64,000 bases of DNA from Candidatus Marinacidobacterales bacterium (GTDB taxonomy: Bacteria > Acidobacteriota > Vicinamibacteria > Marinacidobacterales > DATDRI01). Of the stretch, positions 1 through 64,000 are shown one piece after another (positions within the stretch are counted from its first letter, which is position 1; each line of letters begins with the position of its first letter). The DNA lies in assembly GCA_965226495.1 (NCBI GenBank), contig OZ245365.1, positions 3,267,516 to 3,331,515 of the forward strand. The letters run 5' to 3'. The notes under the pieces are model-generated. The model was not told the origin of the DNA. It worked only from the letters and a program-made list of their open reading frames with translations, and made no database searches. The position numbers were made by a program, and so were the translations under genes.

Positions 1-367
1 GCTATGAAAACCCGATACTCGAATATAGGAGTATATTAGGTGAATGTCAAGTCATGTCATACGCACAATCTAACTAATTAGAAACAAAGGACTTAGACAG
101 AAAAACCAAAGGGTCGAAGGACCTGGCCGGTGGCTCAACTCATTGATAAAACAGTACTTACGCGCCCGGGCGCGGGCAAAAGACGTCTCTTCCCTTTCGA
201 GGCTGCCCCCGTCGCCGACCCCGGTCCGTTCCGTCGTCCTCGTCTAGCGTCTGACGCCCGGCCTCGTTTCGGCAACCGACGCCCGGCAAACTTCCCTCGT
301 GGCAAGCTTAGCAGGCATCCCTTTTTGGCGACTTACTGGCTCAATCCAGTAAAATAGTCAGTCGACC

Positions 368-1270
368 ATGAAGAACCTAGTTCCCCTGCCGTATCGCCGG
401 GTCTCGGTCCAGCCCTACGAACGCGAGATGACGGAAAAGCCCATCCGCGCGCACCTGATGGGCCGGGAGACGTATCGGCGGACGGACTTCATCGTCCTGA
501 GGAAGGGCCCAGACAGTAAGGAGACGGCGGTCGTCGAGGTCACGGCCCCCGATAGGGAGAGTCTCTTCAGCCCCATCGATTCGGTCCGGATCGTGGCCCT
601 GCCCGAAACCTGTGTCTTCGTCGAAGCCCCGGAGACCGATCCGGCCAACCCCTCCTCCCTGGCAGCCAAGGCGCACGAGCTCGGGATCGAGGGCGAGCAA
701 ACGCTGGTGGTGCGCGGCAAGTACGAGCACGTCGGCTTCATTCACCACCCCGATCCCATGGTCATCCGTGTCGTAGAAGTTTCTCCGCCGGAGCCGCCCA
801 AGCTCTTCGACCTCGCCCAACGCGTGCTCAGCTATGCGGAGCTTCCCCCAATACGGTTGGAGCTCACCCGCATCGACCTGAACGAGCTCGCCGAAGGCCA
901 CTCCCCTTCCGCCTTTCTGGTACCTTGCCGCTCCGGAGGACTGGATGGGCTCAAGGCACCGGTGTACTTTCTGGACGAGCGTCCGGCACGGCTCGATTGG
1001 ACGATGATCGGGTGCGAGCGCAGTCTACAGTTCCATCGTCACTACTACGGCGACGAGCCGCCCCGCATAGAGCTCTGCCCGCGCCAATTGGCCGGCGAGA
1101 ACGACGCTCCAACGCTACTCAAGTGTTGCCTCCTCGAGTTCGATTCCGAGCTCGACGAAAATGTTGCGATAGCACCCTGGGGCGCTGATCTGGCGATGGT
1201 GGAGAAGGCCATTCGTCAACTCGTGGCGGTCGCGGAGCGCGCACCCGCCGAAGCTACCAAAGCTACGTGA
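368..1270 (+). CDS. hypothetical protein; first gene of the comA-lyase operon
   Basis: 300-aa ORF ending 18 nt before the comA-like gene on the same strand. I recognise no family by eye. Confidence 0.5.
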   Translation: MKNLVPLPYRRVSVQPYEREMTEKPIRAHLMGRETYRRTDFIVLRKGPDSKETAVVEVTAPDRESLFSPIDSVRIVALPETCVFVEAPETDPANPSSLAAKAHELGIEGEQTLVVRGKYEHVGFIHHPDPMVIRVVEVSPPEPPKLFDLAQRVLSYAELPPIRLELTRIDLNELAEGHSPSAFLVPCRSGGLDGLKAPVYFLDERPARLDWTMIGCERSLQFHRHYYGDEPPRIELCPRQLAGENDAPTLLKCCLLEFDSELDENVAIAPWGADLAMVEKAIRQLVAVAERAPAEATKAT

Positions 1271-1288
1271 CATAGGAGAAAAGCATTC

Positions 1289-2125
1289 ATGACCAAAGCT
1301 TGGACTTCCATCTTTCCTGAGCTGGCGGCCCGCTCGCGGAAACCACGAACTCGCGGCGTGACGATGCTGCTGGACAAGTGCCAGGGCCCCGCGGCCACCG
1401 AAGATCTCCTGGCCATGTCGGGGGACTACATCGACTTTTGGAAGATGTCTTACGGAACGTCGGCTCTCCTCGACGACGGTTTCCTACGTCGCAAGATTGA
1501 AACGATCGGCCAGCACGACATCATCGTCCACCCTGGCGGCACATTGGCGGAATACGGGATCATGCGAGGTCTCACCCGAGAGTACGTCCGACACTGCCAG
1601 GCTCTCGGTTTCACCGGTGTCGAGATCTCGGATGGCACGATCGAAATGTCGCCCAGTGTGCGCCGGGATGCCATTCGGTACGCCCGGGATCTCGGTTTAA
1701 CCGTCATCACCGAGGTCGGTAAGAAAGACCCCAACGAGCAACCTGCGGTCGAGCTGCTAGCGGAACAAGCGCTAGGCGACTTCGATGCGGGCGCCTCCTG
1801 GGTCATCGTCGACGCGCGTGAGTCGGGTCGAGGAGTGGGGGTGTTCGACGCGGATGGCACCGTCCGCGAGGAAGCTGTCGATGCTATGGTCGATATCTTG
1901 GAAGGCCACCTCGATAAGATGATCTGGGAGACGCCGCTCAAGAAACAGCAGGAGTACTTCATCATCCGCTTCGGCCCGCATGTCGGACTCGGCAACATCC
2001 AACCGCGCGACGTCCTGGCACTTGAATCGATGCGCACCGGTATCCGCTTCGAGACTTTCCACGCCTTTGCCGAGAAGCTCCTCGAAGAGGCCCAGCAGGC
2101 TCGAGACGCGGCGGACGACGGATAA
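1289..2125 (+). CDS. comA: (2R)-phospho-3-sulfolactate synthase (ComA family)
   Basis: By-eye alignment to archaeal ComA blocks: GVTMLLDK, SGDYIDFWKMSYGTSAL, HPGGTLAEYG, LGFTGVEISDGT, TEVGKK, ARESGRGVGVFD, KKQQEYFIIRFGPHVGLGNI. Confidence 0.85.
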   Translation: MTKAWTSIFPELAARSRKPRTRGVTMLLDKCQGPAATEDLLAMSGDYIDFWKMSYGTSALLDDGFLRRKIETIGQHDIIVHPGGTLAEYGIMRGLTREYVRHCQALGFTGVEISDGTIEMSPSVRRDAIRYARDLGLTVITEVGKKDPNEQPAVELLAEQALGDFDAGASWVIVDARESGRGVGVFDADGTVREEAVDAMVDILEGHLDKMIWETPLKKQQEYFIIRFGPHVGLGNIQPRDVLALESMRTGIRFETFHAFAEKLLEEAQQARDAADDG

Positions 2126-2136
2126 CGAGAGAACCC

Positions 2137-3732
2137 ATGGTTTTTGGCGACCCCCCCTCCGACGCCCTCATCCGAACCGCCTATGCGCGCGAGGCGGGCG
2201 ACACGGCTATCCTTTATAAGGGGATGAGCCTGGCCGATATCGCCCACGTCGTCGGCTTGGTGGAGTCCAAGATCATTCCCCGCCAGGCGGGAGGCGAGCT
2301 CTTGTGGGCATTGCTAGAAATCCATCCTTCACCCCCGATGGATTTTGCCGTCGATCCCGGCCGCGGTGATTCCTACTCGAACCGCGAGGCTTACTTGAGA
2401 ATGCTCACTCCCTCGGCCGGATGGCTGTCGGCAGGCCGGGCGCGGCGCGAGTCCACGACGACCGGTTATCGAATCGCCGTCCGAGAGCGGTTGCTGAGCT
2501 TGGCCGGAGCACTCGGCGACTGCGCCGCGGCGGCACTCGAGCAATGTGACGCGCATCGAACGACTCTCTTCCCCGACTACACGTACCTTCAGCCGGCTCA
2601 ACCCACCGTGTTCGCGCATTACCTCCTGACGTTCGTCTACCCCATGCTCCGTGATCTAGAGCGTCTCGGTGGCGCCTTCGCGCGTACCAATGTCTCGCCG
2701 GCCGGCTGCGGCAGCGTGAACGGAAGCCGGCTACCCTTGGACCGCGAGGCGCTTTCCCAAATGCTCGGCTTCGACCGCCCCATCCCGCACGCACGCGACG
2801 CCATGTGGCAGGCGGACGGCCCGATCGAAAACGCGGCACTCATCACCGCGGTGCTCATCAACCTCGACCGCCTGGCCGAAGACCTGCAGATCTTTTCGAC
2901 ATCCGAGTTCGGGCTCGTCGAGTTGGCCGACCGCCATGCGCGCCCGAGCGTGATCATGCCGCAGAAGAAAAACCCGTACTCGCTCGCCTATCTCCGAGGG
3001 CTTGCCGGGGTTTCCATCGGCACCTTGGCTGCGATGGCTGCGGTCGCCAAGACGCCTTCCGGACAGATCGACAATCGCATGTTCGCTTATGGCGACGTAC
3101 CGCGGGCGCTCGATCAAGCGACGGACGCAACACGGTTGATGGCCGACGTGCTCCGAGGGCTCACTGTGAAGACGGATGTCGCTGAAAATCGAGCCGCACA
3201 AGACTTCCTCGGTGCGACCGACTTGGCGGAAGTCATCATGATCGAGTGCGAGATCGACTACAAAACCGCGCACCGTATCGTAGCCCGAGCCATTCGGGAG
3301 GCCCTCGAATCAAACGAAGTAGGCGAATCGGCGCTAGCCATCGAACGACTGGAAGCCGCCGCCGAAGCCACCATCGGAAAAAAACTCGGCCTCTCGAAGA
3401 AAAGAATTCGCGAGGTGCTCGACCCGGCGAGTATCGTCGCCACGCGCACCGGTATCGGAGGCGCCGCGAGCGAATCGGTGAGCGAGATGATCGCCGCATG
3501 CAGAAATGGCCTGAACGAAAATGAAGCGTGGCGCCTGGAGACGGGAAGGAAACTCGTGGAGGCCGAAACACGATTGGGAATGAAGGCCACACTACTGAAG
3601 ATCGTTCCCGCCGAGCCCGCTGAGAAAGACGGCTCGCCTGAATCGCAGCAAGCCGAAACCAGTTCTTGGGAAAAGGAGTTCGAAGATCTCCCCAAGATGC
3701 CTCCCGGGCGCCGCCGATTTCCAGCCGAATGA
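2137..3732 (+). CDS. aspartase/fumarase-superfamily lyase, argininosuccinate-lyase-like, with C-terminal extension
   Basis: Lyase_1 signature region RPSVIMPQKKNPYS (compare GSSxMPQKKNP). 531 aa. Starts 12 nt after comA. Confidence 0.8.
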   Translation: MVFGDPPSDALIRTAYAREAGDTAILYKGMSLADIAHVVGLVESKIIPRQAGGELLWALLEIHPSPPMDFAVDPGRGDSYSNREAYLRMLTPSAGWLSAGRARRESTTTGYRIAVRERLLSLAGALGDCAAAALEQCDAHRTTLFPDYTYLQPAQPTVFAHYLLTFVYPMLRDLERLGGAFARTNVSPAGCGSVNGSRLPLDREALSQMLGFDRPIPHARDAMWQADGPIENAALITAVLINLDRLAEDLQIFSTSEFGLVELADRHARPSVIMPQKKNPYSLAYLRGLAGVSIGTLAAMAAVAKTPSGQIDNRMFAYGDVPRALDQATDATRLMADVLRGLTVKTDVAENRAAQDFLGATDLAEVIMIECEIDYKTAHRIVARAIREALESNEVGESALAIERLEAAAEATIGKKLGLSKKRIREVLDPASIVATRTGIGGAASESVSEMIAACRNGLNENEAWRLETGRKLVEAETRLGMKATLLKIVPAEPAEKDGSPESQQAETSSWEKEFEDLPKMPPGRRRFPAE

Positions 3733-3756
3733 GCGCTCGAGTCAAATCTTAATTTT

Positions 3757-5148
3757 ATGCCATCTCACATCTCCGATTCGCTGATCTACCGGAGCTCATG
3801 GGGCACCGAGGAAACGCGTGCGATATTCGACGACGAGCCCCGAACCCGCGCTTGGCTCGAGATCCTGGCCGTGCTGGCGGAAAGCCAAGCGGAAGTAGGT
3901 CTCATCCCTGCCGGTGATGCCAAGAAAGTAGCGCGCGCTTGCCGAGAGATGACGCTCGACACCGAGTTCTTCGAGGAGGTCCGGAAGGGTTTCGAGGAGA
4001 CCAATCACACCACGCTCGGCCTCATTCGCGCCGTCCAACGCCGTTGCCCCGACGGCTCGGGCGAATGGGTCTACTACGGTGCCACCGTACAAGACGTCGT
4101 CGACACCTGGACCATGATGACGGTCGCGCAAGTATGGTCCATCGCGTTCCGGGAGCTGAAAGCGCTCGAAGAGAATCTCCTTAGGCTCGCGGAGACTCAC
4201 AAAGATACGGTAATGCCCGGTCGTACGCACGGCCAGCCCGGACTCCCCATCACCTTTGGTTTCAAGGCGGCAGTCTGGGCGAGCGAGACCCGACGCCACA
4301 TCGCGCGCCTCAAAGACATTAGAAGTCGCATCGGAGTGGGTCAGCTCGTCGGCGGTGTAGGCAGCATGTCCTCCTTGGGTCCGCAGGCTTTCACGTTGCA
4401 AGAGAAGTTCTGTTCTCGCCTAGGGCTTCGACCGTCGGATATCTCATGGACCACCGCGCGCGACGTCTTTGTAGAATGGTTCCAGCTGCTAACCCTCATC
4501 TCCGGTACCGCAGACAAAATGGGGCATGAGATCTACAACCTGCAGCGTCCCGAGATCGGTGAGGTGACCGAAGGTTTCGTACCGGGAACGGTGGGGAGCA
4601 TCACGATGCCGCACAAGCGCAACCCCGAAATCGCGGAGCACCTGGGCACGCTGGCGAGAGTAATTCGTCACAACACGGCGCTCCTGTCAGAATCTCAAGT
4701 TCACGACCACGAGCGGGACGGGCGAGCTTGGAAGTCGGAGTGGGCGGTTCTGGCCGAGACATCGATGGCGGCGGCAAAGCTTCTCGAGTTGACCAACACG
4801 ATGATCCAACATCTCGACGTCCACGCCGACCGAGCGCTCGCCAATCTGGAAGCGAGCAAGGGCTTCGTGCTGTCGGAAGCCGTCATGCTGAAGCTAGCGG
4901 AGCACGTTGGCAAGCAAAGCGCTCACACATTAATGTACGAGACCGCGATGAAGGCGCATGAGGCAGATCGTCCGCTAAAGGACGCCGTCTTAGAAAATGA
5001 TGCCATCCGCAAGCACCTGTCCGCGGAGACCATCGAGGCTCTTTTCGACTACCGGCGACATACAGGCTTCTGTAGCGAGCAAGTCGATCGGGTGCTGGCG
5101 CGAGCCAAGAAGGAGAGGGAGAGGGAGAGGGAGAGCGACTCGAAATGA
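3757..5148 (+). CDS. aspartase/fumarase-superfamily lyase, adenylosuccinate-lyase/PcaB-like
   Basis: GSITMPHKRNPE signature and a HGQPGLPITFG block. 463 aa. The C-terminus is an ERERERE tail encoded by a GAGAGG microsatellite. Confidence 0.8.
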   Translation: MPSHISDSLIYRSSWGTEETRAIFDDEPRTRAWLEILAVLAESQAEVGLIPAGDAKKVARACREMTLDTEFFEEVRKGFEETNHTTLGLIRAVQRRCPDGSGEWVYYGATVQDVVDTWTMMTVAQVWSIAFRELKALEENLLRLAETHKDTVMPGRTHGQPGLPITFGFKAAVWASETRRHIARLKDIRSRIGVGQLVGGVGSMSSLGPQAFTLQEKFCSRLGLRPSDISWTTARDVFVEWFQLLTLISGTADKMGHEIYNLQRPEIGEVTEGFVPGTVGSITMPHKRNPEIAEHLGTLARVIRHNTALLSESQVHDHERDGRAWKSEWAVLAETSMAAAKLLELTNTMIQHLDVHADRALANLEASKGFVLSEAVMLKLAEHVGKQSAHTLMYETAMKAHEADRPLKDAVLENDAIRKHLSAETIEALFDYRRHTGFCSEQVDRVLARAKKERERERESDSK

Positions 5149-5558
5149 AACCCTGTTTCTACATCGGGTTGGCACTGATTCTATTCACGTTGGGAGGGTG
5201 TGGCAACGGAGAAGGCACCAAGAGTGGCGAAACCAACATCAAACCCCTCCCCACCGGCAACCCGACAGACGGAGAAAGCGTCTTCTTGGGCACGTGTATC
5301 AAATGCCACGGCAAAGATGCGACCGGGATCGAAGGTTCAGGAACCAATCTGACCATCAGCGAGTTCGTCAAAGCTCATACTGATGCCGAGTTGGTGGAGT
5401 ACATCAAGACCGGACGCGCGATGAACGACGCGCTCAACACGACGGGGATCGCGATGCCCCCGTACGGCGCCAATCCAATGCTAACCGATCAGGATCTCGC
5501 CGACGTCGTGGCTTACTTACGAGCCGTTCAGCGTGCACCCGATTCACCGACGAACTGA
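5145..5558 (+). CDS. mono-haem c-type cytochrome, probable lipoprotein
   Basis: Single CxxCH (CIKCHG). N-terminal hydrophobic segment followed by LGGCGNG. Its ATG overlaps the upstream lyase stop (ATGA). Confidence 0.7.
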   Translation: MKPCFYIGLALILFTLGGCGNGEGTKSGETNIKPLPTGNPTDGESVFLGTCIKCHGKDATGIEGSGTNLTISEFVKAHTDAELVEYIKTGRAMNDALNTTGIAMPPYGANPMLTDQDLADVVAYLRAVQRAPDSPTN

Positions 5559-5572
5559 GGAAAAACATACCC

Positions 5573-6568
5573 ATGTCGACTCCCACTCGTTTCGAGCTAG
5601 GCATTTTTCCCACACCTCTCGTCGAGGCCTCGCGCTTATCGCAAGCCCTCGAGGGTCCACGCATCCTTATCAAGCGCGACGACCTCACGGGTTTCGGCTT
5701 CGGTGGCAACAAAGTACGTGGACTCGAGTATTCCATCGCGGACGCCATCGCGCAGAAAACCGATGTCGTCGTCACCGGAGCGGGCCCCCAATCGAACCAC
5801 ATCCGCGCCACCGCGGCCGCGGCGCGAGCGGCGGGGCTCGATGTGGTCGCCGTCATGCACGGTGACCGGCCCGCCGAGACGCAGGGCAATTTTCTTCTCG
5901 ATCAATGGCTAGATGTCGAGATCCGTTTCACTAACGATCCCGACCGCAGCCTCTTAGATCAGAAGATCGAGGAAGTCGCCGAGGAGCTCCGGCAATCGGG
6001 GCGACGACCGTATGTCATTCCGCGGGGCGGTTCTTCGGGACTCAGTGCCTGCGGTTACGTGCAGTGTGCCCGTGAAATGGGGGAGCAGCTCGTAGACCGC
6101 GGCGCCAGACCCCACTGGCTGGTCATCGCAACCGGGGGCGGTGGCACGCATGCGGGTCTCCTTGCCGGTTCGAAGATTTACGATGCACCGTATCGCATTC
6201 TCGGCGTCACGGTGAGCCGTCCGCCGGAGGAGTGCGAGGAACGCATCGGACGCCTGGCGCGTGAGGCGGCGAAGCTCGTCCGGCCTCAAGGTGATCCTAT
6301 CCAGATCGCTCCCGACGACATCTCTGTCCGTGACGGCTTCATCGGCGAGGGGTACGGCATTCCCTCGCCGGAAGGCATCGAAGCCATCCGCCTGCTAAGC
6401 CGGACAGAAGGAATGTTCTTGGATCCCGTCTATACCGGCAAGGCCATGGCCGGCCTTATTGGTGAGATCCGAGCGGGGCGCATTAGGAAGGGCGAGACGG
6501 TCGTCTTCGTTCACACCGGAGGAGAGCCTGCCCTCTTTGCCTACCCGGAGATCGCAACGCGTTCATGA
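5573..6568 (+). CDS. PLP-dependent enzyme, ACC deaminase/D-cysteine desulfhydrase family (fold type II)
   Basis: FPTPL...KRDDLTGFGFGGNKVRGLEY PLP-lysine motif. QSNHIRATAAAA and TGGGGTHAGL glycine-rich loop. Confidence 0.85.
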   Translation: MSTPTRFELGIFPTPLVEASRLSQALEGPRILIKRDDLTGFGFGGNKVRGLEYSIADAIAQKTDVVVTGAGPQSNHIRATAAAARAAGLDVVAVMHGDRPAETQGNFLLDQWLDVEIRFTNDPDRSLLDQKIEEVAEELRQSGRRPYVIPRGGSSGLSACGYVQCAREMGEQLVDRGARPHWLVIATGGGGTHAGLLAGSKIYDAPYRILGVTVSRPPEECEERIGRLAREAAKLVRPQGDPIQIAPDDISVRDGFIGEGYGIPSPEGIEAIRLLSRTEGMFLDPVYTGKAMAGLIGEIRAGRIRKGETVVFVHTGGEPALFAYPEIATRS

Positions 6569-6607
6569 AAAGCAGCCTGCCCGCTGCGATTTACCTGATT
6601 GCCGCCC

Positions 6608-7078
6608 TCATACCAACCGGTGGCGCACCGCACGAAGAGTCTCGTCGCTCTCGTCGAACGCCAGAGTCTTCGCCGCTTGCAGTAGACCCTCGACCTGTGC
6701 CGCTTCGTGCCCCCAGGAGTCACCCGCGAATAAAACCGGCAAGTAGGCGGTGCGAGCGAGGCCGGTAAGATCCTCTTCTTGGATATCAATCGAGCCAAGA
6801 GCCGTGTGGTCAATCCTTGGCACCGAGAGCGTGACCGCCCTCTGACGATGGGTCTCGAGATCGGCGATCACCTCGGGTAAGGCTACGATGATGAGTTGGA
6901 CCGGGCGGCCGAGGTGTGTTCGTCCAATGGTCTCCACACGCACCCGCGGGCTCTTCTCGAGCTCTGCTAGTGTCGAGGCGAAACTTCGATCGACGAGCAG
7001 CACTTCTGCAGGAGGCTGCGTGCTCTCGGCTTGTGATCCACCAGCCGCCAACAAAAGGGCCAGCACTTGAAAGGTCAT
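6608..7078 (-). CDS. hypothetical secreted protein
   Basis: Signal-peptide-like N-terminus MTFQVLALLLAAGGSQA. No family recognised. Confidence 0.4.
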   Translation of the reverse strand: MTFQVLALLLAAGGSQAESTQPPAEVLLVDRSFASTLAELEKSPRVRVETIGRTHLGRPVQLIIVALPEVIADLETHRQRAVTLSVPRIDHTALGSIDIQEEDLTGLARTAYLPVLFAGDSWGHEAAQVEGLLQAAKTLAFDESDETLRAVRHRLV

Positions 7079-7222
7079 CTTGATTCCCTCCGGCGGCTTG
7101 ACGGTCTGTCGGCCTGTCAGGCGAACCCGGGTACCACACTCTATACATCCTATTTGACCGATGGAAGCCAAGACAAATAGAATACGCCCGCTCCAGGAAG
7201 GGATTTAGGAGAAGGACCCACG

Positions 7223-10200
7223 ATGAACAATTCTTACACTCACCGAACAGCTTTCATCGGCGCTCTAGTGCTGATCGCGATGGTGCCCCGGGTCGCTGCC
7301 GAGCCCTATGATCCGGATGTTTACCAAAATCTGGAGTGGCGTTTCATCGGTCCTTATCGCGGCGGCCGCGTGACGACCGCGGTAGGTGTCCCTGGACAAG
7401 CCAACGTCTACTACCAAGGGGCAACCGGCGGCGGCGTTTGGAAAACCACCGATGCTGGACTTTCTTGGAAAAACGTCTCTGACGGTTTTCTCAAGACCGG
7501 CTCGGTGGGCGCGATCGCCGTAGCTCCATCCGATCCCAACGTCGTGTACGTGGGCATGGGAGAGGTTTGCATTCGGAGCAACTTCTCGCACGGAGACGGG
7601 GTCTACAAATCGACCGATGCCGGTAAAACCTGGACGCATGTCGGGCTCTCTGACTCGCGGCAAATCGGTCAGATCCGCGTCCATCCCGAAAACCCCGACC
7701 TGGTCTACGTCGCGGCGCTGGGTCACGTCTTCGGCCCCAACGAAGAGCGAGGCGTATTTCGGTCCAAGGACGGGGGGACGTCGTGGGAGAAAGTCCTTTA
7801 CATAGATGACAAGACCGGCGCGGTCGATTTGAGCCTGGATGTTACGAACCCCAACGTCATCTACGCAGCTATGTGGCAAGTCATTCGAAAACCATGGGGC
7901 ATCCTTCCGCATGGGCCTGGAAGCGGTATCTACAAAACGACGAACGGTGGAGATTCCTGGGAAGAGCTCACCCGCGGCCTGCCAGGGACGGGTCTCGGAA
8001 GGATCGGCGTTTCGGTCTCTCCCGTCAATCCCAACCGAGTGTGGGCGCTGGTCGAGGCTGACGGCGGGGATCTCTTTCTTTCCGACGACGCCAGCGTCTC
8101 TTGGACTATGGTCAACGACGATTTTCATTTACAGCGGCGACCTTATTACTACGGCCACATCTATGCCGATACTCAAGAGGTCGACTCTGTCTACGTCCTC
8201 ACCTCTCCCTTCATGAAGTCGATAGACGCGGGGAAGTCCTTCGCGCATATCGAAGTGCCTCACGGGGATAACCACGACCTTTGGATCGCGCCCGACGACA
8301 ACAACCGCATGATCAACGCCAACGATGGTGGCGCAAACGTATCCTTCGACGGAGGAAAGAGCTGGAGTCGAATCGATAACCAGCCTACCGCTCAGTTCTA
8401 TTGGGTCATCACGGACGACCGGTTCCCCTATCGTGTTTACGGTGCCCAACAGGACAATACGACAGTCTCGATCGCAAGCCGGACGGCAACCCCCGGAATC
8501 GCGGCGAGTGATTGGTATGCGGTGGCGGGGGGCGAGAGCGGCTACATTGCTCCCAAACCGGGAGCTCCCGACGTAACCTACGGGGGCAGCTATTGGGGAT
8601 TGATGACGCGTCACGATCGCCGCACCGGCGAAAATCGTGACGTTTCGCCTTGGCCGGCTCGGCCGATGGGGCGCGTGGGAGCGGATCTGAAGTACCGCTT
8701 CAACTGGACGTATCCTATTGTGATCTCGCCGCATGATCCCAACACGATCTTTGCCGGGGCGAACGTCGTCTTCCGCTCCACCAACGAAGGGCAGAGCTGG
8801 GAAGTGGTCAGCCCGGACCTAACTCATGACGACAAAAGCAAGCAGCGGCTGGGTCGACTCTCCGACTTCTACTGCACGATCACTTCGATCGCCGAGTCGA
8901 AGCTCCAAAAGGATTTGCTCTGGGTGGGGTCCGACGACGGAAGAGTTCACCTGACACGGAATGGCGGGCAAGAGTGGCTAGAGGTCACGCCTTCAGAAAT
9001 GGAAGCGTGGAGCCGGATAAACGTCATTGAACCCTCGCCTCATGACGCGGGCTCGGCGTACTTGGCGGTGAACCGATACCAGCTCGACGACTACCGACCG
9101 TATGTTTACAAGACCAAGGACTTTGGAAGCAGCTGGAAGCGGGTGGCGAAAGGTATCCCCGAAAACGCGTTCGTCAGAACGGTGCGCGAAGATCCCAAAC
9201 GCAGAGGGCTCCTTTACGCCGGTACTGAAACGGGCGTCTACGTATCTTTCGACGACGGAGAGAACTGGCAGTCGCTGCGAGGCAACTTGCCGATCGTGCC
9301 GATTACCGACCTCGCGGTCAAGAACGATGACCTCGTCGCCGCCACTCAAGGCCGCGCTTTCTGGATCTTGGATGATCTGACACCGCTCCATCAGCTCACG
9401 CCAGAGATCGCCGCATCTCCTTTCTTCCTATTCGAGCCACGCGACGCATACCGGGTGAGGAAACACCGCTCCTTTCTCCGAGACCCGAACACGGGTCAGA
9501 ATCCCCCCGACGGCGTCATCGTGGACTATTTACTGCGAGATAGTTCAGGCGTAGTGACTCTCGAGTTCCTCGACGCCGATGGCGGCACGATCCAGTCCTT
9601 AAACAGCTCGGACCAGGAATCGAACGTCACTGTGGAACCAGGACTCAATCGTTTCGTCTGGGATATGCGCTATCCCGATGGCACGGATCTCACAAATGGC
9701 AGTCATCTATTCGGCGGCAATCTCCGTGGGCCCATGGCCGTCCCAGGCACTTACCAGGTCCGCCTAGCGGTAAGCGGTGAAACGACGAGTGCTTCGTTCG
9801 ACATCAGAAAAGATCCAAGGGTTACCGCCACCCGTGAGGATCTTCAGGCTCAGTTCGACTTGCTCATCGCCATCCGTGATGGTGTGAGCGACGCCCACAC
9901 CGCGGCCAACCAGATCCTCGCCGCTAAGGAACACGTCCAGAACTTATCGACTGAGGACGCGAACATAGAGACCCAAGCAAGGGAGGTTGACCTGAAGCTC
10001 ACCGCAGTCCTGGACGAGCTGGTGGAGCTGCGCTTCCGTGGCATCGACGACCAGATGCTCGTCTACCCGCTGCAGCTAAACGCAAAGATCGTGTCTTTAC
10101 AGCGAGTGGTTGCTAGCGCAGAACGCCGGCCCACCGATCAGTCCGTGGAAGTCTTTAGAGTGTTACGGTCTCAGCTCGACACGCAACTCAGGAAGCTCGA

Positions 10201-10285
10201 CGCGATCATAGCGGACGAGGTCAAGGCCCTCAACCGAGCGCTCAGGAAGAGCGGCCTCCGCGAATTGAGAACGGACCTGGAATAA
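7223..10285 (+). CDS. Sortilin/Vps10-type BNR (Asp-box) repeat glycosyl-hydrolase-like secreted protein
   Basis: WRFIGPYRGGRVT, GGVWKTTDAGLSW and repeated xDxGxSW Asp-box motifs. 1020 aa with signal peptide. Confidence 0.8.
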   Translation: MNNSYTHRTAFIGALVLIAMVPRVAAEPYDPDVYQNLEWRFIGPYRGGRVTTAVGVPGQANVYYQGATGGGVWKTTDAGLSWKNVSDGFLKTGSVGAIAVAPSDPNVVYVGMGEVCIRSNFSHGDGVYKSTDAGKTWTHVGLSDSRQIGQIRVHPENPDLVYVAALGHVFGPNEERGVFRSKDGGTSWEKVLYIDDKTGAVDLSLDVTNPNVIYAAMWQVIRKPWGILPHGPGSGIYKTTNGGDSWEELTRGLPGTGLGRIGVSVSPVNPNRVWALVEADGGDLFLSDDASVSWTMVNDDFHLQRRPYYYGHIYADTQEVDSVYVLTSPFMKSIDAGKSFAHIEVPHGDNHDLWIAPDDNNRMINANDGGANVSFDGGKSWSRIDNQPTAQFYWVITDDRFPYRVYGAQQDNTTVSIASRTATPGIAASDWYAVAGGESGYIAPKPGAPDVTYGGSYWGLMTRHDRRTGENRDVSPWPARPMGRVGADLKYRFNWTYPIVISPHDPNTIFAGANVVFRSTNEGQSWEVVSPDLTHDDKSKQRLGRLSDFYCTITSIAESKLQKDLLWVGSDDGRVHLTRNGGQEWLEVTPSEMEAWSRINVIEPSPHDAGSAYLAVNRYQLDDYRPYVYKTKDFGSSWKRVAKGIPENAFVRTVREDPKRRGLLYAGTETGVYVSFDDGENWQSLRGNLPIVPITDLAVKNDDLVAATQGRAFWILDDLTPLHQLTPEIAASPFFLFEPRDAYRVRKHRSFLRDPNTGQNPPDGVIVDYLLRDSSGVVTLEFLDADGGTIQSLNSSDQESNVTVEPGLNRFVWDMRYPDGTDLTNGSHLFGGNLRGPMAVPGTYQVRLAVSGETTSASFDIRKDPRVTATREDLQAQFDLLIAIRDGVSDAHTAANQILAAKEHVQNLSTEDANIETQAREVDLKLTAVLDELVELRFRGIDDQMLVYPLQLNAKIVSLQRVVASAERRPTDQSVEVFRVLRSQLDTQLRKLDAIIADEVKALNRALRKSGLRELRTDLE

Positions 10286-10471
10286 GGGAAGGTCTGGCCC
10301 CCTGGCTGTACGGACCGATATTGGCGGGCACCGCCGGTTATCTGGCGGTCTGCCTGGACGACGAAGTCTGGGAAGTTGTGGCCACACCTTTTTGGAAGCG
10401 GAGTTAGGCTGCGCCTCTGTCAAACGACGTAGAGCATGTTTCTGGAAACGTGCTAGCATGTAGCCCGCCTT

Positions 10472-10879
10472 ATGATTAAGCACAAGCCACTCTTCACGTC
10501 AGAGGCCCTCACCCGAGGCGTTCGGGTGCACGTCGTCTGCAAGTACTCCCCCGACCACTCTCAGCCTCAAGTGAACCGCTGGTTCTTCCTCTACACCGTC
10601 AAGATCGCGAACGAAGGAACGGCGCCGGTTCAGCTGGTGAGCCGTCATTGGATCATCGAAGACGCCGACGGCAACGTGGAGGAAGTTCGGGGACCGGGTG
10701 TGGTGGGGCAGCAGCCTGAGCTCGCTCCCGGTGAGTCCTTTCAATACACGTCGGGCTGCCCGCTCGCAACCCCGTTCGGGTCGATGCGCGGCACGTACCA
10801 AATGGTGTCCGAAGAAGGCGCCAGCTTCGACGCGGAGATCGCTCCCTTTACCCTCAGCGAGCCTTATACGATTCACTAA
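10472..10879 (+). CDS. apaG: ApaG (DUF525) protein
   Basis: HWIIEDADGNVEEVRGPGVVGQQPELAPGESFQYTSGCPLATPFGSMRGTYQM matches the ApaG consensus. Confidence 0.85.
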   Translation: MIKHKPLFTSEALTRGVRVHVVCKYSPDHSQPQVNRWFFLYTVKIANEGTAPVQLVSRHWIIEDADGNVEEVRGPGVVGQQPELAPGESFQYTSGCPLATPFGSMRGTYQMVSEEGASFDAEIAPFTLSEPYTIH

Positions 10880-10950
10880 CGCGCCACCATTTACTTGTTG
10901 ATGGGCTCTAATCCCCAGGAGATCGTTTCGAGGAGCTCCGTCCGTTTCGG

Positions 10951-11778
10951 ATGAGCGAAAAACTAATGGCGCCAAAGAAGAAGAAACTCACCGCAAGAAA
11001 TGCTGACAAACACTGGCTGTATGAGCAGAGCGTCCAAGCGCCCGAGGCGGACACCCGGTTCTTCGCTCGTTATTACAAGAAACTCACCGGTCGGAACGCT
11101 CGCGTCATGCGAGAGGACTTTTGCGGCACCTCCCAGCTCTCGTGCCACTGGGTCAAGCTCCACGGAGAAAACCGCGCTATTGGTGTGGATCTCGATGCCT
11201 CGGTATTGAAGTGGGCACGCACGAACAACGTCAGCCTGCTGACCGAAGATCAGCGACGGCGCCTGCGCTTGATCCGAAATAACGTGCTCGCGGTTCGCCA
11301 TCCGAAGGCCGACATCGTGGCGGCCATGAACTTCAGTTATTCGGTGTTCCAAACCCGCGAAACGCTCGGCGCATACATCAAGAACGCCTACCGGTCACTG
11401 AACAAGCACGGTGTCCTGTGTATGGATGCGTGGGGCGGTGCCGACACACTCATCACCACCGTAGAGAAACGCCGACAGCAGGGTTTTACGTACGTTTGGG
11501 ACCAAGTCGATTTCGATCCGATCACGTTTCACATCCTTTGCAAGATCCACTTCGAGTTCCGTGACGGCTCGCGGATGCGCAACGCGTTCATTTACGATTG
11601 GCGCCTGTGGACATTGCCGGAAATGCAGGAGCTCATGGTCGAGGCTGGGTTCAAAGACGTGCACGTGCTCTGGGAAGGAACCGAACGTAGCACGGGCGAG
11701 GGTAACGGTGCGTTTCGCCGCACCGAAAAAGGAGGCGACGAGGCGGCATGGATCGCCTACGTCGTCGGAAAAAAATGA
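10951..11778 (+). CDS. hypothetical protein, possibly a class I SAM-methyltransferase-like fold
   Basis: 275-aa ORF. Weak motif-I-like EDFCGTSQLS...AIGVDLD. Otherwise unrecognised. Confidence 0.35.
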   Translation: MSEKLMAPKKKKLTARNADKHWLYEQSVQAPEADTRFFARYYKKLTGRNARVMREDFCGTSQLSCHWVKLHGENRAIGVDLDASVLKWARTNNVSLLTEDQRRRLRLIRNNVLAVRHPKADIVAAMNFSYSVFQTRETLGAYIKNAYRSLNKHGVLCMDAWGGADTLITTVEKRRQQGFTYVWDQVDFDPITFHILCKIHFEFRDGSRMRNAFIYDWRLWTLPEMQELMVEAGFKDVHVLWEGTERSTGEGNGAFRRTEKGGDEAAWIAYVVGKK

Positions 11779-11876
11779 TGGTTTCCCTCCTCTATTCCTC
11801 TCCCTCTAGGCCTTGCGGCCGTCAAAATATGTTGTGCCAGCAAAAGAGGTGGCCAGACGGCGGTGAGGGGTGACAG

Positions 11877-12782
11877 GTGGGCCTGAATCAAGGCTACTCC
11901 TATCGACAGAGACTGGGCTCCGAAGCCGCGGATCTCACCGTCCTCGAATACCTCAGCCGACGCTACCAGCATTCTTCCGCCGACCAGTGGCGAGCCAGGA
12001 TCGAAGCGGGGCTAGTCCTGCTCGACGGAGAACCCGCCGCTTCTGGTGAAATCATCCACACCGGTCAAACGCTGGTCTGGCGCCGACCACCCTGGCAAGA
12101 ACCGAACGCCCCGGTTTCGTTTGCCGTCCTTCACGAGGACGAGCACGTGCTGGCAATTGCGAAACCGACCGGGCTTCCGACGCTTCCCGGTGGCGGCTTT
12201 CTGGTCAACACGCTTCTCAGTATCGTGCGCAAACACTATCCAGACGCGACGCCTCTTCACCGATTGGGCCGCGCGACCTCTGGGATCATGCTCTGGGCGC
12301 GAACCGGCCTGGCACGTCGCCGGTTGCGACAAGCTTGGGAGACGGATGTCGTCAGAGTGTACCGGACGTTGGTCCAGGGCGTGATCGATCAAGAGGAGCT
12401 GACGGTCGAAACACCCATCGGGGCCGTGCCGCACTTGCTGCTTGGTACCGTCTATGCGGCCACCCCCGCTGGCAAGCCTTCCCTGAGTCGGGTCCGAACG
12501 CTCGAGCGATCCAGCAACACGTCCTTGGTCGAGGTCCGGCTGGAAACCGGAAGACCCCATCAAATCCGAATCCACCTCGCGGCAGCCGGTTATCCACTGG
12601 TTGGAGATCCGCTTTACGACATCGGTGGCGTGCCGAAAGCGAAGAGTCGTGCCCTTCCAGGAGACCTTGGCTACCTCCTTCACTCGGAACGAGTGACCTT
12701 CCGGCACCCCGGCACCGAGCGACTCATTGAAGTGGCGTGTCTCCCACCCCCGCTTCTGAGATTGACAAGAAACCCCTTATAA
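11877..12782 (+). CDS. RluA-family pseudouridine synthase
   Basis: HRLGRATSGIMLWAR and HQIRIHLAAAGYPLVGDPLY motifs. Confidence 0.85.
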   Translation: MGLNQGYSYRQRLGSEAADLTVLEYLSRRYQHSSADQWRARIEAGLVLLDGEPAASGEIIHTGQTLVWRRPPWQEPNAPVSFAVLHEDEHVLAIAKPTGLPTLPGGGFLVNTLLSIVRKHYPDATPLHRLGRATSGIMLWARTGLARRRLRQAWETDVVRVYRTLVQGVIDQEELTVETPIGAVPHLLLGTVYAATPAGKPSLSRVRTLERSSNTSLVEVRLETGRPHQIRIHLAAAGYPLVGDPLYDIGGVPKAKSRALPGDLGYLLHSERVTFRHPGTERLIEVACLPPPLLRLTRNPL

Positions 12783-12792
12783 TAATCTCGCC

Positions 12793-13524
12793 ATGTCGCG
12801 AACCGCCGCCGCCCTCATCATCGGGAACGAGCTCCTCGGCGGCAAAATCCAGGAAAGCAACCTCCGCCAGCTCGCCCAGCTCTTGCGGCAACTCGGCATC
12901 AGCCTGAACCGTACCGTGATCGTGGCGGACGATGTAGCAACCATATCGCAAGAAGTCGCGGCGCTGTCTTCGGCCCATGACTTCCTCTTCACGAGCGGCG
13001 GAGTCGGCCCAACCCACGACGACGTCACGATGGAGGGAGTCGCTTCCGCCTTCGGCGTGCCGGTGGTGACCGATCCCGTCCTCGAAGAGAAGCTGCGTCT
13101 GCATTTCGGAGACAGTATCAACGAGAACCATCTCCGCTTGGCTCTGGTACCGCGAGGCACGCTTTTACTCTCCAACGCCAACTCACTTTGGCCGGCGACA
13201 GTCATGGCGAACGTGTGGATCCTGCCGGGAATCCCGGAAGTGTTTCAGAAGAAACTGCCGATCGTGCAAGAGCACTTGGGCGGAGACTTGCCGTTCCTAT
13301 CGCGTGCGGTCTACACCAAGCTCGATGAAGCCGATCTCGCTCCCCTGTTGAACGAAGTCGTTCGCAACCACCTGACAGTCGATATTGGCTCCTACCCGAC
13401 GTGGGCGGATCGGAAATACAGTACGAAGCTGACCTTCGATGGAAAGGACGGCGATGCCATTAGCCGGGCGGTAGATGAATTCGTAGCTTTGCTGCCCGAT
13501 GGCGAGCCCCAGTGGATCGAATAG
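12793..13524 (+). CDS. CinA-N/MoCF-type molybdopterin-binding domain protein
   Basis: AALIIGNELLGGKIQESN...FLFTSGGVGPTHDDVTME matches MoCF_biosynth/CinA N-terminal domain. Confidence 0.75.
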   Translation: MSRTAAALIIGNELLGGKIQESNLRQLAQLLRQLGISLNRTVIVADDVATISQEVAALSSAHDFLFTSGGVGPTHDDVTMEGVASAFGVPVVTDPVLEEKLRLHFGDSINENHLRLALVPRGTLLLSNANSLWPATVMANVWILPGIPEVFQKKLPIVQEHLGGDLPFLSRAVYTKLDEADLAPLLNEVVRNHLTVDIGSYPTWADRKYSTKLTFDGKDGDAISRAVDEFVALLPDGEPQWIE

Positions 13525-13549
13525 CCCCTCCGGGGGCGCGGAGGTACGT

Positions 13550-13885
13550 ATGAGGTTGATCGTATCCATTTCTTTTTTCCTTCTCTCTTCCACCACGCTG
13601 TGTGCCCAATTTTTCGAACCTGAAGTCTATGAGACGCGACGCGAGGCGGTGCTGGAGAATTTGGGCGAGGCGATCGCGATCGTTCCTGGTTACTCCGGGG
13701 CGCTGGGCATGGGTGTCTACCGACAGTCGGCCCACCTCATTTACTTGGCAGGTGTGGAAACTCCCAACGCCTATTTGGTCCTGGACGGTCGCTCGAAACG
13801 GTACTTCGTTGCCCCTCAGCCTGTCTCGCATTCACTGGACACCGGGCGCAAAAACGCTTTTCTACGAAGCGAAAGGCTCACATGA
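13550..13885 (+). pseudogene. truncated N-terminal fragment of a secreted Xaa-Pro aminopeptidase (AMP_N domain)
   Basis: Signal peptide then YRQSAHLIYLAGVETPNAYLVLDG, resembling FRQDSDFYYLTGFNEPEAVLVL of the PepP N-terminus. The ORF ends after about 110 aa where the transposase remnant begins. Confidence 0.45.
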
Positions 13886-14312
13886 CGACCCCCTCGCTTC
13901 TCATCCGCGAGGCGAGGCCCTCGATGTCTTCGAGTTCCTGGCCCGAGTCCTCACGCAAATCCCCAAGCCTCGGCAACACGGCGTGCACTACATGGGCGCC
14001 TACTCCTCGAGAGCGCGCGCCTTTCGAAAAAGGAAAAACCGCCGCCTGCAATCACTCACCAGCCAACAAAACCCCAAAGCCAACTCTGAGCCGAACCTGT
14101 CTCCCAAAAAGCGTGCCGCGCTCAGAAAAAGATGGGCACAGCTCATCAAGCTCATCAGGCGCGTTCATCAGACCGACCCTCTCCGGTGCGACTGCGGAGG
14201 CACCTATCGCGTCATCGCCTTCATCACCGAGCAGAAGGTGATTCGGAAAATCTTGGCTCATCTCGAAAAAAGAAGAAGAAAAAGCGACTCGCACCCGCCA
14301 CCCGAGCCCTAG
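13854..14312 (+). mobile_element. IS91-family (Y2-type, rolling-circle) transposase C-terminal remnant
   Basis: VFEFLARVLTQIPKPRQHGVHYMGAYSSRARA and C-terminal zinc-finger tail RCDCGGTYRVIAFITEQKVIRKILAHL are typical of the IS91 TnpA C-terminus. The catalytic N-terminal part is absent. Confidence 0.6.
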
Positions 14313-14604
14313 TCACTGGCTTCACACCACGCCACTTGTCCGTTACCCCGACACCAGACGGCCGGAGTGTTTCTTCAACACCTAACTCCCCCGGCGGGAG
14401 ACACTTCTCAACCGCCTTGCCCCGTTTGCTCGAGTTCTGCTACCCTCACCAGGACTCACTCGGACTGCACAGACCCATTCTGGTGGGGAAAACTCGCGGG
14501 CCGGCGCTCGGGAGCGTATGAATTTTCCTATCCTTTATCCTTTCTCCACGAACGCCCGTTAAGCGTCCTGCCCCCCTAATGTAGCGCGCCGTCCGAGCAA
14601 AAGT

Positions 14605-15963
14605 TCACTGGCGCTCGCTCACTCCGGTTGCCTCAATCGGTAGGGTAATTGTGAATTCGGTGCCCTTTCCCACCTGGCTGGCTACTTCTATCTGGCCACG
14701 GTGTTTGTGCACAATGTGCCGAGCGGCCGTTAAGCCCAGGTTCGCTCCGACTCTAGAACCTTGGGATCGAAAGCCCAAATCGAAGAGGGTCCTCGCGTCT
14801 TCCGGCGACATGCCTTTTCCGGTATCTAAGATCTTAGACGTAGAGGGTCCTCGCGTCTTCCGGCGAACACTCTTCTCCTTCGTGAAAGTTCTAATTGTGA
14901 CGCTGCCCCGCCATTCAACCGCCTGTATGGCAGTCATCAGTAAAGCCATGAAGACTTGGTTGAGCTCGCCGTGGTTACCATGAATCTCCGGAATACAGCC
15001 ATACTCTTTTACCAAACTTATTCCCTCCTTAATTTCGTTTTGAATTAAGGTTAGGGTACTTTCAATTCCTTCGTGAATGTTGGCCTTCTGGAATTCGCCT
15101 TCGTCCAATCTAGTAAAACTCTTCAAACTCTTTGCTATTCTGGCGATTCTGTCACTGGCAGATGAAGAAGTCTGACTATTTTCTTGGAGAATTCTAAGGC
15201 ACTCTTGATAATCACGACTATTCTTGACTTCAGCAGGCGTTTCGCTATTTTCCAAAATCTGCTCCAACCTAGCGACAGAACGAATTAACACGTCCGCATT
15301 ACCCTTAATCACGCCAATAGGCGTATTGATTTCGTGAACAATGCCTGCGGTAAGCTGTCCGAGGGCCGCCATCTTCTCAGATTGAACCAATTGAGCCTGG
15401 GCAGTTTGTAACTCGCTCTCCACTCGCTTGCGCTCCAGTTCAGCGGTGGCTCGTGCAGCGAAGATTTTGAAAATCGACAGGTCACGATGTTCACCAGTCA
15501 TGGGCTTATCATCTAACGTGGCCAAGTGGCCTAGCACATCGCCCGAAGAGTCGACTAGTGGTATCGCCAGATAGCTCTCCGCACCTAATTCGACGAGTGC
15601 TTCATCCTCCGGAAAAGCAGATTGCACATTTTCAGCATAGCGACAAATCTCGCCGCGCAACACTTTCTCGCAGGGTGTTCCAGCAAGATTGTAGCCATAG
15701 TTGTCCATAAAGCTATGGTCTTTCCAAAAGGCCAGTGTTCTGACTCTGGTTTTCACCTCCGTAAACTCGGAAATGAAGGCATAGCGTACGTGAAGCGCGC
15801 AGGCAAGATTTCGGACAAGCGAACGAAAAAAATCATCGCCCGTCAATGGAGCTGTACCTTCAATGATCGTGCGGAATATGTCATCCCGACTTGCTTGGGT
15901 TCTCTGCATCGCTGTCGGGCCCACAACACTCGATCCAAAGGACTGACTGACGCAATAGCTCAT
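14605..15963 (-). CDS. soluble GAF-domain sensor histidine kinase
   Basis: N-terminal GAF. HisKA block VHEINTPIGVIKGNADVL. HATPase_c with DTGKGMSPED, GLGFRS and GANLGLTAARHIV. Its start overlaps the upstream sigma stop (ATGA). Confidence 0.85.
   Translation of the reverse strand: MSYCVSQSFGSSVVGPTAMQRTQASRDDIFRTIIEGTAPLTGDDFFRSLVRNLACALHVRYAFISEFTEVKTRVRTLAFWKDHSFMDNYGYNLAGTPCEKVLRGEICRYAENVQSAFPEDEALVELGAESYLAIPLVDSSGDVLGHLATLDDKPMTGEHRDLSIFKIFAARATAELERKRVESELQTAQAQLVQSEKMAALGQLTAGIVHEINTPIGVIKGNADVLIRSVARLEQILENSETPAEVKNSRDYQECLRILQENSQTSSSASDRIARIAKSLKSFTRLDEGEFQKANIHEGIESTLTLIQNEIKEGISLVKEYGCIPEIHGNHGELNQVFMALLMTAIQAVEWRGSVTIRTFTKEKSVRRKTRGPSTSKILDTGKGMSPEDARTLFDLGFRSQGSRVGANLGLTAARHIVHKHRGQIEVASQVGKGTEFTITLPIEATGVSERQ
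15918..15963 (-). repeat. 46-nt sequence spanning the kinase start codon; copy A of a dispersed direct repeat
   Basis: 41 of 46 nt identical to 18171..18216 in the same orientation. Confidence 0.85.
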
Positions 15964-16811
15964 TGTAAGCTCCTTCTTCTAACGTCGTTTCTCAGAGAGT
16001 TTCGATCCGCCGTTCTAGGTTTCGGTGCCAACCGAGCCCGAGAGCCTCGGGGTCCTCGCGGGAGACAAGGTTGCTCGCTTGCGACGCGCAGCTTTGCTGG
16101 CCCATCTGTCTCTTGATAGCGCTCGAGCGCGTTTCGAACCTTCGTGCGTCCCCGGTGGAGCAACACTTTTTGATTGGCCTCGGTCAGTCCAAGTACTTGA
16201 CAGACCTCTTCCGCGGACCAGCCCTCGATATCCCGCAGGGTGACGACCTCGGCTTGTCGCGGGGGCATCGACTGAAGTTCCTTCCGGATCATCGTGATCG
16301 TTTCTGTCGACAAGAGACGATCTTCGGGCGTCTGTCTCCATCGGCGAGGCGGGGACATCCAGGCGTGTCGATCGTCTGAGAATCGCTCGGCTGCCGCCGC
16401 AAGATTGTCGGCAGGGTTCTCGATTTCACTCAGGGACGAAAACGGGACCGTCCGTCGTTCCCTCTTGGCTCTCGTTCGCGCGACATTCATGAGAATCGAG
16501 AAGATCCAAGTTTTGAGTGAAGAGCGACCCTCGAAGCGCTCCAGGCCTCGAATCGCCGCGAGCCAAGTCTCCTGAACTACCTCTTCCGCCATCTCTCGAT
16601 CAGAAAGGACCGATCTCGCGAGGCCAAGCATGGACGACGAGAGCCGCTCGAGCAAGACCTCGAACGCCCTCTCGTTGCCGGCCCGGAGTGCCTCTATGAA
16701 GTCCTTCTCTTGATGGTATCCGTCGGCGCTCTGCCCCCGCTGGAGAGGCCACAGGATGGTGGTCGGGCTCGTTGCAACCGTTTCCATTTGCTGGGTCATG
16801 TGCTGGGTCAT
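15960..16811 (-). CDS. ECF-type sigma-70 family sigma factor with a C-terminal extension of about 50 aa
   Basis: Region 2 (VQETWLAAIRGLERFEGRSSLKTWIFSILMNVA) and region 4 (EVVTLRDIEGWSAEEVCQVLGLTEANQKVLLHRGRTKVRNAL). Probable start MTQHMTQQME. Confidence 0.85.
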   Translation of the reverse strand: MTQHMTQQMETVATSPTTILWPLQRGQSADGYHQEKDFIEALRAGNERAFEVLLERLSSSMLGLARSVLSDREMAEEVVQETWLAAIRGLERFEGRSSLKTWIFSILMNVARTRAKRERRTVPFSSLSEIENPADNLAAAAERFSDDRHAWMSPPRRWRQTPEDRLLSTETITMIRKELQSMPPRQAEVVTLRDIEGWSAEEVCQVLGLTEANQKVLLHRGRTKVRNALERYQETDGPAKLRVASEQPCLPRGPRGSRARLAPKPRTADRNSLRNDVRRRSLQ

Positions 16812-16965
16812 GGAATTTCTCCTTTCCTGGAAAGCAATTTGCCAGTGGCCCCTCTGGAACACCATGCCGAGCAGATCACGGGTGCGTCAAAGCGTCTTCA
16901 CGATGCAAATAATTGATTCTTAAAGAGTTGGTGAGTTGGATCACGCAGAAAAGGGTGGGTTGCCC

Positions 16966-17000
16966 CAAGGAAAAAGGTCCCGCGCCTTTCGGCGGGGACC
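16966..17000 (-). terminator. putative intrinsic terminator downstream of the cytochrome P460 gene
   Basis: GC-rich hairpin ggtcccgcgcc/tttc/ggcggggacc. It is followed on the minus strand by CCUUUUUCC. Confidence 0.5.
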
Positions 17001-17025
17001 TCGAGGATGAGCGCCAAACCCTAAG

Positions 17026-18231
17026 CTATTTGGGCGGATACTCCGTCAAGACAAAGTCCTTGCCCGTGGAGTGGCAGCCGGAGCAGAGGGGAAGGCCGTT
17101 GCCAACCCCGACAATGTCACTGCTGTCTTCCGTGTTGGTCGTTTCGTACCAGAACCAACCCTGCCCTTGAGCGCTGTCTTCTTGGGTCTTGACCATCACC
17201 GCCCAGCCGAGAAGCTCGGAACCATCCTCGCTGTACATTTCCTTCACGATCGATGAGCCGGCCGGATGCGACGCATTTCCTGCCGCGAGGGAAGCGTCGA
17301 TCTTGGCATCCAAGTAGACGCGAACCGGCCAGCTGAACTTGGCATGGGGTCCTCGGGAAGCGTGTTTCTCAGATTCTTGGCTCTCGAATGACCTGTATGA
17401 GCCAGCTTTGAGGAATTCGTGAAGCCTTTGGGCTTCGGTGGGCACGACCGAGTCCACGGTAGGTGTATCGGCTGTCGCTTTCATGGCCGACTCGGACGCG
17501 CCGAGCATCGTATCCGCCATGCGATCGTACGACTCGTCGCCGCTTCGCATCGCCGCGCCGCTGGGAGACGCTGAGGAAGGAGAGCCCAGAGAGCTCTGCC
17601 GCGGCCCCTTTGCGGCGCGCAGCACCGGATAGTACTGGGTAAAGACCCCATTATCCGCGGCAGCCGCTTCGTGGCAGGAGCTACATGCCGCGGCTGGGAA
17701 TTTCTCTGCGGTGTCCGCAAGCGGATAGCTATGGCCGAAGCTGAAGTAAGCCCAGTTCCCTGGCTCGTCGGGAAAACGGTTCGAGTCCTTGACAGCGGCC
17801 TCCAAACCGATGAACTCGCCCATGAAGTAGCCTCTACCGCTAGCGGCCGCCTTCGAGCCCACGCTGACGAGCTCCTTGACCAGGACTGTCCCCTCCCGGA
17901 AATTTCCGGTTTCCATGTAGTGGTCGTAGCTCTCGGGATCGATATAGACGTTGTGGAAGTCCGGGAACGGCGCTTCGGGCGGATTCATGTCGTTGGGTGT
18001 CAGCGGCGTTCCGATGTACACCCACGTCCGGTAACCCGTGGGCCGGATGAGCCAACCCTGGCCATCGAAGTGGACCGGCGTTTCCTCCTGCGGTGGCTCG
18101 GCCGTCGCAAAGAGAGCAGGACTGAGGATGTAGCTCGATGCGAGAACCGTCAGCCCCATAACAACGGCCAGGCCCACAACCCTCGATCCAAAGGACTGAA
18201 TGACGCGATACTTCATTTGCATTTCGTTCAT
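17026..18231 (-). CDS. tandem two-domain cytochrome P460-family haem protein, secreted
   Basis: Two repeats of the P460 pattern: G(T/S)VLVKE...GNWAYFSF...CSSCHEAAAADNGVFTQYYP and IVKEMY...GWFWYET...CSGCHSTGKDFVLTEYP. N-terminal signal/TM. The alternative start MKYRV lies at 18216. Confidence 0.75.
   Translation of the reverse strand: MNEMQMKYRVIQSFGSRVVGLAVVMGLTVLASSYILSPALFATAEPPQEETPVHFDGQGWLIRPTGYRTWVYIGTPLTPNDMNPPEAPFPDFHNVYIDPESYDHYMETGNFREGTVLVKELVSVGSKAAASGRGYFMGEFIGLEAAVKDSNRFPDEPGNWAYFSFGHSYPLADTAEKFPAAACSSCHEAAAADNGVFTQYYPVLRAAKGPRQSSLGSPSSASPSGAAMRSGDESYDRMADTMLGASESAMKATADTPTVDSVVPTEAQRLHEFLKAGSYRSFESQESEKHASRGPHAKFSWPVRVYLDAKIDASLAAGNASHPAGSSIVKEMYSEDGSELLGWAVMVKTQEDSAQGQGWFWYETTNTEDSSDIVGVGNGLPLCSGCHSTGKDFVLTEYPPK
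18171..18216 (-). repeat. 46-nt sequence spanning the P460 start codon; copy B of the dispersed direct repeat
   Basis: 41 of 46 nt identical to 15918..15963. Confidence 0.85.
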
Positions 18232-18349
18232 ACAGATACAGTCTCCCGCTGCAGATTTCCGTTACGCTGTTCGGTCGGAATCCGTGTAACGAAAAGGCAG
18301 GGACGGAAGACTTGTCATAGTGCCGGAACTGATCCCTTCGGAATACTCG

Positions 18350-18598
18350 ATGGCGCCTGACGCACTCACTTGCCGGGAGCTCGCAGAGCTCCTCACCGAC
18401 TACCTAGAGGAATCGCTTCCCGCTCCCCAGCGGAAACGGTTCGAAGCGCACCTACGCAATTGCAAGAGTTGTCAGGACGACCTGGAGGAAATGCGGGCAA
18501 CGTTGATTGCCCTGAGGCGTCTACCCAGGGAGTCTCTAAAACTGGCGACGAAGCACAGGCTGCTTCGGGCATTCAGAAGATGTACTCAACGGCATTAG
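18350..18598 (+). CDS. small zinc-finger (ZAS-like) anti-sigma-factor-like protein
   Basis: 82 aa with a HLRNCKSCQDDLEE HxxxCxxC motif typical of ZAS anti-sigma N-domains. Divergent from the P460 gene. Confidence 0.5.
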   Translation: MAPDALTCRELAELLTDYLEESLPAPQRKRFEAHLRNCKSCQDDLEEMRATLIALRRLPRESLKLATKHRLLRAFRRCTQRH

Positions 18599-18673
18599 CT
18601 GTTCGACAACATCTACGTTGACACCCAGCGGACAAATCGAACTTAGGAGATGGGAAGAAAACTGCCCGGTTCG

Positions 18674-18703
18674 TTGCGTGACGTCTCGAGCGAACACTAT
18701 AAT
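18674..18703 (+). promoter_or_regulatory. putative sigma-70 promoter for the CadC-like regulator
   Basis: TTGCGT-N18-TATAAT, 23 nt upstream of the 18727 start. Confidence 0.35.
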
Positions 18704-18726
18704 CAGCTCGAAATCCGGGCCAGGCC

Positions 18727-20601
18727 ATGTCGACGTTTCAATCGTCCAACTCCATCCGATTTGGGAACTTTGAAGTCGATCCCCGCGCTGGAGAGCTAAG
18801 GAAGAACGGACGGCCGGTTAAGCTCCAGGAACAACCCCTCCAGCTCTTGCTCTTGCTTCTTGAGCATCCTGGCGAAGTCGTAACCCAGGAAGAAGCGCGA
18901 AATACTCTCTGGAGAGAGGATACTTTCGTCGACTTTGAACATGGTCTCGGCGCCGCACTGAACCGTTTGCGCGCCGCCCTGGGTGACTCCGCGAGTAATC
19001 CTCGTTTCATCGAAACGCTGCCTCGCCACGGATATCGGTTCATCGCGCCCGTAGCGGCAGGCTCGCCGAACGAACCGGAATCCGTGGCGGTGAGTCCGCC
19101 GACGAAACCTGTCGCCTTTAGATATGGCGGCTGGGTGGTCGCTTTCGGGGCGTTGATGCTCTCGATCTATCTGCTGAGAGAGCGTGTTCCGGCACCAACA
19201 AGCGCCGGCGCGGACACGAATATGCTCGTCGTGCTTCCCTTCGACAACTTGAGCGGCGACCCGGAGCAAGAGTATTTCAGCGACGGCCTGACCGAGGAGA
19301 TCATCACCCACGTGGGCCAACTTAGCTTTGAACGACTCGGCGTCATTGCCCGCACGTCGAGCATGACATACAAGAACACGACACAGACGATCGAGCAGAT
19401 AGGGCAGGATCTCGGCGTGAACTACGTGCTCGAGGGAAGTGTGCGGCGTGAGGGCGGACGCGTCCGGATTACCGCCCAGCTCATCTCCGTGAGCGATCAA
19501 ACCCATGTTTGGGCAGAGAGCTACGACCGCGAGCTCCAAGGGATTCTTGCCTTGCAAAGCGACGTTTCCCGGCAGGTCGCCAAGGCCGTGGCCGGCGAGC
19601 TTGGGCTTGCGAACGACCCGGTGGTTGCCCCAGAACTGGCGCACACGGACGCTTATGACGCGTACCTCAAAGGTCGTTTCTACTGGAACAAGCGCGATGC
19701 CCAGGGCTTCCAGAAAGCCATCGAGTACTTCCAAGAGGCCATCGACATCGACCCGCGTTTCGCGCCTGCATACGCGGGGCTGGCTGACTGCTACGCGCTG
19801 CTAAGCGTCTCCTTTGACCTGCTACCTCCGGGAGAGGCGCAGTCCAAAGCGAGGACGATGGCCAGAAAAGCACTGGAAATCGACCCCAACCTGGCCGAAG
19901 CCTATGCTTCCCTGGGACTCGTACGGCACGGTTACGATTGGGACTGGGCGGGCGCATCCGAAGCGTTCCAGCGCGCCATCGAACTCAACCCAAGCTATGC
20001 GACCGCATACCACTGGCACGCACTTCATCTGGCAGGCATGGGTCGGTTCGAGCAAGCGCTCGATGAAATGAGACGAGCCCGGGCTCTGGATCCTCTCTCT
20101 CTGATCATCAACACTGACCTAGGGAGGGTGCTCTATACCGCGCGCCGGTACGACGAGGCCACAAAACAGTTGCAAGAAACCCTGGGTTTGGACCCGCACT
20201 TCGTGCCGGCGCGCATCTGGCTGTCTAGCGTATACCTGCAGAGAAAAATGTTCGAAGAGGCCATCGAAGTCTCCCGGACGGTAGCTACCATCGAGAACGG
20301 TGGACCGACGGCACTCGCCCTGCTCGGCGCCAGTTATGCCGCGGCGGGAAAGACAACCGACGCCATGGAAATTCTCCAGACGCTAAAACAGTTGTCCAAC
20401 CAGCGCCACGTGTCACCAGCAAGCATCGCGCTCGTGTACGCGAACCTTGGCGACCCCGATGAGGCGTTTGCCTGGCTGGAGAAGGCTTTCGGGCAACGTT
20501 CCGGCTCCCTCCGACTGCTCAAGGTGGATCCCGTATTCGATCCCCTTCGCTCCGATCCGCGTTTTCAGGGTCTGCTTACACGCATGAACTTCCCGGAGTG
20601 A
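18727..20601 (+). CDS. CadC/OmpR-type winged-helix transcriptional regulator fused to a TM segment and TPR repeats
   Basis: N-terminal trans_reg_C-like segment (FEVDPRAGELRKNGRPVKLQEQPLQLLLLLLEHPGEVVT...LPRHGYRF). Hydrophobic segment. C-terminal TPR-like repeats. Confidence 0.8.
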   Translation: MSTFQSSNSIRFGNFEVDPRAGELRKNGRPVKLQEQPLQLLLLLLEHPGEVVTQEEARNTLWREDTFVDFEHGLGAALNRLRAALGDSASNPRFIETLPRHGYRFIAPVAAGSPNEPESVAVSPPTKPVAFRYGGWVVAFGALMLSIYLLRERVPAPTSAGADTNMLVVLPFDNLSGDPEQEYFSDGLTEEIITHVGQLSFERLGVIARTSSMTYKNTTQTIEQIGQDLGVNYVLEGSVRREGGRVRITAQLISVSDQTHVWAESYDRELQGILALQSDVSRQVAKAVAGELGLANDPVVAPELAHTDAYDAYLKGRFYWNKRDAQGFQKAIEYFQEAIDIDPRFAPAYAGLADCYALLSVSFDLLPPGEAQSKARTMARKALEIDPNLAEAYASLGLVRHGYDWDWAGASEAFQRAIELNPSYATAYHWHALHLAGMGRFEQALDEMRRARALDPLSLIINTDLGRVLYTARRYDEATKQLQETLGLDPHFVPARIWLSSVYLQRKMFEEAIEVSRTVATIENGGPTALALLGASYAAAGKTTDAMEILQTLKQLSNQRHVSPASIALVYANLGDPDEAFAWLEKAFGQRSGSLRLLKVDPVFDPLRSDPRFQGLLTRMNFPE

Positions 20602-20620
20602 ATCGTCGCTCGTAAAGGAA

Positions 20621-20658
20621 GCGCCCTGGGAGCCGCCGACAAGCCGCTCCCAGGGCGC
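20621..20658. terminator. bidirectional terminator-like hairpin between convergent genes
   Basis: Perfect 13-bp inverted repeat gcgccctgggagc / gctcccagggcgc with a 12-nt loop. The U-tracts are weak. Confidence 0.45.
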
Positions 20659-20675
20659 CCGGGCAGGCAAGCAAA

Positions 20676-21212
20676 CTAGCTCTCTTCCACGATATCCGGC
20701 TTCAGGGTGCCAATGATCTCGAGAAGCTCTGATTTCTCGGCGGCAGGAACTTTGAATTTATCCAAGGTGTCAACCAAGTGTTGCACCACGATGTTGAATT
20801 CCTTTTCAGTGATGCCGAGTCCACCATGAATGGTCTTGGCTGGCCGGCTGATGATCTTGCAGGGGCCCCCGGTGACGTTGCAGACCAAATTCTTGTTCTT
20901 CTGCCTGAACTGCTGCCTTGTATCATCGCCCATGCCCCTGAAAAACTGGGCAATGCGAGGATCAACAAACAACTTTCCCGCGAAGTCGTCGACCACGGCA
21001 GAAATCGCATCGTACCCGCCGAGCCGCTCGTATAACGATTTTCCCTCATCTGATTCATCTGGAGCCGACGAGCTCTCGACCGCAGACTCCAACAATGGGA
21101 GGCTGCCTTCGACAAGCGACGGCGGAGTCACAAGCAATACGGTTGCTAAGAAGAGCCCCTCACCCAGAAGAAAACTCCTCGTTCTTCTCCAATTTCCTAT
21201 TGCAAACATCAC
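20676..21212 (-). CDS. truncated haemoglobin (2/2 Hb, group I-like) with N-terminal signal peptide
   Basis: LYERLGGYDAISAVVDDFAGKLFVDPRIAQFF...HGGLGITEKEFNIVVQHLVDTL...LKPDIVE matches the trHbN consensus. Confidence 0.85.
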   Translation of the reverse strand: MMFAIGNWRRTRSFLLGEGLFLATVLLVTPPSLVEGSLPLLESAVESSSAPDESDEGKSLYERLGGYDAISAVVDDFAGKLFVDPRIAQFFRGMGDDTRQQFRQKNKNLVCNVTGGPCKIISRPAKTIHGGLGITEKEFNIVVQHLVDTLDKFKVPAAEKSELLEIIGTLKPDIVEES

Positions 21213-21359
21213 AATCCTCCTTTTTAGGTTCGTGCCCTTCGGCGATCGTTCACCTGGGACAACGCACGTTCAGAGGCCTAGTCCATCTATGAGGCGTTTC
21301 GTTACAAGGTGAAACCTGGGATGTAACGTTTCAACCTACGGGAGGACTATTTCTATGCC

Positions 21360-22568
21360 ATGCCGGAAATGAAAGGAAAAGAGCTTCGACTGCTTGGCGC
21401 AAGCTACTGTACGGCGCCGGTCGAGGTGAGGGAGTCTCTCGGCCACTTCGTCGCCGAGACTAAAGCGCGCTTGCTGCCGAACGAACCAGAAGAGTTGGAG
21501 CTCGTCGTCCTTTCTACCTGCAATCGCATTGAGATTTACACTTGGGCCCCGATACAGGCTGACTACCTGGACCAATGGTTTCGACAGATTGCCGATAGCA
21601 TTCGGCCCGGCGGCGCCTTTTCGAACGAAACGCTATATCACCATCGAGGCGAGTCAGCGGCGCGGCATCTGTTCCGAGTCGCTTGCGGGCTGGACTCGGC
21701 GGTCCTGGGTGATGTGCAGATACTGTCGCAGATCAAGCAGGCCCGGACGGCCGCGAAGGAGGCGCGAAGGCTTGGCATCTTCCTGGAACAGATCTTTCGG
21801 GTGGCCATCCAAGCGGGAAAACGGGCAAGACACGAAACCGAGATCGGGTATGGTGCGGCCAGCGTGGGTTCCGCCCTCGCCAGCATGCTCCGCCACCGCT
21901 CGAACTCCGGTTCTTTTCGCATCCTCCTTATCGGAGCCGGTAACGCCGCTCGCAACATTGGTCTGCACCTTGCCAAATCCGAGCTAGGCTCCATTGTATG
22001 CATCAACCGCACCCGCCACAAAGCGAACGAGCTTGCCCTTCAGTTGGGGGGAAAGTCCCGGGCCTGGGACGAGCTCGAACCAGCGTTGCTCGAAAGCGAC
22101 CTTGTCATTGCCGCGACATCGGCCGCCGAGCCCGTCCTTCAGAAAAACGACCTTGAGGAATTAGCCCGCCGGCGGCGCGGCGCGCCCATTTTGATCGTCG
22201 ACGCTGGCCTTCCCAGAAATGTGGAACCTGGCTCTCCTTTGGACGTGATTGGGATCGATGAAGTCCGTGAGCGGCAGGAACAGGTTATGGCAAGGCGTCG
22301 GGCTTCGGTGCCATCGGTGGAGCGAATCGTTCAGGACGCGGTCGAGGAGTGGCGACACTGGGTTGTTTCTAGGCCCATAGAGGAAATCGTTCGATCCCTG
22401 TTTCAAGAAGTGCCCAGCTACACAAGACAGGCGGCAGCCAGCCTCGTCGACGGCAAAGTACTGACGCCGGAAAAAGCAGAACGAATCCTCGAGAAGTCTG
22501 TTCGGCAACTCCTCCATGACCACGTCCGCCGCCTGCGCACCCTCGCCGTCCCGGGCCAGTCGCACTAA
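21360..22568 (+). CDS. hemA: glutamyl-tRNA reductase
   Basis: LSTCNRIEIY catalytic-Cys motif. NADP-binding LLIGAGNAARNIGLHL. Confidence 0.9.
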   Translation: MPEMKGKELRLLGASYCTAPVEVRESLGHFVAETKARLLPNEPEELELVVLSTCNRIEIYTWAPIQADYLDQWFRQIADSIRPGGAFSNETLYHHRGESAARHLFRVACGLDSAVLGDVQILSQIKQARTAAKEARRLGIFLEQIFRVAIQAGKRARHETEIGYGAASVGSALASMLRHRSNSGSFRILLIGAGNAARNIGLHLAKSELGSIVCINRTRHKANELALQLGGKSRAWDELEPALLESDLVIAATSAAEPVLQKNDLEELARRRRGAPILIVDAGLPRNVEPGSPLDVIGIDEVRERQEQVMARRRASVPSVERIVQDAVEEWRHWVVSRPIEEIVRSLFQEVPSYTRQAAASLVDGKVLTPEKAERILEKSVRQLLHDHVRRLRTLAVPGQSH

Positions 22569-22781
22569 CTCGAACAACTCTTCATCCCAAGTAGCGACGG
22601 CAACATCCGCTTAATGACTTAGCGAACCCTCACCCGCCGTCTGGCCACGTTCTTGTTCGGCACGGAGCATTTTGACGGCCACAGGCTTCCAAGGGGGAGA
22701 GGGAATGACGGAAGGAAGCCATCGTCCATTTCTCGTAGACCACAATCTGCTTGGCCATTCCATCACCACCCAAACCCGCCT

Positions 22782-23792
22782 CTACTTGTGAGAAATGATG
22801 ACCGCTTCGGTCATTCCGGGAGCGGGATGGATTTCGTGTTTCGAAAAGCCGGCTTCCTCGAACATCTGTTTGTATTGTGCGAAGGTGTAAGCATCCCCTC
22901 TCGGCGTGGAACACAGCATGGTGAGGGAGAACATGGCGGCGTCCGGAGGTGACACGCGGTCATCGTTGGGCACGAACTCCAAGGTCATTGCCCGTCCACC
23001 CGGCTTGAGGGCACCGTACACCCTCCTCGCCAACTCGGTGCACGTCGGTACGTCGAAATGGTGGAAGAAGTTGGTAAGCAAGACGAGGTCATAATCTGTC
23101 CCGTAATCGACCTCGAACGCGCTTCCGGGCTTGAGATGATGCCGATCTGCCACGCCCGCCGCCTGCGCATTCTCCGTTGCGACCTCTAAAACGGCGGGCC
23201 AATCGACCGCAAAGATCTCCGCCTCAGGGTTTTTCTGTGCCACGTGGATTCCGAAGAGGCCATGCCCCGCCGCGATGTCCAGCACTTTGATCGGCCCTTG
23301 AGCCGGCCCGACGAGCTCGGCGATGAACTGCGCCGAAGGAGCGACCAGAGGAGCCATCCCCCGCGCAAACTCGATCCATAGCGGGTTCTCGGCGGTCACC
23401 GATCCGTCTTCCTCCATAAGCGTGCCGCCCTTCCGAACGGTCCCGGCAACATTCCGAAACGCATCGGCCAGGTCTGGTGCCAAGAGAAAACGAGTTGCCA
23501 CACCGATATAAGCGGGCGAGCTCTTGTCGAGAAAAAGGGCGGTGTCGGGAGTCAGGCCATAGCTGTGATCGGCCTTCGTCAAGAACCCGGCGACCACGAG
23601 ATAGTCGCAGAGAATACGCACTCCTCGCTCGGTGGCGTCGAGCCGCTTGGCCAATGCATCAGCGGTGGTCGCTCCCTTAGCGATCTCGGTGAACAGACCC
23701 AGGTCGATCGCCCCCCTCAATGCCTCAGTGCGTTGGTATGCGTTGATGGTGTTAAAGATAAGCTCTGGCGACGGTGCTTTGCTCTTACTCAT
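22782..23792 (-). CDS. class I SAM-dependent O-methyltransferase (family 2)
   Basis: N-terminal dimerisation/winged-helix part. VLDIAAGHGLFGI motif I. Confidence 0.8.
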   Translation of the reverse strand: MSKSKAPSPELIFNTINAYQRTEALRGAIDLGLFTEIAKGATTADALAKRLDATERGVRILCDYLVVAGFLTKADHSYGLTPDTALFLDKSSPAYIGVATRFLLAPDLADAFRNVAGTVRKGGTLMEEDGSVTAENPLWIEFARGMAPLVAPSAQFIAELVGPAQGPIKVLDIAAGHGLFGIHVAQKNPEAEIFAVDWPAVLEVATENAQAAGVADRHHLKPGSAFEVDYGTDYDLVLLTNFFHHFDVPTCTELARRVYGALKPGGRAMTLEFVPNDDRVSPPDAAMFSLTMLCSTPRGDAYTFAQYKQMFEEAGFSKHEIHPAPGMTEAVIISHK

Positions 23793-23807
23793 AAAAGCCT
23801 CACGGGT

Positions 23808-24896
23808 TTATGCTGGTAAGAAGTAGAACGCGATGGCGAGCATCACGTAGACGGCGAGCATTTGCACGCCTTCCATCCAATGGGTCAGGCCGTCCTGGCT
23901 AACGACGACGATGACTCCCACTGCCATAGCGATTGCCACGACCTCCATCGTTGTAAACCTCAGGTCGATGGGCCCCGGACCCACCGCATAACTAATGAAA
24001 ACGAGCAGCGGTGCCGCAAAGAGAGCGATTTGTATCGAGGAGCCCACCGCGATGTTGATGGTTAGATCCATCTTGTTCTTGAGAGCCATGAGCACCGCGG
24101 TGGAATGCTCGGCCGCGTTTCCAATCACCGCGACCAAAACGACGCCGATGAAGACTTCTGTCATGCCCAACACATGGGCCGCTGCTTCCACCGACCCGAT
24201 GAGAAGCTCGCTCATGACAGCAACCGACGACGCCGCGCCCAACAAGACGAGAAGCGAAGTACGTTTTGACCAGATTGGCCCCTCGGACTCTTCGTCCCCC
24301 GAATGCGCTCCTCCCACATAGAGGTGGGAGTGCGTTTTGAATGTGAAAACGAGAGAAACGAGGTAGGTGGCCATAAGAACTATGGCGATCATGAGACTCA
24401 TCTCTTGCTCGCTCCGCAGCGCGCTGTCGCCCGCAACCATGTGAAAGATCGCCGGGATGGTGAGACCGATAGCGCTCAGGAGAAGCATGGTGGAACCATG
24501 CCCCGCTGCGATTGGATTGAAGGTTTGTCTTTGGAACCGGAGACCACCCAAGAAAGCAGAGAGCCCGAAGACGAGCAGGATGTTGCCGATGATGGAACCG
24601 GTTATCGACGCTTTGACCAGATCGTGTAGTCCGGCCCGCAGGGCAAGAATAGCAATGATCAACTCTGCCGCGTTGCCGAACGTTGCGTTCAGAAAGGCCC
24701 CCATTCCCTGCCCGACTCGCTCCGCCAAGTGCTCGGTCGCTTTCCCCATGAGACCGGCCAGAGGAATGATGGCCAAGCCGGAGGTGATGAATACCGGCAA
24801 CCCCCCTTGATGAAACACGTACTCGAGCAGGAAAGAAATGGGAACGAAGACAAGCAGGAGAAGGAGAATGTTTTCGACTGTGAAGAGTTTCTTCAT
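23808..24896 (-). CDS. Ca2+/H+ antiporter (CaCA family, ChaA-like)
   Basis: Two alpha-repeat GNAAE(L/H) motifs: [13 protein letters not shown] and [13 protein letters not shown]. 11 or so TM segments. Confidence 0.85.
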
Positions 24897-25020
24897 GCGC
24901 TGACCCGAAACAGGCGGGGATGTTACCCCGCACTCATATGATCTGGCAACCTAAGAGAGACCAATGTCAAACAAAAACCCGGGAGTGAGTTGCCTGACCA
25001 GGAAAGCGTTCTTGTGATGG

Positions 25021-25543
25021 CTACGCCCCCAGCCTGGCATCCAGCCACGATAGCACCTCGCTCGCCATTCCGACCCGATTCTTCCGGGTCACCTCCCAGA
25101 GCTCAATATCTGCTCTTTCTTTCACCGCCTCAATGAAGCCACTTCCCTTTCGCGCCACCGTAGCAACTAACAGTTGTCGGGAATCGAGCAGCGCCGAGAC
25201 GGCCTCGACGAAACGCTGCGAGAAGCATTCCATCTTGCCGATCTCGTCGACGATGAAGAGGGCCGGAGTCGGCCGGGATGAGCGTGGACTCGACGACCCG
25301 TTCGAGCGCCGCGACCTCCATCCCGTAACGGCCCACGCGTTGAGGTGAGGTCGAGTCGACGTGCGCCAGAACCGCCCCGTCACCCTCAAAGGGTGCAAGA
25401 CGAAATCCCGCACGCTCCTTGTCCCGGCGGATCTCGTCGGTGAGAAACCCCCGGAGCTTCGTCGTTGGGAGGCTGGCCACGACCTTCCGGAGAATGGTCG
25501 TCTTCCCGATACCGGGCGAGCCGGTCAAGAGCAGAGCGTTCAC
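25021..25543 (-). pseudogene. nucleoside-triphosphatase THEP1-family gene carrying a 1-nt frameshift
   Basis: N-part LLLTGSPGIGKTTILRKV (Walker A) is in one frame. The Walker B part LFIVDEIGKMECF...LLVATVARKGS is in the +1 frame. The two meet at about 25265-25280 (tccggccctcttc). Confidence 0.65.
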
Positions 25544-26565
25544 TCTGGAGATTCTGGGGATTCCTTGTTTTCCGATTCACCGGGTGACGCGGCAGGCGCA
25601 ACAGGCGCGGACTCTTCGGCTCTGGCCACGCCTTGGTACATAGCCAACTGACCTCCGTAGAATGACAACCGAACGACCAGCTTCGCGACCAAGTAGGCCT
25701 GGCCGATCACGAAAGCAAGTACGACCCCGGTCATAGTGGACTGCCCCGCGCCGGGAGCCGCCAACGAGTACAGGCCGAGTAGAACAATCGCCAGGATACC
25801 TAGCCCATAGTAGAGCCCGAACGTCTTCGCCGGGTGAGAAAGGACGAACACAAAGCCTCGCAGCGCCGCGAGGACCATGCTGCTCCGATCCTCCACAAAA
25901 GTGGCGATCTTCGCGTAGTCGAATGCCATGTTAACCAGTGTGAGAAGAAACAGTACCGCGGCCGTTCCCAGTAGCACGACCATCAGGACGGTTCCTTCCA
26001 CCGTCACATCCCGAGTCCAGTAATCGATTCGCCGAAAGAGCCAGCCCGCGAATCGGTAGACGAGGTAGTAGAGCACGCCGGCGAGGACGATCAGACGGAG
26101 GAAACGGAAGAAAAACCGCCCACCAGACGAGAAAAACCGGCTCAGGCCGAAGAAGCCTTCCGGTTTGGAGAACCGGTCCAGGATGCCTCCGACAAAGAGC
26201 GCCCACACGAGGGCGTACAGAACCCCCAGACCAACGACACCCGGGAACTGCTGGAAGAGACCTCCGAAGAGCCAGCTTTCTACGTTGTTGTAGAAGGCTC
26301 CCGCCCCGACGACGGTTGGAGTGAAGGTACGCGGAAGTCCCACCGCATCTTCCCGAAACTCTCCATACCAACCCATATCGAAACCGGTTGCCAACTCTTC
26401 GTGCACCAGGCTCGAACCGATCGATGAGCGGATCGACTCCGACACAACGACTCCGGCGGGAAGAGCGACCGCGAAGTTGACCAGCCACAACCAAATGACC
26501 AAGCCGGGAGATTCGATGGCACGCCACAAACCGACAAAGATGGCTCTTAGTACGGACATCATCAT
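25540..26565 (-). CDS. hypothetical polytopic membrane protein
   Basis: Multiple hydrophobic segments. Acidic C-terminal tail. A 4-nt overlap with the downstream NTPase gene. Confidence 0.5.
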   Translation of the reverse strand: MMMSVLRAIFVGLWRAIESPGLVIWLWLVNFAVALPAGVVVSESIRSSIGSSLVHEELATGFDMGWYGEFREDAVGLPRTFTPTVVGAGAFYNNVESWLFGGLFQQFPGVVGLGVLYALVWALFVGGILDRFSKPEGFFGLSRFFSSGGRFFFRFLRLIVLAGVLYYLVYRFAGWLFRRIDYWTRDVTVEGTVLMVVLLGTAAVLFLLTLVNMAFDYAKIATFVEDRSSMVLAALRGFVFVLSHPAKTFGLYYGLGILAIVLLGLYSLAAPGAGQSTMTGVVLAFVIGQAYLVAKLVVRLSFYGGQLAMYQGVARAEESAPVAPAASPGESENKESPESPE

Positions 26566-26577
26566 CCCTCCCCTCGG

Positions 26578-28629
26578 TTACACGAAGAACGCGAACGTGG
26601 CCAACGCATCCTGAAACCAAATCATCCACTTCGAAGCCCACTTTCGCGACGGAAACTTGGACGCCGGCTTCAGGAGCTGCGAATTATTGGTGTAGTACAG
26701 ATCCAAAACTAACTTCCGTTCCGGATCGACGACCGCGTACTTGAGTTGCGCCGGCCGTTCCTCGACATAAAGCTCCCAACGCGAGGCGCCGTCCCACTCC
26801 TTGCGAACCTCGGTTCCATCGTCGAAGACCATCAGGACCTCGACCGGGAAGATCGCACTACCGTTCCGGCGAACCACAACCTCGGTGCGATACAGCTTAC
26901 CCTCACCATCCGGCTCGGAGTAGATGAGCTTGCCCTCTTTCTCGAGGAATCCTTTGACACTTATTGGATCGCTCGCCACCGATTGAACGGCGTAGTCAAA
27001 GGTCTCCGAGCCCCCATGCACCTGGTCGAAGAACCAAGCGAGGTCGCTCTCCGTGACCTCGTTGGCGACGTCGAAGAAGTCTTGCGGCCGGGGGTGCCGA
27101 AAGCGGAAACGCGCAAAAAAGGTGGACATAATCTCTTGGAGCGTGTCCCAACCCAAATAGCGCTCGAGCGTGAGAAGCCAAAGTGCCGTCTTGTTGTAGC
27201 TCATCGCGCTGGACGATGAGGGAAAGTACTTGAACGTCGGTGTCGATTGGAAGTCCGCCGTCGCCACCGAGCGATAGCCGTCGAGTCGACTGCCCCCCAC
27301 CCGGGTACGCTTGATGTCCCTGAAGAGAACGGGGAGAAATCCACCGCGGATCCGCATCCCGGGAGGCCTCAGGTAACGCTGCACCAGCAGGCTGTCGCCG
27401 AAAGTGACCTCCATGGTGCGAGCGGTGGAGAACGTGTTGAACCCTTCGTCCAACCACGCGAACTCGAACTCGTTGTTACCTACTAACCCATACCAGAACT
27501 GATGACCGGCCTCGTGCACCGTGACTCCCTCCGGCGACCCGCCCCCAAAGGGATTGAAGAGGCGCGTGCCGCAAGTGAAGAGGGTTGGATACTCCATCCC
27601 ACCCGCCCCGGAGCCGAACGCGGGATCGACCACGGTGATGTGGTCATAAGGATAGGGCCCGAACCACTTGCCGTAATTGAGAAGCGCGGCGGCGGTCGCT
27701 TCGAAATGCCGCTCGGCCTGCTCGAGGTGCTCGGGCTGGAGGAGTAGTCTCATGTCCACCGATGGCAGCCCCGGCTCCTCGAAACGTGACTCCCGCACCT
27801 GGTACTTGGGACTGGTGGTCCAAGTGAAATCGTGGACGTCCTCTTGCCGGTATCGGTGTGTCACCGTCTCGTCCGGATTGACTTCCAGATCCACTTCTTT
27901 CCCGGTCGCTCCTAGGACATACGCCTTCGGCACGGTCATACTGACGTCGTAGACTCCGTAGTCCGAGAAGAACTCGGTGGCGGCGTGGAACTGATGATTG
28001 TTCCAACCTTCTTCCTCGAACACACCGAGCTTGGGAAACCAATGTGCGAGAAAGAAGAAGTCTCCTCGGAAACCCGTGCGGCGGAACGTGCGCGGAATCT
28101 TCGAGCGCCAGGCTACCTCGATCTGAATGGCCTCGTCCGGCCCCACCGGGGTCGGGAGCGGCACCACCAGAACCGTGCGATCCTCAGGATTCCCATCGTC
28201 CGGCGACGCGTAGCGCATCACGCCAGTGAGATCGTTCCCGGAGTAGCCCATCCCGGGCAACAGTTTGATGGAGTTAACCTCCACGTAGCCCCAATCGCCT
28301 TCTTCGATTCGGAGATCATCCGGCAAGCGCCCGCGTAGCCGGCTTTCTAGAAGCCATGTGCTTCGGTTGTTCCTCCAGGCGTTCCAATAGAGATGGAACC
28401 AGAGCTCGTCGGTGGGTTGCTCTTGGACGTTGGTCCAGGTGATCGTCTCTCGTCCCGTTAGCACCTTGCTCTCCGGATCCAACGTGACTTCGATCCGGTA
28501 GTTCGCGTTGCGAGTCGTTGCGTCGTCCGTCTCGACCAGCTCTTCCTGCGCTAAGAGGAGTGAAACTGACGACAATCCGAGCGCTGCGACCCAGGCCGAG
28601 CATCGGAGAAGGGAAATGAGACGCTTCAT
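26578..28629 (-). CDS. secreted M1-family (aminopeptidase N-like) zinc metallopeptidase
   Basis: HEAGHQFWYG...(18 aa)...WLDEGF gluzincin HEXXH-18-E. GGMEYP exopeptidase-like motif. Signal peptide. Confidence 0.75.
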   Translation of the reverse strand: MKRLISLLRCSAWVAALGLSSVSLLLAQEELVETDDATTRNANYRIEVTLDPESKVLTGRETITWTNVQEQPTDELWFHLYWNAWRNNRSTWLLESRLRGRLPDDLRIEEGDWGYVEVNSIKLLPGMGYSGNDLTGVMRYASPDDGNPEDRTVLVVPLPTPVGPDEAIQIEVAWRSKIPRTFRRTGFRGDFFFLAHWFPKLGVFEEEGWNNHQFHAATEFFSDYGVYDVSMTVPKAYVLGATGKEVDLEVNPDETVTHRYRQEDVHDFTWTTSPKYQVRESRFEEPGLPSVDMRLLLQPEHLEQAERHFEATAAALLNYGKWFGPYPYDHITVVDPAFGSGAGGMEYPTLFTCGTRLFNPFGGGSPEGVTVHEAGHQFWYGLVGNNEFEFAWLDEGFNTFSTARTMEVTFGDSLLVQRYLRPPGMRIRGGFLPVLFRDIKRTRVGGSRLDGYRSVATADFQSTPTFKYFPSSSSAMSYNKTALWLLTLERYLGWDTLQEIMSTFFARFRFRHPRPQDFFDVANEVTESDLAWFFDQVHGGSETFDYAVQSVASDPISVKGFLEKEGKLIYSEPDGEGKLYRTEVVVRRNGSAIFPVEVLMVFDDGTEVRKEWDGASRWELYVEERPAQLKYAVVDPERKLVLDLYYTNNSQLLKPASKFPSRKWASKWMIWFQDALATFAFFV

Positions 28630-28750
28630 GAAGGCCTCCTGCCAAACGACATTTTCAAAAAGACAAATCCGAAAAACGCGTGATTATAAGACTCTCCGTT
28701 GCTGGTTTCAAACCGCGGTATACTCTTCGCACCTGCCTAGGAGGATCGCC

Positions 28751-29665
28751 ATGAAGATTGCCGTTACCGGCGCCACCGGCCTAATCGGCGCCGCTCTCAG
28801 CGAGCGGCTTCACAAGCAAGGAAACGAAATCGTGGCGATCACGCGACGAAAGAAACTCTCTTCACCTTATTCCCCTTATACGGTCGTCCATTGGGATGTG
28901 GAGCGAGGGAAGCTCGATGCGTCGGCCCTCGAGGGTGTCGACGCGGTCGTACACTTGGCCGGAGAGACGATCGCGGAACGATGGACCGCCCCAAAAAAGG
29001 CGCTCATCCGAAGCAGCCGCGTCGAGGGCACCAAGCTTCTGGTCGAAGGCTTGAAGAGTCTCTCCAAACGACCTTCGGTCCTCGTCAGCTCATCCGCGCT
29101 CGGCTTTTACGGAAACCGGGGTGACGAAGAGCTAGACGAGAGTGCCGCCCCCGGGACCGGATACTTGCCGGAGGTCTGTCAAGAGTGGGAATCAGAGGCG
29201 GCCCGTGCGAAGGAGCTCGGAATGAGAGTCGTGAGCATGCGGGGTGGCATCGCCTTGTCCACGAGAGGAGGCGCGTTGGCGAAAATGCTATTGCCATTCA
29301 AGCTCGGTTTGGGCGGGCCGCTGGGAAGTGGGCGCCAGTGGATGTCTTGGATCCATATTGATGACGTCGTGGGCGGGTACCACTTCGCCCTCCACCAGCC
29401 GGGGTTCGATGGTGTCGCCAACTTGACCGCGCCCCGGCCGGTTCGAAACAAAGAATTCACCAAGGCGCTAGGGCGGGCGTTGTCCCGGCCGGCCTTCCTC
29501 CCGACTCCGGGGTTTGCGCTGAAGCTGGCTTTCGGAGAAATGGCCAAGGATCTGCTACTGGACGGCCAGAAGGTCTTGCCTCGCCGCTTGGAGCAGGCCG
29601 GGTACAAGTTCCAGCACCCCGGTTTGGACGAGGCGTTACAAGACGTCATCTCAGCGCGAAAATAG
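28751..29665 (+). CDS. TIGR01777/YfcH-family NAD-dependent epimerase (SDR with DUF1731)
   Basis: MKIAVTGATGLIGAAL Rossmann motif. C-terminal QWMSWIHIDD and GYKFQHP blocks. Confidence 0.8.
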   Translation: MKIAVTGATGLIGAALSERLHKQGNEIVAITRRKKLSSPYSPYTVVHWDVERGKLDASALEGVDAVVHLAGETIAERWTAPKKALIRSSRVEGTKLLVEGLKSLSKRPSVLVSSSALGFYGNRGDEELDESAAPGTGYLPEVCQEWESEAARAKELGMRVVSMRGGIALSTRGGALAKMLLPFKLGLGGPLGSGRQWMSWIHIDDVVGGYHFALHQPGFDGVANLTAPRPVRNKEFTKALGRALSRPAFLPTPGFALKLAFGEMAKDLLLDGQKVLPRRLEQAGYKFQHPGLDEALQDVISARK

Positions 29666-29726
29666 CCTCCCCGACCGCCGGGGGCCCCCATCGAGCTCGA
29701 TGTCGAGCCTGATATAATGGCACAAC

Positions 29727-32036
29727 ATGGAATTTGACGTTGCTCCGGAGGATCTCGCGAGAACTCCTGAACAACCCTCCGAACCCTCGAATCGCGGCGC
29801 GCGCCTGGTGCATTGGCTGGTCCTGCTCTTCCTGTTCGTGTTGTCCGTCGCGGGAGGCTCGCTCACCGGGCTGCTGATTGCGTATCAGACAGATCTACCC
29901 CAAATCGAGACCCTGGAGGACTACAAGCCGAGCATCATCTCCGAACTCTACTCCGACGAAGGTAACGTCATCGCGGAGTTCGCGGTGGAACGGCGGGTGG
30001 TGATCCCCTTCGAAGAAATCCCGCAATACCTCAAGGACGCTCTGGTGGCGACCGAGGATCAACATTTCTATCGGCATCCAGGGATCGACCCCACCGGGAT
30101 CGCGCGCGCGGCATACGTAAACCTCGTTCAAGGGCGCCGCGGCCAGGGGGGAAGTACGATCACGCAGCAACTCTCACGCCTACTGTTCCTCACGCCGGAC
30201 AAGACCTACGAGAGGAAGATCAAAGAGGCCATTCTTGCCTTTCAGATCGAGAAGAACTACACGAAGGAAGAGATACTCACCCTCTATTGCAACCAGGTGC
30301 CGCTCGGAAAGGGCGTCTACGGCGTTGAGGCAGCAGCACAGTTCTATTTCGGCAGGTCGACGCGAGATTTGTCACTCGAGGAAGCCGCTCTGATCGCCGG
30401 CTTACCCGGCCGCCCGGCGACATTCAACCCGTTTGACAATCCGGAGCGGGCATTCGTGCGCAGGAACCACGTCCTGAACCGCATGTACGAGGAGGGGTTC
30501 GTACTGGAGGAAGTCAAAAACACCCTTCAGGAGAGACCCATTCAGGTCCGCCGACGGCAGCGCAGCGACGGGCTGGCCGCCTACTTCGTGGAGGAAGTCC
30601 GGCAGTATTTGGAGCGAAAGTACGGAAGCCAGCGGATCTACCGCGGAGGACTTCGCGTCTACACGACGTTGAGCGAAAGCATGCAACGGTCGGCCGAAAA
30701 GGCTATGGACCAAGCCCTCCGAGATCTCGACAAGCGGCAGGGGTTCCGCCCGGTTGAGTTCAACGTACACAGAGACACGGAAGGCGCCATCGACGATTTC
30801 GTGGCCGACGATTGGGGAGAGCCGCTTTCGGTCGGGGAAGTCGTGACCGGGGTGGTTACCGCGGTCGATGACCGAAAGGCGACGGTGCGCATCGATCGCT
30901 ACACCGCAACGGTGGATGCCAAAGCCATTGAGTGGACGAAAGAAAAAAGGCCCAGCGCTATTCTCAAATTGGGCGACGTCACCGATTTCAAGATCCAGTC
31001 CATCGACCCACCTACCGAGACCGTGACCGTGACACTCGAGCAAGAACCGGTGGCCGAAGGAGCCTTCCTGGCCCTCGAGACCAGAACCGGCCAAATCAAA
31101 GCAATGTTTGGTGGCTTCGACTTCGCGCGCAGCAAGTTCAATCGTGCCGTGCAGGCGCGCCGACAGCCCGGATCGGCGTTCAAGCCTTTCGCTTATGCCG
31201 CAGCGATTGACGCCGGATTCACCGCCACTTCCCTCATCCTCGATGCCCCGGTCCGATATCAAGATCCGATAACGGAGGAGATCTACGAGCCATCGAACTA
31301 CAACGGCAAGTACGAAGGATGGGTCACTCTTCGCCGAGCGCTCGAGGCCTCTCGCAACGTTCCGGCGGTCCGTTTGACCGAACAGATCGGACCCGAAAAA
31401 GTTGCGGAAATGGCCCGGCGATTGGGACTAGCCGGACCCCTTCCACCTTTTTTGAGTCTACCGTTGGGTTCAGCGGAAGCGAGTCTCATCGAAATGGTCT
31501 CGGCCTACTCGGCATTTCCCAATCAGGGGATCCGAATGCGGCCGTTTCTCGTTACCAAGGTGACGGATCGGGACGGTAACCTCCTCGAGGAGACCCATCC
31601 GAAGGCGGCCAGTGCCATCCGCGCCGACACGGCGTACATTGTGACCAGCCTGATGCAGGGCGTCGTCCGACGAGGCACCGCCGCGCGGGCAGCTCAATTG
31701 GGGCGGCCCATGGCGGGTAAGACCGGAACCACCAACGACTATACGGACGCGTGGTTCATCGGATTCGACCCCGGGCTCGCCGCGGGCGTTTGGGTCGGCT
31801 TCGACGAGAAACGCTCCCTGGGCGAGAAAGAAGTGGGAGCACGGACCGCCCTTCCCGCTTGGATCCAATTCATGCGTGAAGTGCGGGCGGATCAACCGGT
31901 CGAGGACTTCCCCGTTCCCTCGAACATCGTCTTTGTTCCGGTGGATCGGCACACCGGCTATCCGAGCCACAGTTCGGGCAAGGATGTTATTTTGGAGGCG
32001 TATATTAGTGGAACCGAACCGGCTGGCTACCCTTGA
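29727..32036 (+). CDS. class A penicillin-binding protein (PBP1A-type transglycosylase/transpeptidase)
   Basis: GT51 motifs EDQHFYRHPGID and GGSTITQQL. Transpeptidase SxxK, SxN and KTGT (MAGKTGTTND). Confidence 0.9.
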   Translation: MEFDVAPEDLARTPEQPSEPSNRGARLVHWLVLLFLFVLSVAGGSLTGLLIAYQTDLPQIETLEDYKPSIISELYSDEGNVIAEFAVERRVVIPFEEIPQYLKDALVATEDQHFYRHPGIDPTGIARAAYVNLVQGRRGQGGSTITQQLSRLLFLTPDKTYERKIKEAILAFQIEKNYTKEEILTLYCNQVPLGKGVYGVEAAAQFYFGRSTRDLSLEEAALIAGLPGRPATFNPFDNPERAFVRRNHVLNRMYEEGFVLEEVKNTLQERPIQVRRRQRSDGLAAYFVEEVRQYLERKYGSQRIYRGGLRVYTTLSESMQRSAEKAMDQALRDLDKRQGFRPVEFNVHRDTEGAIDDFVADDWGEPLSVGEVVTGVVTAVDDRKATVRIDRYTATVDAKAIEWTKEKRPSAILKLGDVTDFKIQSIDPPTETVTVTLEQEPVAEGAFLALETRTGQIKAMFGGFDFARSKFNRAVQARRQPGSAFKPFAYAAAIDAGFTATSLILDAPVRYQDPITEEIYEPSNYNGKYEGWVTLRRALEASRNVPAVRLTEQIGPEKVAEMARRLGLAGPLPPFLSLPLGSAEASLIEMVSAYSAFPNQGIRMRPFLVTKVTDRDGNLLEETHPKAASAIRADTAYIVTSLMQGVVRRGTAARAAQLGRPMAGKTGTTNDYTDAWFIGFDPGLAAGVWVGFDEKRSLGEKEVGARTALPAWIQFMREVRADQPVEDFPVPSNIVFVPVDRHTGYPSHSSGKDVILEAYISGTEPAGYP

Positions 32037-32148
32037 CGCGCTGTTTGCCGCCAAAACAGGACTCGGCACGACCGGAGGTGGCCAGGCGGCGGAACAGAGC
32101 CAGCGGGCTATCCTTAAGTAGACCATCCCTAAACGGAGTGAGAAGCCA

Positions 32149-32766
32149 ATGAAAAAAGTTTTTGCTGCAGGATGTGGCGTCCTCATCGTGGTGGCATTGC
32201 TGGTCGCCGCGGTCGGGGTGCTCTGGGGCCTCGGGTCTTACAACCGACTGGTCGGCCTCGAGGAGCAGGTCAATGCCTCCTGGTCCCAGGTCGAGAACGT
32301 GTATCAGCGGCGAGCCGACTTGATTCCCAACTTGGTGAACACCGTCCAGGGCGCGGCGGACTTCGAAAGGGAAACCCTGACCGCGGTCATCGAGGCCCGA
32401 GCCAAAGCCACGTCCGTCCAGCTAACTCCGGGAGAGCTGAGCGATCCCCAAGCGCTGGCCCGATTCGAGCAAGCCCAGAGCGGACTGGGAAGCGCCCTCG
32501 GACGCCTGATGGTGGTCGTGGAGCGTTACCCCGATATCAAGGCCAATCAGAACTTCATCCAGCTCCAAGACGAGTTGGCCGGCACGGAGAACCGAATCGC
32601 TGTCGAACGCAAACGCTTTAATGAATCCGCCCAGGGCTTCAATACCGCGCGGCGACGCTTCCCCGCTGTCTTGATCGCCGGGTGGCTGGGATTCGATGAG
32701 AAGGCCTATTTCCAGGCGACTCCGGGAGCCGACCAACCTCCGGTCGTCGACTTCGATAACAACTGA
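32149..32766 (+). CDS. lemA: LemA-family protein
   Basis: N-terminal TM. YNRLVGLEEQVNASWSQVENVYQRRADLIPNLV and ERYPDIKANQNF blocks. Confidence 0.85.
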   Translation: MKKVFAAGCGVLIVVALLVAAVGVLWGLGSYNRLVGLEEQVNASWSQVENVYQRRADLIPNLVNTVQGAADFERETLTAVIEARAKATSVQLTPGELSDPQALARFEQAQSGLGSALGRLMVVVERYPDIKANQNFIQLQDELAGTENRIAVERKRFNESAQGFNTARRRFPAVLIAGWLGFDEKAYFQATPGADQPPVVDFDNN

Positions 32767-32891
32767 CAAACGTCCGGGATCACGTTCCAAGCGCCACCCA
32801 CTTGGCCGGCTCAAAATCTAAGCGTTTAACACTCAACTTAAATCAATAACTCGCCTATAAACAATTAGTTAACAAACCATACCGTCATGCC

Positions 32892-32920
32892 TTGACAATC
32901 ATCCACTAAGTTTGTATAGT
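32892..32920 (+). promoter_or_regulatory. consensus sigma-70 promoter upstream of lon
   Basis: TTGACA-N17-TATAGT embedded in an AT-rich tract of about 130 bp. It lies about 155 nt upstream of the lon start. Confidence 0.55.
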
Positions 32921-33074
32921 TAGTAAGAAGTTCCGGGTCGATTCCAGCAATCACTGGTGCCTTACGGTCTTGACTCGCGGCACGCCATGATTTGGACGGG
33001 CGTCTGACGAGCTAGTTCGTGGCAAGGCCTGCTTTGACGCCAAACCAGTTCGACCGGAAGACCGAGGAGAATAG

Positions 33075-35507
33075 ATGACAACCCAAGAGCAGAAAACGAC
33101 GACCCCAGAGGGAATCCATGAGTCGGTTCCTATCCTCCCCTTGCGAGACACATCGATATTTCCACACTCCATCCTTCCCCTTGCCGTAGGTCGAGAAAGC
33201 ACAGTGCAGTTACTCGAGGAGAACTCGGACACCGCGGAGTTCATTGGCGTGGTAACCCAGCGTGATGCCACCGTCGAAACTCCGAACGGCTCCGACCTCT
33301 ACGAAGTGGGCACGGGGGTCAAGATTCACAAATCGGTTCGAATGCCCGATCGGTCGGTTCGGTTGGTTGTTCAGGGCTTGTTCCGATTCCGGGTGCTTCG
33401 CGTAGTCCAGACCGCTCCGTACGTCCGCGCCGACATCGAGGTCGTCTCGGATTTCGCCTCCCCCGAAGAAGAGCTCGAGATCGATGCTCTGACCCGCAAC
33501 CTACAGTCGGTCTTCTCCAAAGTCGTCGAGCTTTCACCCAATCTGTCGGACGAGGTCAGCTCGCTGAGCTCCGCCACCCAAGGGGGCAGCCGCCTGGCAG
33601 ACTTCATCGCGCAGAACCTCCCCAATCTAGATACGCCGGCCCGCCAGACCGTGCTCGAGGCCGTGGATGTTAAGAAACGGTTGACACTCGTGCACCAGGC
33701 CTTGTTGCGGGAGCAGGAAGTGCTCGAGTTGGGGAACAAGATCGAATCGCAGGTCAAGGACGAGGTGGGAAAGACCCAACGCGAGTATTACCTGCGGGAG
33801 CAGCTCAAGGCCATTCAAAAGGAGCTGGGCGAGAACGACGAGAACACAAAAGAGATCGAGGAGCTCCGCCAGAAAATAGAAGACGCGGGGATGCCGGAAG
33901 AGGCCAAGAAAGAGGCCCTGCGGGAAGTCAACCGCCTGGCCAAGATTCCGCCAGCCTCTGCCGAGTACACGGTGGGACGCACCTATCTCGATTGGGTCGT
34001 CCGCGTGCCTTGGTCCAAGCGCACCGAGGACGTCTACGATATTCCAAAGGCCAAAGAGATCCTAGAGGCGGACCACTACGACCTGGAGAAGGTCAAGGAC
34101 CGGATCTTGGAGTTCCTGGCGGTTCGAAAGATGAAGCCGGACATCAAAGGCCCCATCCTGTGCTTCGTGGGCCCCCCGGGCGTCGGCAAGACGAGCCTCG
34201 GCAAGTCGATCGCCAAATCCCTAGGCAGGAAGTTCTCTCGCATCAGCCTGGGCGGGATTCGCGACGAGGCGGAGATCCGAGGTCACCGGAGAACCTATAT
34301 CGGGGCACTGCCGGGTCAGATCATCCAAAGCATTTGCCGCGCTGAGTCCAGAAACCCGGTGTTCATTTTGGACGAGATCGACAAACTGGGAATGGACTTC
34401 CGTGGCGATCCGAGCTCCGCCCTGCTGGAAGTACTCGATCCCGAGCAGAACAACTCTTTCCGGGATCACTACGTGGACCTGCCGTTCGATCTGTCTGAGG
34501 TACTCTTCATCGCCACCGCCAACATCATGGATCCCGTTCCGCCGGCCCTCAAGGACCGCCTGGAAGTCATCCATCTGGCCGGTTACACCGAGGAAGAGAA
34601 GATCCAGATCGCGGAAAGGCATCTCATCCCACGCCAGCTCGAAAATCACGGGCTGAAACCGGACGTCGCCCCCCGATTCACCCGTGAGGCCCTGGCGGAA
34701 ATTATCCGCCACTACACGAAAGAAGCCGGTCTCCGAAACGTGGAGCGCGCTATTGCCTCGATTTGCCGCAAGGCGATAAGGAAGTGGGCGGAGGGTGCTA
34801 CGGAACCGGTCACCGTAACCCCAGACTCCCTTCAGGAATTCCTGGGTGCACCGACCTTTCTTTCTCGCGAAATTTCCGAGAGAGTCAAGGTGCCCGGAGT
34901 CGCAATCGGAATGGCTTGGACTCCGGTCGGCGGAGATATCCTGTTCGTCGAGGCCTCCAAGCTGAAGGGTGGCAAGAACCTCCAACTGACTGGCCAACTG
35001 GGCGACGTCATGAAAGAGTCGGCGCGCGCCGCGCTCACGTGGGTCAGGGCTCACGGTCTGGAGTTCGGTCTAGAGGGTGATTTCTACCGTCGACTCGACC
35101 TCCACCTTCACGTCCCTGAAGGCTCGATCCCAAAGGATGGCCCTTCGGCGGGTGTAACCATGGTCACCGCCTTGGTGTCCGTGCTGACGGGAACTCCGGT
35201 GCGCGCCGACATCGCCATGACTGGAGAAATCACGCTCACCGGACACGTCCTACCGGTAGGCGGCCTGAAAGAGAAGCTGCTTGCCGCACACCGCTACGGG
35301 ATCAAGAAAGTAATCATTCCCAAGCTGAACGAAAAAGCAGTGCTAGAGGATCTTAGTGAAGAGATTCGCGAGGAGCTCGAGATCCATTTGGTCTCGAACC
35401 TGGAAGAAGTTTTGAATATCGTCTTCCCTTCCCTGGCTCCGGGCCTGCTACCGCCAGGCCCGCTGCCGGAAGGGACCGACCCTTCGCATCAAATCCCCTT
35501 GCAGTGA
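33075..35507 (+). CDS. lon: ATP-dependent protease La
   Basis: Lon N domain. Walker [16 protein letters not shown]. Proteolytic site [15 protein letters not shown]. Confidence 0.95.
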
Positions 35508-35522
35508 TCGGATTGTTCGGCT

Positions 35523-36554
35523 GTGGATTACAAGGATTACTACCAGACGCTGGGCGTCTCGAAGGGTACCAGCCAAAAGGATATCAAGCAGGCGTATCGG
35601 CGCCAGGCCCGCAAACACCATCCCGACGTGAACCCCGGTGATCGCGGAGCCGAAGTCCGCTTCAAGGAGATCAACGAGGCCTACGCTGTCCTTTCCGACT
35701 CCGAAAAACGACAGAAATACGATCAGCTCGGCGCCAATTGGCAGCAGTACGAGCGGGTCGCACAGCAAGATGGAGGCGGTTTTCCACCGGGATTTGAAGG
35801 ATTCCACGTCGAGTTCGAAGGGCAGCCTGGTGCGGAGCGGCCGGGAGGTTTCTCCGACTTCTTCAAGATTTTCTTCGGGGAGGGCTTCGACGCCGACTCG
35901 ATCCGTGGAGGGACCGGGCCCGAATCGGGGCGACGCCGTGGGCGAAGAGGTGCCCGCCGCGGACCTCGAGCGGGCGGTTTCGGTTTCGATGCTCCCGCGT
36001 CCAAAGGGCGTGACGTTTCCGCCCCACTAGAGATAACGCTGGAAGATGCGTTTCGTGGCAGCCAAAGGCGACTCGCTCTGCAGAACAATTCAGGCTCGCC
36101 CCAGCAACAGATCGAGGTCAAGATCCCGCCAGGAGTAAAGGACGGCTCTCGAGTACGCGTGGCCGGCAAGGGTGAGCCCGGGGTCGGCGGTGCTCCTTCC
36201 GGCGATCTCTACCTCGACGTCAAGCTTCTCCCACATTCGCTCTATCGTCGTGAGGGCGACGATCTCTACGTCGACGTCCCGGTAACGGTAACCGAGGCGG
36301 CGCTCGGTGCCGAAGTCGAGGTCCCCACTTTTTCCGGCAAGACGCGCATCAAGGTCCCCGCTGGCTCTCAAAGCGGGAGGCTCTTACGGCTCCGTGAAAA
36401 AGGCATGCCGCAGCTCAAGAAGGACGGCCACGGCGATCTCTTTGCGAGAGTGAAAGTGGTCACGCCTACGGAACTTTCCGAAAAGGAACGCGAGCTCCTC
36501 GAAGAGCTCAATAGTCTGCGCAGCGAAGACCTCCGAGCCCACTTCGGTAACTGA
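35523..36554 (+). CDS. cbpA: DnaJ-class co-chaperone lacking the zinc finger (CbpA-like)
   Basis: J domain with HPD (KHHPDVNP). Gly-rich linker. DnaJ C-terminal domains. No CxxCxGxG repeats. GTG start. Confidence 0.8.
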   Translation: MDYKDYYQTLGVSKGTSQKDIKQAYRRQARKHHPDVNPGDRGAEVRFKEINEAYAVLSDSEKRQKYDQLGANWQQYERVAQQDGGGFPPGFEGFHVEFEGQPGAERPGGFSDFFKIFFGEGFDADSIRGGTGPESGRRRGRRGARRGPRAGGFGFDAPASKGRDVSAPLEITLEDAFRGSQRRLALQNNSGSPQQQIEVKIPPGVKDGSRVRVAGKGEPGVGGAPSGDLYLDVKLLPHSLYRREGDDLYVDVPVTVTEAALGAEVEVPTFSGKTRIKVPAGSQSGRLLRLREKGMPQLKKDGHGDLFARVKVVTPTELSEKERELLEELNSLRSEDLRAHFGN

Positions 36555-36563
36555 CCTAACCGT

Positions 36564-37001
36564 CTAGTCTGACCCTCCCACCGTCACCGTGACCTTCGCG
36601 GCATAGCTTGCAGCGTCGATGCGTTTTCCCGATTCGGTCTGCGGATCGAGCTCGGTGATTGCGATGGACACCTCCTCGAATTCCTGGACATCGCTGCCAC
36701 CCGGCGGAACGCTGAACGTTAGATCGGTAGTACCGCCGTCTCGGGAAGCCTGAAAGATCACAATCGCCTCGCCGGCGACGATGCAATTCGCGTCCTTCGG
36801 GCAGCGAGAGTCCCGAGTGACGGCAGAGAAAGTGATGGAGATGTCTACCTCTTCAAGACTGACCGATTCACCGACCGCGATCGAAAAAGACTCCCCTGCC
36901 GAATGCTCCGTTAGTGTGGTGCTCGCCGTCGGCGCACAGTCGGTGCCTGCCACCAGGACCCCGAGCTGGCTGACCAACGCCAAAGCGAACAACGTCTTCA
37001 T
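36564..37001 (-). CDS. hypothetical small lipoprotein downstream of the M36 protease
   Basis: Signal/lipobox-like MKTLFALALVSQLGVLVAGTDC. 145 aa. No family recognised. Confidence 0.45.
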   Translation of the reverse strand: MKTLFALALVSQLGVLVAGTDCAPTASTTLTEHSAGESFSIAVGESVSLEEVDISITFSAVTRDSRCPKDANCIVAGEAIVIFQASRDGGTTDLTFSVPPGGSDVQEFEEVSIAITELDPQTESGKRIDAASYAAKVTVTVGGSD

Positions 37002-37035
37002 TGTGGCCGACGGCGCTCCTTCCTTATCTTGGCCT

Positions 37036-40000
37036 TTATTGCGGCACGCAGATGACAATGTCATCCAATCCGGCCTCCACTAGATCACCGGGGCCGGCAC
37101 CATCCGAAACTTGTACGCGGAGGACCAGATCGCCGGGGTTGGCGACGGTCGTCGCCACCTGGGTCCACTCGGCGTTCAACGTCACATCCCCGATCGACAC
37201 CAGGTTCGTTGTGAAGGTCGAGCCCCCATCGGTCGACACGTCGATGCTGAAGAAATCCCCCGCCGCGTCGTCCCCCTGATCTCGTTGGCCAAAGTAGTAC
37301 CACAACGTGATTTGGACGTCGGAGTGCGCGTTCGCATCGATGGAGGTTGACAAAGCGGTACAGACGCCACCGTCGACGTCGTCGGTTCCCGCTCCACCGG
37401 CGTTCGGCTGGGTGAAGAACGCGTTGACACCAGTGGCCGAGTGATCGTCCTCCAGCTGCGTTGTGACGCCACTGTTCACGACTTGGTCGGGATTGCCGAC
37501 CATCCAATCCCCTGTGGAACAGGTGCTGTCCGGTACGCTGTGGAACCAACCGCTGGGCCCCGCCTCGAAGTCCGTGGCAAGAAGGATCTCGCCGCACACC
37601 GGAGGCAGTTCCTCGAAGATCCGCACATTCCGGAACGTCCCGTTGTTGTTCTGCGTTCCGGCGTCTTTGTCGTTCACCAGCACCAAAAACATGCCGCTGC
37701 CAGTATAGAACTCACCCACCTTGATCCGAAAGCTCACGAAGTTGCCTAGGTCGCTACTGGTGTACTGTTGCGCGTTTTGGAACGCACCGCTCCAGTTCTG
37801 CGTGCCGAAGATCTCGAAGATCCGCGTGTTGTTGTTCAAGGTGTCGTCTTCGTCGAAACCAATACCATGGATCTCTCCCTTGGAGGTGCTCATGAACTCG
37901 AACTCGATGACCGTGGACGGTGTGACGTTGACCGTCTGCGTGGTGCGGCGCCAGCGGTTGCCTTCCAAGAAGAGACTCGCACCGGCCTCCTGCGGCTCAA
38001 CCGTTCCGGTGCGGTCCTGGTTGGAGTACGAGACGGTCTGCGTGTTCTCCCAGTCGATGCAATCGTTGCATCCCCCCGTATCGGGATTGATAGTGACCAC
38101 TATCGAATCCGACCCGGAGAGGCCGCCATTGTCGGTGACGGCTGCGGTGATCGTGTGCGTGCCCAGCGACAATCCGGTTGTCGAGAACGAGCCACCCGAG
38201 CCGATCGCGTCGTCTAGGCTGGAGTTCCACGTCAGGTTCATCGTCACAACTCCGTCCTCGGTGTCGCTTGCACTGCCGACAAACACGACAGAGGCTCCCG
38301 ACATGAAACTCGAGTTGTCCGGCGGACTGCTGATCGTAACGCTCGGTGGCGTATTCGCCGCTCCGACGACCCGCACGCACGCGAAGCGACCGAGGTTCGT
38401 CGCCGAGCCTGCATCCTTGTCGTTCACGAAGACCAACCGCATGGAACTCCCGGTGTAGAACTGCCCCACCCGAATACTGAAGGTCTCGAACTCATCAGAG
38501 CCGGAGTAACGCGGCGAGAACTGGTTGGCGCCGGTCCAGTTTTGTGTGCCCCAGAACTGGAAGATGCGCACGTCGTTGCTGAGCTCCTGGTTCTCATCGA
38601 ACCCGACGCCGTGGATTTCCCCCTCCGCGGCGCTCTGAAACTGGAACTCGATAACGGTGTCGGTGGTCACCTCGAAGCTGTCGGTCGACCGGCGCCAACG
38701 GTTGCCTTCTATGAGCAAGGTATCGCCGTCATTCTCGATGCTCAGCTCCCCGGTTCCGTCTTGATTGGAATATGCCTCGAGCGTGAATGCATTGAAGTCG
38801 ATGCTACCGACCGGGCAGGTCGGCGGGTCGGGTGGGGTTAGGCAAGACGCAGGGAGGTTGAAGCCGTTGGTGGGGCTGGTACTGTTCGAGCCCCCGCTCA
38901 CCGCGTCGGTGCCGAGTCCGTAGGCGGCGAAGACTTCCCAAAGTGCACAAACATCCTCCCCGGAAAAATTGTCGACTGCCACCTGGATGACGCCGTCGCG
39001 CGCGTCGACGAAGGTCGGCGAGCAAGCGGTGTTCTTCAAACCTTCGTTCACGTAAAGGAGCGCACGATGATTACCCGCTCCCGCGGTAGAGTCGTAGAGA
39101 TCCGGGTCGAAGCCATGGTCGTCGACCAGCCGCCAATACATCTCCCAAAGAACTTGAGCCCATACGGAGCCCACGCCGTGAGGAATGGATAGGCCGTTGA
39201 TGCTCTCATAGGTGTAACTGTTGACCAGTGGATCGGTGCTATACCGCTGGGGGCGTATGCCTGGTCCATCGGCGGCCTGGCCGAAGAGATAAGTTCCAAT
39301 GCCGCGCGCATCCAGTCCCGCATCCCCGACTTCCGCGGTGTAGACCAATGCGAACCAGTCGCTCCAACCTTCTCCACCCTGTTGGTTATTGTTGAGACAA
39401 CTCGAGTTGCCAGGTCCCCCTACTTGGCGCACCGAGATGCCATGTCCGTACTCGTGCACGATAACGCCGTTGTCGAAGTCACCGTCTCTCGCAGGGCTTA
39501 CGTTGTCACACAGGAACATCTGCATCCGTGGCCGCCCGCCATCGGTCGGCGTGGCGAAGTTCGCGTTGCAGGTGCCGCTCCCATCTTGGGCCTCGGCGCG
39601 CACGTCGTCCCCTCCGGCGCCCCCATTGCTGAAATTGTTGACCTGGAAATTGCCGCCTGCTTCATCGAAACCGTACTGATACTGGACATCGTGAATGATG
39701 TTGTTCCAGTAGAACAGATTGGCGATGGCGGCGCTCCTGTAGTTGCTCGGCTCTTGGCTAAGGTCAACCGGAAAGTCGCAATTCAGTGACGCCCCGCAAC
39801 TCGGCTGAGAGCCTGGAGGCGAGTCGTTGGCATCCGAGTCCTCGTAGGCATGGACGTTGTTTCCGCGCATAACGGTGTAGCTTGCGCTTCCGGTGTCGTG
39901 CCAACCGAGGGCTGAGGCCGTAGGGTCCGCCGGATCGGTTGCCAGTATCCTGGCCTCGGCCGGCGGAGACGGAGTTGTGTGCTGAGGGCTCTCCACCGGC

Positions 40001-40923
40001 TGCCGGTAAACGCGGTAGGAATCCGAACTGACCCAATCGAACCGCGTGATCACACGGCCCGCATCGGAAACCGGCCCCCCCGACTCGGCATCGACGGTGA
40101 TATCGAATATGTGTTGGCCGTCGAGGGTGTGGATCTGAAATCGCCAGACCAAGTGGAGCCGGCGGCCAACCGGCAGCCACATCAATTCCGCTTCGATTCC
40201 GGTCAATGAAACATCCGCAGCGACGAGCGAAGTCTTCTGCTGGACACCGACCGGCTGCGAAGCAATGGAGGGCTGGCGGCGCACCGGAAGGTTGAGATGC
40301 GAGGCTGCCGCGGAAACCGCCTGCGCTGCATCGATGGCCGGCGCCGGAGAACTGAGCGGAGCCGCAACGTCGGGTACAAAGCCGTTTTGGACACCCGAGA
40401 TGCGACCCTCTCGGTTGAGGTGTACCTGTAGCGTCGCGTTGAAAACGGGCAGCCCCTGGTGCACTTGCCGCAGATAGACGTGGGTCGCGCCGGTCGCGGC
40501 GGAGAAGACTGCGTCCGTCACCTCGAGCTCGGCGAGGTCCGCCGCGTCCAGCCCCAGCAGCGTCGCGCGCGATCGAACAAAGTCCAAGGCGATATCAGAA
40601 GGATCTCCGGGCCGGGGGGCCGTTAGGTATCCGACCGGGTTCGAGAGACTACGTGTGACGCCGGTTACCGGATCCAATCCGTGGATCAACGAACCGTCGA
40701 GCTCCTGGCGCAGCGCTGTCAGGGCGTCGGTCTGCGCCGAGCGTGGCGTGACCGCGGCAGCCTGTGCCAATGAACGACGATCGTAACTGCGCCGGTCCTC
40801 CTGGCGTGGTTGTCCCCAAGCCAATTGACTGGCGAAAGGAGAGGAAACAGCAAGTAGAATCGCGAAACGCGAAAGACGACTAAAGGGGCCTACTGCGCAG
40901 AGTTTTCTCCGTATATCCGGCAT
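37036..40923 (-). CDS. secreted multidomain M36 (fungalysin-type) metalloprotease
   Basis: VIVHEYGHGISVRQVGGPGNSSCL...GEGWSDWFAL matches the M36 HEYTHG(I/L)SNR motif. N-terminal propeptide. C-terminal duplicated beta-domains and an Ig-like module. 1295 aa. Confidence 0.8.
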   Translation of the reverse strand: MPDIRRKLCAVGPFSRLSRFAILLAVSSPFASQLAWGQPRQEDRRSYDRRSLAQAAAVTPRSAQTDALTALRQELDGSLIHGLDPVTGVTRSLSNPVGYLTAPRPGDPSDIALDFVRSRATLLGLDAADLAELEVTDAVFSAATGATHVYLRQVHQGLPVFNATLQVHLNREGRISGVQNGFVPDVAAPLSSPAPAIDAAQAVSAAASHLNLPVRRQPSIASQPVGVQQKTSLVAADVSLTGIEAELMWLPVGRRLHLVWRFQIHTLDGQHIFDITVDAESGGPVSDAGRVITRFDWVSSDSYRVYRQPVESPQHTTPSPPAEARILATDPADPTASALGWHDTGSASYTVMRGNNVHAYEDSDANDSPPGSQPSCGASLNCDFPVDLSQEPSNYRSAAIANLFYWNNIIHDVQYQYGFDEAGGNFQVNNFSNGGAGGDDVRAEAQDGSGTCNANFATPTDGGRPRMQMFLCDNVSPARDGDFDNGVIVHEYGHGISVRQVGGPGNSSCLNNNQQGGEGWSDWFALVYTAEVGDAGLDARGIGTYLFGQAADGPGIRPQRYSTDPLVNSYTYESINGLSIPHGVGSVWAQVLWEMYWRLVDDHGFDPDLYDSTAGAGNHRALLYVNEGLKNTACSPTFVDARDGVIQVAVDNFSGEDVCALWEVFAAYGLGTDAVSGGSNSTSPTNGFNLPASCLTPPDPPTCPVGSIDFNAFTLEAYSNQDGTGELSIENDGDTLLIEGNRWRRSTDSFEVTTDTVIEFQFQSAAEGEIHGVGFDENQELSNDVRIFQFWGTQNWTGANQFSPRYSGSDEFETFSIRVGQFYTGSSMRLVFVNDKDAGSATNLGRFACVRVVGAANTPPSVTISSPPDNSSFMSGASVVFVGSASDTEDGVVTMNLTWNSSLDDAIGSGGSFSTTGLSLGTHTITAAVTDNGGLSGSDSIVVTINPDTGGCNDCIDWENTQTVSYSNQDRTGTVEPQEAGASLFLEGNRWRRTTQTVNVTPSTVIEFEFMSTSKGEIHGIGFDEDDTLNNNTRIFEIFGTQNWSGAFQNAQQYTSSDLGNFVSFRIKVGEFYTGSGMFLVLVNDKDAGTQNNNGTFRNVRIFEELPPVCGEILLATDFEAGPSGWFHSVPDSTCSTGDWMVGNPDQVVNSGVTTQLEDDHSATGVNAFFTQPNAGGAGTDDVDGGVCTALSTSIDANAHSDVQITLWYYFGQRDQGDDAAGDFFSIDVSTDGGSTFTTNLVSIGDVTLNAEWTQVATTVANPGDLVLRVQVSDGAGPGDLVEAGLDDIVICVPQ
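37617..38808 (-). repeat. internal tandem duplication of a roughly 150-aa domain within the M36 protease
   Basis: Protein segments SNQDGTGELS...LVFVNDKDAGSATNLGRFACVRV and SNQDRTGTVE...LVLVNDKDAGTQNNNGTFRNVRI are about 50% identical. They lie at about 38358..38808 and 37617..38067. Confidence 0.6.
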
Positions 40924-41182
40924 CGATTCGACCCCCGAAAAGAAAACGACATTTCAGCACAAGAGGCGCACCGGCACGGAAACTACTTAACCTAATTAGC
41001 CTTGTTAACCTGGAGAAGGGGTCCGTTATTCAATGGGAGGCTAGCACGCGCGTTTTGGAGAGTCAAGAACGCGGATGGTTCGGCGTCCCCTAGCCACTCC
41101 TCAGCGTGTCGAATTGAAACTCGTCACCCTGTAGATATGGTTGAGGGCTTTAGCACCACGCGTCTCGAAGTGGAGCGGAGAG

Positions 41183-41554
41183 TCACACCGCTTGCTGGCC
41201 GATCTGGGTAGCGAGCTGGCAAAACTTCTGGATGTAGGTCCGGAGCTTTTTCTTCCCTTCATCGGAAACATCGAGGAGCAGTAGGCCCATGCCCATCGGC
41301 AACCGCTCTGCCCGCGGCCCGGCCTGGTCGGTGCGCCAAACGACTTCGGCCTCCGCCGTCACCTCACCCAACGTCCATGGCATATCCAATATCACACCGA
41401 GGGATTCGCCGACCTCGGTAAGTTCCTCGGTTGCCAGAAAAGCTCCGGTCTCGCTGAGATTCGTGACGTAGCCTTCGAGAAGCTTGCCCCCGAGTTGAAA
41501 TTTGGCTCGAATGATCAGCGGGCTGACACGACGACTGATTCGTGTTTCATCCAT
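41183..41554 (-). CDS. PilZ-domain protein
   Basis: RRVSPLIIRAKFQL...GYVTNLSETGAFLAT matches the RxxxR...D/NxSxxG PilZ pattern. Confidence 0.7.
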   Translation of the reverse strand: MDETRISRRVSPLIIRAKFQLGGKLLEGYVTNLSETGAFLATEELTEVGESLGVILDMPWTLGEVTAEAEVVWRTDQAGPRAERLPMGMGLLLLDVSDEGKKKLRTYIQKFCQLATQIGQQAV

Positions 41555-41580
41555 TGGGTTACCCTCATCTTCCGTCCGTA

Positions 41581-43293
41581 CTACGCAGATAGCGTCGACT
41601 CGAACTGGCGAAGCTTGCGGTGTAGAAAGACGTTCTCCAAAGCCATCCCTGCTTGCGCCAGGAAGAGCTCGACACCTCTCAGTTTTCCGAGAGGCTTTCC
41701 GGATACTGGGTTGTCACCGTAGAGGATGGTCAAGACCTCCCGGTTGTTGAGCATGGGTAGCAAAGCGATCTCTTGGGCGCGGCCGCGGTCAATGACCGCG
41801 TAGAGAGAATCTTGTAGCCCGTCCACGTCGGGTCCTATCCGCAACGCCTTGCGAGTCAGAACCACTTGTGCCAGGCACTGGACTTTTTCCACGTCCAGGG
41901 CGATTTGCTTAGCCACCTCGTTGTTCACTCTGCCACCTCGAGTGAGCCCGAACCCGGCCACGTCCAGGGCGATTTGCTTAGCCACCTCGTTGTTCACTCT
42001 GCCACCTCGAGTGAGCCCGAACCCGGCCATGCCGGTGGCTTTGCCTTTTTTTATCATGAACAAGATGCTCCTCTCGAAAAACTTGGATGCTACGTGGAGC
42101 ACCATGCGAGATACGTCCAAAGAGCGCTCCGGGTTCGCGAACTGTTCAGTCATGGACGCGAGAAAGTCCAGCAACAGGGAGTCGTCCTCACGCTCGACGT
42201 CGGTAACCTCTTTGTCCGCTGGGCCCGATGGGTTGATCGTCAGATCGGTGAGGTGGCGCATAAGGAGAATCGAGAACGTCTTCAGATCGGCTCGGTACTC
42301 GTCTTGATCGAGTTTGGAAATCGTCGGCTTGAACGCAACTTTACGAATACCCAGCTCCTTTGCTCTTTCGCGTGCCTTTTCGGGGAGTCGATCTGTCATC
42401 AAGAGAATGGGTAATTCCAATCTGCTGTTTCTCAGTCTCCGCACCAGCTCGAAGCCGCCATAAAAACTCTTGCCGTTTGCGCTCGGCATGCGGAGATCGG
42501 AGGCGAGCACGACCCGCTCGCCGGCAGTCAGAAGTCTACGAACCAACTCCTCTCCCGCGTCAGGACTGGAAGCGATCTCGACGCGCAAACGCCGCGCCCG
42601 AAGCTCCTCACCTACGATGTCTGTCACCTCGGCTTCATCGTCCACCAGGACGATAACCACCTCAGACTGCGTTTGGGAGGGTGGTTCGGCCGGTTGGGCA
42701 TCTGGCGTCGGTTCTGCCGAGGAGACGGGCTGAGCCGATTGAGTCGGTTGAGATTTTCGGGCGATCTCCGGCGGCACGGGAACCGGCTCCGGGGTGGTCT
42801 GTGAAGTCGGTCGTTTTTCGGCTGCCGATCGTGGGCCGGTGCCGACGAACGCAACCGCATCGGCACGGTCCTCGTCCATTTCCTTGGCCGCATCCAACAG
42901 CAGGTGCTGTGGGTCGAAGCCGTCGTGAGCCAGAAACGGCGCGACGTCGACGCCGCCCAGCGTGGCGGTGAGATCGTCGGTCAATCGAAACAGAAAGGCT
43001 CCCTCTCGCATCGTCGTCAGCTCGCGGAACGTGACCTCGACGTGCCGCCGAAGCAAGGCCAGGCGGTCCCCAGTGTGATCTTCGCCAGTGAGCTGTCGCA
43101 AGTAGCTCTGTGTGGACCAGGAATAGGCGCAGAGGACAAGCCCGTTCTTGAAAAGAATCGCGCCACGACCGAGGGGACCTTCGACACTCAGATGGCCCGT
43201 CTTCTTGGAAAAGGCGACGATTTGGAGGATATCGGGAAGGGGGAGATCTTCTAGCCTCCCCTTGAGACCCTCGTTCTCCCGGCCTTGCGTCAC
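41581..43293 (-). CDS. DUF4388 - receiver-like - GAF-like regulatory protein
   Basis: N-terminal LEDLPLPDILQIVAFSKKTGHLSVEG (DUF4388). Central REC-like segment VVIVLVDDE...DLRMP. C-terminal GAF-like end LFLAQAGMALENVFLHRKL. Confidence 0.6.
   Translation of the reverse strand: MTQGRENEGLKGRLEDLPLPDILQIVAFSKKTGHLSVEGPLGRGAILFKNGLVLCAYSWSTQSYLRQLTGEDHTGDRLALLRRHVEVTFRELTTMREGAFLFRLTDDLTATLGGVDVAPFLAHDGFDPQHLLLDAAKEMDEDRADAVAFVGTGPRSAAEKRPTSQTTPEPVPVPPEIARKSQPTQSAQPVSSAEPTPDAQPAEPPSQTQSEVVIVLVDDEAEVTDIVGEELRARRLRVEIASSPDAGEELVRRLLTAGERVVLASDLRMPSANGKSFYGGFELVRRLRNSRLELPILLMTDRLPEKARERAKELGIRKVAFKPTISKLDQDEYRADLKTFSILLMRHLTDLTINPSGPADKEVTDVEREDDSLLLDFLASMTEQFANPERSLDVSRMVLHVASKFFERSILFMIKKGKATGMAGFGLTRGGRVNNEVAKQIALDVAGFGLTRGGRVNNEVAKQIALDVEKVQCLAQVVLTRKALRIGPDVDGLQDSLYAVIDRGRAQEIALLPMLNNREVLTILYGDNPVSGKPLGKLRGVELFLAQAGMALENVFLHRKLRQFESTLSA
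41892..42029. repeat. perfect 69-bp tandem duplication (2 copies), in frame
   Basis: The 69-nt unit cgtccagggcgatttgcttagccacctcgttgttcactctgccacctcgagtgagcccgaacccggcca occurs twice back to back. It encodes AGFGLTRGGRVNNEVAKQIALDV twice. Confidence 0.9.
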
Positions 43294-43642
43294 GACGGTC
43301 TCGCCTCTTTAACGACCCCCGCGCACAAAGGGCGGCGGGGTCGGCACAGCGCGGACTGAGAAAGGCTGGGAGGGGTCGCCACGCCGGCGGATCAAGCAAT
43401 GCGTGTGCCAGGGGCAGGACGCGCTTGGTTCGCTGATCTACTTGGGCGATAGGCGTTTACGCGAGAGGCCGAGATAGGAAGGTGGGGGAAACCGGGGGAA
43501 GCCGTAGAGTTTTCCCTGCACTCGCGGGATATTCCCCCTCGCCTTCGTTCGCCGCACTCAGTCCTTCGCGGGCGAACTACGGCGAGGCCGCGCCGAAGCC
43601 GTCGAGTGCCAAGACTCGAGACGACGGCGTAGGCGGGCCCCG

Positions 43643-44768
43643 CTACGACTTGTGCGGGGGCTCCCGCCGGCTCAAGAGAAAAGCCTTCATGAACGGATCG
43701 AGATGGCCATCCATCACACGATCCACGTCGCCGATCTCCTGTTTCGTGCGATGATCTTTCACCATGCGATAGGGCTGAAAGACATAGGAGCGAATCTGAT
43801 TGCCCCAGGCAATTTCCTTTTTTCCATCGTGTAGAGCCTCGATCTTTTCCTGCTTCTCTCGGAGCATTCGATCGTAGAGCCTGGCCCTGAGCACCTTCAT
43901 CGCGATGTCGCGATTGCGATGTTGGGAGCGCTCGTTTTGGCACTGCGTAACGATACCAGTAGGAAGGTGGGTAATGCGTACGGCAGAGTCGGTGACGTTG
44001 ACGTGTTGGCCACCCGCCCCGCTCGACCGGTAGGTATCGATGCGAATATCTTTCTCATTGATTTCCACCTTCACCTCTTCGTCGATCTCGGGAAAAACAA
44101 AGACCGAGGCGAACGAGGTGTGCCGCCTCTTCGCCGCGTCGAAGGGTGAGATACGTACCAAACGATGGACGCCCACCTCACTCGAAAGCAGACCATAGGC
44201 ATAGGGACCGCTAACGGTAAATGTTGCGCTCTTGAGTCCCGCCTCTTCACCTTCCTGATAGTCGAGCATCTCGGCCTTCCAACCCTTTTGCTCGGCCCAG
44301 CGCAGATACATTCTGAGCAACATCTCCGCCCAATCTTGGGATTCCGTCCCCCCGGCGCCCGGGTGGATGCTCACGATCGCGTTTTTCGCGTCGTTCTCTC
44401 CCCCCAGGAGCTTCTGGATCTCGGCGGCCTCGACATCCTGCTCCAGTTTCTCCAGATGCTTCTTGAGCTCTTCCGCAACCGTCTCCCCCTCCTTCGCCCA
44501 CTGGATGAGAGTGCGGACTTCCTCTTCGCTGCCGTTGAGATGATTGATCAGGTCCACGTCGCGCTGAAGGCGACTTCGTTCTCGCGATAACTGCTGTCCC
44601 TGGGCGGGATCGGACCAAACTGCGGGATCGGCCAGCTTTTGTTCTATCTCGGCGAGTGCTTTCTTGACCGCGGCTTCGTCAAAGGTAACCTCGAACGTCC
44701 TCGACCCGACTCTCGATCTTCTCGTACCGCTCTAGCAACTCGTCAACAGTATGTGGCGTATGTGGCAT
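43643..44768 (-). CDS. prfB: peptide chain release factor 2, with programmed +1 frameshift
   Basis: SPGAGGQHVN motif. N-terminal 25 codons in the 0 frame end at CTT TGA C (complement of 44658..44664). The main ORF continues in +1. Confidence 0.9.
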
Positions 44769-46300
44769 TAGGAGCCTCGCCGTCCCCTCTTGTCCCGGTA
44801 ATGGAGCGCGACTACCGCGACCCCGAAAAGCAATGTTACCACGGCCATCGAATGAGATAAAAGAAAGCCGTAGCGAACGAAGAAAGTTTCATCATGACGG
44901 AACGAGACGTTGCGCACCAGAAGCGCCGGCGTAAACAGATCTCCCCGGGCCAATACCCGGCCAAATGGATCGACGAATGCCGAGATGCCGGTGTTGGCGG
45001 CCCGGACCAAATACCTCCGCGTTTCGATGGCTCGCAGCACCGCCTGATTGAAGTGTTGGTATGGAGCCGCGCTATGTCCGAACCAAGCGTCGTTGGTCAC
45101 GTTGATCAAAAGGGCGGCGCCCGCTTTGACGAAACGCCGCGTCAGGTTCGGATAGATCGCCTCGTAGCAGACGAAAGCTCCGATATTCTCGCCCTCGACC
45201 GCAGCAACAACAACTTCGGTCCCGGCTGTGAAATTAGAGGCGCTCTGAACGACGGGTTTGGCGAAAAAAAGCAACGACCTGAGAGGGACGAACTCACCGA
45301 ACGGAACCAAGTAGATCTTGCGGTAGCGCAGCCGAACCGTTCCGTCTGGATCGAGAATCTTGATCCCGTTATAGGATCGGTAGTCCTTGGTCCCCGATAG
45401 AAACTCGTAATCGTCGCTGCCGAACAGGAGGGGCACGTTTTTGTCCTTCGCGAAATTGCGCATGTGCTGGGCCTCGACCGGCCCCCCGTCGAAGTAAAAG
45501 GGCGTCGACGATTCGGGCCAAACCACAAGCCGCACCCCTTGCTCGATGCCCTCGCTCGAAAGCTTCATGTGAGTGGCGAAAATCTGTTTTCTATATTCCG
45601 GCTTCCATTTGTGCTCTTGCAGCACGTTCCCCTGCACTGCGGCGACTGGGAAACTCGCCGTGGGAAGTGGGCGCGCCAGCTCCCGGTATCCAAATAAGAG
45701 CGTTGCCCCCACCAACGTGGCGACCGGTACCCCTGCCATCAACGCGCGCTTGAGCCCGGGCCGACAAAGCCAGTAAGCGATCAGGGCATTCACGAGCACG
45801 ATCAGCAGAGAGACCCCGTACACGCCGGTGAGTGAGGTGATTTGGACGACAGGCAGGAAGTCGGTCTGGCTAGAGCCGAGCAGACACCAGGGAAAGCCTC
45901 CGAACGGGTACTTTCGGAAAAACTCGAGCCCCACCCAAAGTATCGGAGAGACGAAAATCCCGCCGGCGCCGCCACGCATGCAGGCGGCCGCGGCGAGCCC
46001 ACCGAACGCCGTCGAGTAAAACGAAAGGTAGCCGACTAAGGTCAAGAGAATGGCCACGCTCGTAGGCCAACCGATTCCATCCCCGAAGCGAACCATGGTG
46101 TCGCTGATCCAATACAGGTTTCCAAGGTGGAAGAACAGACCGAAGAACGCCCCGGCCACCATCGCTTGCCGTGGGCGAACCTGGGTTATCTGGTAGAGGA
46201 AGGGCACCAAAGCGACCCACGCGAGCAAAGTCAGCCCGGCGCGCGGGAAGCAGAAGACCAGGAGCGTCCCGGAGAACGCCCCCGCCACCATGGAGCTCAC
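44768..46300 (-). CDS. lnt: apolipoprotein N-acyltransferase
   Basis: N-terminal multi-TM domain. C-terminal CN-hydrolase domain with VCYEAIYP. Confidence 0.9.
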   Translation of the reverse strand: MSSMVAGAFSGTLLVFCFPRAGLTLLAWVALVPFLYQITQVRPRQAMVAGAFFGLFFHLGNLYWISDTMVRFGDGIGWPTSVAILLTLVGYLSFYSTAFGGLAAAACMRGGAGGIFVSPILWVGLEFFRKYPFGGFPWCLLGSSQTDFLPVVQITSLTGVYGVSLLIVLVNALIAYWLCRPGLKRALMAGVPVATLVGATLLFGYRELARPLPTASFPVAAVQGNVLQEHKWKPEYRKQIFATHMKLSSEGIEQGVRLVVWPESSTPFYFDGGPVEAQHMRNFAKDKNVPLLFGSDDYEFLSGTKDYRSYNGIKILDPDGTVRLRYRKIYLVPFGEFVPLRSLLFFAKPVVQSASNFTAGTEVVVAAVEGENIGAFVCYEAIYPNLTRRFVKAGAALLINVTNDAWFGHSAAPYQHFNQAVLRAIETRRYLVRAANTGISAFVDPFGRVLARGDLFTPALLVRNVSFRHDETFFVRYGFLLSHSMAVVTLLFGVAVVALHYRDKRGRRGS

Positions 46301-46301
46301 G

Positions 46302-47054
46302 CTACTGGGTTATGTACGGCTTGAACTTCTCAACCTCGCGCAGCTGGACCGCCACTTGCTCGGCCTCTACACGACTGTCGAATCTCCCCACCCGCACACG
46401 GTACAGCCCCGCCGAGCCTCCTGGCTCGAGATAAGCTCGGTAGCTGGCGTCCTTGAGACGCTTCACCAGGGAGGCCGCCCCTTCTTGGGTCCTCAGTGCC
46501 ACGACCTGAATCGTAAATGCTCCCCGCTCGCCTCCGATCACGCCAGGATCGGCGGACGCCGGGCGCGGGGGCGGTGTCGACGTGGGAGCGGATTTCTTGG
46601 GCTTGGCTGATGCCTCCTTGGAGGCGTCAGAGATTGACCCCGCTCGCGCGCTAGGCTCGCTCGGTTTCCTCGTCTTCTTCGATTTCCTCGACGACGCCAC
46701 TAACTGTTCCGGGTTGCCGGCGGGACTCTGAAGCTTGGCGTCCACTTTCTCGGCCTCCAGTCGCTTCGGGAAATCGAGCTCACTGCGCACGTCGGCAGGG
46801 GGAACCGTGGTCTTCATCGACTGTCCGGACTCTCCCACCGGGGGCTTCGACAGGATGCTATTCCCGCCTGCGGCAAGCGTTGCATCCCGCACCCCGCGCC
46901 CGACCATCACTCCGCAGAGAAAGACGACCACGGAGATGGCTACCGCTGCCATGAAGAAAAAGACCAATTGTTTGTTATTCAACTGGACTTCGTAATAGCC
47001 TGCTTCTTCGTACTCGGCCATTTCAAACGACTCCTTCCCTTTCCTGCCCCTCAA
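46302..47054 (-). CDS. SPOR-domain protein
   Basis: N-terminal TM. Low-complexity linker. C-terminal SPOR fold FTIQVVALRTQEGAASLVKRLKDASYRAYLEP...YRVRVGRF. Confidence 0.7.
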   Translation of the reverse strand: MRGRKGKESFEMAEYEEAGYYEVQLNNKQLVFFFMAAVAISVVVFLCGVMVGRGVRDATLAAGGNSILSKPPVGESGQSMKTTVPPADVRSELDFPKRLEAEKVDAKLQSPAGNPEQLVASSRKSKKTRKPSEPSARAGSISDASKEASAKPKKSAPTSTPPPRPASADPGVIGGERGAFTIQVVALRTQEGAASLVKRLKDASYRAYLEPGGSAGLYRVRVGRFDSRVEAEQVAVQLREVEKFKPYITQ

Positions 47055-47119
47055 AAGATTTCGACTTCGTTAGTGTCTTCCTCGTAAAAATACAGCTAGC
47101 GACAATTGTCTCAACTCAA

Positions 47120-48253
47120 TCAGGCAAGGCTCGACGAACTGCTCGCTTGAATGCTAGCGGAGACCCTTTCTTGCTCCTCCTTGCCAAACTGACGTCCTAT
47201 ACCCAACAACAATCCATAGGTAAGCTCGTTGAGCCCATCGACCAGTATCGTTCTCTTCGCATCGTGTTGACGGTCGCCCAAGTTAGCCAGTAGCTGCTCG
47301 AAGTCGACACGGTCCGCACTACTGAGCTCGATCCCCTCGAACAAGGGAGCGCATTGCTTCGACACCTCGGCCACGATCCGGTCCGCGAACTCGCCTGCCT
47401 CGTCCCCCAACTTCTCTTTAAGGTAAGTTGTCAGAGTGTCGAAGTTGCGGTTGTAATGCTCGACGATTTCCTCGAGCTCGTACTCCCGCTCGACGGTCAG
47501 ACCCTTTCCCTCCGCGCCTTCCGCCCCCCTCTCCAGAACTCCGACCGCGACCAAACCGTAGAGAATTCTGAGCGTCTCGAAGTTGGAGAGGAAGCTCAAC
47601 GAGAGTACCTGCTCGAGGTTCATCGTCCCGTTCACCAGCGACAGAATCTGTGATTCGTCCGAGTCGAGCTCCAACTTGTATATAAGATTGTCCGCGTTGT
47701 CCGACACACGAAGGACTCGGTCGATGGATCCCAGACCGGCATAGATACGCGAAAAGTCGGTGATGCGGCGAATCCCCTCGAGAATCACATCTTCCGTGTT
47801 GAGTTGCAACGTGATCGGACCTTGTGCCGACAGCTCCTTGATGATGAACTCGTATTCCCCTCGCACCCAGTCGAAGAGCCCATAGACGATCTCTTCGACG
47901 TGCCCCTGGATCGCCGCAATCAGTTCATCAGGAGACAGAATGTTTTGGTCCACCATGATCGCCCCGAAGCGTTTGCCGGGCCGAACCAACTTGCTCCCCT
48001 CCAGGAACTGTCGGACGGTAATCTTTCCTTGCTTGATCAGATACTCGCCGAGCCGGTCGTCGGGGAGATTCGAGGTGGCGAAGATGACTTGCCCGTCTTT
48101 GAAATAGACGGCCTTCCAACGTCCCATGTCGTGGAAGTTAAGGGTCCCGGTCTCTCGGCTGCGGCTGATGCTAGCAAGCAGCTCGTGGAGACTGGACTCC
48201 GAGAGGGAGCCTCGTATACTGAGTTCCTCGTCCTGCATCGTCATCTCGCTCAA
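47120..48253 (-). CDS. DUF4388-domain protein
   Basis: N-terminal GSLSESSLHELLASISRSRETGTLNF...GQVIFA...LGEYL pattern. Confidence 0.6.
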   Translation of the reverse strand: MSEMTMQDEELSIRGSLSESSLHELLASISRSRETGTLNFHDMGRWKAVYFKDGQVIFATSNLPDDRLGEYLIKQGKITVRQFLEGSKLVRPGKRFGAIMVDQNILSPDELIAAIQGHVEEIVYGLFDWVRGEYEFIIKELSAQGPITLQLNTEDVILEGIRRITDFSRIYAGLGSIDRVLRVSDNADNLIYKLELDSDESQILSLVNGTMNLEQVLSLSFLSNFETLRILYGLVAVGVLERGAEGAEGKGLTVEREYELEEIVEHYNRNFDTLTTYLKEKLGDEAGEFADRIVAEVSKQCAPLFEGIELSSADRVDFEQLLANLGDRQHDAKRTILVDGLNELTYGLLLGIGRQFGKEEQERVSASIQASSSSSLA

Positions 48254-48281
48254 TGGCGAGCCGCGCTCGGAAACGACACCG

Positions 48282-49052
48282 TCACGAGTCGCTCCCCCGT
48301 CCTGGCGTGAGGAAGGATTGGATCAGATCGATCGGCAGTGGGAATATGATGGTCGAGTTTCTTTCCGTTGCAATCTCGGTGAGGGTTTGTAGGTACCTCA
48401 GTTGTATTGCCATCGGATGCTGTCCGACGATCTTCGCGGCAGCCGCCAGTTTCTCGGAAGCTTCGAATTCGCCGGCCGCGTGAATGATCTTGGCTCGCTT
48501 CTCTCGTTCCGCCTCGGCTTGTTTCGCGATGGCGCGCTGCATCTCCGGAGGCAAATCGACGTGTTTGACTTCCACCGAAGTCACCTTGATGCCCCATGGA
48601 TCGGTGTGTTTGTCCAAGATGTCCTGAAGCTGCATGTTGAGCCGCTCTCGCTCCGAAAGCAGATCGTCGAGCTCCACTTGACCAAGCACACTGCGAAGCG
48701 TCGTCTGCGCAAGCTGCGAAGTCGCATAAAGGTAGTTCTCTACCTCGACCACCGCCTTAATCGGTTGAAGGACTCGGAAGAAGATCACCGCGTTCACCTT
48801 CACCGAAACGTTGTCCCGGGTAATCACGTCCTGAGGGGGTACGTCGAGAGCCACCAAACGGAGGCTCATTTTGACCATCCGATCCATGGGACTGAAAACA
48901 AAGACGAGACCCGGCCCTTTGGGATAGGGCAGGAGTTTCCCGAGCCGAAAGATCACCCCACGCTCGTATTCGTTGAGAACCTTGAGCCAGTTGAGAAAGA
49001 AAATTGCTACAAGAATAAGGCCAATGACATAACCACTCAGCCCGAACGGCAT
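48282..49052 (-). CDS. SPFH/Band-7 stomatin-like protein
   Basis: N-terminal [15 protein letters not shown] and [18 protein letters not shown] stomatin blocks. Confidence 0.85.
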
Positions 49053-49055
49053 TGT

Positions 49056-50378
49056 TCACTCCCTTTCAGTCAAGCTCTCAGAGAAGGGCTCCACTCGGAG
49101 AACGAGCCCATCAATCCTTGTCACTTGAACGCGTGCTCCCTGCGCGATCTTGGCCTGCGAGAGCGCATCCCAGTACTCTCCATGAACGAAGATCTTCCCT
49201 CGCCCGTCGATATCTGTGGAAGCGGTTCCTACCAGTCCGATCAAGCCCTGATCTCCTGTCACGGGTTTCCGCTTCATCGAGATGATAACCAATCGAGCAA
49301 GGAACCCAAACACGACGACGAGTGTCACTACCACCGGAAGTATGACGGTCCAGCCTAGCTGGAGCACTGGAGTCGGCACCGTTTGCTCCTTGAAAAGCAT
49401 GAGAGACCCCAGGATCAGCGCCGCGATACCACCCAGTCCGAGAACACCGAAAGCCGGTGTGAAGGCCTCCCCAATGATCAGACCCATCCCTACTAAGAGC
49501 AAGAGTACACCCGCATAATTGACCGGTAACACTTGAAGCGCAAAGAAAGCCAGAATCAACGAGATGACGCCGATGACCCCAGGCAACACCGCCCCGGGGT
49601 TGGCGAGCTCGAAGTACAGGCCCATCATCCCGAGCGCCATGAGAATGTACGCGACATTCGGGTGGGCGATGACGGAAAGAATGCGTTGCGGCCAGCGCAT
49701 CTCGAATGCGACGACGGTTTCGCCCTTGGTGTTGAGTACCACTTCGTCCCCGTCGAAACGGGTCACCGTCTTGCCATCGAGTTGTTCCAGAAGCTCATCC
49801 TCGGTGCCGGCGATGTAATCGATGAGTCCGACCTCGAGCGCTTCGGTCTCGGTCCACGACTGGCTCTCGATGACGCCTTTTTCCGCAAGCTCGACCGGCC
49901 TACCTCGCTTCGCGGCGATAGAACGGATATAGGCGGCGGCATCGGACTCGACTTTCTTGGACATCGTCTCGTCCATCTCTTGACCGCCTCCCGAGACAGG
50001 ATGAGCCGCACCCATGTTGGTGCCGGGCGCCATCGCCGCCACGTCGGCCGAGAGGGCGATGAGAAACCCCGCCGAGGCGGCGCGTGCACCGGATGGAGCC
50101 ACATAGACAACAACCGGAGTCTCGGCGTTCAGGATCTTTTCGATGATCTCCCGCATCGCAGTGTCCAACCCGCCGGGTGTCTTGAGTTGGATCAAGACCA
50201 GCTCCGCACCATCGCGGTCGGCTCGATCGATGCCTTCCGTGATGTACTGGGCGCTGACCCGATGGATAATGTCGTCTACGGTGAGCTTGTAAATGGGGGC
50301 GGACCAAGCCGGTGCCGCCAGGGTCAGCACGACCGAGGCAAGGAACCCTATGGTTAATCTGTAGAAGAGACTCATCAA
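49056..50378 (-). CDS. NfeD-family membrane-bound ClpP-class serine protease
   Basis: LIQLKTPGGLDTAMREII...VVYVAPSGARAASAGFLIALSAD. C-terminal OB-fold. 4-nt spacing to the stomatin gene. Confidence 0.85.
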   Translation of the reverse strand: MMSLFYRLTIGFLASVVLTLAAPAWSAPIYKLTVDDIIHRVSAQYITEGIDRADRDGAELVLIQLKTPGGLDTAMREIIEKILNAETPVVVYVAPSGARAASAGFLIALSADVAAMAPGTNMGAAHPVSGGGQEMDETMSKKVESDAAAYIRSIAAKRGRPVELAEKGVIESQSWTETEALEVGLIDYIAGTEDELLEQLDGKTVTRFDGDEVVLNTKGETVVAFEMRWPQRILSVIAHPNVAYILMALGMMGLYFELANPGAVLPGVIGVISLILAFFALQVLPVNYAGVLLLLVGMGLIIGEAFTPAFGVLGLGGIAALILGSLMLFKEQTVPTPVLQLGWTVILPVVVTLVVVFGFLARLVIISMKRKPVTGDQGLIGLVGTASTDIDGRGKIFVHGEYWDALSQAKIAQGARVQVTRIDGLVLRVEPFSESLTERE

Positions 50379-50453
50379 AAATGGAAGTATACATTGAGGC
50401 TATGACGAGTGTCAAGGCGTTCTATGCGGTAAGTCTATGAAACAGCGGCCCTT

Positions 50454-52541
50454 GTGGTTCTCACCCCTCGAAAGCCTCGACGTTCAACGGGTCTCGCGGC
50501 ACCCGGGGCGAGCGGCTTGAACCCTCGAGCCATAGCGGCGGTGGTCGGTTTTTTCGCCGCACTAACCTTCATTTTTACGATTCCGCTGAGCCTGCATCCC
50601 GCAGGCCGGGCCTTGGATCTAGGAGCCGATACTCGCCTGTTCCTCTGGACTCTGGCCTGGGACGTTCATGGGCTGGTGAGCCAACCCTTGTCGTTGTTTC
50701 AAGCCAACATCTTCTTCCCCACCCCCGACACGCTCGCCTACTCGGAGCACTTGTTGGGAACCGCGATTCTCGCGGCACCGTGGCTCGCGGCGACCGGGAA
50801 TCCTCTGCTTGCGTTGAATGCGGTGCTGCTCATCTCCTGCGTCGGTGCAGGCGCGGGAACTTACTTTCTCGCTCGTCGAGTCGGCGTCGGCGTGGCCGGT
50901 GCCCTGGCCGCCGGCGTCATATTCGCCTTCGCACCACCCCGCTTCTTCCGGCTCGGGCAAGCTCACCTGGCGGTGGTACTTTGGATGCCCCTCTGCTTGG
51001 GTTTCCTACACACATATGCCGCAGGGGGCTCCCGAAAACACCTCTTGGCGGCGGTGGCTTTCTTCACACTTCAAGCGCTCTGCGGAGGACAACCGGGCTT
51101 GTTTCTCGCGTTCGCCGCAGGAGGATTCCTGCTGTACGCGTGGGTCTTTGGCTTACTGCGACCTCGGGGAAGACTTCTCGCCGACTTCGGTCTGGCGGCC
51201 GTACTCGTCATCGCTGTGAACGTGCCTTTCTTCCTCCCCTACCTCCGTGTGCAGGAAGAGTCCGGCCTCAGCCGATCGCTAGACGAAGCACGAGAGTGGT
51301 CCCCCAATGCCGCCAGCTTTCTCGCCGCGCCCACGCACATGCAACGACGCCTACTCTCGATCATTCCGGGACTCGAGCGTCGCATCATGGGTACCGCCCG
51401 GGCATACTTGTTCCCAGGCTTTCTGGCATTGGCTCTCGCACTGGTGTCCCTTCGACGGGTGCAAGAGGGTTCTCCGGTGGCCAAGCGTGCGCCACCACCT
51501 GCGCAGACTGCCCAGGGAGGGCCGGCGCGTTGGCCAGGTTGGCCAGGTTGGGTTGTCGCGCTAGACGCCTTGCTCATCGTGTCCGCTCTCATCACCTTGT
51601 CCCTCGTAATCACAGGAGGGGTTCGATGGCAGGTGGGAGGCGTAACGATCTCGGCCCGCGGTGCCGGGAGAGCGGCGCTCGTCTTGGTCGCCTTGTCGGG
51701 ACTACGCTTGGCGCTCGCCGGTCGAAGCCCGTTCGCATTCCGGGAACTGTATCGACGACTCGTCGCGCGAGTGCGGATAGAGTGTTCATCCCGCGTGGGT
51801 ATTCAAGCCGGCTACTACTTCTTTCTCGCCGTCTTCTCTTTGTGGATCGCCCTCGGGCCCAGCTTCGGCCTATACGCAGCCTTTTACCGACTCGTGCCAG
51901 GCTTCGACTTCATTCGAGTCCCCTCTCGATTCACGTTGCTGACTGTTTTGAGTCTGGCCGTTCTCGCCGGTGTCGGATTGGAGCGACTTCTCGGTAGCGT
52001 ACGCGCGAGTCGACGCCGGCTGCTCGCCCCGGTGACGGTCGCGATTCTGGGCTTTCTGCTTCTGGAATTTGCAGCGTTCCCCCTCGATGCTCCACCCTAC
52101 TCGTTCGCGATCCCGCCCATCGATCGATGGATCGCTCGCGAGGCCCAACGTTCAGGCCCCTTCGCGGTGGTCGAGCTTCCGGTCCCGGATCCGAGAGATA
52201 CCGCCGCCTCCGCACGCTGGCACTCGCTCTACATGTTGCACTCAACCGCGCACTGGCAGAAACTCGTCAACGGCTACAGCGGTTTTACACCACCCACTCA
52301 CGACGCGCTCTTTCGTAAACTCGTCAATTTCCCAGATGAGGCCAGCATTGGTGCGCTCGAACAAATGAGCGTGCGCTACGCGGTCATTCACCGGGATGCG
52401 TTTGACGAGGATGGGTGGCAAGAGGTGAAGGAAAAGCTGGAGGTTTTCGACGGCCGATTGCGACTAGAGGCCGAGGAGGAAAGCGGGCTGGCCTATTCTC
52501 TTACTCGTTCGAAGACGAATCCACCTGATCATGAACCGTGA
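50454..52541 (+). CDS. large polytopic membrane protein, possibly a GT-C-like glycosyltransferase
   Basis: 695 aa. Many TM segments in the N-terminal two thirds. Soluble C-terminal domain. Family not recognised. Confidence 0.45.
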   Translation: MVLTPRKPRRSTGLAAPGASGLNPRAIAAVVGFFAALTFIFTIPLSLHPAGRALDLGADTRLFLWTLAWDVHGLVSQPLSLFQANIFFPTPDTLAYSEHLLGTAILAAPWLAATGNPLLALNAVLLISCVGAGAGTYFLARRVGVGVAGALAAGVIFAFAPPRFFRLGQAHLAVVLWMPLCLGFLHTYAAGGSRKHLLAAVAFFTLQALCGGQPGLFLAFAAGGFLLYAWVFGLLRPRGRLLADFGLAAVLVIAVNVPFFLPYLRVQEESGLSRSLDEAREWSPNAASFLAAPTHMQRRLLSIIPGLERRIMGTARAYLFPGFLALALALVSLRRVQEGSPVAKRAPPPAQTAQGGPARWPGWPGWVVALDALLIVSALITLSLVITGGVRWQVGGVTISARGAGRAALVLVALSGLRLALAGRSPFAFRELYRRLVARVRIECSSRVGIQAGYYFFLAVFSLWIALGPSFGLYAAFYRLVPGFDFIRVPSRFTLLTVLSLAVLAGVGLERLLGSVRASRRRLLAPVTVAILGFLLLEFAAFPLDAPPYSFAIPPIDRWIAREAQRSGPFAVVELPVPDPRDTAASARWHSLYMLHSTAHWQKLVNGYSGFTPPTHDALFRKLVNFPDEASIGALEQMSVRYAVIHRDAFDEDGWQEVKEKLEVFDGRLRLEAEEESGLAYSLTRSKTNPPDHEP

Positions 52542-53004
52542 GGAGCTTCGTGATCTCGAAGGATTTGGCACCGGCGGGAGTTTGGACGGTGACTTCATCG
52601 CCCTCTTGTTTGCCTAACAGTCCTTTTCCAATGGGTGAGGTCGTGGAGATGAACCCACGCTGCACGTCGGCCTCTTCGCTCATCACCAGTCGGTACACGA
52701 CGTTTGCTTTTTTCTCGATCTCGTAGAGATGGACTTCCGAGCCTAACGAGACCCGATCCCGTGGAATCTTGCTCATGTCGATCATAGACAGCTCGCCCAG
52801 TCGCTTGCGAAGTTGGCCGAGTCGCGCGTTGACGTAGCCTTGGCGCTCCTTGGCGGCGTCGTATTCGGCGTTTTCGGAAAGGTCGCCGTGCTCGCGAGCG
52901 ATCTTGAGCTCCCTGGGAAGCTGGACGTGGAGCTCTTCTTCGAGCGCCTTGATCTCTTCTTTGAGTTTCTCGAGAAAATCTTGTTCCATGGCCGGGTCGC
53001 CCAT
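52501..53004 (-). CDS. greA: transcription elongation factor GreA
   Basis: Coiled-coil N-domain and a C-terminal FKBP-like domain matching GreA. Converges on and overlaps the 3' end of the membrane-protein gene. Confidence 0.85.
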   Translation of the reverse strand: MGDPAMEQDFLEKLKEEIKALEEELHVQLPRELKIAREHGDLSENAEYDAAKERQGYVNARLGQLRKRLGELSMIDMSKIPRDRVSLGSEVHLYEIEKKANVVYRLVMSEEADVQRGFISTTSPIGKGLLGKQEGDEVTVQTPAGAKSFEITKLLTVHDQVDSSSNE

Positions 53005-53044
53005 GTTAACACATCGCGGAACGCCAATCCCGCCCCGTGGTAGC

Positions 53045-53860
53045 ATGGCGGGCAGGTCGCGCAACATGAAAACCCTGGCCAGCCCGGAAAACCCGCTCAT
53101 CAAGACGATACGCCGCCTTCGGCAACGGCCCCACCATCGCGGGGAGGACCGATTCATGCTCGAAGGCGTCAAGCTGGCGAACGAAGCGCTCTCCTCCGGT
53201 ACCGAGGTCCTGCACGCCATTCTGTCCGCCGACTTCAGCGACAGCTCGAGTGGACGCAAGCTTGTCCGCCGGCTGGAAGCTTCGGGGGTGCCCTCGGTCT
53301 CGGTAGACGAAAGCCTTTTCCGGCGCTGCAGCAGCTTGGAAGCGCCGGAGGGCGTGTTGCTCCTAGCAAAACGAGACCCACGACCGCTCCAGGAACTTTC
53401 TGGCGATCTGATCGTGGTCAGCACGGGGGTGCAAGACCCGGGCAACCTGGGGGCCATCGCGCGAGCGGCCGAGGCGGCCGGCGCATCGGCGCTCGTCGCC
53501 TGTCGTGGCAGTGCCTACCCTTTTCATCCCAAAGCGGTCAGAGGGTCGATGGGTAGCTTGCTGCGACTCCCCGTTTTCGATGGCGGCGATGCGGACACCG
53601 CAGTCGTCGCCCTCAAACAGAAAGGCCTCTCACTAGCGGCTTGCGTCCCTCGTGGGGGATCGGACTTCCGAAGCGTCGATCTGAAAAAGGATTTGGCTTT
53701 GATGCTGGGAAGTGAAAGCGGCGGTTTGCCCGAAGAATTAGTACAAGTGTCGGACCTGCGCCTATCGGTGCCTATGAAAGATGGTGTGGATTCGCTCAAC
53801 GTGGCGGTGGTTGCGGGGCTCGTACTCTACGAAGCGGCACGCCAGCGAGGAGTCATATAA
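53045..53860 (+). CDS. TrmH/SpoU-family RNA 2'-O-methyltransferase
   Basis: SPOUT motifs LIVVSTGVQDPGNLGAIARAAEAAGASALV and LMLGSESGGLPEEL...PMKDGVDSLNVAVVAGLVLYE. Confidence 0.8.
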   Translation: MAGRSRNMKTLASPENPLIKTIRRLRQRPHHRGEDRFMLEGVKLANEALSSGTEVLHAILSADFSDSSSGRKLVRRLEASGVPSVSVDESLFRRCSSLEAPEGVLLLAKRDPRPLQELSGDLIVVSTGVQDPGNLGAIARAAEAAGASALVACRGSAYPFHPKAVRGSMGSLLRLPVFDGGDADTAVVALKQKGLSLAACVPRGGSDFRSVDLKKDLALMLGSESGGLPEELVQVSDLRLSVPMKDGVDSLNVAVVAGLVLYEAARQRGVI

Positions 53861-53862
53861 CC

Positions 53863-55212
53863 GTGAGTCAGCCCGGACTCTTCGCCGATCCGAAAGACAA
53901 ACACCCTAAGTCTTTCGATGCCCATACGCCGCTCGCGGAGCGTATGCGCCCTCGAGACCTCGACGAGATATTGGGGCAGGAGGAAATCGTGGGGCCCGGG
54001 GCTCCCCTTCGCGCCGCGATCGACAATGACACGGTGGGTTCGTTGCTCTTGTGGGGTCCCCCTGGCTCTGGAAAAACCACCTTGGCTCGTGTCGTTGCTC
54101 ATCGCACCAAGGCCTACTTCGTCCCCTACTCGGCCGTACTTTCCGGGATCAAAGAGATTCGAACCGTCATGCAGGACGCGGAACGCCAAAGGAGACTCCA
54201 CGGTAAGAAAACAATCTTGTTCGTTGACGAGATTCATCGCTTCAACAAAGCACAGCAGGACGCCTTCCTCCCACACGTCGAGTCCGGTAACGTCATCTTG
54301 ATCGGAGCGACCACCGAAAATCCCTCGTTCGAAGTGAACGCGGCGCTATTGTCCCGCTGCCGTGTCGTGATCCTGCGACAACTGGAGCCCAAGGATCTCG
54401 TAGAAGTGATGCGACGAGCCCTAGCCGACAAGGAAAGGGGTTTTGGTGCTCGTGAGATCGAGGTCGAACCCGACGCGCTCGGCTGGCTAGCGCGGCAGGC
54501 GAACGGGGATGGCCGGTTCGTACTCAACGTGCTCGAAGTAGCGGTTGCCGCAAAACCTAAGGGAACGATCTTGCTCGGGGATCTCGGGAGGGTCGTCCAG
54601 CGAAAAGCGCTGCTCTACGACAAGAGCGGCGAGGAGCATTTCAACATCATCTCGGCGCTTCACAAATCGCTCCGCAATTCTGATCCGGACGCCGGGCTCT
54701 ACTGGCTGGCTCGCATGCTGGAGGCCGGCGAAGATCCTCTTTATGTGGCGCGCCGGTTGGTTCGTTTCGCCTCTGAGGATGTGGGGCTCGCGGATCCCCA
54801 GGCGCTCTCGGTGGCAATGGCGGCGAAGGAAGCGTTTCATTTCATCGGACCACCGGAGGGGAAATTGGCCCTGGCACAAACCGTCGTCTACTTGGCGACC
54901 GCACCCAAGTCCAACGCTATCTACCGTGCATATGGAGAGGCCGCCGATGACGCGCTCAAGGAAGCCACCGAGCCGGTTCCGTTGCAGTTGCGCAACCCGG
55001 TGACGAAACCAATGAAGAGTTGGGGCTACGGTCGAGGCTACCAGTACGCGCACGACTTCGAGGAGAAAACGACCGACATGGAGTGCTTGCCGGAAAGTCT
55101 AGCCGGCAAGGTCTACTACCATCCGAGCGATGAAGGCTTCGAGGGAGATTTGCGGGAGCGTATCAAAACCGTACAGAAAAAAAGAAAGAAACTGAAAAAG
55201 GAATCGCAGTAA
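53863..55212 (+). CDS. rarA: replication-associated recombination protein A (AAA+ ATPase)
   Basis: LLLWGPPGSGKTTLARVVA Walker A. FVDEIHRFNKAQQDAFLPHVE. C-terminal MgsA domain. Confidence 0.9.
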   Translation: MSQPGLFADPKDKHPKSFDAHTPLAERMRPRDLDEILGQEEIVGPGAPLRAAIDNDTVGSLLLWGPPGSGKTTLARVVAHRTKAYFVPYSAVLSGIKEIRTVMQDAERQRRLHGKKTILFVDEIHRFNKAQQDAFLPHVESGNVILIGATTENPSFEVNAALLSRCRVVILRQLEPKDLVEVMRRALADKERGFGAREIEVEPDALGWLARQANGDGRFVLNVLEVAVAAKPKGTILLGDLGRVVQRKALLYDKSGEEHFNIISALHKSLRNSDPDAGLYWLARMLEAGEDPLYVARRLVRFASEDVGLADPQALSVAMAAKEAFHFIGPPEGKLALAQTVVYLATAPKSNAIYRAYGEAADDALKEATEPVPLQLRNPVTKPMKSWGYGRGYQYAHDFEEKTTDMECLPESLAGKVYYHPSDEGFEGDLRERIKTVQKKRKKLKKESQ

Positions 55213-55288
55213 TTTCCGCGACGGCGCACTTGATTTCGAGCGTCGTTCCAGTTACACACTCGTCCCATTCGAGAGACGGAGGGCCTTT

Positions 55289-55900
55289 ATGAAGAGATTC
55301 GGTAAATCAAACCTCGCCATCGCGATCGCCGCGCTGGCCGTAATCCTGACAGTTGCGAGTGCCGAGGCTCAAGGGTTACTCAAGGTCGGCGACAAGGCGC
55401 CCGACTTTCCGAACCCATTACCCTCGACCGCAGGAGAAAAACCGGCCGAGACCAAGATTCAGATGTCCGACTTCCTCGGGAAAAAGAACATCGTTCTCGC
55501 TTTTTACGTTGCTGACTGGACCGGTGGGTGAACGCTGCAATTCTCGTCCTACAAGGACGACATCCGGAAGTTTCTGGATGCGAACGCCCAAGTCCTGGGA
55601 GTCAGCACCGACTCCCCGTTCTCTCAAGCAAAATGGTTGGAAAGCGTGGGGTTCACGAGCAAGGACACACGTGTAACGTCGTCCGGCGACTCACTGCCCG
55701 GACTGATCCTGCTTTCCGATCGAAATGCGGATCTCGTCAAGGCCTATGCCGTGGACACTTATGATATTGATGGCGGTGTTTATGCGAAGCGAGCGACGTT
55801 CGTCATCGACAAAAAGGGGATCCTTCGCTACGTGAACTACGAGTATAAGGTCAAGGAAGACTACGAGCCTCTAATGAAGGTCCTGGCGGAGCTCGATTAG
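55289..55900 (+). CDS. BCP/PrxQ-type peroxiredoxin with in-frame UGA (putative selenocysteine) at the peroxidatic position; secreted
   Basis: One reading frame is continuous from 55289 to 55900 except for a TGA at 55529..55531. Context FYVADWTGG-U-TLQF aligns with the PrxQ motif FYPKDFTPG-C-TTE. Downstream VLGVSTDSPFSQAKW and thioredoxin-fold blocks are in the same frame. Confidence 0.6.
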
Positions 55901-55918
55901 GCGACCTCGGAAAAAACG

Positions 55919-56647
55919 GTGGAAGTACCCAAGGAGGTGCGCCTCATCCGCCTCGAGTGCGGTAAGGCCAACGCCATCGACCTACGTCTGCTAGAGACGC
56001 TGAAGGATGGGCTCGAGGCTGCCCGCGCCGATGGTGTACGAGCGGTGGTTCTCACCGGCTACGATCAGTTTTTCTCCGCCGGACTCAATTTGAAGAGCCT
56101 CCCCGACTCGCGCGAGGGGATGACCGACTTCGTCGAAAAGTTCGAGGGCGGGCTGCGTCATTTGCTCACTTTCCCGCTTCCGGTGGTCGCGGCTATCAAT
56201 GGCCATGCTATCGCCGGGGGATGCGTCTTCGCTTCGGCGTGTGATCTGCGCCTCGCAGCCGAAGGCTCCTACAAAATCGGTTTGTCGGAAGTGGATGTGG
56301 GACTTCCTTTCCCTGGCTTGGCTCTCGCCGTTATGAAAAGTGCGATTTCCAACCGCTGGTTGACCGATTTAGTCTTGGGCGCTCGTTTGGTGAGCCCCCG
56401 CGAAGCAACCGAGGTCGGCATTGTGCACGCCGTCATCCCGCCCGAGGGGTTGCTCGATGAGGCGATCGCCCGGGCGCTACGATTAGGGGCGAAACCGCAG
56501 CCCGCCTTTCGGTTGACGAAGGAGGCAATGCACCGAGACTCGATCGAGCGAGTCGAGGCGGTCGCGGGCGAGACGCAAAAGCATTTCCTCGATTGCTGGT
56601 TTTCGGAAGCAGTGCGAGAGCGGCGGGCGGAACTCTTGAAACGCTAA
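55919..56647 (+). CDS. enoyl-CoA hydratase/isomerase (crotonase) family protein
   Basis: AAINGHAIAGGCVFASACDLRLAAE oxyanion-hole segment. Confidence 0.85.
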   Translation: MEVPKEVRLIRLECGKANAIDLRLLETLKDGLEAARADGVRAVVLTGYDQFFSAGLNLKSLPDSREGMTDFVEKFEGGLRHLLTFPLPVVAAINGHAIAGGCVFASACDLRLAAEGSYKIGLSEVDVGLPFPGLALAVMKSAISNRWLTDLVLGARLVSPREATEVGIVHAVIPPEGLLDEAIARALRLGAKPQPAFRLTKEAMHRDSIERVEAVAGETQKHFLDCWFSEAVRERRAELLKR

Positions 56648-56666
56648 ACGAGTTTGGGCTTGCTGC

Positions 56667-57242
56667 CTATTCCAATTTTTCACCGAGTCGGTCGAGCTCT
56701 GGCTGCAGTTCCTCGAGCATTTCCTGAAACGGGGTACGGTTGGCCGCTCCTCCCACCGGGGCGGGGACCATGTCGAAGGCGGCGGTCGTTAGTAGGCCCT
56801 TCAACTGCGAGCGCACCGCGTCGGGGAGTCCGGTGAACTGAACTCCGTGAAGCACCGCACCCACCACCGGATCCTGCGAGCCTTCTGCCTCGCCGCTCCA
56901 GACGATGTGCCCTTTGGTCTCGAAGACGCCGAGCCGGTCGAGGCTGACCTTGAGATCGACTCTCCAACCCTTTTTCAGCAGCAGATCCGTAATAAAGCAG
57001 GCGCCCGACTCAGAGAGATCGCGGACGACCCCACAGCCAAGGGGAAAGCCGTCTTCATTGACGGCGACAGTGACAGAGTGGTTCGGGACGAATCGCCTTG
57101 CGGCGCGAGGGGGGCTCTCCTCGATCTTCGAGCTCAGGATCTCATTGAGTTTTGAGACCTCGGAAAACGTATCGAATATGGTGTTGCGACGGCAGCGGCG
57201 GTTGCGCTTTCGCCACGTTGAAACCCGTTTAAGTCGTCGCAT
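56667..57242 (-). CDS. PilZ-domain protein
   Basis: GCGVVRDLSESGACFITD...VDLKVSL PilZ pattern. Basic N-terminal tail. Confidence 0.6.
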   Translation of the reverse strand: MRRLKRVSTWRKRNRRCRRNTIFDTFSEVSKLNEILSSKIEESPPRAARRFVPNHSVTVAVNEDGFPLGCGVVRDLSESGACFITDLLLKKGWRVDLKVSLDRLGVFETKGHIVWSGEAEGSQDPVVGAVLHGVQFTGLPDAVRSQLKGLLTTAAFDMVPAPVGGAANRTPFQEMLEELQPELDRLGEKLE

Positions 57243-57497
57243 CGTCCAGAGTTACTGAAGGGGGAAATTACGGTATTCCAACCCGTCCGGGAAGTCAAGC
57301 TGTGTTCCTGGCCATGTATCCCCCCTTATTTGCGGCCCCCCGGAGGTACCACCCATTTGCCACCCATTTGGAGGACAGCTGGACGGGGCCACCGTTTTGG
57401 GATACATATCCTGCCGCACACCGCTAAAAGGGTGTGCATAGAAAACAAACATTCCGCTAATCACCAATTAATCATCAATTCCAAAGGAGAACAGAAG

Positions 57498-58397
57498 ATG
57501 CTCCGCGACCCATTACTCCTCTGCACTTTGTTGGTCCTGGGTTTCGCTCTCAATAAAGGTCGGCCGGCCCGCGCACAGGTCATCAGTCTGAAGGAAGCGA
57601 TCAACCTGCCCAAACCCCCGCCCGACCATCGGATCCCATACGGGGATGATCGGAATCAATTCGGAGACCTACGACTACCAGAGGGAGATGGGCCATTTCC
57701 CGTGGTCATTGCTATTCATGGTGGTTGCTACCAAGCAAAGTACGATCTCACTTTGCTCAGTAGCTTTTCTGCAGATCTTACAGCGGCGGGCTTTGCAACT
57801 TGGAATCTCGAGTATCGCCGCGTCGGAAACGAGGGTGGCGGATGGCCGGGTACCTTCGAAGACATCGCTCGCGGATCGGACTATCTCCGGGTCGTGGCGC
57901 AAAACTACCCGATAGATTTAACCCGCGTGGTGGCCGTTGGTCACTCTGCGGGCGGGCACTTTGTCGCGTGGTTGGCCGCTCGATCGCGTCTCCCCAATGA
58001 CAGCGTTCTCTATTCGGAAGATCCAATCTCCCTTCTAGGCGTTGTGCCGCTCGCGGGTGTCATGGACTCGCGTGCTGACCTCGAGGGTGGCGTCTGCGAG
58101 AAGGTAACGCCCAAGATGCTCGGCGGCCTACCCTCCGAAGTTCCCGATCACTACGCCCAAGCCTCCGCAATCGAGCTCCTGCCGATCGGCATACCGGTAC
58201 GGTCGATCATCGGAGACCAGGACGGTCCCGTACTGATTGACATGGTCAAGCGCTACGACGAGAAGGCAAGGGCAGCGGGCGACGATTCCGAGCTATCTAT
58301 GGTCGAAGGAGCAGGGCATTTCGAGCTGACCACGCCTGATAGCTTCGCGTGGGAGCTCGTGAAGGAAACCGTGCTTTCGCTCTTCGAGCCGAAATAA
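57498..58397 (+). CDS. secreted alpha/beta-hydrolase-fold esterase/lipase
   Basis: HGGC oxyanion motif (VVIAIHGGCY). GHSAGGH nucleophile elbow. Signal peptide. AAGGAG SD 7 nt upstream. Confidence 0.8.
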   Translation: MLRDPLLLCTLLVLGFALNKGRPARAQVISLKEAINLPKPPPDHRIPYGDDRNQFGDLRLPEGDGPFPVVIAIHGGCYQAKYDLTLLSSFSADLTAAGFATWNLEYRRVGNEGGGWPGTFEDIARGSDYLRVVAQNYPIDLTRVVAVGHSAGGHFVAWLAARSRLPNDSVLYSEDPISLLGVVPLAGVMDSRADLEGGVCEKVTPKMLGGLPSEVPDHYAQASAIELLPIGIPVRSIIGDQDGPVLIDMVKRYDEKARAAGDDSELSMVEGAGHFELTTPDSFAWELVKETVLSLFEPK

Positions 58398-58421
58398 ATC
58401 GCGGGCTGAGGGCGTCGAGTT

Positions 58422-58670
58422 TTATTGGGTTGCGGGAGGCCCGATCAACCGTCGGACGAAGGACTCTGCCCGATCGAGCGCCTCTTTGGAAACGGGACCG
58501 TGAAACTCGAGACCCAGAAACGGTCCCGCTCCCTCGACGGTGACAGTCCAATCCCCACCATGGCTCACCGCGACCAGGGCGATCTCGCCGTCCGGAACCC
58601 GCAAGGTCCTCAAGACGCTCAGACCATCCTCAAGAACTTTTTCGCTCGAGTACACATCGGGAGTCGACAT
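58422..58670 (-). CDS. hypothetical small protein (82 aa) downstream of the STAND gene
   Basis: Same strand as the STAND NTPase, 225 nt downstream of it. No recognisable motif. Confidence 0.3.
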   Translation of the reverse strand: MSTPDVYSSEKVLEDGLSVLRTLRVPDGEIALVAVSHGGDWTVTVEGAGPFLGLEFHGPVSKEALDRAESFVRRLIGPPATQ

Positions 58671-58895
58671 TTTTCGCCTCCTCTCGTACCAGCCTTCCTG
58701 GCACTCCTAGCTCCAAAGGTAGCAAGAACCGTTCCCGATGCTAATTCGTTGATTCTAAACACGCAGGCATCTGGAGGCTGCCATTGTTTGACGCCCCGAC
58801 CTCCCAAAATGTGTGAACCTTGTGACGCGTGATAAGGAATCCGCGTGCGGGGGATCACAATCGATCAAATAGGTGTACCTAGTGGCGGCGGGACA

Positions 58896-61622
58896 CTAGC
58901 TGGCTTTGATGCGTGCCAGCGCATCCTGGGCGGCGCGCGCCACATCAGGATCGGATTCTTTCGCCGCGGATTGGAGCAGCGGGACGCTACTGTAAGAGCG
59001 CAAGTTTCCAAGTCCGATGAGCGCTTGAACTCGCGAGGCGAGGGCTTCGTCGGCGGCCGCCCGCTCCAACAACCCGACGGCCCATGAGCCACCCAGCGAT
59101 TCCAAACAGAGACAACCGATGCGCTGATGGATCGCCCCGTCGCTTCCGAGCGAGCGCTCGATCGCACCGTGCAAGCTGGCTGCCGCAGAGTCCGCGGAAA
59201 GCGCCTCCCGGTAGCACTCGGACGCTAGAACGAGATCGCGTTCGAGAAGGCCGTTCACCAAATCGGAGCTGTCTTCCAACATCCCACTGAGGAAAGCGAG
59301 CGCACCATGAAAAGGACCTCGCTTGAGATTGTGGGGACGATCATCTAGCGAGGAATCGTGTATCCACTCGGCGGCGTCGACAAGCTCGAGTAACTCGCTG
59401 GTGCTATTCGACCGGAGGGCGTAGGCAGTCAGAAACTCCTGGATGGCAACGTTCGGGAACGAGAACGCGTGCGGACCTCTTAGCAATCTCGTTTTGCTCA
59501 ATGCCGCAAGCAGCTCTTCTGAGCTGGTACGGCCGAAATGGCTATCGAACCAATCCTGGGGTTCGCTCATCTCGCCTTCGAGGTGCTCGCGTCGAAGCGA
59601 TGTTCTACCCGCACCACTCATCCGAAGGGCAAGTGCGGGAAGAACAATTTCCCTGATCTCCGAGGAGAGCGACTGACCCGCTACTTGGTAAAAGGCCGCG
59701 TAGAGGCCGCTCCGAGTGTAAGGAACGCTCGAGCCCTCCCGCCAGAGTCGCCGCGCCATCGCCAACACCTGGGGGTTTCCGCCTCGGGAACCCATGGCCT
59801 GCAAGAGCTGCCGATACAGGACCCGAGCCTGCTCGACCCTCATCGCCTCGCCTTCCACGAGGAAATCGGCCGCTTCCCATTCGGCGAAAGGGAGAAGCTC
59901 GAACCAGTTCGGAATGTCGAGCGACAGCGGTACCGGCCTCCGCGCAGCAGCGACGAAGCGGTTCAAGGAAAATCGCTGCATGAAGGTGTTCAGCTTCTCG
60001 GTCAAGCGCCTCGAGGAGTCAGCACTCATTTCGTCCAAACCGTCCATCAGGAAGAGGAACCGACCCTCCTCGAGATCACTCAGGAAAAGCTTTCGGTCGA
60101 ATCCTTCTCCGACGAAATCCAACAGCTCTGCCCCGGCTGGAAGATCAGAGAGGCTCACATAAACCGGAAGAGGCGACTTGGCACTGTAGGAAAGAATGGG
60201 TTGGGCAGAGTCGTAAAAGAGCTTGAACAACGTCATGCTCTTGCCCGCGCCGGGCTCTCCCAACACCAGCAACCGCTGAAAACGGCGGGCAAGCTCCGGG
60301 GCGTCTTGAGGCTGCCCGAGGAAATCGGCTGCGTGAAGGTAGGATGACATCGGGTCTTGACGCGGCATCCATTTTAGGAGCTGGTGCGCGTAGCGCTCGG
60401 GTTTGGGCCATATTCGATTCAAGGTCTCTCGGAGCCGGCGGCGATAACGCCCCTCCGAAAGCTCGTACACCTGGCGAACCCGCTCCCCCGCCCGACTGTG
60501 GAAGACCGCGGGATCCTTCTGCGAGACGAACAGTGCGGGTGCCAGCCATGCGCTTTCGAGTGGAAAGAAGGATCCCAATTCTCGCCGGGCTTCGGAAAGG
60601 CACGCGTCGACGGGCTTGAGAGTCGCAAGGGCACGGTAGAACGACTCCGCGAATCGGACGGCCAAGTCTTCCGGCCTCAAACCGCCCAAACTCACTAGCG
60701 CCGGAACGTGTTCCAGCAGCTGCCCAGCAAGCTCCGGGCCCACACCGACCACGCCCTCACCGCCGCTGAATACCATCAGGCGCGGGCTTCCGTCTTGAAG
60801 GAGGCTCACCAGCTGCGCCGGCGTGTTGAACTCACTACCACCGTCCGCGTGAACCAGTCCTATCTTGGCTTCACCAGAGGTCCAGCGACTCGACGCCAGC
60901 AAATGCAAGACGTCCACGTTGCGCCGCACGAGACCATGCAGCCGATCCCGCGTGAGACCGTCCTGACCGATTGCTCGCCCCTCTTCCTGCACCGAGACCA
61001 GCCCTTCTCCCTCCAGGCGACGGAGAGCTTCGCGTATGGCGACCGCCTCTTGACGGATCCGGGGAGCATCTCGTTCATCGGAAAACTCGGCTGCGAGAAG
61101 TACTTTCAGTGGGAGTTCGAGGGGAACCGAAGCCGGCTCTTTGGCGTGCTCTACGAAACGAACAAGCGTCGTTTCGGGAGAATTCCCGAGGAAGGCAGCC
61201 CGACGGGTATCGTAGAGGCACTCCCAAGGCAGACGAGCGACGTTCGGGGGATCGATTTTGAGTCGAATGAGCAGCCGAGTTTCGGTGGGGCGAGTCTGCT
61301 CGCGAAGGTGGATGTAAAGCCGCAGGAGGTCGCCTTGGAACAAGGAGTCGAAGAGCCTGGCCCCCACATATTGGAGCTCTTCGGGGTTGAGCTCGTCAAG
61401 GGTGTCGACGTAGCCAACGAATCGCGGGTCGTCGAAGGGCATGTGGATCTGCACCGGTGGCGTCGAACGGCCAAACTCATCCCAACCCACGGCCGAATAA
61501 AAGCCGGGTGTCGGGTCCGTCCATACCGCTATTAGAAGATCCTGGTGCTCAAGCTCCCTCATGTTGTTCTTCCCGGCGCGCCAAGAAAAGGACCACAGAG
61601 AAACCGATCCCTGCGAGGACAC
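58896..61622 (-). CDS. STAND-class NTPase: CHAT-like (probably inactive) - NACHT - HEAT repeats
   Basis: CHAT-like block VDVLHLLASS...PRLMVFSGGEGVVG (His kept, Cys position is Gly). Walker A LVLGEPGAGKSMTL. Walker B FLFLMDGLDEM. C-terminal HEAT/PBS-like repeats (ALIGLGNLRSYSSVPLL...DPDVARAAQDALARI). Confidence 0.7.
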   Translation of the reverse strand: MSSQGSVSLWSFSWRAGKNNMRELEHQDLLIAVWTDPTPGFYSAVGWDEFGRSTPPVQIHMPFDDPRFVGYVDTLDELNPEELQYVGARLFDSLFQGDLLRLYIHLREQTRPTETRLLIRLKIDPPNVARLPWECLYDTRRAAFLGNSPETTLVRFVEHAKEPASVPLELPLKVLLAAEFSDERDAPRIRQEAVAIREALRRLEGEGLVSVQEEGRAIGQDGLTRDRLHGLVRRNVDVLHLLASSRWTSGEAKIGLVHADGGSEFNTPAQLVSLLQDGSPRLMVFSGGEGVVGVGPELAGQLLEHVPALVSLGGLRPEDLAVRFAESFYRALATLKPVDACLSEARRELGSFFPLESAWLAPALFVSQKDPAVFHSRAGERVRQVYELSEGRYRRRLRETLNRIWPKPERYAHQLLKWMPRQDPMSSYLHAADFLGQPQDAPELARRFQRLLVLGEPGAGKSMTLFKLFYDSAQPILSYSAKSPLPVYVSLSDLPAGAELLDFVGEGFDRKLFLSDLEEGRFLFLMDGLDEMSADSSRRLTEKLNTFMQRFSLNRFVAAARRPVPLSLDIPNWFELLPFAEWEAADFLVEGEAMRVEQARVLYRQLLQAMGSRGGNPQVLAMARRLWREGSSVPYTRSGLYAAFYQVAGQSLSSEIREIVLPALALRMSGAGRTSLRREHLEGEMSEPQDWFDSHFGRTSSEELLAALSKTRLLRGPHAFSFPNVAIQEFLTAYALRSNSTSELLELVDAAEWIHDSSLDDRPHNLKRGPFHGALAFLSGMLEDSSDLVNGLLERDLVLASECYREALSADSAAASLHGAIERSLGSDGAIHQRIGCLCLESLGGSWAVGLLERAAADEALASRVQALIGLGNLRSYSSVPLLQSAAKESDPDVARAAQDALARIKAS

Positions 61623-61782
61623 AAGTGCGTCATTCTTAGGAGTTTGCGGTGCTTGTTACACCATTTTGAGTTATTTGTCAAGCTGTGCGGCAGAAGGCCT
61701 TTATTTTCAACGGAATCCACTGTGCCACGTGGGTACTCTGTGGCTCATGAGTGGCGGCCTCGCACCCGCCTGATGGACGTAG

Positions 61783-62562
61783 CTATCCCTTGAAATTGGC
61801 CTGCAGGATGTTCATCCGGTAGTCGTCGCCTCCCATTTGGACATCTCTGCACATTTCGTAGAGTCGCGAACGAAGACGAGAAGTGATCCTCTCCGACAAG
61901 GTATATTCTTCGGTCGGCGGCCGTTTGCCGAACCCGGGGGCCGGCGCGGAGCGAGCCGCGACCCGACGGTCTGAGAAATTGGTTGTGATGACGGTGAGCT
62001 TCTTTTCGTTGTACCGGTGGTTCAGGATATAGAAGAGCGTATCGAACACCCACAGCGTCGAGTTTTCCCCACCGAGATCGTCGAGCACCAGCAGCTCCGA
62101 TTCGAGTACCGGTTGCAAGACTCCCATCTCCGTAACCGAAGTTTCCGGACTATACGATTCCTTTATCTCCCGCAGCAAGGAGCGGAAATCGGCGAAGCGA
62201 GTCCTGGTCCGAATACGTCTCTCCACGAGCACGCGCCTGCAAATGGCAACGGCGAGATGGGTTTTCCCAACCCCGGGAGGACCGCTAAACAAAAGACCGG
62301 CCTCGTTATCCGGGAACTCGTCGGCCCACTTTCCGGCAATCTTGCAGGCCTGGGCCAACTTAGGGTGGAGCAGCTCGAAGGGCTTTCCTCCACTCCGTTC
62401 ATCAAACGCACAGTCGCGATACCGAGAGGGGACCCGGGCCTTCCCCATCGCGGAGCCGGTGGTGTCACCCAACCAACAATCGCACCGCTCTACCCGAACG
62501 ACACCGTCCCGTTCGGCTCGCCTCCACGACGTGCCATCACAAATCGAACAAGGTTCGCTCAA
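61783..62562 (-). CDS. DnaC/IstB-family AAA+ ATPase with an N-terminal zinc ribbon
   Basis: CSICDG...CDCW zinc ribbon. SRYRDCAFDE. Walker [15 protein letters not shown]. Walker B LLVLDDLG. TTNF sensor. 4-nt overlap with the upstream sigma gene. Confidence 0.7.
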   Translation of the reverse strand: MSEPCSICDGTSWRRAERDGVVRVERCDCWLGDTTGSAMGKARVPSRYRDCAFDERSGGKPFELLHPKLAQACKIAGKWADEFPDNEAGLLFSGPPGVGKTHLAVAICRRVLVERRIRTRTRFADFRSLLREIKESYSPETSVTEMGVLQPVLESELLVLDDLGGENSTLWVFDTLFYILNHRYNEKKLTVITTNFSDRRVAARSAPAPGFGKRPPTEEYTLSERITSRLRSRLYEMCRDVQMGGDDYRMNILQANFKG

Positions 62563-63416
62563 TTGAGGAAACCTCGCATGGCTTGGGCTGTGTTCGAGCG
62601 ACGCAACTTTGCGATAGCCTTCGATTCGATCTGCCGAATCCTTTCCCGCGAAAGTTGCAGCCGATCCCCAATTTCCTGAAGGGTCTGCGGCTCCTCGCCG
62701 TCCAGGCCGAAGCGAAGTCGGACGACTTCTGACTCTTTGGGACCGAGCTCGGTCAGAAGTTTTTGGATCTGCGCCAGGAAAGACTTCTGAATCAGCGCCA
62801 CCTCAACCTGGGGATCGGTCCCCTGCTCCAAGTGGTCGCTCAACTCGAGGTCTCCGTCCTCGCCCAACGTTTCCGATAGTGAGACATCGCTGCCGGAGAT
62901 AGCGATAAAGGTGTTCACCGCGTCGAGCGAAATGTCGAGAGTCGCAGCTACTTCTTCGGGAGCCGGCGTGCCCTTGTCATCTTTGTCCGCCTTAAACTCG
63001 CGTTCGATCCGACTGAAGGCCGTTGCCATGCGTGACGGGACGCTAAAGACGCGCTTGTGCTCGGAGACCGCTTGAATGATGGATTGTCGAATCCACCAGA
63101 CCGCGTAGGAAATGAATTTGACGTTGCGGTCCGGATCGAATCGACGCGACGCCTGCATCAATCCCAAGTTCCCCTCGTGAATGAGGTCAAAGAATGACAG
63201 CCCCAAACCTCTGAAGCGTTTCGCATAACTCACACCAAATCTCAGGTTGCACTCCACGAGCCTTCGGAGCGCGTCCTCGTCCCCTTGCCGAATTCGGCGT
63301 CCCAGCTCTTTCTCCTCCTCTGGAGTGAGGCGAGGAAACTTGCCGATCTCACGTATGTAGTAGCCGAGCGTTTCCGCGTCGTCGGATGAAAACCCCCATC
63401 CACGTGCGACCGGCAT
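62559..63416 (-). CDS. sigma-70 family (RpoD/RpoS-like group) RNA polymerase sigma factor
   Basis: Regions 1.2 to 4 are present: YIREIG, FDLIHEGNLGLMQASRRFD, ISYAVWWIRQSI, TLQEIGDRLQLSRERIRQIESKAI. The start is uncertain (63416 or further upstream). Confidence 0.8.
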   Translation of the reverse strand: MPVARGWGFSSDDAETLGYYIREIGKFPRLTPEEEKELGRRIRQGDEDALRRLVECNLRFGVSYAKRFRGLGLSFFDLIHEGNLGLMQASRRFDPDRNVKFISYAVWWIRQSIIQAVSEHKRVFSVPSRMATAFSRIEREFKADKDDKGTPAPEEVAATLDISLDAVNTFIAISGSDVSLSETLGEDGDLELSDHLEQGTDPQVEVALIQKSFLAQIQKLLTELGPKESEVVRLRFGLDGEEPQTLQEIGDRLQLSRERIRQIESKAIAKLRRSNTAQAMRGFLN

Positions 63417-63715
63417 GGCCCGATCATGCCGCAGGTGGGCCGGTCTGGGCAAGGCCTGTCGGGCCACGTACTCGTCGCAAGTTTTCACCCTTTTGTAAGG
63501 AGGGAAGTGGGGCATTCTCCCCTTTTTCATGAAGGGACAACAGTGTGGGAGTGTGCTTGTTTTGCCTGGTGCGCCGACAACATAGCCTATCGCTCTTCTT
63601 AGTTTAGTGTCCGCGCGTTTCCTGCCAAGACAGCGAGTGAAACGGGTTGGTAGGCCGAGGGACGGCCCAAGCAAGGAGACCGAGATAAATCGGTACCCCT
63701 AGGCGTCCTCAGTTG

Positions 63716-64000
63716 TCAGGAGTCTCGGGAAACTTTGACCAAATCACGGGGAGGAAGCTTTACTAGAGCGTTCTTCACGCGATCCTTCCACCCTTCCTCC
63801 TCTTTCACCATTTCCTTGCGCACGTACTCGATAAATTCGCTCACCTCGACCTGCATCTGCTCCATCTTCAGCCGCATGTTCAGAATAATCTCAACCCCGG
63901 CGAGGTTCACACCCAGATCGCGCGTGAGATTGAGAACCGTTTCGAGTTGACGAAGATCCTCTTCCGAGTAGAGCCGGGTGTTGCCCTCAGTGCGAGAAGG
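63716..64000 (-). CDS. MerR-family regulator, HspR-like (3' partial; continues beyond the window)
   Basis: TRLYSEEDLRQLETVLNLTRDLGVNLAGVEIILNMRLKMEQ matches the MerR HTH and dimerisation helix of HspR-type repressors. Confidence 0.55.
   Translation of the reverse strand, partial: PSRTEGNTRLYSEEDLRQLETVLNLTRDLGVNLAGVEIILNMRLKMEQMQVEVSEFIEYVRKEMVKEEEGWKDRVKNALVKLPPRDLVKVSRDS

Follow-up and report, generated by a model that had tools for sequence, protein, structure and literature searches.

Six co-oriented ORFs lie on the + strand at positions 368–6568 of the window, the 64 kb stretch of DNA analyzed here (Table 1). Five of them are xcb genes, contiguous and in the A–B–C–D–E order found in Xanthobacter autotrophicus Py2, with a c-type cytochrome gene placed between xcbD and xcbE. 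From 5′ to 3′, the ORFs are spaced by 18, 11, 24, −4 and 14 nt, the negative value being an ATGA stop/start overlap. The initial annotation had described the six-gene, same-strand layout and the ATGA overlap correctly, but its spacing range of 12–24 nt does not hold, as one gap is 11 nt. No terminator-like site was detected on the + strand in positions 1–7300, which fits a single transcription unit. The operon is chromosomal, and its host belongs to the Vicinamibacteria (Ca. Marinacidobacterales), described as soil Acidobacteriota.

Table 1. Features at the xcb locus, with positions in the window and main family matches.
Feature	Position	Strand	Description
Non-coding leader 5′ of xcbA	1..367		Stops in all six frames; no homologue
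xcbA, predicted XcbA-family [2Fe-2S] reductase, last step	368..1270	+	300 aa; DUF7714 1.1e-84
xcbB/comA, predicted phosphosulfolactate synthase (PEP + sulfite)	1289..2125	+	278 aa; Pfam ComA 1.6e-80
xcbC, aspartase/fumarase superfamily, predicted phosphosulfolactate to sulfoacrylate	2137..3732	+	531 aa; Lyase_1 + ASL_C2
xcbD, aspartase/fumarase superfamily, predicted 3-sulfopropionyl-cysteine synthase	3757..5148	+	463 aa; Lyase_1 + ADSL_C
Monoheme class I c-type cytochrome lipoprotein	5145..5558	+	137 aa; Cytochrome_CBB3 9.2e-11, Cytochrom_C 8.1e-10 (Pfam)
xcbE, predicted PLP enzyme, D-cysteine desulfhydrase/ACC deaminase fold	5573..6568	+	331 aa; PALP 2.5e-50

Three independent assemblies (L089–L091) contain the six-gene set with 99.9% identity at the nucleotide level, showing that the genes are not assembly artefacts. 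They are not pseudogenes or remnants either: all of the ORFs are intact, near-identical in several assemblies and conserved between species. Nor does the region in front of xcbA hold a truncated upstream gene, since it is non-coding and its sole match is 30 nt to L084. Scanning the window with Rfam at gathering thresholds gave no match. In the same species, the leader is preceded by an HNH/IS481 mobile-DNA insertion; in L089, the HNH gene ends just before the point corresponding to window position 1.

Family assignments were made with Pfam, with the NCBIfam models of the Xcb pathway at the NCBI curated cut-offs, and by blastp against the Py2 proteins, of which all five Xcb proteins are full-length mutual best matches (63, 47, 44, 50 and 49% identity for XcbA–E, respectively). 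The first ORF, left unnamed in the initial annotation, is XcbA, scoring 443 bits with model NF052538 (cut-off 150). Its residues C82, C187, C216, C237, C253, C254, H223 and H225 are ≥97% conserved in 84 sequences, and its AF2 model has a pLDDT of 85.5. These cysteines, like the active-site loops typical of the Xcb families, are also found in xec-linked clusters. XcbB scored 297 bits with TIGR03849 (ComA), exceeding the archaeal ComA equivalog cut-off of 280, which together with the Pfam match bears out the earlier identification of this gene as comA.

The two aspartase/fumarase superfamily members and the PLP enzyme that had been recognized downstream of comA were likewise recovered by Pfam. 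XcbC scored 565.2 bits with NF052535, under the curated cut-off of 575, and 258 bits with the argH model. Its loop ARPSVIMPQKKNPYS (268–282) follows the pattern R-x-S-[VK]-I-M-P-Q-K, present in both of the context types described below, and the closest solved structure is that of EDDS lyase (6g3d). XcbD scored 650 bits with NF052536 (cut-off 600) and 303 bits with the purB model; its loop VGSITMPHKRNPE is the same as in most XcbD sequences, and its GSITMPHKRNPE loop does not differ from that of Py2. XcbE, with D-cysteine desulfhydrase (7ysk) as its closest structure, scored 399.9 bits with NF052537, below the curated cut-off of 450; this was still the top model, followed by CuyA at 334.6 bits, and the PLP-lysine motif GGNK47 is conserved. 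For all five proteins, the Xcb/pathway models outrank every alternative, and each protein has 46 to 95 columns with ≥97% identity when sequences from both context types are compared. Signal peptides are absent from all of the Xcb enzymes. Two refutation tests had been set beforehand, namely whether the lyases would cluster with bona fide ArgH or PurB and whether comA would lack co-conservation with these neighbors. The lyases did not group with either family, and the co-conservation was present in about 70 loci.

On these sequence comparisons, we read positions 368–6568 with considerable confidence as an xcbABCDE operon predicted to encode every step of the bacterial pathway to coenzyme M (CoM). 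In this reading, the cytochrome probably takes no part in the pathway, and the operon belongs to a separate clade and very likely has a client other than the known epoxyalkane pathway. The chemistry has been established step by step for the Py2 enzymes (PMC9457059); the biosynthesis itself is thus already known, and it is the genomic context that is new. By orthology to those enzymes, XcbB would condense sulfite and PEP to phosphosulfolactate, from which XcbC would eliminate phosphate to give sulfoacrylate. XcbD would then add cysteine to sulfoacrylate, yielding 3-sulfopropionyl-cysteine, which XcbE, with PLP, would convert to sulfoethanethioaldehyde. In the last step, XcbA would use its [2Fe-2S] cluster to reduce the thioaldehyde to CoM. 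The initial annotation had proposed a variant of the Xanthobacter-type CoM route: the route stands, as the Xcb models are top for each enzyme, but it is no variant, since the same five enzymes are present, including XcbA. It had also noted the absence of the ComB phosphatase, and none was found in a Pfam scan of the main non-overlapping window ORFs of ≥150 aa.

A survey of genomic context covered the best 80 of 245 species loci, and xcbA–E were co-conserved in about 70 of these 80. Two types of context could be distinguished. In type I, seen in about 50 loci among the best 80, xcb is located directly 3′ of xecA/C/D/E. Type II comprises the Anaerolineales and the present Acidobacteriota, including the window, and forms a separate clade; no xec genes were detected at ≥40% identity in its 24 loci, L023 excepted. 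The type II clade has an NJ bootstrap of 100/100, a value that counts L009, a short locus without context genes, inside the clade, and monophyly fails if L009 is left out. The Acidobacteriota subclade is likewise at 100/100, and its nesting inside the Anaerolineales at 69/100. The sharing of xcb between Anaerolineales and Vicinamibacteria is probably due to horizontal transfer from Chloroflexota. Acidobacteriota and Anaerolineales are abundant, mostly uncultured groups of soil and sediment.

The client for CoM in this locus is very likely something other than the known epoxyalkane pathway, a conclusion drawn from the type II operons, which do not adjoin epoxide-carboxylation genes. When the whole window was searched with Py2 XecA/C/D/E by tblastn, there was no match at E ≤ 1e-3, and xec, SDIMO and mcr-type genes are absent from the 64 kb window (Pfam) and from the 8.7 kb upstream in the same-species contig L089, a range over which the lack of an alkene context stated in the initial annotation holds. 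The genes of a CoM-dependent epoxide island (EaCoMT, 2-KPCC and hydroxypropyl-CoM dehydrogenases beside xcb) were not found, and the only relative in the area is a MetE-like protein with 26–27% identity to XecA. It is nevertheless conceivable, though unlikely, that CoM has its classical use here, in epoxide/alkene detoxification or catabolism, with the etnE/xecA, xecC and dehydrogenase genes located elsewhere in the 6.3 Mb genome. Epoxide/alkene metabolism is the sole established bacterial use of CoM (PMC9457059, PMC11507031), some Chloroflexota do carry xec-linked xcb clusters (L023, L026, L027, L043 and L069), and at least one EaCoMT match (P0168) is from 'Anaerolineae'. However, the position of xec immediately 5′ of xcbA in the roughly 50 type I loci contrasts with its absence, bar L023, from the 24 in type II, and none of the best 120 of 1290 EaCoMT relatives falls on Mb-scale contigs of the host lineage, although this is a weak negative.

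With a non-epoxide client as the preferred reading, other uses of CoM can be considered from the neighboring genes. Type II operons are accompanied by a cbb3-like oxidase/AhpD-like module and by a rhodanese/MetE-like/OsmC module. A corrinoid methyltransferase system (MtaA-family, corrinoid protein, RACo, MtrH) is found beside xcb only in the Anaerolineales, where the xcb genes are interleaved with those for three MtaA/CmuA-family proteins, a corrinoid protein, a RACo activase and a PduO-type adenosyltransferase, and an MtrH-family gene is placed between xcbB and xcbC. We therefore raise, as a tentative idea with a low probability, that CoM in this clade of Anaerolineales and Vicinamibacteria might accept or carry methyl (alkyl) groups for Zn-dependent thiol methyltransferases. 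In the lineage of the window, the MetE-like Zn enzyme encoded upstream, in the rhodanese/MetE-like/OsmC module, would be the candidate for such a client; it retains the His-x-Cys/Glu/Cys zinc motif common to EaCoMT. If true, Bacteria would have methyl-CoM chemistry resembling that of methanogens, but with no methyl-CoM reductase. Counting against it, both the corrinoid and the MetE-like modules are common without xcb, and no MtrH relative was present on the host lineage's Mb-scale contigs among the best 120 matches (a weak negative). A specific link that would make the MetE-like protein a dedicated CoM alkyltransferase is not borne out: in a metagenome scan, relatives with 54–73% identity occurred within a MetE-like/OsmC/rhodanese trio on dozens of contigs without flanking xcb. 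An obligatory tie between the corrinoid module and xcb was rejected as well, as L174 and L175 carry RACo–UroD–corrinoid–MtrH and a BCCT transporter without xcb.

Alternatively, CoM might be a low-molecular-weight thiol with a protective function, acting together with the OsmC, AhpD-like CMD, di-haem peroxidase and high-affinity oxidase encoded alongside, a role that we consider quite unlikely. It is prompted purely by gene neighborhood: type II operons are flanked by OsmC, CMD, cbb3-like oxidase and CCP_MauG (L084), and a Methylocystis plasmid has OsmC 5′ of comA. Yet the OsmC/MetE-like/rhodanese trio is common without nearby xcb, and no candidate for a CoM-disulfide reductase was found.

The cytochrome differs from the other products of the operon in being a predicted lipoprotein. 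Its lipobox Cys19, heme motif C51xxC54H55 and M104PP are invariant in five orthologues. It is not CcoP, having a single CxxCH, a lipoprotein signal and only 40 bits with the TIGR00782 ccoP model (cut-off 180); ccoN/O-like genes are present within the island, but do not adjoin it. The gene occupies the same slot between xcbD and xcbE in L004, L005 and L092, and is found 3′ of xcbE in L011/L087; it was not seen in the remaining xcb loci examined (about 70, including Py2). Since it is restricted to these few lineages, the cytochrome is probably respiratory baggage rather than a pathway enzyme, and the exported protein would most likely serve the cbb3-type oxidase or peroxidase genes of the island, not the cytoplasmic pathway.

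That the cytochrome is instead a working part of the pathway, delivering electrons to XcbA or coupling periplasmic sulfur oxidation to sulfite supply, appears doubtful at best. Its start overlaps the xcbD stop, implying translational coupling, in the window as well as in L004 and L005, and its slot is the same in L092; this coupling to xcbD, kept in four species, could reflect a functional tie. A homologue adjoins xcbE in the Anaerolineae L011/L087, and the wider island also holds rhodanese and TusA/DsrE sulfur-relay genes. The lipoprotein signal, however, places the protein outside the cytoplasm, away from the signal-less Xcb enzymes. Typical c-type cytochromes have potentials far above −372 mV. 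XcbA operates at about this value (PMC9457059), which argues against the cytochrome as its partner, as do the many loci that do without one. In Py2, the five Xcb enzymes alone suffice for CoM formation in vitro (PMC9457059). No sulfite dehydrogenase or Sox gene lies near the operon, and the earlier suggestion that the cytochrome is linked to sulfite supply found no support; a stronger candidate for that role would be a rhodanese that the same species encodes 7.6 kb upstream.

Finally, a product other than CoM, with a CuyA-like cysteate/sulfo-lyase and lyases acting on other substrates in a sulfolactate/cysteate-type sulfonate pathway, is very improbable in spite of the CuyA score of the PLP enzyme and the shortfall of XcbC and XcbE against their curated cut-offs, considering that each of the five proteins scores highest with its Xcb model, that the full set of five genes is retained in Py2 order, with the pathway-specific xcbA among them, and that so many columns are shared by both context types.

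The only role known for CoM in bacteria is that of a carrier in epoxide and alkene metabolism. A 2024 comparative study still describes CoM biosynthesis genes as confined to methanogens and alkene-using bacteria (PMC11507031). The window is a member of a well-supported clade of complete xcb operons that have no adjacent epoxide genes and a different, recurrent neighborhood. If CoM is truly made there, it would have at least one unrecognized function in bacteria, for which the neighborhood offers MetE-like and MtaA-family thiol methyltransferases and OsmC/AhpD-type peroxidases as candidates. Caution is also called for in metagenomes, where comA/xcb genes are unsafe as markers for alkene degradation or methanogenesis.

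Among known systems, the archaeal ComA–ComB–ComC–ComDE route shares its first step, phosphosulfolactate synthase, with the window, but thereafter the predicted chemistry of the window consists of phosphate elimination, cysteine addition, PLP cleavage and reduction; Pfam families for the ComB phosphatase, ComC dehydrogenase and ComDE decarboxylase were not found in the scanned window ORFs. The Desulfobacterota class 'Anaeropigmentia' provides a case of CoM genes in bacteria without any propylene-pathway gene (bioRxiv 10.1101/2021.03.22.436540); theirs is an archaeal-type comABCDE set, whereas that of the window is the bacterial xcb set. The superfamily relatives of the individual enzymes are EDDS lyase and argininosuccinate lyase for XcbC, Tad1/PcaB/PurB for XcbD, and D-cysteine desulfhydrase, ACC deaminase and CuyA for XcbE. 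The fold, the S-x-x-M-P-x-K-x-N signature and the PLP lysine are all kept in the Xcb proteins, but the XcbC loop has no Gly before the Ser, XcbD has GSIT instead of GSSA, and generic superfamily models score far below the Xcb models on the window proteins.

The etnE-linked clusters of methanotrophs and other Proteobacteria (PMC11507031) have the same core of ComA, two lyases and a PLP enzyme as the window, and both are horizontally mobile in character; those clusters are ethylene-induced and adjoin etnE/EaCoMT (PMC11507031), while the window has no etnE. In Methylohalobius crimeensis, a sulfoacetaldehyde dehydrogenase replaces XcbA (PMC11507031), which the window retains. Closest in content is xcbA1–E1 on the X. 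autotrophicus Py2 plasmid pXAUT01 (Wu et al. 2022, PMC9457059), with the same five enzymes in the same order; the two also share the conserved cysteines of XcbA, the signature loops of XcbC and XcbD, and the PLP lysine of XcbE. The window differs in lacking the upstream xecA/C/D/E and alkene monooxygenase genes and in having the extra cytochrome c between xcbD and xcbE, and in contrast to the plasmid-borne Py2 cluster, its operon is carried on an acidobacterial chromosome and belongs to a separate clade.

The six co-oriented genes at the left end of the window, taken as one operon in the initial annotation, were borne out as such: the forward-strand ORFs (300, 278, 531, 463, 137 and 331 aa) are spaced by 18, 11, 24, -4 (an ATGA overlap) and 14 nt, no forward-strand terminator-like site was found in positions 1-7300, and the block was repeated at 99.9% identity in three other assemblies (L089-L091). 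In order, the products carry the Pfam domains DUF7714; ComA; Lyase_1 and ASL_C2; Lyase_1 and ADSL_C; Cytochrome_CBB3/Cytochrom_C; and PALP. NCBIfam includes models made for the bacterial coenzyme M (CoM) pathway, and an Xcb-pathway model was the top model for each enzyme: XcbA family, 443 bits (curated cut-off 150), and ComA, 297 (280), no alternative being given for either; XcbC, 565.2 (575; best alternative argH, 258); XcbD, 650 (600; purB, 303); and XcbE, 399.9 (450; CuyA, 334.6). On the megaplasmid of Xanthobacter autotrophicus Py2, xecA-xecC-xecD-xecE (epoxide carboxylation) are followed by xcbA-B-C-D-E in the identical order, and the products XcbA to XcbE are full-length best matches to the window proteins, with 63, 47, 44, 50 and 49% identity, respectively.

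In alignments of 53 to 84 sequences, 46 to 95 columns per protein were at least 97% identical. XcbC has the conserved loop R-x-S-[VK]-I-M-P-Q-K-[KR]-N-P (ARPSVIMPQKKNPYS in the window), XcbD the loop GSITMPHKRNPE, XcbE the PLP lysine in GGNK, and XcbA six cysteines (C82, C187, C216, C237, C253 and C254) plus H223/H225. No structure has been solved for an Xcb enzyme; the closest relatives with one are EDDS lyase, Tad1/PcaB and D-cysteine desulfhydrase, and XcbA has no sequence relative in the PDB.

The five-step chemistry was demonstrated with the Py2 enzymes (PMC9457059, published 2022), from which we infer the steps by orthology. XcbB would form phosphosulfolactate from sulfite and PEP, XcbC would eliminate phosphate to give sulfoacrylate, and XcbD would join this with cysteine to yield 3-sulfopropionyl-cysteine. 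PLP-dependent cleavage and decarboxylation by XcbE would then produce sulfoethanethioaldehyde, which the [2Fe-2S] protein XcbA would reduce to CoM.

The cytochrome carries a lipoprotein signal at Cys19, a single CxxCH motif (C51/C54/H55) and an MPP motif with the methionine ligand; none of these varies across five orthologues of 51-79% identity. Its gene occupies the xcbD/xcbE slot with an ATGA-type overlap in the window, L004/L084 (the relative with 89% XcbA identity) and L005/L086, likewise the slot in L092, and lies directly 3' of xcbE in L011/L087 (Anaerolineae); it is missing from all other xcb loci among the best 80 of 245. The signal exports the cytochrome, the Xcb enzymes have no signal peptides, CoM production by the Py2 enzymes needs no cytochrome (PMC9457059), and in L084 a di-haem CCP_MauG gene lies directly 3' of xcbE. 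The most plausible reading makes the cytochrome an accessory to the oxidase/peroxidase section of the island. The initial annotation had suggested that it might serve sulfite supply; the evidence neither backs nor contradicts this, and the rhodanese encoded upstream in L089 is the more obvious candidate.

A scan of one genome per species detected XcbA relatives in 245 of them, and the 80 best-scoring loci split into two contexts. Type I (about 50 loci; Alpha-, Beta- and Gammaproteobacteria, methanotrophs included, and Ktedonobacteria) has xecA (68-82% identity to Py2), xecC, xecD and xecE directly upstream of xcbA-E, and none of these loci carried any gene of the modules O, S or M. Type II (24 loci; Anaerolineales and the Acidobacteriota) lacks xec genes at 40% identity or more, except in L023, and has co-oriented combinations of the three modules instead. 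Module O is (TusA/DsrE)-ccoN-like-ccoO-like-FixS-like-small protein-CMD, and module S is rhodanese-MetE-like-OsmC. Module M, confined to Anaerolineales, comprises an MtaA/CmuA-family UroD protein, TrmB, DUF3303, PF13769, a second UroD, DUF6951, the RACo corrinoid activase, a third UroD, a corrinoid protein and a PduO-type adenosyltransferase. Six Anaerolineales loci have an MtrH-family gene between xcbB and xcbC, in some cases accompanied by a MetV-like gene (PF12225).

The corrinoid methyltransferase system surrounds the xcb operon of L173 and also of L006, L008, L010, L012, L019 and L021, and lies downstream of xcbE in L015 and L018/L172. Three to four Anaerolineales loci have a cytochrome P450 gene inserted between xcbC and xcbD, one Anaerolineales operon contains a gene for a FIST/NosP-like sensor, and in one a DUF1326 and PpoB2 copper-chaperone pair separates xcbD from xcbE. 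The Methylocystis iwaonis plasmid set (L003) is preceded by an OsmC gene and has no xec genes within its 9 kb flanks. In L024 (Anaerolineales) the "D" match, at 23% identity, is a lyase of the canonical PurB type with a GSSAMP loop, and this cluster may be partial or rearranged.

Coordinates of features in the window and in compared loci (L-numbers)
Sequence	Position	Strand	Feature
Window	1-367		Non-coding
Window	368-6568	+	xcbA-xcbB-xcbC-xcbD-cytochrome c-xcbE
Window	6608-7171	-	Convergent ORF directly past xcbE, no Pfam match; called 156 aa in L089
Window	13602-14312		Weak Y2-transposase-like ORF adjoining kinase/sigma pair
Window	14001-16000		GC down to 0.52, over kinase/sigma pair
Window	14605-16865		Histidine kinase/ECF sigma pair
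Window	17026-18231	-	401-aa cytochrome P460-domain protein
Window	20676-21212	-	Bacterial-type globin
Window	21360-22568	+	HemA (glutamyl-tRNA reductase)
Window	58896-61622	-	908-aa CHAT-NACHT-HEAT protein (caspase-like protease fused to STAND NTPase)
Window	61783-62562		IstB-like IS21 helper gene, close to window end
L089	3645-8682		Mobile DNA directly before window position 1: amidohydrolase, IS481 transposase, HNH protein
L084	6844-9471		IS110 transposase between rhodanese/MetE-like/OsmC block and xcbA
L173	1511-16976		xcb operon within corrinoid methyltransferase system
L087	13481-14710		Extra gene, Anaerolineales xcb operon
L009	5232-6458		Extra gene, Anaerolineales xcb operon
L019	14577-15803		Extra gene, Anaerolineales xcb operon
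L088	13754-14947		Extra gene, Anaerolineales xcb operon
L019	17246-18628		Extra-gene position, Anaerolineales xcb operon
L003	7647-13746		Divergent xcb set, order B-A-D-E-C, 34-43% identity to window proteins
L024	9962-18066		xcbC directly after xcbA, no xcbB between

L089, a contig of the same species, reaches 8.7 kb further upstream, where the order is CMD (AhpD-like), rhodanese, MetE-like Zn enzyme, OsmC, a 5.8 kb insertion and xcbA; mobile DNA cuts this block off from xcbA in the window's species, as in L084. The block continues directly into xcbA in L086, L007 and L092, and ccoN-like, ccoO-like and FixS-like genes precede it there and in L084/L085. At the position of the convergent ORF past xcbE, L084 has the forward-strand CCP_MauG peroxidase instead. 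Further into the window, the P460-domain protein, globin and HemA genes all lie within about 5 kb, and the CHAT-NACHT-HEAT protein is possibly a defence or signalling gene.

Three uses of CoM are considered here, and the probability that they leave over goes to some other use. That it enters classical epoxide chemistry encoded elsewhere in the genome is unlikely. A soluble di-iron monooxygenase, a xec homologue and a methanogenesis gene were sought in the rest of the 64 kb window, and none was present; the remaining genes are housekeeping (Sortilin/BNR protein, ApaG, RluD, Lon, DnaJ, PBP1, RF2, Lnt, RpoD and others). Among the best 120 matches, no EaCoMT relative (at least 70%) fell on Mb-scale contigs of this lineage, which is weak evidence. 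That MetE-like or MtaA-family enzymes use CoM to accept methyl or alkyl groups is just as unlikely. MtrH relatives (down to 44% identity) were likewise absent from these contigs among the best 120 matches, again weak evidence, so the organism probably lacks module M, which also occurs without xcb, e.g., alongside a BCCT transporter in L174. Less likely still is a protective thiol acting alongside the OsmC and AhpD-type proteins. When metagenomes were searched with the MetE-like protein (80 loci), xcb adjoined only the two 91% relatives, and relatives at 54-73% had no xcb in their flanks but, as a rule, OsmC and rhodanese homologues; module S is therefore not specific to CoM. The trio of MetE-like Zn enzyme, OsmC-like protein and two-domain rhodanese is widespread in soil and sediment metagenomes independently of xcb (L097-L171), and in L103 and L104 MetE-like-OsmC is joined directly to ccoN/ccoO-like oxidase and CMD genes, without xcb.

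The organism belongs to the class Vicinamibacteria (Acidobacteriota), and the nearest species loci come from Candidatus Marinacidobacterales MAGs, whose XcbA is 89% and 79% identical. In a neighbor-joining tree of concatenated XcbABCD (61 loci, 1434 columns), type II formed a clade in 100/100 bootstraps, as did the four Acidobacteriota, which were placed inside Anaerolineales in 69/100; type I of Ktedonobacteria was sister to type II in 83/100. Such a branching is consistent with the island having passed horizontally from Chloroflexota to Vicinamibacteria.

A 2024 study extended etnE-linked clusters to methanotrophs and gave CoM biosynthesis genes as known from methanogens and alkene users only (PMC11507031), and a 2021 preprint reported archaeal-type comABCDE, without known role, in Desulfobacterota (bioRxiv 10.1101/2021.03.22.436540). 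Full-text literature searches returned no account of xcb operons from either Acidobacteriota or Anaerolineales, nor of an association of xcb with oxidase, rhodanese or corrinoid modules. Since the five-step pathway was already published, the operon is an addition to known biochemistry, and the clade in which it falls, together with its conserved gene surroundings, marks it as a new form of the cluster.

Follow-up and report, generated by a model that had tools for sequence, protein, structure and literature searches.

In the stretch of Candidatus Marinacidobacterales DNA analysed here (64,000 nucleotides, hereafter the window), a cytochrome P460 gene and a histidine kinase gene lie on either side of an ECF sigma factor gene and begin almost identically. 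We asked why two functionally unrelated genes should share a start. The original prediction had described two 46-nt gene starts of 89% identity, and a repeat search of the window bears out both their positions and their letters: 15918-15964 and 18171-18217, read on the minus strand, agree at 42 of 47 nt (89%), or at 41 of 46 from the ATG onward. Each copy starts at an in-frame ATG, yielding the N-termini MSYCVSQSFGSSVVGP and MKYRVIQSFGSRVVGL, and an exact core of 18 nt, TCAGTCCTTTGGATCGAG, straddles codons 6-12 of both genes. When both strands of the 64-kb window were searched with up to three mismatches tolerated, the core had these two sites only. The binomial probability of at least 42 matches in 47 is 2e-20, which corresponds to about 4e-11 pairs expected by chance in 64 kb. 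The copy at the kinase start recurs in other assemblies, namely at loci L001 (99.8% identity), L084 and L085 and in proteins P0241-P0245, and because these assemblies are independent it is not an assembly artefact. As argued below, the shared 46 nt very probably belong to a longer stretch, of about 100 nt, copied from the P460 initiation region, which would make the kinase gene start a composite produced by local duplication. The features of the locus are collected in Table 1.

Table 1. Features of the P460-sigma-kinase locus, in window coordinates.
Feature	Position	Strand	Evidence
Soluble GAF-like/HisKA/HATPase_c histidine kinase gene with 18-residue chimeric N-terminal extension	14605..15963	-	Pfam HisKA + HATPase_c
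Templated insertion of 23+1 nt, strain-specific, within the ATPase domain of the kinase; source 58 nt downstream	14839..14862	-	repeat search
Met19, probable ancestral kinase start codon	15907..15909	-	alignment of 11 homologous GAF-type kinases
V''+R', copied P460 translation-initiation region before the kinase	15914..16010	-	leader and coding matches to P460
ECF sigma factor gene	15960..16811	-	Pfam Sigma70_r2 + r4_2; start 16811 by homology to L002/L082 sigma genes
Intrinsic-terminator-like hairpin and T-run, after P460	16979..16996	-	terminator search
Cytochrome P460 family gene, two-domain	17026..18216	-	Pfam PF16694, 2e-33
R, native P460 5' end: ATG 18216 and codons 1-17 (signal-peptide n-region and start of h-region)	18164..18216	-	orthologues
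U, conserved promoter-like block directly adjoining the P460 ATG	18217..18278	-	89% identity to L002 9827-9887
zf-HC2 anti-sigma factor gene, divergent from P460	18320..18598	+	Pfam PF13490, 2e-10

To which of the two genes does the segment belong? Orthologues of the window P460 are 79% (P0123, P0124) or at least 90% (P0250, P0253) identical to it. Gene callers start the window gene at an upstream in-frame ATG, 18231; the start homologous to that of the relatives is probably 18216. The segment sits at the P460 start codon in L002, L084, L085 and L086-L091, and partly in L082. The encoded N-terminus is MKRRVIPSFGSRVVGL in L002 and P0123, MSYHVRQSVGSRVLGPT in L084 and L085 (longer form MSYHVRQSVGSRV(L/V)GPT), and MKPYRVHQSS in L082. 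On the kinase side, homologues at 43-56% identity lack the segment. Eleven homologous kinases in an alignment begin within 1-3 residues of Met19, without it, and P0018 opens at the Met19-equivalent place with MQKTQKP. Comparative genomics of both genes, one of the checks that the original prediction had named, thus separates them cleanly, P460 orthologues carrying the segment and kinase homologues not. The comparison shows P460 to be the native home of the segment, and the kinase family to have had none of its own.

The segment also looks at home in the P460 protein. There it reads like the start of a Sec-type signal peptide, with a basic n-region (K2, R4, R12) followed by the hydrophobic core VVGLAVVMGLTVLA. 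In the kinase the copy breaks off ahead of the h-region, and none of the three basic residues is left (K2S, R4C, R12S); judged by inspection, it is therefore no signal peptide. The original prediction, which took the P460 N-terminus for a signal-peptide n-region and noted that no hydrophobic core follows in the kinase, was right on both counts by inspection. Strains still differ within the borrowed kinase peptide (Y3H, V13A).

Similarity between the two gene starts is not confined to coding DNA. The region upstream of the kinase matches the P460 leader of L082 at 36 of 42 positions (z=12.8; none of 500 shuffles as good), and a weaker alignment to the same leader reaches about -92, near window position 16055, placing the left boundary of the copy between -47 and -92. 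The SD block of the kinase is common to the P460 leader of L002 (GAAGGAGCTT). Downstream of the ATG, the coding part of the copy agrees with the window P460 at 44 of 53 nt and matches the L084 P460 up to GGGCCCGAC. The copied region consists of a leader from about -47, the SD GAAGGAG (15976-15970), the ATG (15963-15961) and 50 nt of coding sequence. Homology is continuous across non-coding and coding DNA from about -47 to +50 and ends at a discrete in-frame junction, 4 nt upstream of the Met19 ATG and in frame with it. The earlier impression that identity stops at the ATG holds between the two copies in the window but not against the P460 leaders of relatives, where homology continues for at least 45 nt further upstream. 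On the 3' side, measured against the L084 and L085 P460 alleles, the copy ends at +50 (window 15914), slightly past the +46 of the original prediction.

The apparent stop at the ATG arises because the window P460 gene lost its own leader. In the window the conserved block U abuts the P460 ATG with no spacer, whereas 59 nt including an SD separate the two in L084 and L085 and 113 nt separate them in L002, where the counterpart of U lies 114-174 nt upstream of the ATG. The comparison shows that the loss of the leader from the window P460 came at a later time. Inside U is a bipartite motif, GTAACGGAAA-N10-GAGACT (18265-18240), for which conservation suggests a promoter role; it is distinct from the repeat under study. 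The same motif also occurs upstream of a globin gene. As in other ECF sigma/zf-HC2 modules, sigma, zf-HC2 anti-sigma and P460 genes are neighbours in the window and in L005 and L009, in which sigma and anti-sigma genes lie next to P460 relatives of at most 61% identity in species-representative genomes. A literature search for a connection of cytochrome P460 with ECF sigma factors turned up a single, incidental review.

The strong SD GAAGGAG stands 6 nt upstream of ATG 15963, and just before Met19 there is no SD-like GGAGG or GAGG run. SD strength and gene callers both predict ATG 15963, not Met19, as the start in use. On its 5' side the copy reaches into the end of the sigma gene. Sigma homology to relatives stops near residue 254 (window position about 16124), and the unconserved 3' tail beyond it, the last ~45 residues, is a read-through of the copied former P460 leader. 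A region downstream of sigma in L002 that resembled the kinase leader by eye was rejected as its homologue, shuffle tests giving z=-0.1 and 1.9.

In the window, L001 and L084, the stop of sigma and the start of the kinase share nucleotides (ATGA); in L085 the sigma tail carries a frameshift and ends 30 nt short of the kinase. Because no terminator-like site was found between sigma and kinase, the kinase is predicted to be co-transcribed with sigma, and translational coupling may be expected as well. The arrangement recalls ATGA-coupled operon genes in its stop/start overlap and in the lack of an intervening terminator. Unlike in such operons, the overlap would be a by-product of read-through of the P460 leader, it is not conserved (L085), and coupling is a prediction.

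The kinase itself is compositionally foreign and dispensable. Its GC content is 0.50, against 0.59-0.60 in most neighbouring genes, and its GC3 is 0.52, against 0.64-0.74; the gene is IS-disrupted in L084 and survives only as a fragment in L002. The copy is present in every assembly in which sigma and kinase are adjacent (window, L001, L084 and L085), and absent from seven L002-type loci, which hold a kinase fragment only, and from L083, where such a kinase does not occur. P460 and sigma keep their synteny in every relative, also where the segment is present only once. The L002-type kinase fragment sits upstream of P460 rather than downstream of sigma, so additional rearrangements are needed under any model.

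These observations point to a local rearrangement as the origin of the copy. Other short ectopic or tandem copies in the kinase gene fit such an origin: the 23+1 nt insertion of Table 1, which neither L001 nor the 444-aa proteins P0241, P0263 and P0265 possess, and a duplication of ~159 nt in the gene of P0243. Most likely, the leader-P460-sigma unit was first duplicated in tandem, and a deletion then brought P460 codon 17 next to kinase position -4; alternatively, template switching could have inserted the copy in a single templated step. Either way, the rearrangement would have removed the kinase's own ribosome-binding site, with the consequence that translation would proceed from the P460-derived SD and ATG and yield a protein 18 residues longer. 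The borrowed peptide is best seen as a passenger that may have no function, given that its basic residues are lost and strains still differ in it. The loci examined contain no intermediate in which the P460 body or the sigma gene is present twice, and the exact path cannot be reconstructed. The identity of the donor allele is likewise blurred by allele exchange or gene conversion, for the 5' half of P460 is a mosaic recombined between strains (82% versus 96% identity).

The original prediction had offered a recombination junction, a duplicated translation-initiation region or an sRNA/riboregulator target as explanations. Comparative data bear out the first two; the third drew no support. A post-transcriptional control element through which an sRNA, an RNA-binding protein or a riboregulator co-regulated P460 and kinase would fit the exact core over the same codons of both genes, the retention of that core as GTCC(T/G)TTGGATCGAG in the P460 genes of L002, L084 and L085, and the membership of both genes in one ECF-sigma neighbourhood. 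However, the P460 genes of L082 and L083 lack the conserved core, and between window and L084 the segment has changed more than the gene body, at 43/53 (81%) versus ~92%, the latter figure covering 18602-15500 and so including the anti-sigma gene, sigma and the 5' part of the kinase. In the window, P460 and kinase have neither leader nor SD in common, and relatives have disrupted or lost the kinase. Nor did RNA analysis of the two start sites, a check proposed with the original prediction, reveal an Rfam match or a stable or common fold. At E up to 1 across 14400-18800, Rfam gave no match at the segment and only a chance CRISPR-DR hit (E=0.89) elsewhere. Predicted folds of the two start regions are no more stable than those of shuffled sequences (z +0.2 to +0.9), P460 and kinase have no structure in common, and the 64-kb window holds no site complementary to the segment. 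An anti-SD hairpin, with TCCTT of the segment pairing with AAGGA of the SD, was considered and dropped, as predicted folds give no support for it. We regard a shared regulatory RNA element as very unlikely. Much the same applies to a bolder proposal, very improbable in our estimation, with two separate parts: that the copy has been kept as a portable control module, its first codons, around the 18-nt core, being the target of an sRNA or protein that makes kinase translation follow the conditions of P460 translation in the ECF-sigma regulon; and that an active template-switching repair makes new gene starts in this lineage, leaving the ectopic copies of 23+1, ~159 and ~100 nt.

Another alternative is mobile DNA. 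The two copies form direct repeats on either side of a 2.25-kb segment, and both active IS elements and IS fragments are common nearby (a Y2_Tnp fragment at 13602-14312 in the window; IS256, IS66 and IS3 in relatives), as might be expected if the segment were a dispersed repeat (REP, MITE or IS end) or a pair of att-like sites flanking a mobile P460-sigma cassette. Against a dispersed repeat, there are just two copies within the window, and the segment pattern had no match in 185,579 species-representative genomes, a collection that does not contain the source genome, or in 81 other loci examined. Both copies, moreover, sit in frame at start codons and form no hairpin, with fold z-scores of +0.5 and +0.9. 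A cassette fares no better: no integrase adjoins it, and P460-sigma is syntenic in all relatives, never variably present. This explanation is extremely improbable. A subtler possibility is that the N-termini are alike not through one old copying but through ongoing gene conversion between R and R', or through independent convergence. With the P460 alleles of L084/L085 the kinase copy has CCG-AC (Pro16-Thr17) in common, with those of the window and L002 it has Phe9 and Val14, a mosaic pattern compatible with conversion tracts, as is the recombinant 5' half of P460. But conversion presupposes an earlier duplication and would modify the main explanation rather than replace it, and convergence could not yield 42 of 47 identical nucleotides together with a homologous leader. 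Identical tracts between the two copies do not exceed 18 nt, and efficient homologous exchange usually needs longer ones. We consider this reading, too, very unlikely, and retain a single local duplication of the P460 initiation region as the preferred account.

Composite (chimeric) genes that arise by segmental duplication followed by deletion or fusion are a general phenomenon, surveyed in PMC6769587. The kinase resembles them in carrying an in-frame piece on an unrelated gene, in the retention of the donor copy, in the absence of the piece from recipient homologues and in its simple breakpoint. It differs in what was donated: no domain, only an initiation region with 16-17 codons of a signal-peptide n-region. 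The role of this piece is probably limited to providing an SD and an ATG in place of those that the recipient lost.

On this comparative evidence, the locus is another example of a composite gene start, of a known kind, and the repeat is an ordinary rearrangement scar, not a regulatory element. Like 5' ends on unrelated neighbouring genes may mimic a regulatory signal and yet be the scar of duplication and fusion, which calls for caution in reading them. For annotation, residues 1-18 of the kinase are to be treated as non-native, 18216 as the probable P460 start, and the last ~45 sigma residues as a former P460 leader. For the organism, the case shows how a horizontally acquired gene that has apparently lost its own ribosome-binding site can stay expressible through the initiation region of a neighbour, by which the kinase would join the operon of an ECF sigma factor.

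A repeat search of the window recovered the near-identical 5′ ends of the P460 and kinase genes, which share 42 of 47 positions over their first 46–47 nt, including an 18-nt exact core. Allowing up to three mismatches, no further site for the core or for the full segment occurs on either strand of the 64 kb, and such a pair is expected by chance only ~4e-11 times; the repeat reported in the original prediction is therefore confirmed. Two other repeats were seen in the window: a perfect 69-nt tandem duplication, which puts a 23-residue repeat (GFGLTRGGRVNNEVAKQIALDV) in frame within a 570-aa ORF, and a CTCTCC hexamer present in a different number of copies in the window and in the L001 assembly.

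Positions of the features discussed (window coordinates unless a relative's locus, L002, L083 or L084, is named)
Feature	Position	Strand	Remark
Two-domain cytochrome P460 gene	ATG 18216 (or in-frame 18231), stop 17026	minus	
ECF sigma gene	16811 to 15960	minus	
Soluble HisKA/HATPase_c histidine kinase gene	15963 to 14605	minus	
Copied unit	16010-15914		at least ~97 nt
Block U	18278-18217		conserved, promoter-like
Bipartite motif	18240-18265; 21280-21305	minus	also L002 near 9833 and 8755; L083 near 8533 and upstream of 5799
Direct repeat CGTGAT(G/C)	~16860-16910	minus	upstream of sigma
Trans_reg_C-TPR protein	18727-20601		neighbouring gene
23-nt templated insertion	14839-14862		source 14781-14808 (58 nt downstream); kinase ATPase domain
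Decayed region	~13500-14600		downstream of kinase
IS91-type Y2 transposase fragment	13602-14312	plus	in decayed region
Two IS256-type elements	L084 5391-8547		in L084 kinase
69-nt tandem duplication	41889-42026		
570-aa ORF	41581-43293	minus	
CTCTCC hexamer	~5135		

Comparison with relatives indicates that the segment is native to P460 and not to the kinase. The L002 P460 (P0123, 79% identical to the window's) begins with MKRRVIPSFGSRVVGL, the alleles of at least 90% identity in L084 and L085 begin with MSYHVRQSVGSRV(L/V)GPT, and in all three the segment runs on into the signal-peptide hydrophobic core. By contrast, none of the kinase homologues of 43–56% identity carries it, and all 11 that were aligned start within 1–3 residues of the window kinase's Met19, its probable ancestral start. 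Kinase residues 1–18 are thus an add-on. Only loci in which sigma and kinase are intact neighbours were found to carry a second copy.

The copy extends beyond the coding sequence. Identity had been described as ending at the ATG, which holds within the window; against the P460 genes of relatives, however, the sequence preceding the kinase start proves homologous to their leader. It matches the L082 leader at 36 of 42 positions from −45 to −4 (z = 12.8, a score reached by none of 500 shuffles), with a weaker alignment to about −92, and it shares the Shine-Dalgarno block GAAGGAGCTT with the L002 leader. The window's own P460 has lost this leader: block U directly adjoins its ATG, whereas in relatives a spacer of 59 nt (L084, L085) or 113 nt (L002), Shine-Dalgarno included, separates the two. 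On the 3′ side, similarity had been said to fade after about 16 codons, which is approximately right; the L084 and L085 P460 alleles place the end at +50 (GGGCCCGAC), 4 nt before the Met19 ATG and in the same frame. Leader match and 3′ end together set the minimum size of the copied unit, which constitutes a complete translation-initiation region.

Such an origin bears out the suggestion of a recombination junction or duplicated initiation region: the comparisons show a kinase start that is a chimeric, in-frame initiation region derived from P460, with kinase homologues lacking the segment. A shared riboregulator or sRNA target, also proposed originally, is not supported and is unlikely. We found no Rfam match to the segment, no stable or shared RNA fold at the two starts and no complementary site in the 64-kb window; L082 and L083 do not conserve the core, and the segment evolves faster than its surroundings (81% versus ~92% identity across 18602-15500, spanning anti-sigma, P460, sigma and the 5′ part of the kinase). 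A dispersed repeat, or a pair of att sites flanking a cassette, is rejected: the window holds just two copies, their position does not fit, there is no hairpin or recombinase, and synteny is conserved. Gene conversion between the two copies may have occurred and would merely modify the P460-derived origin. Two things point to conversion: the kinase copy is a mosaic, with Pro16-Thr17 as in L084/L085 and Phe9/Val14 as in the window and L002, and a recombination breakpoint lies within P460. Identity to L085 changes sharply inside that gene, from 82% over 18599-17689 to 96% over 17566-14543, a sign that strains have recombined here, with the breakpoint in the region encoding the P460 linker. Between strains, the 5′ half of P460 and the TPR regulator diverge at the level of separate species.

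A local rearrangement would have created the chimeric start, at the cost of the ribosome-binding site that the kinase originally had. One junction of the copy is of duplication type (sigma 3′ end/P460 leader) and the other of deletion type (P460 codon 17/kinase −4). Tandem duplication of a leader-P460-sigma unit followed by deletion, or one-step templated insertion through template switching, would fit this structure equally well. In keeping with such events, the kinase gene has acquired short ectopic or tandem copies more than once. The window strain alone carries a 23-nt insertion with 1-nt microhomologies at its junctions, followed after 6 nt by a compensating single-nucleotide insertion (KSVYVKILD to KSVRRKTRGPSTSKILD), absent from L001 and from other strains' 444-aa proteins; P0243, a protein from a 2.1 Mb contig of the same species cluster, has a ~159-nt internal duplication in which residues from ~33 to 75 are repeated and the linker is frame-shifted.

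On its 5′ side the copy supplies the final stretch of the sigma ORF, whose stop codon overlaps the new kinase ATG (as ATGA) in L001, L084 and the window. This tail lacks conservation: homology with relatives ends at about residue 254, and in L085 a frameshift caused by two 1-nt indels brings the stop 30 nt earlier. Downstream of P460 lies a terminator-like hairpin, with no counterpart found between sigma and kinase. The kinase would now be expressed from the sigma transcript through the borrowed Shine-Dalgarno and ATG. Upstream of sigma lies a conserved direct repeat, also present in L002 and L083 (spacing ~21 nt in the window and L002, ~10 nt in L083), to which a winged-helix regulator may bind, for instance the Trans_reg_C-TPR protein encoded nearby. 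Separately, a bipartite motif, GTAACG(A/G)AA-N10-11-G(G/A)GACT, precedes both the P460 and truncated-globin genes and is kept in relatives. It resembles an ECF-type promoter and suggests that the two genes form the regulon of the adjacent ECF sigma/zf-HC2 anti-sigma pair.

The borrowed peptide itself looks like a passenger: the differences from P460 over the first 16 codons, every one non-synonymous, remove all three basic residues, and the peptide still varies among close strains (Y3H, V13A).

The kinase is compositionally foreign (GC3 0.52 versus 0.64–0.74 in its neighbours) and adjoins a rearranged region with a Y2 transposase fragment; homology to L084 and L085 stops 62 nt past its stop codon. 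The decayed region there coincides exactly with the end of synteny to both loci, and its L001 counterpart contains a called AMP_N aminopeptidase fragment. The kinase is also dispensable in relatives. IS256-family transposase elements interrupt it in L084, a Ser/Thr kinase takes its place in L083, and seven L002-type loci retain only an internal fragment (~residues 165–275), which in these genomes lies upstream of P460. IS activity at the locus is very high; L002-type genomes (L086-L091 among the loci) carry IS66 in the sigma gene and IS4-type and IS3-type insertions around P460. The case is an ordinary rearrangement scar, if a well-documented one, giving a composite gene start.

Follow-up and report, generated by a model that had tools for sequence, protein, structure and literature searches.

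A predicted exported selenocysteine peroxiredoxin with tandem hairpins past its in-frame UGA codon in marine Acidobacteriota

Selenocysteine (Sec)-containing peroxiredoxins and the in-frame SECIS elements of bacteria are well established. Here we asked whether a TGA inside a peroxiredoxin (Prx)-like reading frame is the Sec codon of a functional gene, or whether it marks a pseudogene, a split enzyme or a site at which some other amino acid is inserted. The window, by which we mean the whole 64,000-nucleotide stretch of DNA that was analysed, holds on its forward strand a frame of 203 sense codons from 55289 to 55900 whose sole interruption is TGA at 55529-55531. An earlier inspection of the letters without database searches, called the sequence-only reading below, had described this single open frame in the same way; the frame ends in TAG at 55898-55900. 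The peptide around the TGA is NIVLAFYVADWTGG, followed by the stop and then by TLQFSSYKDD. The gene and its immediate surroundings are as follows.

55289-55900, forward strand: complete predicted Sec-peroxiredoxin gene for a 203-residue precursor with Sec at residue 81 and a TAG stop (55898-55900); the architecture is identical in the orthologues.
55278-55282, forward strand: Shine-Dalgarno-like GGAGG, 6 nt 5' of the ATG, read from the sequence.
55529-55531, forward strand: UGA, the predicted Sec81 codon at the peroxidatic position, placed by alignment to the peroxidatic Cys of homologues and of Bcp entries in the PDB; TGA in 16 of 16 orthologous loci.
55919-56647, forward strand: enoyl-CoA hydratase/isomerase-family (ECH) gene (PF00378, E 8.7e-44), 18 nt 3' of the Prx gene.

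The 16 orthologous DNA loci (the window, L001-L004 and L162-L172) were collected from genome and metagenome scans and by exact-protein look-ups. All named sources are Acidobacteriota, namely Candidatus Marinacidobacterales/Marinacidobacterium (class Vicinamibacteria) and one MAG labelled 'Acidobacteria bacterium' (L003), and the others are metagenome assemblies. Gene order is broadly kept among the loci (NfeD, Band7, GreA, SpoU methylase, MgsA, Prx, ECH, PilZ), and an ECH gene lies 3' of Prx in every gene-listed orthologous locus that extends beyond Prx (L001, L162-L167 and L170-L172). A promoter and terminator scan gave nothing informative, and no terminator-like site was seen between Prx and ECH; the two genes are probably co-transcribed.

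What protein would the joined frame encode? For profile searches, Cys was substituted at the stop. The joined protein matched the AhpC/TSA profile PF00578 along its full length (profile positions 1-124 of 124, E 2.9e-26, 92.3 bits against a cut-off of 26), and the Redoxin profile of Pfam was matched as well. In a comparison with solved structures, the nearest were archaeal (Sulfolobus) Bcp proteins (2ywn/4g2e, 3hjp and 3drn), and the source names returned by the homology search include 'peroxiredoxin Q/BCP'. The TGA codon aligned with the peroxidatic Cys of 2ywn and 3hjp, which bears out the proposal of the sequence-only reading that the stop falls on the catalytic Cys, and with that of 40 Cys homologues. 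A KRATFVID segment aligned with the catalytic Arg of the same two structures. Besides the UGA, the active site is marked by the following codons.

55520-55522, forward strand: Thr78 codon of the TxxU active-site motif (WTGG-U), with Thr or Ser here in all 120 fragments listed.
55790-55792, forward strand: codon of Arg168 (R141 of the mature protein), the conserved catalytic Arg, which is invariant against 29 Cys homologues and falls on the Arg of both 2ywn and 3hjp.

Thr78 stands at -3 from the predicted Sec (W-T78-G-G-U81), as in the TxxC/U arrangement. The Pro at -7 of PxxxTxxC is absent and Val74 takes its place (FYVADWTGGU); this Pro (P47) is nearly invariant among Cys homologues, and Val or Ile is found there in many Sec forms. 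The motif had been said to match BCP/PrxQ residue for residue, which was too strong, as three other positions differ in addition to the change from Pro to Val. The resolving Cys at +5 of BCP (CxxxxC), typical of that group though not universal, is also absent from the window protein, which reads U-TLQF-S86. Cys is in fact missing altogether from the window protein, as it is from 13 of the 16 orthologous reading frames.

No NCBIfam model reached its cut-off with the joined protein. The top match was to NF040737 (PrxU), with E 1.4e-15 and 57.6 bits against an equivalog cut-off of 270, and the BCP equivalog NF006960 gave 50.9 bits against a cut-off of 140. Identity as a PrxU orthologue was rejected on the former score. 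PrxU had been cited earlier as an example of a Sec-containing peroxiredoxin; that such a family is known is correct, but the window protein is no orthologue of PrxU. As judged by sequence comparison, BCP/PrxQ is the subfamily closest to the window protein. The earlier assignment to the PrxQ/BCP type holds in that the closest relatives are Bcp proteins and the Cys homologues carry CxxxxC, but not with regard to the resolving Cys, which is missing.

We then considered how UGA is used elsewhere. TGA terminates 18 of the 38 Pfam-supported genes in the window, and an RF2 gene at ~43643-44750 (reverse strand) encodes the SPF and GGQ motifs and contains a CUU-UGA-C +1 frameshift site. An alternative genetic code with UGA as a sense codon was rejected on these two grounds. 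Since UGA is a normal stop in this genome, recoding at 55529-55531 must be local.

Components of the Sec machinery did not turn up in the DNA that was searched. Pfam annotation gave no SelA, SelB or SelD among the ~48 ORFs of the window, and ARAGORN gave no tRNA in the window or in L001-L004; the statement made earlier that the window has no sel genes agrees with this. No tblastn match to selA, the selB C-terminus or selD was obtained in 173 sequences (2.04 Mb) with E. coli queries. Two scans for an open frame on both sides of a TGA, with and without a SECIS-like hairpin, detected no second selenoprotein gene in the window or the clade loci and returned only the peroxiredoxin and out-of-frame noise. 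That sel genes and tRNA-Sec were not found in the window would fit a pseudogene, in which a Cys-peroxiredoxin has lately been interrupted by a nonsense change from TGY to TGA, or by an error of sequencing, and gene callers do split the gene everywhere. The same negative result, for the window and the 2.04 Mb of loci, would fit SelB-independent read-through, in which Trp, Cys or Gly would be placed at the UGA by a suppressor tRNA or a near-cognate one, the hairpins would stimulate the event and the product would contain no selenium.

The conservation of the locus bears directly on the first of these readings. TGA is present at the Sec codon in 16/16 orthologous loci and is followed by 121-128 conserved codons in all of them except L168, whose contig stops 16 codons past the TGA. 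The 80-residue N-terminal fragment matched 227 proteins at E <= 1e-3. Among these, every one of the 120 listed is 52-113 residues long and has FYVADW[T/S]GG, or a one-residue variant of it, at its C-terminal end. For a 113-residue homologue ending in FYVADWTGG, the contig has TGA at that codon and then the conserved frame. Downstream of the TGA, pairwise dN/dS was 0.10-0.29 at dS 0.4-1.5, compared with 0.08-0.26 upstream, and by this measure the downstream half is under purifying selection. The sequence-only reading had anticipated conservation of this half in frame, and had asked whether orthologues show a gap at the Sec column, where all the loci have TGA instead. A homology search, which it had also suggested, returned a truncated orthologue of the Sec type and more distant full-length homologues. 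In a collection of 5.8 billion proteins, no Cys-containing orthologue was found, and the best full-length matches were at most 45% identical.

A recent nonsense mutation or sequencing error is at odds with a TGA that occurs in all 16 loci and is implied in the 120 distinct protein clusters listed, with dS up to ~2; with the low dN/dS downstream; with the absence of frameshifts and further stops; and with the failure to find a Cys orthologue. We give the pseudogene reading a negligible probability, and consider it already refuted by the conservation data: on these comparisons, the Sec-Prx locus is not a pseudogene.

The locus might also encode a split enzyme of two polypeptides, one comprising the first 80 residues and the other a C-terminal part with a start of its own. 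Gene callers do place ORFs of 55-102 aa, weakly matching Redoxin, in the C-terminal part. In the window, however, the first in-frame start codon is seen 35 codons past the TGA, and the intervening codons are conserved in their residues and vary synonymously. Because they are conserved as protein and lie upstream of any start, these codons could be translated only by read-through of the UGA. Moreover, the called restart positions vary among orthologues, and the catalytic residue would be absent from both pieces. A split enzyme is therefore an explanation to which we attach next to no weight, and translation through the UGA is the reading pursued below.

Does the RNA past the UGA contain the signals for recoding? 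Two abutting hairpins lie immediately downstream.

55544-55560, forward strand: hairpin 1, a 7-bp stem with the 3-nt loop ACA (-8.4 kcal/mol), beginning 12 nt past the UGA; proposed to serve the SECIS as a structured spacer or accessory element.
55561-55580, forward strand: hairpin 2, an 8-bp stem with the loop AGUU (-9.7 kcal/mol) and a UGA-to-loop distance of 37 nt; proposed SelB-binding core of the SECIS.

These are exactly the two hairpins that the sequence-only reading had located, with stems of 7 bp and 8 bp in the minimum free energy structure. Folded together they reach -19.1 kcal/mol, appear in both the MFE and the centroid structure and have pair probabilities of 0.81-1.0; the region folds with z = -2.4 against dinucleotide shuffles. 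A lack of any foldable SECIS, which had been named as grounds for abandoning the proposal, was not what we observed, as both elements fold.

In the 16 orthologues the stem of hairpin 1 is invariant, its loop is ACA, AUA, AUC or ACC, and its closing pair alternates between U-A and U.G. The loop of hairpin 2 is always [A/G]GUU (GGUU in L169), and the sole change in its stem, between G.U and A-U, comes about through a non-synonymous Arg/Gln change. Double compensatory changes were not found within the clade, whose orthologues are too conserved there. Over the hairpins (codons +5 to +17), synonymous sites are frozen: among amino acid-invariant degenerate codons, 11/12 were unchanged compared with 13/51 elsewhere in five sequences (p = 3.7e-5), and 8/9 compared with 6/57 in 13 sequences (p = 4.3e-6). 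Codon bias was rejected as the cause, because the frozen codons include the non-preferred TTT (27%), GAT (41%) and CTG (25%). Both hairpins are under constraint at the RNA level.

Bacterial SECIS elements have been described by a loop of 3-9 nt on a stem of 4-16 bp, a G as the first or second nucleotide of the loop, as a rule with G or U next to it on the 3' side, a UGA-to-loop distance of 16-37 nt and an MFE no higher than -7.5 kcal/mol (PMC13188914, Fig. 2 legend). All four hold for hairpin 2, whose 37-nt spacing lies exactly at the upper limit. Hairpin 1, with a UGA-to-loop distance of 19 nt, agrees with all but the loop G, a shortfall that would fit SelB-independent read-through. The earlier suggestion that the two hairpins act as a bacterial SECIS is upheld for hairpin 2, but hairpin 1 lacks the loop G. 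The choice of the SelB-binding element is ambiguous, with hairpin 1 better placed but without the G and hairpin 2 at the 37-nt limit. Most likely, hairpin 2 is the SelB ligand and hairpin 1 a folded spacer. No window sequence matched Rfam at gathering thresholds, and a permissive Rfam scan of 55480-55640 gave one meaningless match on the opposite strand (Acido-Lenti-1, 11.8 bits against 37).

The wider family was also examined at this codon. Distant homologues in the fetched loci have TGA in 47 cases and TGY in 40. RNA folding just past the codon differs between the two types, with a mean z of -1.8 for the Sec type and +0.3 for the Cys type (p ~1e-9), and each Sec subfamily has its own hairpin beginning 13-15 nt past the UGA. 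In the hairpin of the Terriglobia type, three pairs show compensatory double changes, and its covariation score was reached by 0/500 shuffles. The Cys forms carry the BCP-type CP-x4-CR motif (for example C-TKEM-C), of which the second Cys is lost in Sec forms. Sec-Prx (pfam00578 / COG1225, TxxU) is an established selenoprotein family (PMC13188914, PMC1794560, PMC1088965, PMC2398784), with 43 sequences counted in the Sargasso Sea (PMC1088965) and 253 in GOS (PMC2398784), and genome surveys report 91 selenoproteins in 78 organisms (PMC5029168). Conversion of Cys to Sec has been repeated in evolution (PMC1794560), and Acidobacteria/Acidobacteriota include Sec users (PMC1794560 Table 2, PMC12013277 Table 2). 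A literature search on 'Marinacidobacter' returned no papers.

These data can be set against read-through that is independent of SelB. Some JGI gene calls render the TGA as Trp, a gene-calling artefact that would nominally fit such a product. However, UGA is the commonest ordinary stop here, and the window encodes an RF2 whose autoregulatory frameshift depends on UGA. The codon lies on the catalytic Cys column, where activity needs Cys or Sec, and alternation of Sec and Cys at this column is widespread in the family. Furthermore, the invariant GU loop of hairpin 2 is of the type typical for SelB ligands (PMC13188914), and a Sec-Prx was first shown biochemically elsewhere, in Eubacterium acidaminophilum (Sohling et al. 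2001, as cited in PMC13188914). We regard insertion of an ordinary amino acid as very unlikely, and return to insertion of Sec.

Where would the protein act? Its N-terminus has the features of a signal peptide.

55289-55369, forward strand: predicted signal peptide, residues 1-27, consisting of MKRFGK, a hydrophobic core and AEA, followed by QG.

The call is heuristic, based on hydropathy and a small-x-small site. Over 11 residues, the presequence reaches a maximum Kyte-Doolittle hydropathy of 3.12. Among the matches listed, all 118 clade fragments whose presequence is 15 aa or longer have such a hydrophobic region; 103 of them show a small-x-small site, and 6 look twin-arginine-like. A signal peptide is predicted to be present throughout the clade, in support of the earlier description of the protein as secreted. 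Because it combines a signal peptide with an absence of Cys, the window protein is probably to be seen as an exported 1-Sec peroxiredoxin, dependent on an external reductant.

Taken together, these results make it very probable that the locus is a functional gene for an exported AhpC/TSA, BCP/PrxQ-like peroxiredoxin with a single predicted Sec and no Cys. Translation would start at the ATG at 55289, and the in-frame SECIS 3' of the UGA would recruit SelB with Sec-tRNA(Sec), so that Sec81 is inserted in competition with RF2. The core of this SECIS is most likely hairpin 2 with its [A/G]GUU loop, and hairpin 1, on which it abuts, is probably a folded spacer that brings hairpin 2 near the ribosome. 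The 27-residue signal peptide would direct export. In the mature protein of ~176 residues, the Sec81 selenolate, placed by Thr78 and Arg168, would reduce peroxides and thereby be converted to a selenenic acid. Recycling would fall to an external thiol or thioredoxin-like reductant, as the protein has no resolving Cys.

A more far-reaching interpretation, possible but doubtful in our view, combines a bipartite SECIS that goes beyond the one-hairpin consensus with a Cys-free, obligately Sec-dependent exported Prx that is recycled externally and resembles glutathione peroxidase. On the RNA side, the G-less proximal hairpin, 12 nt past the UGA, might serve as a folded spacer or ribosome-proximal platform with the SelB-binding [A/G]GUU hairpin stacked on it. 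On the protein side, the enzyme might be periplasmic, be recycled there by a reductant and be more like glutathione peroxidase than a typical 2-Cys Prx.

The window gene belongs to a previously unannotated marine acidobacterial branch of a known selenoprotein family, with a SECIS that is a modest structural variant. Sec-Prx of the TxxU type have long been known and are abundant in the sea, and current understanding is not overturned by any of these results. In public data, more than 200 sequence clusters of the clade are stored as truncated 'hypothetical proteins' along with orphan 'Redoxin' pieces, or have Trp where Sec is predicted. With a profile model of its own, this core, syntenic gene of marine Vicinamibacteria would be recovered. 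The predicted Sec gene points to selenium dependence of extracytoplasmic peroxide defence in widespread marine Acidobacteriota. It would also provide a natural Cys-free, single-Sec peroxiredoxin, and its conserved tandem hairpins, with a canonical loop at the extreme of the spacing range, a natural test case for the reach of SelB from the ribosome.

How does the gene compare with known systems? With the Prx selenoprotein family (TxxU; Zhang, Gladyshev and co-workers) it shares the AhpC/TSA domain, a peroxidatic Sec, widespread Cys homologues and a SECIS-like hairpin just past the UGA, as well as the abundance of the family in marine metagenomes. Here too, the UGA lies on the Cys column and is kept in orthologues, and coding conservation extends to both sides. 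The window clade (FYVADWTGG-U-T[L/R]QFSSYKDDI; marine Vicinamibacteria, Ca. Marinacidobacterales) differs in having Val for the motif Pro, a predicted signal peptide, no Cys and a tandem-hairpin SECIS region, and it is without annotation in the databases searched.

BCP/PrxQ proteins (E. coli BCP, PRK09437; Sulfolobus Bcp, 2ywn, 3hjp and 3drn) provide the closest structures and the closest named homologues. Compared with them, the window protein has Sec for the peroxidatic Cys, Ser86 for the resolving Cys, predicted export and a score below the cut-off, and relative to the Bcp structures the clade has an insertion of ~20 residues. PrxU of Eubacterium acidaminophilum (NF040737) likewise has Sec at the peroxidatic position, and the window protein lies below the cut-off of its model. 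PrxU itself resides in the cytoplasm of an anaerobic Firmicute.

With the SECIS elements of E. coli fdhF and fdnG, the window gene has in common an in-frame stem-loop 3' of the UGA and a GU in a small apical loop. The SelB-binding mini-hairpin of E. coli begins 11 nt past the UGA, and hairpin 1 begins at 12 nt. In the window gene, however, the GU loop is on the second hairpin rather than the first, and no Rfam match was obtained.

The Terriglobia-type Sec-Prx (FY[VI][LK]AFT[GP]G-U-TKELKAYQADI) share ~40% identity, the Sec column and signal peptide-like N-termini with the window clade, and their genes often occur as tandem pairs. Their mRNA has a single hairpin 14 nt past the UGA; it contains a bulged U, shows compensatory changes and carries GGC in its loop, at 23 nt from the UGA, whereas the window clade has two abutting hairpins and a G-containing loop at 37 nt.

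Synteny around the Sec-peroxiredoxin gene is kept across the clade over window positions 48282-63674, as judged against L162-L165 and L170, five of the loci carrying its orthologues. The syntenic set comprises Band7/NfeD, GreA, SpoU methylase, MgsA, the Sec-peroxiredoxin, the enoyl-CoA hydratase/isomerase-family gene (ECH) and PilZ, followed by a BD-FAE hydrolase, a CHAT/NACHT protein, an IstB_IS21-like ATPase and a sigma-70 factor. The IstB-like gene (61783-62562, minus strand) keeps its syntenic place in several genomes and for that reason is unlikely to belong to a mobile IS21 element.

Two gene calls within this stretch were compared with the orthologous loci, where a GreA-family gene lies between an unknown protein of 630-695 residues and the SpoU methylase. 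In the window, greedy ORF choice masked such a GreA-family gene on the minus strand (52501-53457, against 52850-53860 on the plus strand). The SpoU ORF is probably too long at its 5' end, being listed at 336 aa, whereas its orthologues measure 245-264 aa.

Within the peroxiredoxin gene, further conserved codons were found near the UGA. About 40 nt 5' of it, the three successive degenerate codons of K65-K66-N67 (AAA AAG AAC, 55481-55489) are identical in 13/13 orthologues. The ACG codon directly 3' of the UGA is identical in the same 13, with ACU in L168 only.

The window also contains a prfB (RF2) gene. Its first frame runs to RGYL and meets UGA within CTT TGA C, a classic programmed +1 frameshift; the PCRF/RF-1 domains, carrying SPF and GGQ motifs, follow in the next frame. 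The ORF listing and Pfam detect only the 304-residue downstream part. Three further entries are of possible interest.

Other window genes
about 43643-44750, minus strand: prfB (RF2), programmed +1 frameshift site near 44684, SPF and GGQ motifs
17026-18231, minus strand: cytochrome P460-domain protein, 401 residues
20676-21212, minus strand: truncated-globin-family protein
368-2125, plus strand: DUF7714 and phosphosulfolactate synthase (ComA) pair

Among the database homologues, some JGI-sourced "peroxiredoxin" entries (P0015, P0016, P0019, P0033, P0107, P0110) show Trp in place of Sec (AFTGGWTKEL). The gene caller apparently read TGA as Trp; what look like ordinary full-length proteins here are Sec forms.

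In Terriglobia and other soil Acidobacteriota, Sec-peroxiredoxin paralogues also occur as tandem pairs ~650 nt apart.

Tandem Sec-peroxiredoxin pairs (positions in fetched loci)
L007: 641 and 1308
L012: 9473 and 10130
L017: 9387 and 10130
L031 and L117: both 10130 and 10758
L085: 2566 and 3236
L106: 1619 and 2297

The motifs within these pairs are FYIKAFTPG-U and FYVLAFTGG-U, and each paralogue has its own TGA and its own GGC-loop hairpin.

Follow-up and report, generated by a model that had tools for sequence, protein, structure and literature searches.

Defence proteins of the bNACHT and Avs types are usually patchy in their distribution and horizontally transferred. They carry active effectors (e.g., PD-(D/E)XK nucleases), and phage protection by them has been shown experimentally (PMC12169576); one of them, bNACHT25, signals via the host chaperone DnaJ (PMC12169576). 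The class of CHAT-NACHT proteins is generally read as conflict-related (PMC13581612, PMC8195603), and STAND clades with and without a defence role are intermingled (PMC13581612; bioRxiv 10.64898/2026.09.02.748808). Here we analysed a stretch of 64,000 nucleotides (the window) in which a CHAT-NACHT-HEAT gene and its two neighbours had been put forward, in a preliminary description, as a candidate conflict or signalling system. The large protein is best explained, with a probability of roughly 0.55, as an NLR-like STAND ATPase that is specific to Vicinamibacteria, inherited vertically within this class, and has a pseudo-protease CHAT domain and a switch or scaffold role. A signalling system stays plausible, whereas a multi-gene system of the conflict type is unsupported in view of the housekeeping context.

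All three open reading frames of the preliminary description are real and lie on the minus strand (Table 1). The length of 908 aa given there for the large protein holds only for the maximal open reading frame (58896-61622); the actual product has 888 aa and starts at MRELEH, with the ATG at 61562 and not the GTG at 61622. In the alignment of orthologues, a start at MxxxE[HY] is common to all, and a public collection has a called gene for exactly this 888-aa product. The three-part STAND/NLR architecture was borne out by the Pfam scan, the AF2 model, Foldseek matches and a profile match, and the strings quoted for it (GEPGAGKS, LFLMDGLDE, VLHLLASS and FSGGEG) are all present. In the model, the middle of the protein resembles NOD2, NLRC4 and NLRP proteins as well as Avs4, and the N-terminus resembles SAVED-CHAT and TPR-CHAT. 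The Arg-rich linker has 17 of its 71 columns invariant and the lowest dN/dS of the protein (0.03-0.04), and is predicted to be disordered, with pLDDT below 50 at residues 359-368 and 382-424.

Table 1. Features of the STAND locus, in positions of the window
Feature	Position	Strand	Basis or remark
STAND gene, 888 aa	58896..61562	-	orthologue starts and called gene; stop codon 58896-58898
N-terminal extension and pseudo-CHAT (caspase-like), aa 1-357	60492..61562	-	Pfam, Foldseek, canonical-CHAT alignment, residue counts
PWECLYDT, family-specific motif	61206-61229	-	
Codons of aa 220-225, including catalytic-His position Ser224	60888-60905	-	CHAT alignment
Codons of aa 264-269, including catalytic-Cys position Gly268	60756-60773	-	CHAT alignment
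Arg-rich linker (SEGRYRRRLRETLNRxWPKPERY), aa 358-428	60279..60491	-	highly conserved in family
NACHT module (nucleotide-binding, helical and winged-helix domains), aa 429-750	59313..60278	-	motifs, Foldseek, Pfam
Walker A, GEPGAGKS	60237-60260	-	
Walker B, LFLMDGLDE	60030-60056	-	
C-terminal HEAT-like (PBS-lyase/alphaRep type) repeats, putative sensor, aa 751-888	58899..59312	-	Pfam, profile match
Sigma-70-type promoter of STAND gene: TTGACA, 17-nt spacer, TAACAA	61648..61681	-	conserved across loci
Conserved 5'-UTR: motif GCAAACTCCTAAGAATGA, then hairpin (61593-61618)	61593..61647	-	locus alignment
DnaC/DnaI/IstB-like AAA+ ATPase with N-terminal four-Cys Zn ribbon, 259 aa	61783..62562	-	IstB_IS21 1.7e-13 (Pfam)
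82-aa ORF	58422..58670	-	conserved; 225 bp downstream of STAND stop codon

Far from being degenerate, the Walker motifs of the NACHT module are intact in all 60 family members: the Walker A lysine (K441) and D507 of Walker B are found in 60/60, position 510 is acidic (D or E) in 60/60, and the sensor-1 arginine after the third core strand (R541 in AARRP) is likewise kept in 60/60. Foldseek matched the module to NOD2 (5irn, E 9.6e-11) and also to NLRC4 (4kxf) and NLRP7, NLRP2 and NLRP9, with a model pLDDT of about 75-85 across this part. Most orthologues have a precomputed match to the Pfam NACHT model (PF05729), and the window protein itself falls marginally under the cut-off (26.3 against 26.7 bits). 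The ADP-contacting winged-helix histidine, whose position we take from our own reading of the canonical FxHxxxQEFLAA motif, is not conserved; the motif reads FSFPNVAIQEFLTA, and orthologues have N, S or H there. At the C-terminus, HEAT_2 (PF13646) scores 28.7 bits against a cut-off of 27.7, and the family profile matches alphaRep proteins over positions 805-887 (E 1.4e-19). Judged by conservation and dN/dS, this putative sensor does not vary more than the other parts of the protein.

The N-terminal domain is recognised as CHAT by Pfam (PF12770, 28.5 bits against a cut-off of 24) and matches SAVED-CHAT (8tl0) and TPR-CHAT (7zoq/7y8t) in Foldseek at E 3e-7 to 7e-7; an N-terminal match to HetF was weak. 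It had been described as retaining the catalytic histidine and lacking the cysteine. The histidine in question, H220, turns out to be the first, structural His of hLHFxGHG (LHF strand); the catalytic one, which precedes a Gly in the canonical motif, is replaced by Ser224. Among the roughly 50 family members scored there, this residue is D, S, E, G, P or T and never His, whereas of about 143 other CHAT relatives 135 have the His. The cysteine is indeed missing: Gly268 occupies its place in the Ala-Cys motif (VVLNACxS), and Cys occurs there in none of about 55 family members as against 118 of about 141 other CHAT relatives. Because both residues of the dyad are gone, the suspected inactivity of the protease is supported more strongly than had been supposed. 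No functional effector was found in the protein, its sole candidate effector domain being this CHAT. C115 within PWECLYDT is nearly invariant in the family (46/51, but 5/139 in other CHAT relatives) and H220 is invariant, and from the residue pattern the two may form a relocated catalytic pair.

The loss of the dyad could also mean that a former CHAT-protease NLR has lost its activity and now decays without function, as the pseudogenised or deleted copies in some lineages and the many frameshifted public copies would suggest. We consider this very improbable and, given the selection analysis, already largely refuted. About 60 full-length orthologues are kept down to 45% identity with at least 125 invariant columns and intact NTPase motifs, and purifying selection is strong in every domain, with a dN/dS of about 0.08. 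For the whole gene the value is 0.078, compared to 0.048-0.17 for its neighbours, and for the CHAT core 0.09 (0.24 in a second pair). Moreover, long-read MAG assemblies are the source of most of the frameshifted copies, and some copies match the window protein at 100% identity as far as the shift; these frameshifts are therefore likely assembly errors. The gene is nevertheless dispensable. It is absent at locus L009 while the flanks are intact, and has decayed at L041-L043, where three samples share one pseudogene, and at L001 (internal deletion). Such losses are also compatible with an accessory or immune gene.

The family is small and confined in its distribution. It comprises about 60 clusters among 5.8e9 sequences, below which the score drops to CHAT-only matches, and two or three full-length entries among 1.84e9 representatives; all named members come from the class Vicinamibacteria (Acidobacteriota). 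The gene is single-copy, and the pairwise identities of its product rise and fall with the identities of the DnaC-like protein next door (r = 0.87, or 0.68 when the closest pair is left out). Every orthologue lies at one chromosomal site flanked by housekeeping blocks, a finding that the preliminary description had itself named as refuting its conflict system. No defence genes were found among the neighbours, which are housekeeping genes instead (in the window Lon, PBP1, Lnt, purine and arginine lyases, RarA, SpoU and GreA). PADLOC gave no defence-system match, only generic domain matches such as DrmC (E 0.027), and the NCBIfam defence models gave none either (EruA, E 0.014, 13.6 bits against a cut-off of 1000). 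Searches of plasmids and phages returned no full-length relative.

These data bear directly on the possibility of an antiviral or abortive-infection NLR, Avs- or bNACHT-like, that became fixed in the lineage. Its HEAT repeats would sense a conserved phage protein and a non-canonical effector would kill or arrest the cell, this effector being a protease that acts in trans after recruitment by the pseudo-CHAT, or else a relocated Cys115/His220 pair. The tripartite architecture, common to Avs4 and bacterial NACHT proteins (PMC12169576, PMC13581612), would agree with such a role, as would the close architectural relatives with an active CHAT dyad, the dispensability of the gene, and its position bordering a slot of variable gene content that two conserved blocks enclose. 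We nevertheless regard it as unlikely, as the gene occupies one fixed locus with no signal of horizontal transfer and co-diverges with its neighbours, the strong purifying selection is uniform and includes the sensor, defence neighbours, defence-model matches and mobile-element relatives are lacking, and canonical effector chemistry is missing from the whole family. Since it is inherited vertically at a fixed chromosomal site and not within a mobile defence island, the protein resembles a signalling scaffold particular to its lineage more than it does an antiviral system.

Where the upstream sequence suffices, the STAND gene is always found directly downstream of a dnaK-dnaJ-hspR-(sigma)-dnaC-like operon. 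This site was seen in all long contigs with the gene (L002-L006, L008, L013 and L014), and in 26/26 informative metagenome loci (those whose upstream sequence extends for 418 bp or more) a same-strand dnaC-like gene, with or without a creatininase gene, precedes it, with hspR, dnaJ and dnaK beyond. In the window, the dnaC-like gene is the last of the dnaK-dnaJ-hspR-sigma operon; it overlaps the gene upstream by a few bases, this being sigma in the window and L004 and hspR in L003 and L008. The four Zn-ribbon cysteines and the Walker motifs of its product are invariant. It has 3021 homologues compared to about 60 for the STAND protein, and the heat-shock operon carries it without a STAND gene in L011/L012 (another Acidobacteriota lineage) and in L009 (Vicinamibacteria-type), so the DnaC-like ATPase was rejected as a partner.

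A gap of 220 bp, containing a separate promoter, lies between the dnaC-like and STAND genes. Upstream of the STAND gene, CTTGACA and TAnnAA occur at the same register in 6/7 aligned loci; a simple consensus scan did not call this promoter because the -10 hexamer ends in A and not in T. An Rfam search of the 5'-UTR gave no match. From these sequence features, the STAND gene is predicted to be transcribed on its own, from a promoter of the housekeeping type. The 82-aa ORF, which lies on the same strand as had been described, is a genuine gene, but it is confined to one subclade and is best taken as a neighbour rather than a partner. It has nine homologues only and a dN/dS of 0.10. Loci L001, L004, L006/L007 and L018 carry it, whereas L002, L003, L005 and L008 do not; in L001 it is intact although the STAND gene there has decayed. 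Its model predicts five beta-strands and a helix, and a fold search with this model gave no match. A three-gene system of the DnaC-like, STAND and small proteins was also considered and rejected, as the genes showed neither specific co-occurrence nor co-transcription. The fixed housekeeping site, the gene's own promoter, the independence of the DnaC-like protein and the lack of a defence-model match leave a defence-type multi-gene system without support.

The invariant position beside dnaK-dnaJ-hspR would be explained if the STAND protein were coupled to DnaK/DnaJ, i.e., if it monitored these chaperones or the load of misfolded protein by analogy with bNACHT25. A bacterial NACHT protein that requires DnaJ provides an experimental precedent (PMC12169576), and the dnaK and STAND promoters have in common CTTGACA followed by an (A/G)CTC element. 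We hold such a chaperone-coupled sensor to be improbable. The flanking blocks are syntenic without the STAND gene at L009, so a single ancestral insertion can explain the adjacency, and in one subclade a creatininase gene separates the dnaC-like and STAND genes. The STAND promoter is separate, and the HAIR-like element seen in the promoter of dnaK (TTGACA-N7-GCTCA) does not recur with that spacing in front of the STAND gene. Furthermore, the effector of bNACHT25 is different, and linkage to dnaJ is not described for it in PMC12169576.

For a switch or scaffold, we infer the following course of events. The C-terminal HEAT-like repeats would bind a conserved ligand or protein, probably an endogenous one because the sensor does not diversify, and the signal would be non-immune in nature. 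Binding would lift the autoinhibition of the NACHT module, leading to ADP/ATP exchange and oligomerisation. The pseudo-CHAT domains clustered in this way would not cleave by the clan-CD His/Cys mechanism; they might instead act on another protein by induced proximity, in the role of a scaffold or adaptor, as the inactive caspase-like domain of cFLIP does via caspase-8.

The closest architectural relatives are uncharacterised bacterial proteins of the CHAT-NACHT-HEAT and CHAT-NACHT-FHA types, for example P0244 (1022 aa) and P0218 (982 aa) from the profile search, with the same order of extension and CHAT, NACHT, and repeat or sensor domain. The family profile aligns to P0218 at positions 38-799 and to P0244 at 59-858. 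Like the window family, both have the LPWE motif, Walker A and B and HEAT_2-type repeats, but they retain HFIGHG and NAC[QD], and thus an active dyad, and their profile scores (about 185 and 145 bits) are far from the more than 1300 bits within the family. With bNACHT25 and Avs/AVAST proteins (Avs4, PDB 8dgf), the window protein has in common the effector-NTPase-sensor logic and the NACHT/STAND fold; unlike them, the effector domain of its family is dead, the gene descends vertically at one fixed locus, and no defence model of PADLOC or NCBIfam gives a match. The caspase-like CHAT fold is common to Csx29/TPR-CHAT of Craspase, SAVED-CHAT and HetF, whereas in the window protein both clan-CD catalytic residues (His-Gly ... 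Ala-Cys) are replaced and NACHT takes the place of TPR/Cas7-11 or SAVED as the activation module. Eukaryotic pseudo-caspases such as cFLIP (mentioned in PMC8195603) offer a functional analogy, in that an inactive caspase fold is kept under selection and acts by protein-protein interaction; the sequences have no relationship beyond the fold, and an adaptor role would be the shared element. Non-immune STAND regulators of the MalT and AfsR/SARP types have a DNA-binding output domain, which the Pfam scan did not detect in the window protein, but they too are vertically inherited and chromosomally fixed, with conserved sensors.

The large ORF lies in a run of minus-strand genes and is referred to below as the STAND gene. 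Its true start is the ATG at 61562, which is common to every orthologue and gives a protein of 888 aa, and a gene call on a public 6.3-Mb contig encodes exactly this 888-aa sequence. All the motif strings quoted in the preliminary description were found in the sequence. Pfam scoring gave CHAT at 28.5 bits (cut-off 24), HEAT_2 at 28.7 (cut-off 27.7) and NACHT at 26.3 against a cut-off of 26.7, with an IstB_IS21 match for the 259-aa protein encoded upstream. In an AF2 model built with 21 orthologues as input (mean pLDDT 76), the centre resembles NOD2, NLRC4 and NLRP2/7/9, and more weakly Avs4, while the N-terminal part resembles SAVED-CHAT and the Craspase TPR-CHAT; the family profile matched alphaRep/HEAT_2 repeat proteins over positions 805-887 (E 1e-19). 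Because the centre is NLR-like, the N-terminus CHAT-like and the end of the profile HEAT_2-like, the CHAT-NACHT-HEAT architecture proposed earlier is confirmed. The Walker A lysine (K441), the Walker B residues (D507 and [D/E]510) and the sensor 1 arginine (R541) are each conserved in 60/60 sequences; the winged-helix His is not conserved among the orthologues. The family passes the NACHT motif and fold tests, and the NTPase looks functional from these residues. An Arg-rich linker (SEGRYRRRLRETLNRxWPKPERY) hardly varies and, at 0.03-0.04, shows the lowest dN/dS of any part of the protein, yet the model pLDDT there is below 50; an interaction or autoinhibitory function is possible.

Coordinates of genes, motifs and comparison loci (L numbers, loci; P numbers, proteins in public collections)
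Feature	Sequence	Position	Strand	Remark
HspR-like MerR regulator, C-terminus	window	63716-63910	minus	first in transcription order; cut by window end
Sigma-70 family factor	window	62559 to about 63413	minus	second in transcription order
DnaC/IstB-like ATPase, 259 aa	window	61783-62562	minus	start overlaps sigma stop codon
Large ORF (STAND gene)	window	58896-61622	minus	220-bp gap after DnaC-like gene
82-aa ORF	window	58422-58670	minus	225 bp beyond large ORF
PWECLYDT, aa 112-119	window	61206-61229	minus
Arg-rich linker, aa 358-428	window	60279-60491	minus
STAND 5'-UTR motif and hairpin	window	61593-61647	minus
Redoxin/AhpC-TSA-like ORF	window	55289-55900	plus	204 codons
In-frame TGA of redoxin-like ORF	window	55529-55531	plus
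Heat-shock operon	window	61783-64000	minus
Heat-shock operon	L004	4449-9724
Heat-shock operon	L011	5554-10795
HAIR-like dnaK promoter repeat	L004	about 4360-4400		equivalent sites in L002, L003, L006, L008, L009, L011, L013
Creatininase-insertion subclade	L002	8993-9832		also L025-L030, L034, L036, L045, L046, L048
Creatininase-insertion subclade	L006	8993-9868
Decayed STAND gene	L041-L043	6001-8403
Internally deleted STAND gene	L001	10025-11305
Frameshift split, aa 254-276	L013	about 6000-6030		also in P0361, P0055, P0052
Frameshift split, aa 254-276	L014	about 5975

In the clan-CD His-Gly ... Ala-Cys signature of caspase, legumain, gingipain and separase-type peptidases, the catalytic His precedes Gly. 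When the N-terminal 360 residues were aligned with canonical CHAT proteins, H220 (DVLHLLASS) proved to be the counterpart of the first His in hLHFxGHG; the catalytic His position corresponds to Ser224 and the catalytic Cys of VVLNAC to Gly268. Thus, the His that had been reported as present is not the catalytic one, whereas the missing Cys was read correctly. Counts made by hmmalign over all retrieved sequences extend this to the family: His is found at position 224 in 0 of ~50 members (D 24, S 10, E 6, G 5, P 3, T 2), compared with 135 of ~143 other CHAT relatives, and Cys at position 268 in 0 of ~55 (G in 48), compared with 118 of ~141. By alignment the family fails the CHAT peptidase test at both catalytic residues, and the protease is predicted to be dead, more thoroughly than was first reported. 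A family-specific Cys115, within PWECLYDT, is present in 46/51 members and in 5/139 other CHAT relatives, which carry Y, F or L there. This residue could be a compensatory or relocated functional residue.

The preliminary description had grouped the STAND gene with its two neighbours as one candidate conflict or signalling system. The DnaC-like protein, with four invariant Zn-ribbon Cys and intact AAA+ motifs, has 3021 homologues, and the first few bases of its gene lie within the end of the upstream sigma or hspR gene. The dnaK-dnaJ-hspR-sigma-dnaC-like operon occurs without the STAND gene both in an Acidobacteriota lineage further removed (L011/L012, 45% identity) and in L009, a Vicinamibacteria-type locus with otherwise identical flanks, and therefore the ATPase belongs to the heat-shock operon rather than being a partner of the STAND protein. 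The operon, which includes this Zn-ribbon DnaC/DnaI-like AAA+ ATPase, a MerR-type hspR and a 284-aa sigma70 factor, is kept in at least two Acidobacteriota lineages with starts overlapping the preceding gene ends by a few bases, and its sigma gene has been lost from one Vicinamibacteria subclade. With 9 homologues and a dN/dS of 0.10, the 82-aa ORF is a genuine gene, limited to one subclade and intact where the STAND gene has decayed; it gave no Pfam, PADLOC or fold match, the best structure match (E 0.23) being non-significant.

Eight STAND-carrying contigs of up to 7 Mb share the order dnaK, dnaJ, hspR, [sigma], dnaC-like, [creatininase], STAND, variable accessory genes, (ECH), rarA, spoU, greA and a membrane protein gene. 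The dnaC-like gene lies upstream on the same strand, with or without the creatininase gene, in 26/26 metagenome loci (of 34) with at least 418 bp upstream, followed by hspR, dnaJ and dnaK wherever the contig extends far enough. Orthologues in a conserved housekeeping context, named beforehand as a finding that would speak against a conflict system, are thus what we observe. In one subclade a creatininase-family gene sits between the dnaC-like and STAND genes, and a GNAT acetyltransferase gene downstream replaces the 82-aa ORF; the interval from the dnaK operon to rarA forms a hot spot of accessory metabolic genes. PADLOC returned generic domain similarity only, and its neighbour matches (sigma to MzaA, RarA to TRIP13/IetA, DnaC-like to DrmD) were rejected as generic sigma-70/P-loop similarity. 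Plasmid and phage collections gave domain-level matches only, at no more than 26% identity. The family fails every testable defence-system criterion, and an antiviral NLR fixed in the lineage and acting through a non-canonical effector is unlikely.

Elsewhere the window consists of core chromosome (Lon, PBP1, Lnt, arginine and purine lyases). It also holds a redoxin/AhpC-TSA-like ORF with a signal-peptide-like N-terminus, whose single in-frame TGA coincides exactly with the position of the peroxidatic Cys (FYVADWTGG-TGA-T), with a hairpin (UCGUCC-UACAA-GGACGA) beginning 14 nt downstream. The TGA-split ORF is conserved in L004 and L001 and probably encodes a selenocysteine peroxiredoxin-like protein.

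The invariant adjacency to dnaK, together with the dependence of bNACHT25 on DnaJ (PMC12169576), could point to a chaperone-linked sensor. The dnaK promoters carry a HAIR-like TTGACA-N7-GCTCA element and share AACTTGAC(A/T)-N7-(G/A)CTCAnAT..TAT, a HAIR-like inverted repeat over the promoter that is conserved between classes. The gap upstream of the STAND gene contains a conserved promoter (CTTGACA, 17-18 nt spacer, TAnnAA), then a conserved 5'-UTR motif, GCAAACTCCTAAGAATGA (GCGAACTCATAACG and CCGATTTCATAACG at distant loci), and a hairpin. As STAND promoters lack the HAIR-like spacing of the dnaK promoters, co-regulation by HspR is not supported, and we regard the chaperone-linked sensor as improbable. 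HAIR (CTTGAGT-N7-ACTCAAG) and CIRCE scans of the window and loci, allowing as many as 3-4 mismatches, yielded no convincing site in the vicinity of the STAND gene; Rfam had no match at E <= 1 across 57000-64000, and the count from a consensus promoter/terminator scan was not above shuffle expectation.

A search of 5.8e9 clusters returned about 60 full-length relatives, each of roughly 888 aa and at 45-90% identity, the named ones all from Vicinamibacteria, below which scores drop sharply to CHAT-only matches at E 1e-24. When 1.84e9 representatives at 50% identity were searched by profile, only 2-3 full-length representatives plus fragments came back, the next matches scoring at most 230 bits. 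Conservation is even along the protein, with mean column identity of 0.61 in the CHAT core and 0.67-0.76 elsewhere. Between the window and L004, dN/dS was 0.078 overall (CHAT core 0.09, HEAT domain 0.11, linker 0.04), and neighbouring genes gave 0.048 to 0.17. Pairwise identities of the STAND protein track those of the neighbouring DnaC-like protein (r = 0.87, or 0.68 when the closest pair is left out). These comparisons give no sign of horizontal transfer and show no hypervariable sensor.

The gene is dispensable, since it is absent in L009, decayed in L041-L043 and internally deleted in L001. The L041-L043 copies, from three metagenome samples of one population, carry identical lesions (several stop codons together with frameshifts, and the loss of aa 606-671 by deletion), with all flanking genes intact. 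L001, a Ca. Marinacidobacterales MAG whose neighbour genes are 80-95% identical and the sole locus returned by a single-sequence query against genome contigs, has a 1.37-kb internal deletion removing aa 256-705 and a stop in the PWEC motif, again with intact flanks. Likely real decay was counted only for these two cases. Recurrent pseudogenisation (L013, L014, P0363, P0366 and others) was rejected because the frameshifted or truncated copies derive from long-read MAG assemblies, and some match the window protein at 100% identity as far as the shift; many of these are probably assembly errors. Several splits fall within aa 254-276, near the L001 deletion breakpoint, and could be long-read MAG assembly error or a mutational hot spot. 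A functionless relic is contradicted by the selection data and is barely credible.

The best-supported reading of the STAND protein is an NLR-like ATP switch that stands alone and is inherited vertically. Its anatomy and evolutionary mode are observed; for the dynamic steps we draw on how STAND proteins work. Ligand binding would lead to oligomerisation, after which the pseudo-CHAT domain would serve as scaffold or adaptor, and the ligand would probably be a conserved endogenous molecule. We consider decidedly improbable a two-way proposal in which the protein is either a chromosomally fixed NLR-like endogenous guard or stress sensor, not a pathogen receptor, whose dead CHAT acts as a pseudo-caspase adaptor tied to the DnaK/DnaJ/HspR machinery encoded next to it, or one in which a relocated Cys115/His220 pair forms a new CHAT active-site arrangement.

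Study of the family could show in what way pseudo-proteases act as adaptors in prokaryotic NLR signalling, and also how clades of STAND proteins move from immune to non-immune roles or back. Bacterial STAND proteins with caspase-like N-terminal domains have already been described, and defence and non-defence STAND clades are interspersed (PMC13581612). The next-best matches P0244 (CHAT-NACHT-HEAT) and P0218 (CHAT-NACHT-FHA) have the same domain order, but their dyads are of the active type. The family also warns against inferring 'defence' solely from domain architecture. The usual view of bacterial NLR-like STAND proteins is that they are mobile immune sensors carrying enzymatic effectors. 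To that view this family provides a clean counter-example, with the same architecture, an apparently dead caspase-like domain under strong purifying selection, and vertical inheritance at a single housekeeping locus throughout an entire class of acidobacteria.
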